A stretch of 30,491 nucleotides of DNA from Opitutales bacterium (GTDB lineage: Bacteria; Verrucomicrobiota; Verrucomicrobiia; Opitutales; Coraliomargaritaceae), in assembly GCA_049606355.1 (NCBI GenBank), contig JBMYVL010000012.1:1-30491 (forward strand). The letters are read 5' to 3'. The translations under genes were made by a program, and so were the position numbers. Each line of letters begins with the position of its first letter. Within the stretch, counting starts at the first letter, position 1. Below, in pieces: positions 1 to 30,491 of the stretch. A model generated the notes under the pieces. The model was given only the letters and a program-made list of their open reading frames with translations. It had not been told where the DNA came from and ran no database searches.

Positions 1-1
1 C

Positions 2-835
2 TACCTGTCGAGCGCCAATAGTTACGATGCGTCTGGTTCGAATGACTTGATTTTGGACGTTGCTGAGGGTGGCATGACGACCTATGCGCCGTTGTCCGGC
101 ACGGGTAGCACTGTTGTGAATAACTTCCTCGTGTATGAAATTCCCGATGAAACGGATGCCACAACGACGACCTATACCACGAACTTCAATTATACGGCAG
201 GCGATGCCATTGCGATCTCCTTTGGCTCTTACAATACGGCTTATGCCTACGACAATCTATCAATTACCACCTATGTGGGCACTGACACCGACGGTGATGG
301 CCTCGACGATAGTGTGGAAACCAACACGGGCACCTACGTGGATGCGTCGAACACCGGTACGGATCCAAACAGTGTTGACAGTGATGGCGATGGCTTGTCG
401 GACGGTGATGAAGTCAACAGTTATGGTACCGATCCAACAACGAATGATACTGATGGCGATGGTTTGCTCGATCAAGATGAGATCTCACTGCACAAGAGTG
501 ATCCGACCAGTACCGACACGCATGGCGATGGCCTCCTTGATGGTGACATCAATGCCGCGGGTTACAGCCCGGGTACTGATTACAGTGCGATCTTAACCGA
601 TGCCGTCCTCAATCCGCTCGGCTTTAGCACGGGTGGTGGTTCAGGAGGTACTCCTGAGGCCGGTGACGATGCTGTAGTCGTTGCCACTTCGAGCGGCAGT
701 GCAAGCGTGCAGTTACAAGTCGAGCGCAGCAGCGACTTGACCAACTGGTCTGCAGACGCCAGCGACGTGGTAAATGCTGACATCAGCGTTTCAGGCGGCG
801 AGGATTACCTCCGCTTTGCTATCCCGCAAAACTAG
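2..835 (+). CDS. 3' fragment of a secreted multidomain protein (5' truncated by the window edge): CBM-like jelly-roll module, four thrombospondin type-3-like Ca-binding repeats and a C-terminal beta-sandwich tail. It is probably a further paralogue of the 5077..8037 gene.
   Basis: The frame-2 ORF is open from the window edge, so the TTG at 47 in the ORF track is not a true start. YLSSANSYDASGSNDLILDVAEGG...FNYTAGDAIAISFGSYNTAYAYDNLSI aligns with YLWYARNFDTSGSNDLFVDATQGG...FNYTAGDALILVFGSYNTAFAYDNVSI of the 5077..8037 protein. DxDxDGxxDxxE repeats follow, then a tail with SSDLTNW...YLRF. An intrinsic terminator lies just downstream. Confidence 0.8.
   Translation, partial: YLSSANSYDASGSNDLILDVAEGGMTTYAPLSGTGSTVVNNFLVYEIPDETDATTTTYTTNFNYTAGDAIAISFGSYNTAYAYDNLSITTYVGTDTDGDGLDDSVETNTGTYVDASNTGTDPNSVDSDGDGLSDGDEVNSYGTDPTTNDTDGDGLLDQDEISLHKSDPTSTDTHGDGLLDGDINAAGYSPGTDYSAILTDAVLNPLGFSTGGGSGGTPEAGDDAVVVATSSGSASVQLQVERSSDLTNWSADASDVVNADISVSGGEDYLRFAIPQN
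278..547 (+). repeat. Coding tandem repeats: four thrombospondin type-3-like calcium-binding repeats (DTDGDGLDDSVE, DSDGDGLSDGDE, DTDGDGLLDQDE, DTHGDGLLDGD)
   Basis: The DxDxDGxxDxxE motif is repeated every 23-31 aa in the translated ORF. The repetition is at protein level, not an exact nucleotide repeat. Confidence 0.75.
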
Positions 836-877
836 CATCGGAAGCTCTTGAGTTGGTCCATGGGCCCGCTCACACGA

Positions 878-905
878 AGCCCTCCTGTATCGGAGGGCTT
901 TTTTT
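878..905 (+). terminator. Rho-independent terminator of the left-edge gene
   Basis: Perfect 8-bp stem AGCCCTCC (878-885) / GGAGGGCT (892-899) with a 6-nt loop, followed by a T-run through 905. It sits 43 nt after the stop at 835. Confidence 0.75.
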
Positions 906-1007
906 GTGCATGGGTTTCGGGGTATTCCAGGTACGGCTCGCCATGCAGATGCGCAGCCGAGGCATCGATTGCTACGTCAGTGCACGTGGGGTGCGTGACT
1001 GTCGGGC

Positions 1008-2210
1008 TTAGCGTGCGACTTCCGGTGAACTCTGGGTGCGCCGGTACTCGGTCGGTGTTTGGCCGGTTTGCTCGCGAAAGACCTGCGTGAGGTAGCGCAC
1101 GTTTTCATACCCCGATCGACCGGCAATACTTTTGATGCTGAGGTTGGTGCTCGTCAGTAATTCCTTGATGCGGTTGATTTGGGTGCGCTGTATTTCACTG
1201 TGGATCGAGCGCCCAATCGCTTTCATGAATTTGCGGTACCCCGTCGAATTGGACATGCCGGTGATGTTGAGGACATCCGTCGGCGTAATGGGGTCGCAGG
1301 CGTGTTCTTGAATATAGCGTAGGGCAAAGGCGACTTCAGGATCATCAAAGCGCATGTAGTTACTCGAGTCACGCGTGACGACGCCTGAGGGTAGGATGTA
1401 ATTCAGTTTCGGCGGCGTCGCTTCTCCCGTAAGTAGCTGATCGAGCAGTTTGGCGGCGGTATAGCCGGCATTACTGGCATTTACGTTAATACTGCTGAGC
1501 TTGGGTTGTGATAATTCGCACAGCCAGCGGTCATTATCCACACCTAATACCGAGAGTTCTTGTGGAACGCTTATGTGGTTGACGACACATGCATCCAGTA
1601 CCCAGCGGGCCCAGCCGTCGAAGAACACAAAAACACCGCAGGGCTGGGGGAGTTGTTTGAGCCAGTCTCCCAGAGCTTGTATCGCCTCCGCCATGTTACT
1701 ACCGGTCGGCAGACGGCCTTCGAAGATGTGACACTCAAACTTGTTCTTTTTTAATTCTGCAACGTAGCCATCACAGCGCTGCTGGCACCATGGCGCACGT
1801 TCGTTGCCACCGCAGAAAGCAAAATGGCGCAGGCCACTACTGATGAAGTGCTGCGCAGCCATTTGTCCGATAGCCTGTTGGTCTGAGGTGACGATCGGGA
1901 AGTTTAAATGACCCTCCACGGCTTCCGAATAACTGCCAAAGCCGATGGTTGGTATGCCTTCGAGTTGCCCAATTTGCTCGATCCCGGAAATATGAATACT
2001 GGTAATGATGCCATCGGGTTGCCAGTGCTGTAGGCTTTCCAATGTTGGTTCGGTCATCGGGTCCATCAGGATGATCCAGTCCGAGTGGCTGCGGATGTAA
2101 TCACCCACACCGCGTGCGATGGCACGGTCAAAGGCCATATCCGACTCGAGTAAGAGCGCGATGCGTTTTACGCGTGGGCGCCCCGTCTGCTTAGCGTTGA
2201 ACTGACTCAT
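1008..2210 (-). CDS. XylR-like transcriptional regulator: N-terminal periplasmic-binding-protein-like sugar-sensor domain plus C-terminal AraC-type HTH
   Basis: 400 aa. The N-terminal part (RIALLLESDMAFDRAIARGVGDYI..., VLGVDND) resembles the LacI/PBP-type domain of E. coli XylR. The C-terminus (IQEHACDPITPTDVL...SIKSIAGRSGYENVRYLTQVFREQTGQTPTEYRR) is a typical AraC double HTH. It is divergent from the enzyme array. Confidence 0.9.
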   Translation of the reverse strand: MSQFNAKQTGRPRVKRIALLLESDMAFDRAIARGVGDYIRSHSDWIILMDPMTEPTLESLQHWQPDGIITSIHISGIEQIGQLEGIPTIGFGSYSEAVEGHLNFPIVTSDQQAIGQMAAQHFISSGLRHFAFCGGNERAPWCQQRCDGYVAELKKNKFECHIFEGRLPTGSNMAEAIQALGDWLKQLPQPCGVFVFFDGWARWVLDACVVNHISVPQELSVLGVDNDRWLCELSQPKLSSINVNASNAGYTAAKLLDQLLTGEATPPKLNYILPSGVVTRDSSNYMRFDDPEVAFALRYIQEHACDPITPTDVLNITGMSNSTGYRKFMKAIGRSIHSEIQRTQINRIKELLTSTNLSIKSIAGRSGYENVRYLTQVFREQTGQTPTEYRRTQSSPEVAR

Positions 2211-2380
2211 AGAACTCCTTTGACAGCAGTTAGTTGTAAAATGTGTGTCAAGCTTTGCGCGCGAATTGGTTTTATTATTGAGTAAATGTTAGCAATGCTG
2301 TCATTTTATTTGACGTCAGTTGTTTTCTGAGGCGTCCTTGCCTATTTCCCCATCTTGTCAGTAATTTCTACGAGTAGCCC
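2211..2380. promoter_or_regulatory. Divergent AT-rich promoter/operator region between the regulator and the enzyme array
   Basis: This is the only markedly AT-rich 170 bp in the window. It contains TTTGACAGCAGTT (2219-2231) and TTTGACGTCAGTT (2309-2321) as a direct repeat 90 bp apart; the second includes the palindrome TGACGTCA. TGTCA recurs at 2246, 2299 and 2356. No transcription start can be assigned from sequence. Confidence 0.4.
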
Positions 2381-3616
2381 ATGAAAGGCATCATTATCGG
2401 TTTCACATGTTATGCGCTTTCGGTCTGCGGACTCAAAGCCGATTCCCCCACGATCTTCAGTTTATCAGCTGGAGCGCAAAGTATTGGTGTGCGTTACCAA
2501 TTTACTGAGGAAACTGCCTTAGTCGAGAGTGCGCAAGCGATCGCCGCGCTGGGTTCAGATACGCTCAAAATTGCCTGCACGCCCAAATATACGGATGATT
2601 ATCGGTTGCAGGCAGATCCGCAGATTCGTTCGCTGTCGGATTTGCTGGACCGCAAGCCTGATTACCTCGAGGTCATGGACATGCCCTTCCGCAATATTAT
2701 GTTGTGGGTCTATCCCTTTGCGGATTCGCAGGCAGCTTTTTTTAAGGGAGAGCTCAGCGAGGCAGAGTCTCAAGCGATATACAAGGAGATCTACGAATTT
2801 ACGGCCTACATCCTGAAGCGCTATTCCGGCAGTGGAAAAACCTTCTTCTTCGGCAATTGGGAAGGGGACTGGCACGTCCAAGCGGAGCGGTATGATTATA
2901 ATTTCGATCCGGAGCCTGAGGTGATCGCCGCGTCGATCGAGTGGTTTCGGATTCGGGAGCAGGCGATCGCAGATGCGCGCAGGGATACGCCTCACGAAGA
3001 TGTGACGGTGTATTACTACATTGAATTGAACCACGTGGCTAAGGCGATGGATCACGACAAGCCGGCAATCGTCAATCGGATCTTGCCGCACATCAAAACA
3101 GACTATGTGTCGTGGTCGAGTTACGATATTACCAAGCCAGCGGCCCGCATGGGTGGCGAAAAGGGCCGAGCACGTGTTCATCAGGCACTCGATTATATCG
3201 AAGCACACCTGCCTGCAAGTGATCTGCCCGGCAAGCGGGTCTTTATCGGGGAGTATGGCTTTGAGTTGAATTCCTTTCCGGACCCGGACTTGCAACGCAA
3301 GTACACGGCGTCGATTATGAAGTGGTCCCTCGAGTGGGGCTGCCCCTTTATTCTGTATTGGGAACTTTATTGTAATGAGATCGACCCTGCCACCGGCGAA
3401 CATCGCGGTTACTGGTTAATTGATGACAAGGGCGACAAGCAGCCGGTCTGGTTTTTCCACAAGGAATTTCTCAGCAAAGCGAATACCTATGTGCGCGACT
3501 ATGAGAAGACGCATGGCCGCCTGCCTACGCAGCAAAGCTATAATGCTGCGGCAGCTGGCTGGATCGAAGATTTCATGACCTACGACATCCGCATCGATAA
3601 CCGGCGGAGCGAATGA
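2381..3616 (+). CDS. Secreted protein of an unassigned GH-like family (putative clan GH-A-type TIM-barrel glycoside hydrolase), stand-alone form
   Basis: 411 aa with an N-terminal signal peptide. It is a paralogue of 9519..10703 and of the central modules of 5077..8037 and 10733..14545. Conserved motifs are SGSGKTFFFGNWEGDW (Glu codon 2861-2863), YIELN, DYVSWSSYD, GKRVFIGEYGF (Glu codon 3251-3253) and FILYWELY. Confidence 0.85.
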   Translation: MKGIIIGFTCYALSVCGLKADSPTIFSLSAGAQSIGVRYQFTEETALVESAQAIAALGSDTLKIACTPKYTDDYRLQADPQIRSLSDLLDRKPDYLEVMDMPFRNIMLWVYPFADSQAAFFKGELSEAESQAIYKEIYEFTAYILKRYSGSGKTFFFGNWEGDWHVQAERYDYNFDPEPEVIAASIEWFRIREQAIADARRDTPHEDVTVYYYIELNHVAKAMDHDKPAIVNRILPHIKTDYVSWSSYDITKPAARMGGEKGRARVHQALDYIEAHLPASDLPGKRVFIGEYGFELNSFPDPDLQRKYTASIMKWSLEWGCPFILYWELYCNEIDPATGEHRGYWLIDDKGDKQPVWFFHKEFLSKANTYVRDYEKTHGRLPTQQSYNAAAAGWIEDFMTYDIRIDNRRSE

Positions 3617-3704
3617 GCGCGCTAGCGTTTGCCCCGCTCGCCAGAGCGTACGCTATGCCTTTGCGACGCTCGCTCCGTTAATTCGGTTTCCATTTTTACG
3701 TCCC

Positions 3705-5060
3705 ATGCCCCGCTTTAACCCAACCCTGCTTTGCCTCTGGCTGCTTTCTGCTGCCGGGCTTTTTGCTGTCGGGCAAGTGGCGCAACCGAATATCCTGATG
3801 ATCCTGGTGGATGATCTTGGCTACGGTGATCTGTCCTGCCAAGGGGCAGGGGATCTGCAAACCCCTGCGATTGACCGGCTCTTTGCCAGCGGCATGACCT
3901 TTGAGAATTTTTATGCCAACTGCACCGTTTGCTCGCCGTCCAGAGCGGCCTTCTTGACGGGGCGGTATCCAGACGCAGTGGGAGTCCCGGGTGTGGTACG
4001 GCAGGATCCAAACGACACCTGGGGCTTTCTGGATCCAGAAGTCGAGACCGTGGCGGATGTATTGGCAGCTGCAGGCTATGCGACGGCCCTGATCGGGAAG
4101 TGGCATCTCGGCCTCGAGTCACCCAATCTTCCGAATGAACGTGGCTTCGAGTATTTTCGAGGCTTCCTCGGCGATATGATGGATGACTATTGGAGCCACC
4201 TGCGCGGGGGGATCAACTGGATGCGCCACAATGGGGAGGTGATCGAACCCACGGGGCATGCCACCGACCTGTTTGCGGAGTGGGCTGTGGAGTATCTGCA
4301 ATCGCGGGTCGAAACTGCCGAGCCGTTCTTTCTGTTTCTCTCCCTAAATGCGCCACACGATCCGGTGCAACCGCCGCGCGACTGGCTACAGCGAGTACGG
4401 GAAAGAGAGCCGGGCCTGACGCCGAAACGGGCGCGACTGGTAGCCTTTGTCGAGCACATGGATGCAGGAATCGGTAAGGTGCTGCAACAGTTGGAACGCA
4501 GTGGTTTGGCGCAGGATACTTTGGTTGTGTTTGCTTCGGACAATGGTGGAGCGCTTCGTTTTGGAGCCAACAACGGGCGCTTGCGTGGCGGCAAGGGCGA
4601 TCATTTTGAAGGTGGTATACGGGTGCCGATGGCCGCCACATGGCCGGGGCATATTCCATCGGATTCACGCAGCCAAAATGTGGCGCTGTTGATGGATCTG
4701 CTGCCGACTCTGTGTGATTTGGCCGCTGCGCAACAGCCGGACCTGCTGGACGGGTTGTCACTGCTACCGACACTGATGGGGCATGAGCAAGTGACCAACG
4801 ATCGCGTGCTGTTCTGGGTTCGCCAAGAGGGCAATCCGCGCTTTGGCGGTCATACCTATTACGCAGCCCGTTATAAAAATCACAAATTGCTGCAAAATTC
4901 CCCATGGGAGCCGTATCAGTACTATGACCTTGCAGCTGACCCCTACGAGCGCGCGCCGCTTCAGCCCACAGGCGCGACGTATTCCTTTTTGTTCAATCAA
5001 TTAACCGAGCATATTCAGCGCACCACCGTGCCGCGTCGGCAGTTAGCCAAGCCACTTTAA
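3705..5060 (+). CDS. Cys-type sulfatase (family S1, arylsulfatase A/B-like)
   Basis: 451 aa with a signal peptide. Motifs present: PNILMILVDDLGYGD, the formylglycine motif CSPSRAAFLTGRYP (Cys codon 3930-3932), GKWHLG and ASDNGG. Confidence 0.95.
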   Translation: MPRFNPTLLCLWLLSAAGLFAVGQVAQPNILMILVDDLGYGDLSCQGAGDLQTPAIDRLFASGMTFENFYANCTVCSPSRAAFLTGRYPDAVGVPGVVRQDPNDTWGFLDPEVETVADVLAAAGYATALIGKWHLGLESPNLPNERGFEYFRGFLGDMMDDYWSHLRGGINWMRHNGEVIEPTGHATDLFAEWAVEYLQSRVETAEPFFLFLSLNAPHDPVQPPRDWLQRVREREPGLTPKRARLVAFVEHMDAGIGKVLQQLERSGLAQDTLVVFASDNGGALRFGANNGRLRGGKGDHFEGGIRVPMAATWPGHIPSDSRSQNVALLMDLLPTLCDLAAAQQPDLLDGLSLLPTLMGHEQVTNDRVLFWVRQEGNPRFGGHTYYAARYKNHKLLQNSPWEPYQYYDLAADPYERAPLQPTGATYSFLFNQLTEHIQRTTVPRRQLAKPL

Positions 5061-5076
5061 TACACACACTCCTATT

Positions 5077-8037
5077 ATGAAAACGATACGACCCCTTATC
5101 CGTAGAAAAACAGCCCACCTGCTCGCTTTATTGAGCGCTTCTGCCTGTACCTGTATTGCTGTCGAGCTCCCGCAATCAGGACTGGCCTTGCATCTGGACG
5201 CGGCCTCGATCGAGGGGGTGACCCACGGTGCACTGCTGACGACTGCCTGGGAGGACCAATCTGAGAACAATCTGAATGCAGTTAACAGCTCCGGTACTTA
5301 TCCCACTTATGTCGAGGGAGGGGGCAGCAGCAGTTATCCGGCGGTGCGCTTTGATGGGGTGAATCAATACCTGCGAGTGGATAGTCTCGCGTTAGGTTCC
5401 GATGTGAGTGTGTTTGTCGTTTTTGCCAATCGCGCGACACCACAGGCAAATGATCGCGAGACTCTGCTGGCGTGGCCCGTTAGTGGCGGCGGCAGCTCGC
5501 TGGCTTCCAGTCGCTCCGCCTCAAGTGTACCCGATTATCCCTCGCTCGATGTTCAGTCTACAGGAAGTGTGGTGGGCTCTTGGGTGAATGGTCACCATAC
5601 CGACGCGACCACAGGGGATCTCTTCGCCGACCGTATTTATGTGGGCTCGGCCGTTTACGCAGATTTAAGCAGCAGCACGAACCTCTTAATTGGCAGCAGT
5701 TCATTGAGCGGGACGTATGCCGGGCAGAATGATATTCTGGAAATTCTCATTTACAACCGAGCCCTCAATGAAGCCGAACGCCATCAGGTGCATGCCTACC
5801 TCGGCTCCAAATACGACATCGAAGTCGTGCGACGTTCGATGGATCATCCGGTTGAGTCGTACCCGCATCCGCTCGGCTCGCAACAGTTCGGCACGCAATA
5901 CTCCTTTGGTCAGGATGGCATTCGGACCCTCGATTATGCCAAAGCGACCCTGCGAATGGGGACGCCCGTGGTTAAATTCCGCTTGTCGAACAAGTACAGC
6001 AATACCGATGGCTTTACAGCAGTCTCCGGGATCAACACCTTAACCGAGTTGGTGCGTGACCAGCCGGAGATAAAGGAGATCCTGGATATGCCATTAACCG
6101 ATTATGTTTTCTGGGTTTCGAGCTTTTCCGTCTCTGATTGGACCTACCACTTGGATGCCAATGGCTTGAAACCGACCAAGGAAGCACAAATCTATTCGGA
6201 AGTGTATGCGCTGGTTTCCTACCTGCTGGAGACTTACAGTGGCAGTGGTAAACGCTTCTACATTGGTAATTGGGAAGGTGACTGGAAGCTTGCCGGGAAT
6301 TACAAGGATGACCCGAATACGATCCCGCAAAATCGAATTCAGGGCATGATTGACTGGGCCAACATTCGTCAGCAAGCGGTGGATGACGCTAAGGCCAACA
6401 CCACGCACAGTGATGTGGATGTCTGGTATTATCTTGAGATGAATAAGGCGGATTGGATGCGCCAGGGGCTTCCCTGCGTCGCCAATAGCGTGATTCCGGC
6501 GATGCCGAAGTTGGATATGGTTTCCATTTCCTCGTATACGCTGCACAAGGATAATGGGAATCCTCGTTCCGATGCGGCCATGCACGCTGATCTGGATCAG
6601 GTGCAAGCTCTGTTGGATGCCAAGCCGGATGCGTCCATCCCCGGCAGTCGTCTGATGATTGGTGAATATGGTTGGCAATACAGTAGCACCACCTACTCCA
6701 ATTTAACGGATTTTGCCGATCGCCATGTCACCACCGCGCGCTCCTACTTCAAATGGCAGGGCGGTACCTTGCGTTTCATCTTCCAGTGGCAGTTCTATAA
6801 CCAAGCTGCTAAGACGAATGGAGACCCCAAGGAAATGAGCCTGATTGGTCCGAGCAACGACCTGCGGCCGCTCTACTACATGCATGAAAACAGTTTGCGC
6901 ACGATGCGTCGCTGGGTGGACGACTACTACACGCGCACCGGTGAATTGCCCAGCGAGCGTGCCTATGCGGACCATGCAGATCTCGTTCTCAGTAACGTAG
7001 CGCTGCAGGAGTATGAACCCGTGTACGCATTTGCATCCTACAGTGACTGGCGGGATTATTATTTTGTCGACCCCACTGAATTGCAGGACAGCGCAGTTTC
7101 CGGACCCAGCGCGGACCCGTATCAGTCCGGGCTGCCGAATTTATTGCGCTACGGTCTGGGTGTGCCCAAGTTTGGTGCCGCACCGTCGCGGATGCCGCAC
7201 CTGCGGCAGTATACGGACTCGATGGTGTACGCGATTCCTTTCGATACGAGCAAGACGGATTTGCGTTGGACGGTGCAGGCCGGCAGCACCCTTGGCCAGT
7301 GGAGTACACTGTTTGATTCGCAGTCCTATATCGAAACCGAAGCTTATAGCGAGGACTTTGAGGCCATTGACTTTGTGGTAGGAGCCGGGAACTATTCTTA
7401 TGGCTATGATAAGGATCCCAGTGGAGGGACCTATAAAGCAGTCGATTTCGGTACTTGGTATAAGTCCGGTAGCACTTCGGGTGTGACCGATGTGGATGGC
7501 GATGGGGATAACGAAATCCGGCCCAACCTCTCTGGCAAAAACAATGCAAAAATGTGGGGTGTCATACTGGATCCAACATTGTTTGCGGCAACGGGCTCAG
7601 GTAACTATGTCTTCGACGTCGATTTGATCGGAGCCGACTCCGGAACCTCCAAGATCTACTTATGGTATGCGCGTAATTTTGATACCAGCGGAAGTAACGA
7701 TTTATTTGTCGATGCCACGCAAGGAGGCTTGTCGAACTTCGTGCCGGCCTGGGGGTCGGGAGCGACGGAGGTCGGTGAAATCTTCAATTATGACATTCCG
7801 GATGAAACGGCAAACGGGTCCTATTCAACGAACTTTAATTACACTGCAGGGGACGCACTCATCCTGGTGTTTGGATCTTATAATACCGCCTTTGCGTATG
7901 ATAATGTGAGCATTAAGCGACGAGAGTTGAGCAACGAAGGGCTGACGATAGTGGATGGCTTTGTGGAGCTGAACGCCGACGCGATTGAGGCGGATGCCGA
8001 GCAAATGTTCTACCGCTTGCAACTCCAGCAACAATAG
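5077..8037 (+). CDS. Secreted multidomain protein: LamG/concanavalin-like domain, unassigned GH-like TIM-barrel module, tail-type beta-sandwich and CBM-like jelly-roll module
   Basis: 986 aa with a signal peptide. The LamG_3-like region spans about aa 35-250 (YPAVRFDGVNQYLRV...NDILEILIYNRALNEAE). The GH-like module spans about aa 258-635 (GSGKRFYIGNWEGDW with Glu codon 6274-6276; SRLMIGEYGW with Glu codon 6664-6666; FIFQWQFY). The jelly-roll module spans about aa 756-947. Confidence 0.9.
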   Translation: MKTIRPLIRRKTAHLLALLSASACTCIAVELPQSGLALHLDAASIEGVTHGALLTTAWEDQSENNLNAVNSSGTYPTYVEGGGSSSYPAVRFDGVNQYLRVDSLALGSDVSVFVVFANRATPQANDRETLLAWPVSGGGSSLASSRSASSVPDYPSLDVQSTGSVVGSWVNGHHTDATTGDLFADRIYVGSAVYADLSSSTNLLIGSSSLSGTYAGQNDILEILIYNRALNEAERHQVHAYLGSKYDIEVVRRSMDHPVESYPHPLGSQQFGTQYSFGQDGIRTLDYAKATLRMGTPVVKFRLSNKYSNTDGFTAVSGINTLTELVRDQPEIKEILDMPLTDYVFWVSSFSVSDWTYHLDANGLKPTKEAQIYSEVYALVSYLLETYSGSGKRFYIGNWEGDWKLAGNYKDDPNTIPQNRIQGMIDWANIRQQAVDDAKANTTHSDVDVWYYLEMNKADWMRQGLPCVANSVIPAMPKLDMVSISSYTLHKDNGNPRSDAAMHADLDQVQALLDAKPDASIPGSRLMIGEYGWQYSSTTYSNLTDFADRHVTTARSYFKWQGGTLRFIFQWQFYNQAAKTNGDPKEMSLIGPSNDLRPLYYMHENSLRTMRRWVDDYYTRTGELPSERAYADHADLVLSNVALQEYEPVYAFASYSDWRDYYFVDPTELQDSAVSGPSADPYQSGLPNLLRYGLGVPKFGAAPSRMPHLRQYTDSMVYAIPFDTSKTDLRWTVQAGSTLGQWSTLFDSQSYIETEAYSEDFEAIDFVVGAGNYSYGYDKDPSGGTYKAVDFGTWYKSGSTSGVTDVDGDGDNEIRPNLSGKNNAKMWGVILDPTLFAATGSGNYVFDVDLIGADSGTSKIYLWYARNFDTSGSNDLFVDATQGGLSNFVPAWGSGATEVGEIFNYDIPDETANGSYSTNFNYTAGDALILVFGSYNTAFAYDNVSIKRRELSNEGLTIVDGFVELNADAIEADAEQMFYRLQLQQQ

Positions 8038-8102
8038 CCGACATCGCATCACTCCTTTAAGACAACAACAGACGGCAGCGATACCGTGAATCGATAGCAA
8101 TT

Positions 8103-9509
8103 ATGGAAAAACAGAATGAAACGTCAGCCGATCCATCGGCGAAGCTTGGGTGGGGCGAGAAGTTAGGGTACGCGGCAGGGGACATGGCCTCCTGCCTGTA
8201 CTTCGGTATCTTCATGAACTTCATGGCCATCTTCTACACCGATGTGTTTGGAATTACGCCTGCGGTCCTGGCGACCATGCTCTTGTTCACGCGGACCTGG
8301 GACTGGATCAATGACCCGATCATGGGTGCCATTGCCGACCGGACGCATACGAAAATGGGTAAGTTCCGCCCATGGATTCTGTGGATGATTCCTCCCTACA
8401 TGATTTTGGGCGTCCTCACGTTTACCACCTTTGATTTGGATGGCACGATGAAGATCGTCTACGCGTATGTCACCTATACCTTACTGATGATGGTGTATAC
8501 GGCGATCAATGTTCCCTATGGCGCCTTGATGGGCGTGATGACGGCGCGCTCGGACCAGCGTACGGTCTTGGCCTCCTTCCGCTTTGTCGGTGCGAATGCG
8601 GGCATCTTTACGGTTACCTTGCTGTTGCCGATCTTGGTCAAAACCATTGGCGGCGGCAACGAGCAGTTCGGCTATGGCGGTGCGATGGTTGTGATTGCTT
8701 GCATGGCGGGTGCGCTGTTCTTCGTCACCTTTAAGACCAGCACAGAGCGGATTCGTCCGATGCACAAGAAGCACGAGCCCATTCGACAAGAGATCAAGCA
8801 GTTGCTCAAAAACGGCCCCTGGTTGATTGTGATCTGCTTGAGTATTCTGACGGTTTTAGCGCAAGCCGTGCGAGGTACGCCGATTCTGCACTTCTTTAAA
8901 TATGTCGTCGGCAATGAGGACTGGGGCACGAAGCTGCTCCTGTATAATTCAATGGCTGCCGTGGTCGCTGTGCTACTGAGTAAATGGATCGTGTCGCTGT
9001 TTGGTTGTAAGAAACGTGCGTACATTATCTTGAATCTCCTCTTCGCGGCGATCCTGGTGTGGTTCTATTTCATCCCAATCGACAATTTCAACTTAATGAT
9101 TGTAAACCAACTGCTGATTGCCTTGGTCGCTGCACCGATGATGCCGCTGTTCTGGTCGATGATTGCCGATACCGCGGACTATGGGGCCGCAAAGTTTGGC
9201 CATCGCTCGACCGGGGTCATCTTCTCGGCGGGAACCGCTTCGCAAAAGATCGGTTGGACGGTGGGTCCGGCTTTGGCGATGATGATTTTGGGTACGGTTG
9301 GTTATGTGGCCAATCAAGAGCAGACCGCTGAAACGCAACAAGCCCTGCACTGGATGATGAGTATTATTCCTGCTGGCTTTGCGGTACTCACGGCGGCCGT
9401 CACGGCCTTCTATCCGATCAATCACAAAGTTGAAGCCGAGCTTGAGCTTGCGATGCGTGAGTTGAACCAAGCAAGCGGCGATAGCAGTGGCAGTACGACC
9501 GCAGAATAG
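8103..9509 (+). CDS. MFS transporter of the glycoside-pentoside-hexuronide (GPH):cation symporter family (MelB/XylP/YicJ-like)
   Basis: 468 aa and strongly hydrophobic, with about 12 predicted TM segments. The GPH signature DPIMGAIADRTHTKMGKFRPW lies in the loop after TM2. Confidence 0.9.
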   Translation: MEKQNETSADPSAKLGWGEKLGYAAGDMASCLYFGIFMNFMAIFYTDVFGITPAVLATMLLFTRTWDWINDPIMGAIADRTHTKMGKFRPWILWMIPPYMILGVLTFTTFDLDGTMKIVYAYVTYTLLMMVYTAINVPYGALMGVMTARSDQRTVLASFRFVGANAGIFTVTLLLPILVKTIGGGNEQFGYGGAMVVIACMAGALFFVTFKTSTERIRPMHKKHEPIRQEIKQLLKNGPWLIVICLSILTVLAQAVRGTPILHFFKYVVGNEDWGTKLLLYNSMAAVVAVLLSKWIVSLFGCKKRAYIILNLLFAAILVWFYFIPIDNFNLMIVNQLLIALVAAPMMPLFWSMIADTADYGAAKFGHRSTGVIFSAGTASQKIGWTVGPALAMMILGTVGYVANQEQTAETQQALHWMMSIIPAGFAVLTAAVTAFYPINHKVEAELELAMRELNQASGDSSGSTTAE

Positions 9510-9518
9510 CACCGCAGA

Positions 9519-10703
9519 ATGAGACGCGCAGTACGATTTGGCGGACTCGGTCTACTCTTGAGTGGCTTGGTAGCGATTGCGCCGGCGAATGAGTCGGTGG
9601 ATCGATACAACTACATCTTGGGCACACATACCATCGGGGCGCATTATCAGTTTACGGATAAGACGCGCCTCGTCGAAACGGCCGAGGTTATTCAGGGCAT
9701 GGGGTCGAATATCTTGAAGTTCCGCTTCGGCCCGAGTTTTTCCAAACGCAATTATGCCGGGCCAAATCCGGGCCAGTACGACCGTCTGGTTGATCTGGCA
9801 GCACACGAGCCGTCCTTTCGCGCTGTTTTTGAGATGCCGTTTTATTATTACTTCATGTGGGTCGCACCGATGCAGCCTGCGAAGTGGGGGGATGCAGACG
9901 GCTTCACGCGTAAGGATGCCCTCATCACGTATCGGGAGATTTATGATTTCGTGACCTATTTATTGAAGACCTACCGTGGCAGCGGGAAGCACTTCTATTT
10001 AGGGCATTGGGAGGGGGATTGGCTCTTGGTTCGCGACTACGATGCTCAAATGGACCCAATTCCACACCGCGTCGAAAATATGATTAAGTGGCTGATCGTC
10101 CGCCAAAAAGCAGTGGATGACGCCAAGCGGGACAACCCAGACACGGACGTGCAGGTGTTTCACTACTGCGAGGTCAACCAAGTCATGAAAGGCCTGAAGG
10201 GGCAGAAGTGTTTGACGACAGAAGTGTTACCGCATGTCAGTGTGGATTACGTTTCATACTCTGCCTACGATGCCCAGCAAAACGCGGCAACGAATCTGCC
10301 GGCTGCATTGGATTTCATCGAAAAACACCTACCGGCAAAGCCGGAACTGAGTGGCAAGCGGGTCTGGATCGGTGAATTTGGTTTCAAAGCAAAAAGCCAC
10401 AGCCCCGCGGCCCAGCAAGCTCGTAGTCTCGAGTTTGCCGAACTCGCCATTCAGTGGGGTTGCCCCTTTGTGCTTCACTGGCAGCTGTATGACAACGAGT
10501 TTAAGGACGGCGCGTATAATGGCTTCTGGCTGATCAATGATAAGGGAGAAGAACAACCGCTTTTTCATGCCTTGACTGATTATTTCAATGCGGGCCGCCG
10601 TGCGGTCGCGTCGTCCGTCCAACAAACCGGTCAGGTGCCGGATGCCGACAGTTACCGACAGCAGGCGCAGGAATGGCTGCAAGCTGCCAATGCCCCGCAA
10701 TGA
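9519..10703 (+). CDS. Secreted protein of the same unassigned GH-like family, second stand-alone form
   Basis: 394 aa with a signal peptide. Motifs: GSGKHFYLGHWEGDW (Glu codon 10011-10013; His replaces the Asn seen in the paralogues), YCEVN, DYVSYSAYD, GKRVWIGEFGF (Glu codon 10374-10376) and FVLHWQLY. Confidence 0.85.
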   Translation: MRRAVRFGGLGLLLSGLVAIAPANESVDRYNYILGTHTIGAHYQFTDKTRLVETAEVIQGMGSNILKFRFGPSFSKRNYAGPNPGQYDRLVDLAAHEPSFRAVFEMPFYYYFMWVAPMQPAKWGDADGFTRKDALITYREIYDFVTYLLKTYRGSGKHFYLGHWEGDWLLVRDYDAQMDPIPHRVENMIKWLIVRQKAVDDAKRDNPDTDVQVFHYCEVNQVMKGLKGQKCLTTEVLPHVSVDYVSYSAYDAQQNAATNLPAALDFIEKHLPAKPELSGKRVWIGEFGFKAKSHSPAAQQARSLEFAELAIQWGCPFVLHWQLYDNEFKDGAYNGFWLINDKGEEQPLFHALTDYFNAGRRAVASSVQQTGQVPDADSYRQQAQEWLQAANAPQ

Positions 10704-10732
10704 TCCCAGGACAAAAAACTCAGCGCTCTTTA

Positions 10733-13700
10733 ATGACTCTTCCCTCGAAGCTTCGTCCTGTCTGGCTGATTGCAATTCTACTGAGCTGCGCCGGCCCATC
10801 CATCTGCGCGCAGACGGCTACCTTCGGTAATGTTGACACTTCAAACGGTTGGTTGGATCAGGGTCTGGTGGATGGTGCGAATAGTCCGCAAACGGCGATT
10901 TACCGTGACAGTCTATCCAGCCCTTTAGGGGACATTGTATTTACACTGACGGTGAATAGTTCGTCCCGGATGAAGGTGGTAAACAACTTACTAGGAGTCC
11001 GCGCGGGCAGCAAAGGTTGGCGCATTGATAGTCGTTCCGCCAGCAATAGCGGGGATGATGAATGGATTCGTTTTGAACTGGCGGTCAGCGGTGCAGGTGC
11101 CGCGGATTTGAGTTCGCTGAGTCTGGGCGGCGTGTCCTTGCTCCTGGCGAGTGAGGGCGACTTGATTGAATTCAGCGACGGGCAGGGAAGTCAGGTGCAG
11201 GTCCAGAATCCGGGTTCTGCGGCGCAGCGCTACGGCAGTGGCCAAGCCTTGGATGGCTTGGCGCCCCTGTCGCTGGCCAATGTGGATGGCTTGGGTACGG
11301 GTAGTTGGAGTCTGCAAGCCACGGCCCGTGCGGCCTCAGGCATTCTGACGGATTTTCAAATCGGTAGTCTTTCGATTGATTACACCGTCGCACTGCCGGA
11401 GCCGTCCGAGTTGTTGACCGACGGCCTAGCCCTGCATCTGGATGCGGGCACGCTGAGCGGCCTGAGCGATGGGGCAGCGCTGAGCTCGGGTTGGTCGGAC
11501 TGGAGCGGCAGTGGCCTTACGGCGAGCTCTCCGGAGCCACCGCTTTATGTGAGCGATGGCGGCAGCGGGTATCCGGCAGTGCGCTTCGATGGTGTGGATG
11601 ACTACCTGCAAGTGGATTTGGCTACGGGTAATGAGCTCAGTGTGTTTGCAGTCTTTGCGCAGCGTCGGGCGACTGCGCTTGCGAACTACCGTGACACGCT
11701 GCTCAGCGGAGCGGGTGGGGGTAGCTACCTGTCTCTGGCCTCGAGCCGATCGGCTGCCACTCCGCCGGCCATGCCTTCCTTCAATGCCCTGACGGGGAGC
11801 GGTGTAAGCGTGCAGACCTGGATGAACGGCCATGACACAGCCGACGTCACCGGTGATTTTTTTCCCAACCGTTACAGTATTGCGTCAGCGGTTTACACCC
11901 ATGTGCCAGCGGAGACTGCTTTGTTCATCGGCGCTCAGGACAGCAACGGGTTTCATGCGGGGCAGAATGATATACGTGAGCTGCTGGTCTATGATCGTGA
12001 GTTGACCGATGCCGAGCGGCTGGAGGTGCAGGCTTACCTCGCAGAGAAGTACCAAATCGATGCCATCACGCGTGCGCCGGAGCATCCGGTTGAGTCCTAC
12101 ACCCACCCCCTTGGCTCGCAGCAGTTTGGCCAGCAGTATTCATTCGGTGCGTCCGATTGTTATGTTTTGGATTATGCCAGAGACACCCTGCGTCAGGGGA
12201 ATAGCGTCATCAAGTTCCGTCTTTCGAACCGTTACAACAGTGAGGATGGCTTCACTCAACTTTCAGGAATCAACAGCCTGACAAAACTCGTCCGCGACCA
12301 TCCGCAAGTGCAGGAGGTCCTCGATCTACCGCTCACGGATTATCTGTTTTGGGTGTCGACCTTTTCGGTGCCGAAGTGGCAGGACAAGGCCAAGGAGATC
12401 GGCTCGGTCGGTGAAAGCAGTTGGACCGCTTTCTATGGGGCCAATCGCAGCCTCTATGCCGCAGATACGTATGACGAGCCGGGCAAGTCACCAACGCCGC
12501 TTCAAGGCCTGGATCCTACCGCTGCGCAGCAAATCTATACGGAGATCTATGACCTAACGGTTTACCTGCTGCAGACCTATTCGGGCACGGGCAAGAGCTT
12601 CTACATCGGTAATTGGGAAGGCGACTGGATGCTCAGTGCAACGAATACCTATGTCGATCAGAACATGCCGCCCGAGCGTCTGCAGGCGATGATTGACTGG
12701 GCCAATACCCGTCAACAGGCGATTGATGCGGCCAAGGCGGCTACCCCGCATTCGGATGTGAATGTCTGGTTCTATTTAGAAGCGAATAAAATGGATTGGG
12801 CGCGCAATGAGCAGATCTGCGTGACCAACAGCGTAATTCCGGCGATGCCGAAGCTGGACTTCCTTTCCTTCTCGGCGTACAGCCTGCACAAAACCGGCAA
12901 TGGTCTGACCAAGGATGCCGCCTCGATGCATGCCGATCTGGATCTGTTGCAAGCACGCATCGATGCGAAGCCGGATCCGTCGATCTCAGGAAGCCGTCTA
13001 ATCATCGGCGAGTATGGTTACCTCTACGGCAATCCGGAGCCAGGTGCGAGTGACAACCGCTTCAGCGATTTCTACGATTATACGCAGGAGCATGTGTCTA
13101 CGCTGCGTAATTTTCTCAGTTGGCAAGGGGGTACCCTGCGCTTCCTATTGCAGTGGCAATTCTACAGTCGGCAGATGCAGACCAAGACAAATGCTGCAGG
13201 TCAGGTAGTCCAGTATCCGTATGAGATGTGCCACATCAGCGAACAGCAGGAGATCCGCCCGCTGTATTATCTGCACGCAAACTTTTACGCAGGCATGCGT
13301 CAATGGGTGGCGAACTATTATCAAACACAGGGGAGTCTGCCGACGGATCGTGCGTATGCAGATGCGGCCTACCATTTACTCGGAGGAATTAGCCTGAATC
13401 AGGATGTGCCGGACTTGTCCAATCCGCGGCCGGGTCGTATCGAGCTGCAGGGCAGTGCATCCGCGCTCATTCCCGAAGCCGCAGGTGCCAGCCTGGTACT
13501 TCCGTATACCGCGACCGTCTTCAGTCATTATGGGCGCATCATGCCGAATGAACAGGCCTTGACTTGGTCGCTGCAACCGCAGCAGCAGGGTGTCTCCGTG
13601 GATAGCGCCGGCGAGCTCACCGTATTCGGAAATGCCAGCCCGGATACATACACGTTATCGGCATCACTGAACGCCAATCCCAGCATCTCCACTGCTCAGA

Positions 13701-14545
13701 CGCTGGCCGCCGTATTCCCTGTCGCCAGTACCTACGATCACATGGCTGATTTCAGCCAATCGTTCGGAGTAAACCCGGAGCTAAGCATTGCCTCCTCCAA
13801 TGCGGCCACTCGTTTCGAAGGTGATTCGGGGCGCGTCACGCGTACGTCCTCGACTTCACCGCAAGCGATCGTGTGGGAGGTGTCTGATTTGCAAGGTTTT
13901 CATGCCAAGGTCTATACTTATGGCAGCCTAGGTGCCGCGCTGACTGCCGAAGTCTCCGCCGATGGGGTGGGCTGGCAATCGCTTAGCTTGCGAGTCGACC
14001 CGGCGACCCCTACGGCGGATGGCTGGCAGCGTACCTGGATCGCACCGGCCGCGCCGCTGCCTGAAGGGTCCAATTATCTGCGCCTCGTTTTACAGGATCC
14101 CAACAACGCCTGGTCGCCGCAGCTCGGGCAGCTCGTTCTCTTTGGTGCAGAAACCGGTTACAACTTCTGGAGGGCACAACAGTTCCCGGATTCCAATGAT
14201 GCGGCGAATCCCGACATCTCCGGGCCCGATGCGGATCCGCTGCAGTCCGGGATCTCGAATCTGTACCGCTACTTTGCCGGTTTGCCCTTGAGTGGCGCGG
14301 GGCAGGACCGTTTGCCGAGACTGGAAAACAGTGCGGGGGAGTGGTTTTACAGAATCCCGTTTGATCCGACCAAGTTGGATGTGCGTGCCGTGGTGAAAGG
14401 CTCTCTGGATCTGCAGAGCTGGGACTACACAGTCTTTGATTCTGCCATGGATACTGCTGAGCTACAAGATGGCTGGCTTTGGTTGACTGCCGACCAACTC
14501 CCGGCGAGTGATTCAAAGTTTTTCAAATTGGACCTCTCCCTCTAA
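10733..14545 (+). CDS. Secreted, possibly lipidated, multidomain protein: unknown N-terminal domain, LamG-like domain, unassigned GH-like TIM-barrel module, Ig-like (Big_2-like) domain, galactose-binding-like/CBM-like domain and C-terminal tail module
   Basis: The ORF is open from 10673. The ATG at 10733 gives the signal peptide MTLPSKLRPVWLIAILLSCAG, with a possible LLSC lipobox. An alternative ATG at 10700 overlaps the upstream stop as ATGA. LamG-like region: YPAVRFDGVDDYLQV...NDIRELLVYDRELTDAE. GH-like module: GTGKSFYIGNWEGDW (Glu codon 12617-12619), SRLIIGEYGY (Glu codon 13010-13012) and FLLQWQFY. Confidence 0.85.
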   Translation: MTLPSKLRPVWLIAILLSCAGPSICAQTATFGNVDTSNGWLDQGLVDGANSPQTAIYRDSLSSPLGDIVFTLTVNSSSRMKVVNNLLGVRAGSKGWRIDSRSASNSGDDEWIRFELAVSGAGAADLSSLSLGGVSLLLASEGDLIEFSDGQGSQVQVQNPGSAAQRYGSGQALDGLAPLSLANVDGLGTGSWSLQATARAASGILTDFQIGSLSIDYTVALPEPSELLTDGLALHLDAGTLSGLSDGAALSSGWSDWSGSGLTASSPEPPLYVSDGGSGYPAVRFDGVDDYLQVDLATGNELSVFAVFAQRRATALANYRDTLLSGAGGGSYLSLASSRSAATPPAMPSFNALTGSGVSVQTWMNGHDTADVTGDFFPNRYSIASAVYTHVPAETALFIGAQDSNGFHAGQNDIRELLVYDRELTDAERLEVQAYLAEKYQIDAITRAPEHPVESYTHPLGSQQFGQQYSFGASDCYVLDYARDTLRQGNSVIKFRLSNRYNSEDGFTQLSGINSLTKLVRDHPQVQEVLDLPLTDYLFWVSTFSVPKWQDKAKEIGSVGESSWTAFYGANRSLYAADTYDEPGKSPTPLQGLDPTAAQQIYTEIYDLTVYLLQTYSGTGKSFYIGNWEGDWMLSATNTYVDQNMPPERLQAMIDWANTRQQAIDAAKAATPHSDVNVWFYLEANKMDWARNEQICVTNSVIPAMPKLDFLSFSAYSLHKTGNGLTKDAASMHADLDLLQARIDAKPDPSISGSRLIIGEYGYLYGNPEPGASDNRFSDFYDYTQEHVSTLRNFLSWQGGTLRFLLQWQFYSRQMQTKTNAAGQVVQYPYEMCHISEQQEIRPLYYLHANFYAGMRQWVANYYQTQGSLPTDRAYADAAYHLLGGISLNQDVPDLSNPRPGRIELQGSASALIPEAAGASLVLPYTATVFSHYGRIMPNEQALTWSLQPQQQGVSVDSAGELTVFGNASPDTYTLSASLNANPSISTAQTLAAVFPVASTYDHMADFSQSFGVNPELSIASSNAATRFEGDSGRVTRTSSTSPQAIVWEVSDLQGFHAKVYTYGSLGAALTAEVSADGVGWQSLSLRVDPATPTADGWQRTWIAPAAPLPEGSNYLRLVLQDPNNAWSPQLGQLVLFGAETGYNFWRAQQFPDSNDAANPDISGPDADPLQSGISNLYRYFAGLPLSGAGQDRLPRLENSAGEWFYRIPFDPTKLDVRAVVKGSLDLQSWDYTVFDSAMDTAELQDGWLWLTADQLPASDSKFFKLDLSL

Positions 14546-14547
14546 CC

Positions 14548-16164
14548 GTGAGTTTCGCCATGAACGCTGCCGTGAAGAGTCTAGGATTATTGTTTGCACT
14601 CGCCTGTGCGGGTTCGGTGCTCGCGAGCCCAGCGCCGAATATTGTTTTCGTCTTCAGCGATGACCATGCGACGCAAGCCATCAGCGCCTATGGGCATGTG
14701 CTGGGTGAGTATGCGCCGACGCCGAATCTGGATCGCCTGGCGAACGAGGGCATGCGCTTTGACCGCTGCATGGTGACCAACTCGATCTGCGGCCCGAGCC
14801 GCGCGACGATTTTGACCGGCAAATACAGTCACTTGAACGGCTTCTATTTCAATGAGGCGACCCAGTTTGATGGCTCGCAGGTAACCTTCCCGAAGCTCCT
14901 ACAGGCAGGCGGCTACCAGACGGCGCTCATCGGCAAGTGGCACCTGGGCTCGGACCCGACCGGCTTTGACCACTGGAATATCCTGCCGGGTCAGGGGCTG
15001 TATTACCGCCCCGAATTCCACGGGCCCGAGGGCCTCGTGACGGAGGAGGGCTACGTGACCGATGTGGTGACCGACCAAGCGATCGACTGGCTGGAAGCAG
15101 GGCGGGATCCGGACAAGCCCTTCATGTTGATGGTGCAGCATAAAGCCCCGCACCGCGAGTGGTCGCCGCCCGTACAATACCTGGACCTGTTCAACGATGT
15201 GACCTTCCCCGAGCCGGCGACGCTTTTTGATGACTATCGGGGGCGCACCACGGCGGCACACGATCAGGATATGTCCCTCGCGCATACTTTTGAGAAGGAC
15301 CGCGATCTAAAGGTCGATGTGCGCCGCAAGGGTTCGACTTTCTACCAGCGGGTCTATGGACGGATTTCGCCCGAGCTGCAGGCACATTGGGACCGCGACT
15401 TGGACCGTCGCGAAGCGATTTACGCAGACCCCGATATGAAAGGCGCGGCTTTGGTGCGCTGGAAGTACCAGAGTTACCTGCGCGACTATCTGGCCTGCGT
15501 GCGTTCTTTGGACGATAATATCGGACGCCTGCAGGATTATCTGGAGGAGAGTGGCCTCGCAGAGAACACCGTTTTTATCTACTCCTCGGATCAGGGTTTT
15601 TACCTGGGCGAGCACGGCTGGTTTGATAAGCGCTTCATGTATGACGAGTCCTACCGCACGCCCTTGATAGTACGCTGGCCGGGGGTGGTGCAGCCCGGCT
15701 CGGTGAATGCGGATTTGGTTTCAAATCTGGACTTTGCGCAGACCTTTTTGGAGATCGCCGGAGTCCCCGCGACGGATGCCATGCAGGGGGCGAGTTTACT
15801 GCCGATCCTCAAGGGCAGCACACCTGACGACTGGCGCGACACGCACTATTACCACTACTACGAGTATCCGGGCTGGCATATGGTCCAGCGCCACGAAGGC
15901 GTCTACGACGGACGCTACAAACTCATCCATTTCTACGACCTCGACGAGTGGGAGCTCATCGACAGGGAAACGGACCCACACGAGCTGCGCAACCAGTTCC
16001 ACAATGCGGCGTATGACTCCGTGAAAGCACGTCTGCAGGCTGCGTTGGCCGAATTGAAGGCCAAGTATGCTGTTCCCGAGGGCATCCCGGCTCCACGGGT
16101 GGGCGTGGATCCGATGCGCTATTACTCCAGCCAGCGCAAACTCCTGGAATCGCTGAATCCTTAA
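14548..16164 (+). CDS. Cys-type sulfatase (family S1), resembling the GlcNAc-6-O-sulfatase-like group with a C-terminal extension
   Basis: The ORF track starts at a GTG at 14548. The ATG at 14560 gives a clean signal peptide (MNAAVKSLGLLFALACAGSVLA). Motifs: PNIVFVFSDDH, CGPSRATILTGKYSHLNG, GKWHLGSDPTGFDHWNILPGQGLYYRPEF, SSDQGF and DPHELRN. The subfamily call comes from memory of Bacteroides/Prevotella 6-O-sulfatases. Confidence 0.93.
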   Translation: MSFAMNAAVKSLGLLFALACAGSVLASPAPNIVFVFSDDHATQAISAYGHVLGEYAPTPNLDRLANEGMRFDRCMVTNSICGPSRATILTGKYSHLNGFYFNEATQFDGSQVTFPKLLQAGGYQTALIGKWHLGSDPTGFDHWNILPGQGLYYRPEFHGPEGLVTEEGYVTDVVTDQAIDWLEAGRDPDKPFMLMVQHKAPHREWSPPVQYLDLFNDVTFPEPATLFDDYRGRTTAAHDQDMSLAHTFEKDRDLKVDVRRKGSTFYQRVYGRISPELQAHWDRDLDRREAIYADPDMKGAALVRWKYQSYLRDYLACVRSLDDNIGRLQDYLEESGLAENTVFIYSSDQGFYLGEHGWFDKRFMYDESYRTPLIVRWPGVVQPGSVNADLVSNLDFAQTFLEIAGVPATDAMQGASLLPILKGSTPDDWRDTHYYHYYEYPGWHMVQRHEGVYDGRYKLIHFYDLDEWELIDRETDPHELRNQFHNAAYDSVKARLQAALAELKAKYAVPEGIPAPRVGVDPMRYYSSQRKLLESLNP

Positions 16165-16183
16165 GAGAAATAGAATTGTCGCT

Positions 16184-17788
16184 ATGAGACTTCCCTTACC
16201 TCCATTCATCAACGCGCTTCGACCTTCCCTTTGGCTGATTGCTCTGTGTACCCATCTGCTTGGGGCAGCGGCGGACGAGCGACCCAATGTTCTGTTTCTT
16301 ACCATGGACGACATGAACTACGACTCGATTGAGTGCTATGGTTTGCAGATCGACGGGCTGACCCCGCACATGGATTCACTCGCCGCGAAGGGAACCCGTT
16401 TTGAATATGCCTACATCCAGACGCCGAGTTGCTCGCCGTCGCGAAACGTCCTGCACACCGGACACTACCCGCACAACAGCGGGATGCTGGGTTTCTTTGG
16501 CGTGGACTTTCCACAGGACACCTTGCCCGAAGCGCTGCGCAAGAACGGCTACTACACGGGCATTATTTTGAAAGTGGAGGACTCCACGCCGACCAATAAC
16601 GTCAAGCGCTACTGGGACTATGTGAAGGACTACCCGAAAAGCAGCGCGCGCAGCGTGGCGAGCTTCCGCGAGTCCTTCTCGCAGCTGATTGCCGGAGCTC
16701 AAGCTGAAGGCAAACCCTTCTACGCCAATGTGAATGTGAAGGACCCGCACCTTCCGTTCTATCGCGGCGAAAAGACCAAGGAAGGCTTCGATCAGTCTCC
16801 GCCGACTCGCCACCTGAGCCTCGATGAAGTCACGATCCCGGGCTTCCTCCCGCAGCACGACAACTTCCGCCAAGAGGTCACCGATTACTACAACACGGTG
16901 CGCCGCGGCGATGACTGTGTCGGCGAGGTGCTGGCAGTCCTGGAGGAGAGTGGGCTGAAGGACAACACCCTGATCATTTTCCTCTCGGACCACGGCATGT
17001 CCTTTCCCTTCGCCAAGTCCAACCTCTATCCGAACGGCGTGCGCACGCCGTGGATCATGGTCTGGCCCGGCAAGATCGAGTCCGGTGTGGTGGATGCCGT
17101 GAATATGGTTGCTTCGATCGACTTGATGCCGACGGTGCTGGACGCCACCGGCACTACGGCGCCTGGACCCTTGGCGGGTCGTTCCTTGTTGCCGCTCCTC
17201 AATGGGGAAGCCCAGGAAGACCGCGACCACGTTTTCGTCGAGCACAACGAAGGGCCGAGTGCGGATCCGCGTCCGATGCGGGCCATCCATACCCGAAACT
17301 ATGTGTATATTTTCAACGCCTGGGGCACGGGCGATTACCACGCCATTTTTGAATCCCGCTGGTGGCGCTCCTATGCGACCTTCGCGCAGCTCGCCAGGCA
17401 GAACCCCGACATCCAGCAGCGCTTCGACTTCCTGAGGTATCGCACGGTCGAAGAGCTTTACGATGTGCAGCAGGATCCCTTTGCGCTGAATAACCTCATC
17501 GACGATCCCGAGTATGCGGGAGTCGCGGACGAGCTGCGCGGTCGGCTGCAGACCTGGATGGCGGCCACCAACGATTATGCGCTCGAGGGTTTCCTCGTGC
17601 GCGATGATCTCGAGCAACTGCGCGCCTTCATGGAGACGACCGTGGCGGCATCAAAAGAGCGTTCGCTGCGCCTGGAATGGAAGCGCTGGCAGAAAAGCTT
17701 CTATGAGGCGGGGCGCCCGCAGGGTACGCTCACCGAGCTTGGGGAAGCAAATCTCGTAATTAAGGACTCTTCAAAGAAATCAAAATGA
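16184..17788 (+). CDS. Cys-type sulfatase (family S1), SGSH/heparan-N-sulfatase-like branch, paralogue 1 of 3
   Basis: 534 aa with a signal peptide. Motifs: NVLFLTMDDMNYDS, CSPSRNVLHTGHYPHNSG, DPHLPF, DYYNTVRRGDDCVG, FLSDHGMSFPFAKSNLY and MRAIHTRNY. It is closely related to 24399..25898 and 26931..28487. Confidence 0.95.
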   Translation: MRLPLPPFINALRPSLWLIALCTHLLGAAADERPNVLFLTMDDMNYDSIECYGLQIDGLTPHMDSLAAKGTRFEYAYIQTPSCSPSRNVLHTGHYPHNSGMLGFFGVDFPQDTLPEALRKNGYYTGIILKVEDSTPTNNVKRYWDYVKDYPKSSARSVASFRESFSQLIAGAQAEGKPFYANVNVKDPHLPFYRGEKTKEGFDQSPPTRHLSLDEVTIPGFLPQHDNFRQEVTDYYNTVRRGDDCVGEVLAVLEESGLKDNTLIIFLSDHGMSFPFAKSNLYPNGVRTPWIMVWPGKIESGVVDAVNMVASIDLMPTVLDATGTTAPGPLAGRSLLPLLNGEAQEDRDHVFVEHNEGPSADPRPMRAIHTRNYVYIFNAWGTGDYHAIFESRWWRSYATFAQLARQNPDIQQRFDFLRYRTVEELYDVQQDPFALNNLIDDPEYAGVADELRGRLQTWMAATNDYALEGFLVRDDLEQLRAFMETTVAASKERSLRLEWKRWQKSFYEAGRPQGTLTELGEANLVIKDSSKKSK

Positions 17789-19695
17789 ACCATCTATTAA
17801 AAGTACTAGTACTGGCCTGTGTTTTGTCGTGCCCTTCCGTGTTCGCACAAAAACCGAACATCCTGATCTATCTGGCGGATGACCTCGGCTATGGCTCGAT
17901 CAACAGCTATGGGGCACCGGAAACCTTACTGCAAACCCCGCACTTGAATCAGTTGGCGGCACAGGGTGTGCAGTTCGACAATGCCTACACGCCGGCCTCT
18001 GTGTGCACGCCGACCCGCTATGCGATGCTGACGGGTGAGTACCCCTGGCGCTCGCGACTGAAGAAGGGCGTTATCTCGAAAACCGATTACACGCTGGTTG
18101 ACTGGAACCGTGTCTCCCTGGCGAAGTGGTTGCAGCAGCAAGGCTATACCACCGCACACGTCGGCAAGTGGCATTTGGGCTACAAAACACAGGGGCCGGT
18201 TTCCAATCTTTTGGGCGACTTGAGCGAAGGAGGGCCGATGGGGCTCGGCTTTGACTACCACTTTGGTGTGCCGTCGAATTTGGAGGATGTTCACAAAGTC
18301 TACGTCGAGAACGACGGAGTCTGGGGGCTACGCTCGGATCAGATGCAACCCTATGGGAGTACTTGGTATGCCACACGCGCTGGGAAGGTTGGACCGTATC
18401 GCGGCTACGATGCGCCGCAACGCGTCACTGAGAATGTCATGACCATGACCACTGACAAGGCCGTTGAGTGGCTCGAACAACAGAGCAGTGAGCAACCGTT
18501 TTTCCTCTATTACGGTGCCGTCGCGGTGCACAACCCGATTGAGCCGGCACCCGAGCTGCGCGGCTCGAGCAACTGCGGTCTCTATGGTGATTTCCTTCAG
18601 GAGGTGGATCATACCTTCGGGCGCATGGTCCAAACGCTCGAGCAAAAGGGTCTGCTGGACAATACCCTCATTATTTTTGCCAGTGATAACGGCGGCGAGC
18701 GCTATGCTGGCGGCTGGCCGCACAACGATGCCGAAGATGCAGGCCTCGCGATTAACGGACCGCTGCGTGGCAAGAAGGGCACCATTTGGGAAGGTGGCTT
18801 CAAGACGCCACTTATTGTCAGCCACCCTAAGGGTGCGGTGCCGGCAGGCCTGCGTTCGAATGCGCGCGTGTCGGTAGTCGATTTCTTCGCCACGCTGGCC
18901 GAGTATGTGGCCGGCCCCGATGCTGTGGAGCAACTCGATGCGCCGGACAGTGTCAGTTTCAAGCAGGAGCTCCTGCAACCGGGTCGGTCTGCCTTCGAGC
19001 GTCCGCCGCTGGTCCTGAGTGATCGCCTCGGTCGTAAAGCGCTGCACTTTGACCACTGGAAATACATTGAGGCAGTCACCGGTAAAAAGCAGCAGCCTGC
19101 TTTACTGTTTGATCTGAGCACGGACCCGATGGAGAGGCGTAACCTGCTGGGCGAAAAGCCGCAGGTGGCCGAGCAGGGTCGCCGGCTCTTGGCAGAGATT
19201 GTCGACGGAGACGACGTCATCGAATGGGATGACGGGGGCGGTGGCTACAAGCATGCGCCGGCATTTGACCCTCGGTCCGGGACCTACCATCTGGAACTGA
19301 AGGCCATCACCGGAGTTACCGGACAATCGTACTGCTATATTTATAAGGACTTGGCGGCGCAGGCAGGTCAGACTTGGGAGGCTTCGATCTACGCCAAACT
19401 CACCGAAGCACCCGGTGGTGGCAGGGCCTGTGGGCAATTTAAACTTTCGTTTATCGACACCGAAGGCAATAAACTCGTTACGCACGAATCCAAGAAATTA
19501 ACCTCGCCCAGCAGTCAGTACCAGCAGCTGGCGATCCGGGCCACTGCTCCCAAAGGCACTGTCCTGGTCCGCATGACTCCTGTCGTAGCGCTCCGCGGAG
19601 AGAACGGCACCATAGCCGCTTACTACGATGATGCCCGACTGTCTTCCGGGGCGTCGGTTTTCACAAGCGGCTTTGAAACCGGTGCCGTGCGCTGA
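17785..19695 (+). CDS. Cys-type sulfatase (family S1) fused to a C-terminal beta-sandwich (CBM-like) domain of about 160 aa
   Basis: 636 aa with a signal peptide. Motifs: PNILIYLADDLGYG, CTPTRYAMLTGEYPW (Cys codon 18004-18006), GKWHLG and ASDNGG. Extra domain from about aa 478 (nt 19216..19692). The start overlaps the upstream stop as ATGA. Confidence 0.93.
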   Translation: MNHLLKVLVLACVLSCPSVFAQKPNILIYLADDLGYGSINSYGAPETLLQTPHLNQLAAQGVQFDNAYTPASVCTPTRYAMLTGEYPWRSRLKKGVISKTDYTLVDWNRVSLAKWLQQQGYTTAHVGKWHLGYKTQGPVSNLLGDLSEGGPMGLGFDYHFGVPSNLEDVHKVYVENDGVWGLRSDQMQPYGSTWYATRAGKVGPYRGYDAPQRVTENVMTMTTDKAVEWLEQQSSEQPFFLYYGAVAVHNPIEPAPELRGSSNCGLYGDFLQEVDHTFGRMVQTLEQKGLLDNTLIIFASDNGGERYAGGWPHNDAEDAGLAINGPLRGKKGTIWEGGFKTPLIVSHPKGAVPAGLRSNARVSVVDFFATLAEYVAGPDAVEQLDAPDSVSFKQELLQPGRSAFERPPLVLSDRLGRKALHFDHWKYIEAVTGKKQQPALLFDLSTDPMERRNLLGEKPQVAEQGRRLLAEIVDGDDVIEWDDGGGGYKHAPAFDPRSGTYHLELKAITGVTGQSYCYIYKDLAAQAGQTWEASIYAKLTEAPGGGRACGQFKLSFIDTEGNKLVTHESKKLTSPSSQYQQLAIRATAPKGTVLVRMTPVVALRGENGTIAAYYDDARLSSGASVFTSGFETGAVR

Positions 19696-19730
19696 GTCCT
19701 TGCGATGCACCCAATAACCCAAAAATAGAA

Positions 19731-21329
19731 ATGATGAAGACCTTTACGATCCTTTGCGCTCTGCTTGCGTTCGCCGGTGCGGCGCAGGCAACCGAGCAGC
19801 CGAATATTCTATTCATCTTTCCGGACCAACTGCAGCGGGATGTGTTGAGTGTCTATGGCGGTCCGGTGGACACCCCGAATATCGACCGACTGGCGGAGGA
19901 GGGCGTGTTGTTTTCGGATGCGGTGTGTCCGACGCCGTACTGTGCGCCGACCCGCATGTCGCTGGTCACGGCCCTGTATCCGCAACAACATGGCGTCGTG
20001 CAAAACACCGGTTGGAAACAACGCGGGATGCGGCCCGATGAGAAAACCTATCCGCGTGTGCTCTGGGAGGATGGCTACGCCACTCACTACTACGGGAAGT
20101 GGCATCTGGAGGATAAAAAGAAGGGCGATACGGTCGCCTGGTATCCTGACCAGTTCCGTTATTTTCCCGAGTTCCAGGAAAACATGGCAGACAAGCTCGA
20201 GACCTACCGCAGTCGCGGCAAAGGCAAGTACTCGGAATGGTATGGCCTCGTCTTCCCGGTCGAGACCTCCGACGAGCTGAGGATGGCCCTTGATCACAAC
20301 GATCTGTGGGGCAAGTGGAAGGAGCACTGGGCCGGGCAAATGGTACTCGGGATGGGGATGCTCGATCTGCCGCTGGAGGATTGCTTCGACACCCAAATCG
20401 CGGATCGGGCGATTGAAATTATTCAGACCAAGACGGCGGCGGGGCAGCCCTTCTACCTTAATGCCGCTTTCAACGTGCCGCACGACCCTTACATCGTTCC
20501 AAAGGAATACTACGACATGTTCCCGATCGAGGAGATTGAGCTGCCAGCCAACTTTAATGCGCTTGAGGACCGCTTTAAGCACGACTGGGCCCGGCAGGTA
20601 AATCTACAAACCCGCGGACCCAACGGCGAGGAGTTTGGCGTGCTCGAGTTCATGCGGGTCTATTACGCGAACGTGAAATTCCTCGACGATCAGGTGGGCC
20701 GTATCCTCGCTGCGCTCGAGGCAAGCGGCGAGATGGACAACACCATCATTGTCTTTCTAGCAGACCATGGTGACATGGCGGGTGGCCATGGCATGACCTG
20801 GAAGGAGACGGTGTCCTTTTACGAAGAAGTCGCGGCGATACCCTTGATCATTCGTTATCCGCAGCAGCTCAAGCCGCATGTGACCTCGACGCCCGCCAAC
20901 ATCGCCGATGTGTTTCCGACCGTATTTGACATGCTCGGCCGTGAGCAGCTTCCGGGGATCTCCGGTGGCAGTTTACTGCCCTACATCAATGGCGAGAAGA
21001 ACCCGGACGAGGCCTTTCCCTATACCTTCAGCGTGCGGATCAGTAACAATCCAAAGGCCGAGCGCGAGATCCTCCCGGAAATGGGAGGGCACTTCATGGT
21101 GCGTGGCAAAGGCTTCAAATACATGGTCTTCGGGCAGATTGAGCGGCGTGACTATCGCTACAATGCGGAGCCGATGGACCTCTTGTTCGATTTAAACAAG
21201 GACCCGGGCGAAACCGTGAACCTAGCCAACAATCCGAAGTATGATTCGATCAAGAAAGAGATGAATCAGGTCTTGCAGGATTGGCTCGAAGCGACCGGCT
21301 GGAAGGGCCGGCCGGCCTTGGCCTATTAA
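19731..21329 (+). CDS. Cys-type sulfatase (family S1), variant with a PDQL N-terminal metal-site motif (choline-sulfatase-like style)
   Basis: 532 aa with a signal peptide. Motifs: PNILFIFPDQL, CAPTRMSLVTALYPQQHG, GKWHL, NVPHDPY, LADHGDM and DPGETVNL. Confidence 0.93.
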   Translation: MMKTFTILCALLAFAGAAQATEQPNILFIFPDQLQRDVLSVYGGPVDTPNIDRLAEEGVLFSDAVCPTPYCAPTRMSLVTALYPQQHGVVQNTGWKQRGMRPDEKTYPRVLWEDGYATHYYGKWHLEDKKKGDTVAWYPDQFRYFPEFQENMADKLETYRSRGKGKYSEWYGLVFPVETSDELRMALDHNDLWGKWKEHWAGQMVLGMGMLDLPLEDCFDTQIADRAIEIIQTKTAAGQPFYLNAAFNVPHDPYIVPKEYYDMFPIEEIELPANFNALEDRFKHDWARQVNLQTRGPNGEEFGVLEFMRVYYANVKFLDDQVGRILAALEASGEMDNTIIVFLADHGDMAGGHGMTWKETVSFYEEVAAIPLIIRYPQQLKPHVTSTPANIADVFPTVFDMLGREQLPGISGGSLLPYINGEKNPDEAFPYTFSVRISNNPKAEREILPEMGGHFMVRGKGFKYMVFGQIERRDYRYNAEPMDLLFDLNKDPGETVNLANNPKYDSIKKEMNQVLQDWLEATGWKGRPALAY

Positions 21330-21330
21330 T

Positions 21331-22104
21331 ATGAAGCGCTATTATTACTGGTTTTCCCTATGTCTTTTTGCCGCTGTCAGTTCGGCATCGGCTCAGAAAC
21401 CCTCCTCGGGCTGGCAGGCACTCTACGAGGCCAAGTACTTCGAGGGCATGCCGTATCGTCTCATGCCCCCCCTCGATTTCGATGCGGAGGCGCGCTATCC
21501 AATCATCATCTCCCTGCATGGGGCGGGCGGCCGTGGCAGCGACAATCAAAGGCAGCTGAAAGTCTGGAACCAGCAGCTCACTGAGCAAGCCAATCGTAGG
21601 AACTTTCCCTGTTACGTGCTCGCTCCCCAGTCGAATCGCCACTGGGAACTCGAGCTTTTTGAGAAGGTCAGGCAGATCATCGCAACCCTGCCCGCGGTCG
21701 ATAGCGAGCGGATCTATATCATGGGGCACTCCATGGGGGGGCATGGCACCTTTCTGTGGACGCAGCACGATCCGGATTATTTTGCCGCCGCTGCGGCCTG
21801 CGCCGGCACGGGGCGCACGGGACGACCGGAATTTGTGCAAGCCGAGCGCCTGAAAGATCTGCCGCTGTGGGTCTTTCATGGCGATCAGGACAAGGTCTGC
21901 TCGTACGCGCTCGCTGCAAAACTACTGCAGGACATGCGCGCACTCGGCGGCAACATGAAGCTGACGACTTGGAAAGGCCAAGGGCATGGGGTTGCCGCGA
22001 AGATCATTCCCGGCAACAAGGGGAACATCACCGAGCTCGCGAGTGATCGCAGCGATCCCGAACCGGATTTCCTGACCTGGCTGTTTAAGCAACGTAAGCG
22101 GTAG
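21331..22104 (+). CDS. Secreted alpha/beta-hydrolase, putative carbohydrate esterase (COG4099-like predicted esterase/peptidase fold)
   Basis: 257 aa with a signal peptide. Motifs: LHGAGGRGSDN, the nucleophile elbow GHSMGG (Ser codon 21730-21732) and VFHGDQDKV. It is a paralogue of the esterase domain in 22344..24389. Confidence 0.85.
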   Translation: MKRYYYWFSLCLFAAVSSASAQKPSSGWQALYEAKYFEGMPYRLMPPLDFDAEARYPIIISLHGAGGRGSDNQRQLKVWNQQLTEQANRRNFPCYVLAPQSNRHWELELFEKVRQIIATLPAVDSERIYIMGHSMGGHGTFLWTQHDPDYFAAAAACAGTGRTGRPEFVQAERLKDLPLWVFHGDQDKVCSYALAAKLLQDMRALGGNMKLTTWKGQGHGVAAKIIPGNKGNITELASDRSDPEPDFLTWLFKQRKR

Positions 22105-22343
22105 AGCCGATCGATTCACCCGGAGCGCACCGTTTTGATATCGATGGGCCGTAGGCTTCGCTTCGGCTCGGACCGCGGGGACGCGGTCCCTCCAGTGCCG
22201 ACTGGGCTGATTTGGGTATGAATTGGAGGGCGATGCTCTGTCATCGCCGCCATTCGGTTCGCCTGCGGCAACGACGGAGCGTGCCCTCCAGGATTACCTC
22301 CGAACGCGAATCAGATTTTCAAAAGGTAACAGGGCAACGGGTC

Positions 22344-24389
22344 CTAAGGCGTTGTTTCGACGCGATAGAAGGCCTTGCCAGAGCCCTTCGTGACAGCGAA
22401 GGTATTGGTCCCCGAGGCATCGGCCGGGATCTGCTGAGGCTGCATTGGAGTCCACTCGCCTGTGCTCAGGTCGGCTCGGCTATAGACCGTGTAGAATTTG
22501 CCCGGAACGCTGCTCCAGGAGAGCGTCAGGTCGCCCCCGTTCTCAACTGGTTGAAGCATTCGAAAGACGGAGCTTGCATCGGTCGGGGAGGTGCCGGCGT
22601 TGAGCTCCTGTTGGCCGGTCCTGCCGTCGCCGTCGCTGTCCTGCTCGAGCAGCGGCGCCAACTCAGGTGTCGAAGGATAGTACTTCGATAGGTAGCTCAT
22701 TTTCAGCATCCATTCGTAGAGGTCGGCGCGCTTATAGGTCTCGCTCCAGACATTGTGCGGGCCACCGACGATGGTGTGGAAGTCGCTGTTCTGCGCGCCG
22801 GCGGCGAGCAGGGCATTGTGCCAATCGACCGAAGCCTGATAGGGCACGGTGCCATCCTGATCGCCATGAAAGATCCATATCGGAAGGTGTGCAATGGCAG
22901 TCGCCTGGGTATGGTCACCGTTGCCGCAAATCGGAACAAGAGCGGCGTATTTGTTCGGGTGCCTGAGCGCGGAGGTGTAAGTGCCGCGGCCCCCCATGCT
23001 CTGGCCAGTGATGATGATACGATCCGGATCGATCCGAAAACGGGCGAGGTGCTCGTCAACGAGGGTATCGATGTTATTCTGCGCCGCGCTGCCTCCCCAG
23101 GACTCCCCGGACTTGCATTGCGGACTGAGCACGATGAAGTCGTCGAGCAGCGGATCGTTGTTTCGGATGCGCGAGGGCGGCCCGCCTGCTGCACGAATGG
23201 ACAAGGCATCGCTGCCGCGGTTGCCGGCACCATGCAGCCAGAGGATCATTGGCCACTGCTGGTTCGGGTCATCGTTGTAATCCGCCGGTAGGAAGCGCAG
23301 GTATTCCTGCACCTTGCTCAAGCCGGCGGTGTAGGGGTGCTGCCCCGTCAGCTCTGCGCCGCTCGGAACAATGTAAAAGGGAAGCGAAACCGAATCGGTG
23401 CCGCCCACGTCATCGGTCGCGATGACGGTGAGTGTATGCGTGCCGGGCGCGACACTCGTGAATGCGTTCTCAAGGGTGTAGCTGCTGTCCGTAGTGTTCT
23501 GGTCGATTAACACATTGTCGATCAGGATACGGATGCTGCTGATGCTGCCGTCGCTATCGCTGGCCGAGATTTGCAGACTATCGGTGCTGCCTTCGTCGAT
23601 TTCTTCATATTTGCCGGGTCCGGACACGATACTGACGGTGGGCAGGACGTTGCCGTCGTTCGGGTCGTCGATACTGAAGTTATCGATCGCAAAGATGTTG
23701 TTGTAGGTGCCCACGGCGAAGGCCACATCACTGACGCCGTCATGTGTAAAGGTGAACGAGACCGGGGTGGTTCCGGCGCTAGTCTCACCAGTGAGCGGTA
23801 CCCCGTTGCTGCCGGAATCCTGAACATAGTCGATCGTCGCAGCGCCGGCACCGGATGCGGTGAAGGGCTTGGGACTACCGGCGCCCGAACCCCAGCCGTT
23901 GTGGGTGCCATCGATGAGGATGCCATTGTTGGCATCGTGACCGCTGACTAGTGCGAGCCAATAGCGGCCGGCATTGCCCCCGCTGGCATCGCCGATCACG
24001 TCAAAGGAAACGGTGTATTCGATCCCGCTGGCAAAATTTGAAGCATTGAGGATGACACTTAGCGCACGCGCATTCGTGCCGCGGCCGGCCTGGGCGCGTG
24101 CCTGACCGTATGTGGCAATTGAATTGGCCGCACTCGAGCCCGAGCCATCACCCTTCGCAGGGTTGTCGACTCCACCGTTGCCATCCGAAAAGACCCAGGT
24201 GCCGTAGCTGTAGGAGCCGCCATTGCTCAGCTCTGAAGAGGCCGAGAAATGCCCGTATTTGGAAGGGCTACTGAAGTCCTCCGAATAAATCGTTGCTGCC
24301 GTGAGCGAGGATGTGTGGACGAGTAGGCTGAGTAGCCAGACGGACCGGAGGCGTCCGGTGCGGCGCGGATGGTTTGGACTGAGGTTCAT
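22344..24389 (-). CDS. Secreted multidomain esterase: CBM-like jelly-roll module, Ig-like domain, alpha/beta-hydrolase esterase domain, TSP3 repeat and C-terminal tail module
   Basis: 681 aa. The N-terminal module (YSEDF...SYSYG...VSFDVIGDASGG...FAVGTYNNIFAIDNFSI; nt 23667..24293) is homologous to 7342..7917. Ig-like domain at about nt 23364..23651. Esterase motifs: LHGAGNRGSD, GQSMGG (Ser codon 22998-23000) and IFHGDQDGTV. The C-terminus carries DSDGDG...ELNAGTSPTDASSVFRM...FYRVETTP. Confidence 0.85.
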   Translation of the reverse strand: MNLSPNHPRRTGRLRSVWLLSLLVHTSSLTAATIYSEDFSSPSKYGHFSASSELSNGGSYSYGTWVFSDGNGGVDNPAKGDGSGSSAANSIATYGQARAQAGRGTNARALSVILNASNFASGIEYTVSFDVIGDASGGNAGRYWLALVSGHDANNGILIDGTHNGWGSGAGSPKPFTASGAGAATIDYVQDSGSNGVPLTGETSAGTTPVSFTFTHDGVSDVAFAVGTYNNIFAIDNFSIDDPNDGNVLPTVSIVSGPGKYEEIDEGSTDSLQISASDSDGSISSIRILIDNVLIDQNTTDSSYTLENAFTSVAPGTHTLTVIATDDVGGTDSVSLPFYIVPSGAELTGQHPYTAGLSKVQEYLRFLPADYNDDPNQQWPMILWLHGAGNRGSDALSIRAAGGPPSRIRNNDPLLDDFIVLSPQCKSGESWGGSAAQNNIDTLVDEHLARFRIDPDRIIITGQSMGGRGTYTSALRHPNKYAALVPICGNGDHTQATAIAHLPIWIFHGDQDGTVPYQASVDWHNALLAAGAQNSDFHTIVGGPHNVWSETYKRADLYEWMLKMSYLSKYYPSTPELAPLLEQDSDGDGRTGQQELNAGTSPTDASSVFRMLQPVENGGDLTLSWSSVPGKFYTVYSRADLSTGEWTPMQPQQIPADASGTNTFAVTKGSGKAFYRVETTP

Positions 24390-24398
24390 TGGCTTGGC

Positions 24399-25898
24399 TT
24401 ATTTCTTGTTTGCACGCTTGCGGTTGCCGCCACTGGCGAGGCGGGCCTCACTCTCGGCATCCTGTGTTTCGATAAAGCGCTGGAGCGCTTCGGGATTCTC
24501 ACGGTTGAGAAAGGCTTCCAGAGCGGGGTCCCCCATGCGTTCCATCCACTGCTGGAGCGATGCGCGCAGTGCCCGGACCTCGTCCGCGTAGCGGGGATCG
24601 TCGATCCGGTTGTGCAGGGCATCTGGATCGTTTTCATAATCGTAAAATTCTTCGACGACACGGTGGTTGAAGTGCCGGATGCGTGCCTCAATTGCCGGAT
24701 CCGTCTGCGCGGCTCGCTGCATGGCTTTATAGCTCGGTGCGTGTAAGGTGGCGGATTTAAACAGACGGACGCCGTCGGACCAGGGATTAAAAATATAGCC
24801 AAAACGCTTGGTTTCGACCGCGCGCATCGGGTTGCGGATTCCGCGTGCGTTTTCGTGGTATTCCTTGAAGACCCGATCGCGACCGTCTTGACGTTTGCCT
24901 TGCAGCAGGGGCACGAAGCTGCGTCCGTCCATGCCCTGCGGAGCGGCTATGTCGCAGAGTTCTAAAAGGGTGGGCATGAAGTCGATCGCGGAGATCATGT
25001 GTTCGCGGTCGACTGAACCGGGCTGAGTCATGCCGGGGACGCGCACAATCCACGGGGTGCGCGTACTGTGATGGTAGAGGTTGGTTTTAGCAAAGGGGAA
25101 GGGCATGCCGTGGTCGGAAAGAAACATCACGATGGTCGTGTCGGCCGCGCCGGAAGCGTCGAGTGCCTGAAGTGCGGCGCCGATCAGATCATCTGCGCGG
25201 CGTACACTGTTGTAATAATTCGTGACGTCTTGGCGGACTTTGGGCAGTTCGGCGAGGAAACCGGGAACCGTCACTTCGTTTGTCTGGAAAATCCGTGAGG
25301 GAGGGAAGTTGTCGTGGCCCTTTTGTTTGGCTTTGCGGCTATTGAAGAGCGGATGGTGTGGATCCGAAAAGTTCAGTACCAAGTAGAAGGGCTGCTTTGC
25401 CTGTAGGCTCGCGTCGATGAATTCACGGGTGAGCCGCTGCACCTCGGCCGTACTTTTACTGCTGCCGGGCCCGCCTCTACTTTTGAGTACGGCATCCCAC
25501 GCATAGCCGGAGCGGGGCGTGGTGTCGGCGACCTTGCCCCAGATGCCGGTACGGTAGCCTTCGGTCTTGAGCAGGTCCGGAAGGATCGGAAAGTCGACAT
25601 CGACATCATAAAAGCCTTCGACGCCATTGTTTTGCGGATAGCGCCCGGTTTGCAGCACATTGCGGGAAGGGGTGCAGTTGGGAACTTGCACATGGGCGTA
25701 CTCAAAGCGCATGCCTTCAGCTGCCAGTTGGTCCAGTTGTGGCGTGGTGTCCGGCACCGGACAGCCGAAGACCCCGACGGAATCGGCATTCATGTCATCG
25801 ACTGTGATGAAGAGGATGTTCGGCTTGCTTACGGCGCTCCAGCTGAGCGCGGCGAAGCAGCTACTGAGGACCAGGTTTAAGAGTATGGTTTTCGACAT
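24399..25898 (-). CDS. Cys-type sulfatase (family S1), SGSH-like branch, paralogue 2 of 3
   Basis: 499 aa with a signal peptide. Motifs: NILFITVDDMNADS, CTPSRNVLQTGRYPQNNG, DPHHPLF, NYYNSVRRADDLIG, FLSDHGMPFPFAKTNLY and MRAVETKRF. Confidence 0.95.
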   Translation of the reverse strand: MSKTILLNLVLSSCFAALSWSAVSKPNILFITVDDMNADSVGVFGCPVPDTTPQLDQLAAEGMRFEYAHVQVPNCTPSRNVLQTGRYPQNNGVEGFYDVDVDFPILPDLLKTEGYRTGIWGKVADTTPRSGYAWDAVLKSRGGPGSSKSTAEVQRLTREFIDASLQAKQPFYLVLNFSDPHHPLFNSRKAKQKGHDNFPPSRIFQTNEVTVPGFLAELPKVRQDVTNYYNSVRRADDLIGAALQALDASGAADTTIVMFLSDHGMPFPFAKTNLYHHSTRTPWIVRVPGMTQPGSVDREHMISAIDFMPTLLELCDIAAPQGMDGRSFVPLLQGKRQDGRDRVFKEYHENARGIRNPMRAVETKRFGYIFNPWSDGVRLFKSATLHAPSYKAMQRAAQTDPAIEARIRHFNHRVVEEFYDYENDPDALHNRIDDPRYADEVRALRASLQQWMERMGDPALEAFLNRENPEALQRFIETQDAESEARLASGGNRKRANKK

Positions 25899-25967
25899 GG
25901 TGGGTGAGGCTAGCTCCGTGCACCCCGCTCGGGGCGCACGGGCAGAGATAAAGTGACTGGAGCGCCC

Positions 25968-26897
25968 TTAGGCGAAGGTTTCGGTGAGCAGGAGCTCACA
26001 GTCGCTGGTGGCGACAAAATCGAAGCGATGCGCGGCTGGCAGCAGGGCATTGGCGCTGGCACCAATGGTCGAGCCGTCGGCTTCGCGCAGCTCGCCGGAG
26101 ACGAGACTGAGGATGCGTGGTGCGCCCGCCTCGAACTGCAGGGACTCGCCGGCCTGGAGGCAGAGCTTCTTCAGTGTGAAGACATCGCTCTCGGCGAGGA
26201 CTTGATTGCCGGCGGTCGGCTTAAGCGTTTCCGGTTCGAAGTCGTTAAAGTCGGTGCTTTTGAGCGACTCCTCGATGTGCAGCTGGCGCGGGGAGCCGTC
26301 CAGCCCAACACGACCCCAATCGTAGACACGGTAGGTGGTGTCGGAATTCTGCTGAATCTCGAGGATCAGGTTGCCCCCGCCGATCGCATGGATGCGACCA
26401 CTGGGGATGAAGATCGATTCACCGGCGGTCACATGCATGGTATGCACGAGCGGCTCCAAGTCGTTGTCCTTGAGCCCGGCCTCGAAGGCCTCGCGGCGGA
26501 CGCCTTTTTTCAGGCCTGCCATCAGGGTGGCGTGCGGATCGGCCTTGGCGATGTACCAGTTTTCAGTCTTGGGCTCGCCGTTCAGTTCGGGTGCGACCGC
26601 AGCCGGTGGGTGGACCTGCAGGCTGAGCTTCTCCTGGCAGTCCAGCCACTTGACCAAAATCGGAAAGGGCTGATCCGCGGGCCAACCCGCCCCCATGATG
26701 CCCTCGGGGTCGGCGCTGATGAGTTCGCGAAGGGTCTTGCCCTCTGCAGTGGTCGACTGCGCTTCCGGGCGATCGACGATCTCCCAGCTTTCGCCGATGA
26801 CTTTGCCTGCCGGCAAGTCGCGGCCGAGGTCTGTGGCGAAGCGTGTGCCGCCCCAGACGCGTTCCTGATAGATCGGATTGAAGATGAAGAATTTCAT
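25968..26897 (-). CDS. manA: Class I (Bacillus-type, cupin) mannose-6-phosphate isomerase
   Basis: 309 aa with no signal peptide. Motifs: N-terminal PIYQERVWGG, KLSLQVHP and GRIHAIGGGNLILEIQQNSDTTYRVYDWGR. The longer plus-strand ORF 25953..27329 is its antisense shadow. Confidence 0.9.
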   Translation of the reverse strand: MKFFIFNPIYQERVWGGTRFATDLGRDLPAGKVIGESWEIVDRPEAQSTTAEGKTLRELISADPEGIMGAGWPADQPFPILVKWLDCQEKLSLQVHPPAAVAPELNGEPKTENWYIAKADPHATLMAGLKKGVRREAFEAGLKDNDLEPLVHTMHVTAGESIFIPSGRIHAIGGGNLILEIQQNSDTTYRVYDWGRVGLDGSPRQLHIEESLKSTDFNDFEPETLKPTAGNQVLAESDVFTLKKLCLQAGESLQFEAGAPRILSLVSGELREADGSTIGASANALLPAAHRFDFVATSDCELLLTETFA

Positions 26898-26930
26898 GAT
26901 GTGTGCGCGATGGCTCGGTGGACTGGTTGT

Positions 26931-28487
26931 TTAGCGTGCTTTGCTCAGGCGGTACAGTCCGGAATTACGACCGGTGCCTCCCGCGCGATTTTTATAACGC
27001 TTCCATTGCAGTGTTTCCGCCCGCTTGAGGGATTCGGCATCGAGTTTTTTGTAAATCGCCTGGAGCGCGGCGAGGTCATCGCGCGCCGCAAAGGCTTCGA
27101 TGAGGTGGTCGTCGGTTTCAAGCATCCATGTGTTGAGCTGAGCACGGAAGGCATCGATACGCTCCTGGTGCTCGGGTGCATCGATCAAATTGACCAGTGC
27201 GTGTGGGTCGCTGCGCAGATCGTAGAATTCTTCGACACAGCGGTGCAGCAAAAACTGGTAGCGTTTCGCCACCTCCGGATTGTTGCGTGCCATACCTTTG
27301 ATAACACCTTCGGTGCGATGCCATGTTGAAGCGGAGGTGAATTTGTTTTCACCCGAACCCCAGGCGTTGAACACATAGAGAAAGTCCTTGGTGTGGATCG
27401 CACGCATCGGGTAAGCAAGCCCGCCCGCATTGTCATTGAATTCAGCAAAGACGACATCGCGCGAGGGATCCGCCTGACCTTCCATTAGGCTTAAGGTCGA
27501 CTTGCCCTGGATGCCCTGCGGATGCTGGACGCCGGCGATATCGAGCACGGTGGGCATGAAATCGATGGCAGACACCAAGTGCTCGGAATCGATCTGACCT
27601 GGGCTGAGTTTACCCGGCCATTTCACGATCCAGGGGGTGCGGAGCCCGTCGGCATAGAGTGAGGATTTCGCGTAGGGCAGGGGCATGCCGTGATCGGAGA
27701 TGAAGATAATCACGGTCGTCTCAGCCAAGCCACTCGCTTCCAAAGTCTGGAGGACGGCGCCGACGCAATCATCGCCGCGCTTGACCGAGTTGTAGTAGTT
27801 GCGCATGGCTTCGCGAATCTTCGGATGCTGTGGCAGGAAGGCCGGAATACTGACTTCGTCGACCGTGTAGAAGCGCGAGGGCGCGTAAGCGTCGAAGCCC
27901 TGCTTGATGCCCTTAGGATCATTATAGAACGGCTTGTGCGGATCGGCGATGTTCACCACGCAGTAGAAGGGCTTTTTCGCTTTCTTAGCCTTATTGAGCG
28001 CCTTTTGGAAGTGTTCCGCATAGTAGGCGTCGTGGCGTTTGGGTGGCCCCTTCATGATCATCTGGAAGTCCCAGTACCTTGCGTAATTGTCCGTCAGGCT
28101 ACTATCGCGCGGCTTGTTGACACAGGCCGTAAAGTAGCCGGCGTCGCGCAGGGCCTCCGGCAGGGTCTGGAAATCAGCGTCCACATTGTAGAAGCTCAGC
28201 ATGCCGTTGTTGTGCGGGTAGCGGCCGGTCTGATAGACGTTGCGCGAGGGCACACAGCTGGAGGTCTGATTGTAGGCAAATTCAAAGCGGAAGCCCTGCT
28301 CGGCCAGACTGTCGATGTGGGGTGAGATGTCTGGAATCTCACAGCCGTAGGAAGCGATCGAGTCGTAGTTCATGTCATCCATCGTGATGAACAGAACATT
28401 GAGGGCTTGCTGTGCTGCGCTGGCATGCAGGAGGCCAGCCAAGCAACACAGGATGCAGAGGAATGGGATGCGGAGGGAGTGTTTCAT
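26931..28487 (-). CDS. Cys-type sulfatase (family S1), SGSH-like branch, paralogue 3 of 3
   Basis: The ORF is open to 28739, but the ATG at 28487 gives the signal peptide MKHSLRIPFLCILCCLAGLLHASA. The upstream extension runs through terminator hairpins. Motifs: NVLFITMDDMNYDS, CVPSRNVYQTGRYPHNNG, DPHKPF, NYYNSVKRGDDCVG, FISDHGMPLPYAKSSLY and MRAIHTKDF. Confidence 0.92.
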   Translation of the reverse strand: MKHSLRIPFLCILCCLAGLLHASAAQQALNVLFITMDDMNYDSIASYGCEIPDISPHIDSLAEQGFRFEFAYNQTSSCVPSRNVYQTGRYPHNNGMLSFYNVDADFQTLPEALRDAGYFTACVNKPRDSSLTDNYARYWDFQMIMKGPPKRHDAYYAEHFQKALNKAKKAKKPFYCVVNIADPHKPFYNDPKGIKQGFDAYAPSRFYTVDEVSIPAFLPQHPKIREAMRNYYNSVKRGDDCVGAVLQTLEASGLAETTVIIFISDHGMPLPYAKSSLYADGLRTPWIVKWPGKLSPGQIDSEHLVSAIDFMPTVLDIAGVQHPQGIQGKSTLSLMEGQADPSRDVVFAEFNDNAGGLAYPMRAIHTKDFLYVFNAWGSGENKFTSASTWHRTEGVIKGMARNNPEVAKRYQFLLHRCVEEFYDLRSDPHALVNLIDAPEHQERIDAFRAQLNTWMLETDDHLIEAFAARDDLAALQAIYKKLDAESLKRAETLQWKRYKNRAGGTGRNSGLYRLSKAR

Positions 28488-28574
28488 AGGAGTTAAAGTG
28501 GGGCGCCGCAGGTGCCGGAGCCAGGAGCCCTGCCGGTGAGTACTGGGGGCAGGGCGGTTGAAAGCTGTATCGTT

Positions 28575-28603
28575 AAAAAAGAGCCTACAAAAAATGCAGG
28601 CTC
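28575..28603 (-). terminator. Rho-independent terminator downstream of the GH130 gene
   Basis: On the minus strand, GAGCCTGCA-TTTTT-TGTAGGCTC forms a 9-bp stem including one G-U pair. It is followed by TTTTTT (plus-strand A-run 28575-28580). Confidence 0.6.
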
Positions 28604-28611
28604 CGTAAGAA

Positions 28612-28639
28612 GCGGTGCTGCGCTCGAGCGCAGCACCGC
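28612..28639. other. Perfect 28-nt GC-rich palindrome (12-bp stem, TCGA loop) between the GH130 stop and the terminator
   Basis: GCGGTGCTGCGC TCGA GCGCAGCACCGC read directly from the sequence. Its function is unknown; candidates are a stabiliser, a second terminator hairpin or a protein-binding site. Confidence 0.6.
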
Positions 28640-28656
28640 GAGTCCTAAAAATCGTC

Positions 28657-29733
28657 CTAGGCGACCGGATTGGCCAGCAAGTGGTCGAGTAAGTCCTGCA
28701 AGGGTGTGGTGCAGACCGCGCAGTGAACATCGCCGCCACCGTAGTAGAGGAAGTAAGTACCGTCGATCACCACGTGGCCACAGGGGAAGCAAACGCCCTT
28801 GTAGATACCTTGGGTCTCGTAGTCGGCCACCGGCTCATAAATTGGCTTCGGCGTGCGGTGTGTGACCTGGGTTGGATTGTCGAGGTCGAGCAGCAGGGCG
28901 CCGAGGCGGTATTGCTTGTCCGCGCCGACACCGTGGTAGATCTGCAACCAGCCGTGCTCGGTCTTAAGGGGCGGGTTGTTGGCACCGATCTTCTCTTCCC
29001 AGGGGTATTCACCCTTGGCGAGCAGCTTCATGTCCTTCCACTCGAGCAGGTCGTCGCACTCAGCGATCCAGATGCCCGGGAACTTGTTGGGGAAGCCTTC
29101 GCCGTGCCACTGCATCGGGCGGTGGATGGTGTACCACTTGTTGTTGATCTTTTCGGGGAAGAGAATCACATCGCGGTCGTCGAGCTTCGGGTTGGTCAGG
29201 CGTCCGGCACGGAGCCAGTCCTTGCTTGCCAAGTCCTGGGTTAGGTACAGGTGCGTCGAGGTGAAGTTCTCACGCATGGCGATCGGGAACTCGTCCGGGA
29301 AGTGGCTGTTCTTGTCCGCATGGTGGTTCTCATTCTCCCAGTACTTGCCCGGAGGGAAGGGGCGCGTTGCGGAGGTGATGTAGTACCAGTCGCCGATCTT
29401 GACGATACGCGGGTCTTCCACACAGCCATTATCAATGCTGCCGATCAGCGGCGTCAGCACCGGCTCATCGGAGACGCGCTCAAAGTTGTAACCGTCCTTA
29501 CTGACGGCGAGACCGAGATGCACGCGGTGCTCGGTGTCGTTGCCGGCGGCGCGGTACACGAGTTGGACCTCGCCCTTTGCCTCGTCATACCAGGCGGCCG
29601 GGTTGGTGGTCACTTCACTTTCCCAGTCGGATCCGGCTTTGGGCGAGAGAATCGGATTCCCCTCGTAGCGCTTGAGTTGATAGGCAGACGGCTCAATCGT
29701 CGTCTTCACTTCGTTGATACATGTTTCGCTCAT
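28657..29733 (-). CDS. GH130-family beta-mannoside phosphorylase-like enzyme (cytoplasmic)
   Basis: Motifs: LKRYEGNPILSP, TNPAAW, VYRAAG, CVEDPRI, DDRDVILFPEKINNKWYTIHRP, WLQIYHGV and YFLYYGGGD. No signal peptide. The start is taken at the ATG at 29733; alternatives are the ATG at 29790 and the GTG at 29799. Confidence 0.9.
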   Translation of the reverse strand: MSETCINEVKTTIEPSAYQLKRYEGNPILSPKAGSDWESEVTTNPAAWYDEAKGEVQLVYRAAGNDTEHRVHLGLAVSKDGYNFERVSDEPVLTPLIGSIDNGCVEDPRIVKIGDWYYITSATRPFPPGKYWENENHHADKNSHFPDEFPIAMRENFTSTHLYLTQDLASKDWLRAGRLTNPKLDDRDVILFPEKINNKWYTIHRPMQWHGEGFPNKFPGIWIAECDDLLEWKDMKLLAKGEYPWEEKIGANNPPLKTEHGWLQIYHGVGADKQYRLGALLLDLDNPTQVTHRTPKPIYEPVADYETQGIYKGVCFPCGHVVIDGTYFLYYGGGDVHCAVCTTPLQDLLDHLLANPVA

Positions 29734-29799
29734 AGTATGTAATAGTAGATTTTGAATTGTTGCTTCACGCTTGTTGGACCTGTCGGCCATGCGGCGCAC

Positions 29800-30491
29800 T
29801 TAGAAGCGCAGGTTTGCAGAGAGTAGGTATTGGCGCGAGGCACGGTGGAACGCACCCTTGTTGCGGTTGATTAGATCGGTGTCGTCGAAGAGGTTGTTGA
29901 CGCGTAAACCGAGGTTCAGCACGGGCACCCCACGGCCTTTACCGAGTTTGCGTTCGTAATTCAGGAAGGCTGAAGTGACGTATTCGGGGTCAAATTTGAC
30001 TTCATACCAGGTACCTTGGCCAGCCGCGTCGTCATCGTCCTCAATGTACCATTCGCCAATGCTCGACGAAGAACGGAAGCTCTGGTTGGCACCCACCGTC
30101 AGGCCTTTAAGAGCGCCGCTGGTGAATTTGTAGCGTCCAATCAACAGGGCATTGTGGGGTGCTTGGCCCCAAACCTGAGCAAAGCGCGGGTTGACGTTCT
30201 CATTGATCTTAATCGCATCCAGATTGTTGTAGGTGTAGGAAACGATGAAGGAAAGATTACGATTCGGATTGTAGTAAAACTCGCATTCCACCCCTTCCGC
30301 ACGAGACATATCACCGGGCACTTGCTTGCCGGGGAGAATATCGTTGGCGATTGCAAATGTTCCATTTGGTCGCTGTAAATAGAGCTCTGGGTATTCCTCA
30401 TAAGTGTAAATGTCGCCTAATCGCCAATCGTAGTTTACGATATCATCGTTCTCCTTTTCGATGTAGAAGGCCGCGATTTGGCCGTTGAGCT
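29800..30491 (-). CDS. TonB-dependent outer-membrane receptor, C-terminal beta-barrel part (5' end lies beyond the window)
   Basis: The frame stays open past the GTG at 30321 to the window edge (...LNGQIAAFYIEKENDDIVNYDWRLGDIYTYEEYPELYLQRPNGT...). Typical TBDR strands are present (AEGVECEFYYNPNRNLSFIVSYTYNN). The terminal motif is LSANLRF, ending in the C-terminal aromatic residue. Confidence 0.85.
   Translation of the reverse strand, partial: LNGQIAAFYIEKENDDIVNYDWRLGDIYTYEEYPELYLQRPNGTFAIANDILPGKQVPGDMSRAEGVECEFYYNPNRNLSFIVSYTYNNLDAIKINENVNPRFAQVWGQAPHNALLIGRYKFTSGALKGLTVGANQSFRSSSSIGEWYIEDDDDAAGQGTWYEVKFDPEYVTSAFLNYERKLGKGRGVPVLNLGLRVNNLFDDTDLINRNKGAFHRASRQYLLSANLRF

Follow-up and report, generated by a model that had tools for sequence, protein, structure and literature searches.

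In the beta-mannan loci of Bacteroidota, an external clan GH-A hydrolase (GH26 or GH5), a transporter and a cytoplasmic GH130 enzyme act together to deliver mannose-1-phosphate (PMC6298971), and a precedent for beta-1,2-linked mannosides exists in Thermoanaerobacter, with a characterised set of GH5, GH130 beta-1,2-mannoside phosphorylases and transporter (PMC4264767). The known sulfated mannan of diatoms has alpha-1,3 linkages and is broken down by GH195 and GH92 enzymes (PMC13063451), and no sulfated beta-mannan of marine origin with a matching locus for its utilisation came up in our literature searches. Here we describe a locus from an Opitutales bacterium (the window, that is, the whole stretch of 30,491 nucleotides that was analysed) in which four exported proteins built on one module lie among sulfatases and a GH130 gene. 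From homology, fold, residue conservation, gene context and domain fusions, we consider it reasonably probable that these four are clan GH-A hydrolases of a large unannotated family, depolymerising a sulfated glycan that contains beta-mannosides.

Four paralogues and their common module

The module of about 380 aa is common to F1 (2381-3616), F3 (9519-10703) and the central parts of two larger proteins, F2big (5077-8037) and F4big (10733-14545). The features of the window are as follows.

2..835, + strand: left-edge gene, C-terminal 277 aa of a secreted accessory protein of about 415 aa, not a family member
1008..2210, - strand: AraC/XylR-type regulator, periplasmic-binding-protein-like sensor plus HTH (Pfam)
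2381..3616, + strand: F1, stand-alone member, 411 aa, signal peptide (translation)
3705..5060, + strand: S1 sulfatase 1, CSPSR motif, signal peptide (Pfam)
5077..8037, + strand: F2big, multidomain member, 986 aa, signal peptide
about 5164-5850, + strand: F2big N-terminal beta-rich domain, about 225 aa
5755-7008, + strand: F2big family module, Glu400 and Glu530
8103..9509, + strand: GPH/MFS_2 cation symporter (glycoside-pentoside-hexuronide; Pfam E 1e-88, TIGR00792 E 2e-105)
9519..10703, + strand: F3, stand-alone member, 394 aa, signal peptide
10733..14545, + strand: F4big, multidomain member, 1270 aa, signal peptide
12017-13399, + strand: F4big family module, Glu629 and Glu760, insertion of about 45 aa after beta3
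14548-16164, + strand: S1 sulfatase, first of four in a row (Pfam, CxPxR, signal peptide)
16184-17788, + strand: S1 sulfatase, second of the four (Pfam, CxPxR, signal peptide)
17785-19695, + strand: S1 sulfatase, third of the four (Pfam, CxPxR, signal peptide)
19731-21329, + strand: S1 sulfatase, last of the four (Pfam, CxPxR, signal peptide)
21331..22104, + strand: esterase 1, alpha/beta-hydrolase, PHB-depolymerase/CE1-like
22344..24389, - strand: esterase 2, N-terminal accessory domain, then Big_7 Ig domain, then alpha/beta-hydrolase domain
24399..25898, - strand: S1 sulfatase 6 (Pfam, C-x-P-x-R)
25968..26897, - strand: type I phosphomannose isomerase, 309 aa (Pfam PMI_typeI_cat E 2e-10)
26931..28739, - strand: S1 sulfatase 7 (Pfam, C-x-P-x-R)
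28657..29799, - strand: GH130 (Pfam E 5e-42)
29800..30489, - strand: TonB-dependent outer-membrane receptor, C-terminal part (NCBIfam), frame open to the window's right edge

The homology of the four modules, proposed in a sequence-only reading, is borne out by BLASTP for all six pairs at E 2e-44 or better. F1 is 37% identical to F3 (E 6e-86), 32% to F2big (E 2e-55) and 28% to F4big (E 1e-47); F3 is 31% identical to F2big (E 5e-52) and 28% to F4big (E 2e-44), and the two large forms share 51% identity across 674 aa (E 0). HMM envelopes of the module span nt 2381-3583, 5755-7008, 9525-10697 and 12017-13399, and signal peptides are found on all four proteins. The motif blocks listed in that reading all appear in the four-protein alignment, and G[NH]WEGDW and IGE[YF]G are kept even in paralogues about 25% identical. 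The copy expansion that it described holds as well, most related Opitutales loci having one or two members.

The N-terminal beta-rich domain of F2big gave a low-confidence model and weak matches to ConA-like lectins only. Its segment aa 655-748 is also present in F4big, and its C-terminal accessory domain (aa ~757-950) is common to the left-edge protein and esterase 2, the accessory domain of the latter being homologous to aa 743-946. F4big opens with about 225 aa unique to it, followed by a beta-rich domain as in F2big (nt 11408-12097), and has a long C-terminal region; a 72%-identical orthologue lies on the TARA contig L084. The true start of F4big is probably 10733, as had been suggested, and not the ORF-finder ATG at 10673, because the former yields a signal peptide and fits the orthologue alignment. 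The truncated left-edge gene had been taken for a probable fifth member, and this is ruled out by its 90%-identical orthologue on L084 (nt 1121-2368), a complete secreted protein of 415 aa with stop codons ahead of it, no barrel and no match to the family HMM. The left-edge protein combines TSP3 calcium-binding repeats with the domain also found in F2big, and its similarity is limited to that accessory domain in the C-terminal part of F2big.

Fold and predicted active site

The AlphaFold2 model of F1 is a (beta/alpha)8 barrel (pLDDT 90.3), in keeping with the TIM barrel first proposed, and the nearest solved folds found by Foldseek are clan GH-A enzymes (GH5, GH39, GH164, GH157, GH10), the model matching them at fold level only (E 3e-7 to 1e-4, TM 0.40-0.56, identity 10-16%). 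Many of these are beta-mannosidases: the top 25 chains include the exo-beta-mannosidases 6gvb, GH5_18 BlMan5B and relatives, and Op5Man5, together with the GH164 beta-mannosidase.

Among 100 diverse representatives (27-55% identity), conservation is 100% for K63, G158, W160, E161, D163, R192, Y213, E215, S244 and W327 and 99% for E291; of these, K63, E161, D163, R192, E215, E291 and W327 persist in paralogues of only 25% identity. E161 and E291 had been expected at the C-terminal ends of beta4 and beta7, and in the secondary structure of the model they lie three residues past beta4 and within beta7, with Tyr248 after beta6 and Trp327 after beta8. An hhalign comparison matches the family's beta6-beta8 (DYVSxSxY, IGEYG, W327) to the HxY, IGEFG and beta8-Trp of a GH5 domain, aligning Glu291 with the IGEFG nucleophile. 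The clan GH-A signature order described from sequence stands for these four residues, but not for its Arg at beta2, where the invariant residue is Lys63 (F1 reads LKIACT); the invariant Arg, R192, is located in the helix following beta4. Similarly, the spacing of 125-131 residues given for the Glu pair fits F1 and F2big (130 each) and F4big (131), but not F3 (121, Glu165 to Glu286), in which the first motif reads GHWEGDW.

In place of the canonical GH-A Asn-Glu dipeptide the family has Asn/His-Trp-Glu, and the acid/base is therefore assigned by position only. We infer a retaining double displacement, in which Glu291 (IGE[YF]G, beta7; nt 3251-3253 in F1) would act as nucleophile and Glu161 (G[NH]WEGDW, just past beta4; nt 2861-2863) as acid/base. 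The invariant Lys63, Trp109, Asp163, Glu215/Asn217, Ser244/Ser246/Tyr248 and Trp327, which are placed in or directly after strands beta2-beta8, would line the -1 subsite.

Gene context, proposed substrate and competing readings

We surveyed the context of the family in 79 loci, 47 of them long (at least 15 kb). The link to sulfated-glycan breakdown that had been drawn from this one locus extends further: sulfatases occur in 29 of the 47 long loci and are absent from about 40%, this context recurs across phyla, and one relative carries a fused sulfatase. In the window, Pfam gives seven S1 sulfatases, the number counted before, with C-x-P-x-R in all of them and a clear N-terminal signal-like sequence in six; sulfatase 7 probably begins further downstream than its listed ORF start. 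The strongest functional clue, absent from the earlier reading, is an indication of mannose from three conserved genes, those for GH130, the phosphomannose isomerase and the symporter. A GH130 gene is found no more than 10 kb away in 28 of the 79 loci (24 of the long ones), in Verrucomicrobiota, Planctomycetota, Lentisphaerota and Bacteroidota. The isomerase gene is masked by a longer spurious antisense ORF (25953-27329, + strand) whose translation is of low complexity, and its orthologues (73-77% identity) adjoin family members in loci L008-L010; the TonB-dependent receptor is kept beside GH130 in L008 and L010. F1 orthologues (56-77% identity) mostly adjoin an AraC-type regulator, divergent from F1 and kept upstream in 23 of the 79 loci, and the GPH symporter, directly downstream in many.

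The GH130 protein matches PDB entries 9fj8 (E 2e-49) and 7fip (3e-46) and Lin0857 (1e-39). With NCBIfam beta-1,2-mannobiose phosphorylase models it scores 192 bits, against 69 with the beta-1,2-mannosidase model and far under the equivalog cut-offs of 450-550, and it thus seems closest to beta-1,2-mannoside phosphorylases, its linkage specificity being tentative. Judged from the gene content, the substrate is most likely a glycan that contains beta-mannosides and is sulfated and possibly O-acylated (a beta-mannan or heteromannan bearing sulfate), and the GH130 affinities may hint at a beta-1,2 linkage. The large forms, with their beta-rich N-terminal domain, barrel and C-terminal accessory domains, would attack the polymer extracellularly or at the surface, and fragments would be taken up via the TonB-dependent receptor. 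Trimming by the seven sulfatases, the two esterases (esterase 1 being a possible de-O-acylase) and the two small forms would follow in the periplasm. The GPH symporter, a predicted inner-membrane importer, would bring in a beta-mannosyl di- or oligosaccharide, to be phosphorolysed to mannose-1-phosphate and a sugar by GH130, taken as cytoplasmic because no N-terminal signal peptide is evident. Mannose would then enter glycolysis via the phosphomannose isomerase, the gene set being controlled by the AraC/XylR-type regulator.

Alternatively, although we find this considerably less probable, the family could be a clan GH-A glycosidase acting on a non-mannan backbone (sulfated alpha-L-fucan, rhamnan, galactan, beta-glucuronan or glucan), GH130 and phosphomannose isomerase processing a mannose side chain or a second component. 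Clan GH-A specificities are many, and the Foldseek neighbours also comprise cellulases, xylanases, xyloglucanases, PslG and beta-glucuronidases; GH130 is missing from about half of the long loci, and neighbours elsewhere include GH29 and GH92, with GH116 added in freshwater Opitutaceae loci. In Armatimonadota, Acidobacteriota and many Planctomycetota the neighbours are heterogeneous, and members of the family may therefore not all have the same substrate specificity. A marine Bacteroidota locus argues against a separate backbone: its gene order is sulfatase, GH130, SSS transporter, sulfatase, HTCS regulator, three family members (of which the third has a T9SS tail), SusC, SusD, sulfatase, and it holds no glycosidase besides the family members and GH130, which suggests that one polymer supplies both the backbone and the GH130 substrate. 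The same can be said of the isomerase genes adjoining family members and of member P0291, fused to a GH5 domain for which endo-beta-mannanases are the only relatives in the PDB (8D89, E 8e-31).

As to the standing of the family, a new retaining clan GH-A family is the best reading, newness being judged by Pfam, NCBIfam, PDB and literature searches. In agreement with the sequence-only reading, which recognised no defined family, the module has no match in Pfam-A (2025) or NCBIfam (2026), 33 diverse members included, nor in PDB sequences searched with a 33-sequence profile, and PF00150 matches none of the members searched. The family comprises 1,683 clusters at 50% identity, from at least 532 species genomes and at least six phyla; of about 240 homologues listed, all have source names that read "hypothetical protein" or refer only to a fused domain, and full-text literature searches found no description. 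We regard it as improbable that the family already belongs to a recent CAZy family or a divergent GH-A subfamily absent from Pfam, NCBIfam and PDB, even though CAZy families are by now numbered up to GH195 or beyond (PMC13063451) and a preprint of May 2026 reports more new GH-A-type families from locus-based screening (10.64898/2026.05.19.726164). The new families compared with it are all different: GH168 has an Asp on beta4 and a Glu on beta6 (PMC12534559), GH195 resembles GH99 and was characterised in an alpha-mannan locus with a GH92 (PMC13063451), GH_New1 is GH140-like, and GH_New2 has a 281-aa N-terminal sandwich (10.64898/2026.05.19.726164).

Domain fusions were surveyed in 54 multidomain representatives, which carry CBM_2 (9), ricin lectin (2), F5/8-C (1) and Laminin_G_3 (3) domains, T9SS tails (2), GDSL esterases (2-3) and a sulfatase (1). 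Judging by the CBM2 fusions, the targets of some members may be wall polymers that are insoluble and not sulfated. Large forms with T9SS tails or lectin-like domains are what one expects of surface endo-enzymes, and weigh against a very unlikely scenario in which the small forms are not depolymerases but exo-beta-mannosidases, like GH5_18, on a Man-beta-1,4-GlcNAc-type or similar core, the locus targeting sulfated glycoprotein glycans. GH5_18 and other exo-beta-mannosidases do top the Foldseek list, and GH130 enzymes include Man-GlcNAc phosphorylases; but the window has none of the GH18, GH85, GH20, GH92, GH29 and GH33 genes typical of N-glycan loci, and UhgbMP-type enzymes are far more distant from its GH130 than the beta-1,2-mannoside phosphorylases are. 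Finally, a module that is not a hydrolase (a transglycosylase, a glycan-binding pseudoenzyme or another TIM-barrel enzyme class) is barely credible: the barrel is a generic scaffold, N-W-E deviates from the canonical NE and clan GH-A includes the transglycosylases GH17 and GH72, but across about 1,700 clusters neither the two carboxylates nor the signature around them varies, the top structural neighbours are all glycosidases, CBMs and secretion tails are fused to the module as they are to catalytic GH modules, and it is located in catabolic loci with transporters.

Comparison with known systems

Read as clan GH-A hydrolases of a sulfated, beta-mannoside-containing glycan, the four proteins are best compared with GH5 (GH5_18, other exo-beta-mannosidases and endo-beta-mannanases), which gave the best Foldseek matches (E ~3e-7, TM 0.48-0.56) and has the same barrel, with a Glu after beta4, the IGE[FY]G Glu on beta7, a Tyr after beta6 and a Trp after beta8. 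The family differs by its 10-16% identity, N/H-W-E-G-D-W in place of N-E-P, Lys instead of Arg on beta2, the extra invariant Asp163, Arg192 and Glu215-x-Asn217, and its sulfatase association. The GH164 beta-mannosidase Bs164 and GH39 PslG are fold-level neighbours (Foldseek ranks 10-24) with retaining GH-A machinery that act on mannose-containing glycans, but they have no sequence similarity to the family and no comparable link to sulfatases or GH130, and GH164 is a multidomain enzyme of about 650 aa.

GH168 endo-fucanases are also TIM barrels, and marine Bacteroidota and PVC bacteria carry them in loci rich in sulfatases; unlike in the family, their nucleophile is an Asp on beta4 and their acid/base a Glu on beta6 (PMC12534559). 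They are absent from the top 50 Foldseek hits despite structures reported solved, and the profile has no PDB sequence match. The diatom sulfated alpha-1,3-mannan locus (S1_51 sulfatase-GH195, GH92, S1_11 sulfatase; Krull et al. 2026, PMC13063451) resembles our proposal in joining a marine sulfated mannan, a previously unknown endo-glycosidase family and sulfatases. There, however, GH195 is GH99-like and the exo-enzyme is a GH92 alpha-mannosidase, whereas the present loci have the beta-mannoside enzyme GH130 without GH92 or GH99, and the family has no GH99 Pfam match.

The Bacteroidota beta-mannan loci (PMC6298971) come closest in logic. Compared with them, no mannobiose epimerase was seen in the present loci, the unannotated family would replace GH26 or GH5, and three to seven sulfatases and esterases are added. 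The succession of hydrolase, transporter and GH130 proposed here would nevertheless be the same as in these loci and in the GH5 and GH130 cluster of Thermoanaerobacter (PMC4264767).

The shared module and its four carriers

Four proteins of the window (30,491 nt, about 56% GC) share one module of about 380 residues, as the sequence-only reading had proposed and as BLASTP and alignment now bear out. They lie in a long plus-strand gene array running from 2381 to 22104, followed by an array on the minus strand that starts at 22344 and reaches the right edge. The module limits listed here are those drawn by a family HMM.

2381-3616, plus strand: F1, small stand-alone form (module at nt 2381-3583)
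5077-8037, plus strand: F2big, large form (module at nt 5755-7008)
9519-10703, plus strand: F3, small stand-alone form (module at nt 9525-10697)
10733-14545, plus strand: F4big, large form (module at nt 12017-13399)

In BLASTP, F1 is 37% identical to F3 (E 6e-86), 32% to F2big (E 2e-55) and 28% to F4big (E 1e-47), and the two large forms are 51% identical to each other across 674 aa. All the conserved blocks listed beforehand were found in the alignment of the four proteins, and the two key glutamates, said to be about 125-131 residues apart, are separated by 130, 130, 121 and 131 residues, one of these values (121) lying outside the range. The four-protein finding is real and its first interpretation largely correct.

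The truncated gene at the left edge had also been taken for a probable fifth member. We rejected this, because its 90%-identical orthologue in a related locus on a TARA contig (L084) is complete at 415 aa without a barrel, and gives no match to the family HMM. That orthologue has a signal peptide of its own and stop codons precede its start. The sole part that the left-edge fragment has in common with F2big is an accessory domain in the C-terminal region of the latter (aa 861-946). This domain of about 200 aa, which may be a locus-specific carbohydrate-binding module, also occurs at the N-terminus of esterase 2:

2-835, plus strand: left-edge secreted protein with the accessory domain
7345-7926, plus strand: accessory domain in the C-terminal region of F2big
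22344-24389, minus strand: esterase 2, with the domain at its N-terminus
37-1002 and 1121-2368 of L084: tandem duplicate of the left-edge protein in the orthologous TARA locus

The left-edge protein bears TSP3 calcium-binding repeats as well. At the other end of the large forms, the N-terminal domain has no Pfam match and just two homologues were found; its AlphaFold2 (AF2) model is of low quality (pLDDT 49) and gave ConA-like lectin matches, all non-significant. We tentatively regard the N-terminal domain of F2big and F4big as probably lectin- or LamG-like.

Predicted fold, putative catalytic residues and distribution

An AF2 model of the module, built on a 36-sequence alignment, shows eight beta/alpha repeats forming a (beta/alpha)8 TIM barrel (pLDDT 90.3, pTM 0.88). 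In a Foldseek search 153 PDB chains passed the threshold of E<=1e-3, and nearly all of the best 50 are clan GH-A glycosidases (TM 0.40-0.56, 10-16% identity), in agreement with the fold that had been predicted. These neighbours include GH5_18 and other exo-beta-mannosidases (6gvb, 6moy, 7lqx, 9y4v, 7bob), GH5 cellulases and xyloglucanases, GH39 enzymes including PslG, a GH164 beta-mannosidase, and GH10, GH1, GH2 and GH157 enzymes.

The expected residues fall largely where the clan would place them. In the model, beta4 spans residues 154-158 (F1 numbering) and is followed by Glu161, beta7 spans residues 287-292 with Glu291 inside it, Tyr248 comes after beta6 and Trp327 after beta8; this placement of the two glutamates agrees with what was anticipated. 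The proposed GH-A signature order stands for these four positions and fails for the conserved Arg at beta2, where F1 reads LKIACT and the invariant residue is Lys63. Among 100 representatives sharing 27-55% identity, all have K63, G158, W160, E161, D163, R192, Y213, E215, S244 and W327, and 99% have E291; this conserved set is kept even in Bacteroidota paralogues at just ~25% identity. The Asn-Glu pair of clan GH-A is absent from the motif G-[N/H]-W-E-G-D-W, in which an invariant Trp separates the Asn/His from the Glu. Such an unusual acid/base motif is of mechanistic interest within the clan.

The family is also found in natural fusion proteins, such as P0291 (758 aa) and P0279 (778 aa), and P0291 has a separate N-terminal GH5 domain (precomputed PF00150 match) whose PDB relatives are endo-beta-mannanases only (8D89, E 8e-31). 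Profile alignment of the module to this GH5 domain with hhalign (E 2.7e-4, probability 42%) pairs DYVSxSxY with the GH5 HxY, IGEYG with the GH5 nucleophile motif IGEFG, and Trp327 with the beta8 Trp. Membership of clan GH-A is well supported, since barrel fold, GH-A neighbours, hhalign match and residue conservation all speak for it; the one real departure is the motif in place of Asn-Glu. A retaining mechanism would be expected, in which Glu291 acts as nucleophile and Glu161, by its position in the model, is the putative general acid/base.

The family is large. An exhaustive HMM search gave 1,683 clusters (50% identity) at E<=1e-3, of which 573 remain at E<=1e-30. When genomes were scanned from motif seeds, one for each species, at least 532 loci were confirmed, in at least six phyla. 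Carriers are Verrucomicrobiota (Opitutales, Akkermansiaceae, Kiritimatiellia), Planctomycetota, Lentisphaerota, Armatimonadota, Acidobacteriota and Bacteroidota (Gaetbulibacter, Aestuariivivens, Polaribacter, Marinoscillum, Nonlabens). Compared for one-to-one orthology, the small paralogues of Bacteroidota score almost equally against F1 and F3. The fusions of the barrel show the modular architecture that is usual for a carbohydrate-active catalytic domain.

Domains found with the barrel among 54 multidomain representatives
CBM_2: 9/54
fn3: 4/54
Laminin_G_3: 3/54
SGNH/GDSL esterase: 2-3/54
Ricin lectin: 2/54
T9SS sorting tail: 2/54
F5/8 type C: 1/54
S1 sulfatase: 1/54

We examined ten clusters of domain-fused, C-terminally extended members: none has a name other than hypothetical protein, and metagenomes or MAGs are the source of nearly all.

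Gene neighbourhood, probable substrate and proposed pathway

The genes at the right of the window are relevant to the question of substrate:

25968-26897, minus strand: type I phosphomannose isomerase, 309 aa
26931-28739, minus strand: sulfatase 7 (ORF as listed)
28657-29799, minus strand: GH130
29800-30489, minus strand: C-terminal 229 aa of a TonB-dependent receptor, upstream of GH130 and extending past the right edge

The best PDB matches of the GH130 are 9fj8 (E 2e-49), 7fip (3e-46) and Lin0857 (1e-39), versus 3e-22 or worse for beta-1,4-acting phosphorylases, and among the NCBIfam models those for phosphorylases fit it better than the one for beta-1,2-mannosidase. Within GH130, the beta-1,2-mannoside phosphorylases are by far the group nearest to it in sequence. 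As its scores are far under the NCBIfam equivalog cut-offs, it may represent an uncharacterised GH130 specificity. It aligns with beta-1,2-mannoside phosphorylases in two stretches, separated by some 50 residues (aa ~142-192) that do not align to the best PDB match, and no N-terminal signal peptide is evident in its sequence.

The plus-strand ORF 25953-27329 (458 aa), the longest in this stretch, was considered as a possible conserved gene without known function and rejected: it is an antisense artefact of low complexity over the isomerase gene. A longest-ORF gene caller would miss the isomerase, a key pathway gene, and the ORF listing gave just a 173-aa internal piece of the TonB-dependent receptor. 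The listed ORF of sulfatase 7 begins ~85 codons 5' of the region of homology and overlaps the 3' end of the GH130 gene, for which reason its true start is probably internal. All seven sulfatases were confirmed, each with its C-x-P-x-R motif, and the genes of sulfatases 3 and 4 share 4 nt (17785-17788) in an ATGA-type coupling.

Related loci, scanned using the window's proteins, show a recurrent context. The F1 orthologue of Opitutales and other PVC bacteria lies mostly in a cassette of AraC/XylR regulator, F1, GPH symporter, GH130 and sulfatases, and orthologues of the phosphomannose isomerase adjoin family members in three related loci (L008-L010). Several marine Bacteroidota loci begin with sulfatase, GH130, SSS transporter, sulfatase and HTCS regulator, and continue with three family members (the third of ~820 aa with a T9SS tail), SusC, SusD and a sulfatase. 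No glycosidase other than the family members and GH130 is present in this SusC/D locus. Among the loci of at least 15 kb, 24/47 contain GH130 and 29/47 contain sulfatases. The loci without GH130, searched for common neighbours, yielded heterogeneous genes only, and many members from Armatimonadota, Acidobacteriota and Planctomycetota are without informative neighbours. A GH116 gene stands between symporter and GH130 in the freshwater/soil Opitutaceae Oleiharenicola sp. Vm1 (L033, 12286-15366), and probably also in L028, whose gene spacing is alike. The inserted gene is a hint that the substrate may occur in a glucose-containing form akin to glucomannan.

Four independent lines therefore point to a substrate containing beta-mannosides: co-localisation with GH130, the presence of the isomerase gene, the fusion to a mannanase-like domain, and the neighbours by fold. 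The sulfatases and one sulfatase fusion point to its sulfation in the marine and PVC members, and two CE1-like esterases suggest that it is O-acylated. The earlier proposal of a depolymerase for a sulfated glycan finds support in sulfatase co-occurrence and in the fusion. The CBM2 fusions imply that some members act on insoluble polymers, which are probably not sulfated, so that specificity may differ from member to member.

From homology, fold, conservation, context and fusions we infer the following pathway. The large forms, with their signal peptide, beta-rich N-terminal domain and C-terminal accessory domains, would make the first endo-cuts outside the cell; the fragments would be imported by the TonB-dependent receptor at the right edge, and in the periplasm the small forms F1 and F3 would trim them together with the sulfatases and esterases. 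A beta-mannosyl oligosaccharide would then enter through the GPH symporter and be phosphorolysed by GH130, with phosphomannose isomerase linking mannose to glycolysis. We tentatively propose that the module may define a new CAZy family of clan GH-A characterised by N/H-W-E-G-D-W, whose marine members might depolymerise an undescribed sulfated beta-mannan, possibly of beta-1,2 or mixed linkage and O-acylated. If this were true, family, S1 sulfatases and GH130 would make up a new and widespread pathway in Verrucomicrobiota, Bacteroidota, Planctomycetota and Lentisphaerota, and an unrecognised sulfated mannan would be a common aquatic carbon source.

Significance and comparison with known systems

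In the sea, the sulfated glycans of algae and microbes form a major pool of carbon that is still poorly understood, and headway depends on finding the endo-enzymes by which each of these polymers is opened. The family is wholly unannotated, large and spread across phyla. In marine Bacteroidota the conserved SusC/D locus contains no other candidate depolymerase, and the family apparently supplies the key enzyme of the conserved sulfatase-plus-GH130 locus. [quoted passage not shown] Since new GH families turn up regularly, it would be no great surprise for a specialist.

We consider it unlikely that the family is already assigned in CAZy. The claim that the module fits no defined family agrees with our scans: it had no match in Pfam-A and NCBIfam for the four window proteins (E<=1) or in Pfam-A for 33 diverse members (E<=0.1), profiles of 4 and of 33 sequences found no sequence in the PDB, and the listed homologues are all named in their sources as "hypothetical protein" or after a fused domain. 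In the literature we found no relevant account of the family, of a sulfated beta-mannan locus or of an endo-beta-1,2-mannanase. GH5 enzymes carry Arg on beta2, His on beta3, Asn-Glu on beta4, His-x-Tyr on beta6, Glu on beta7 and Trp on beta8; the family has counterparts only to the Glu (beta4), Tyr (beta6), Glu (beta7) and Trp (beta8), differing by Lys63 on beta2, Trp109 on beta3 and S-x-S-x-Y on beta6, and PF00150 gave no match at E<=0.1 in the four window proteins or the 33 diverse members. GH195 is GH99-like and was characterised in a GH92-containing locus (PMC13063451). We rejected this identity too, compared by description in the case of GH195, as there is no PF16317 match and no GH99 among the best 50 folds; GH92 is absent from the family loci, which carry GH130. 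The GH168 endo-fucanase has an Asp nucleophile on beta4 and a Glu acid/base on beta6 (PMC12534559), in contrast to the Glu after beta4 and Glu in beta7 seen here, and no GH168 chain is among the top Foldseek matches. The GH-A-type families GH_New1 and GH_New2 differ in architecture and relatives according to their description in a 2026 preprint (10.64898/2026.05.19.726164). Our preferred placement of the family is inside clan GH-A, as a new variant at the family level.

Likenesses are found at the level of the loci. In a Polaribacter MAG (L077, 6901-9690), a 929-aa protein directly upstream of four family paralogues carries, besides an S1 sulfatase, another GH-A-like domain that differs from the family's and has the motif WDFWEEPNHFGW, and recalls the sulfatase-GH195 tandem enzyme. 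More generally, the family loci resemble GH5- or GH26-type beta-mannanase systems coupled to GH130, a layout with a characterised precedent in Thermoanaerobacter, where a GH5 hydrolase, a transporter and two GH130 beta-1,2-mannoside phosphorylases occur together (PMC4264767).
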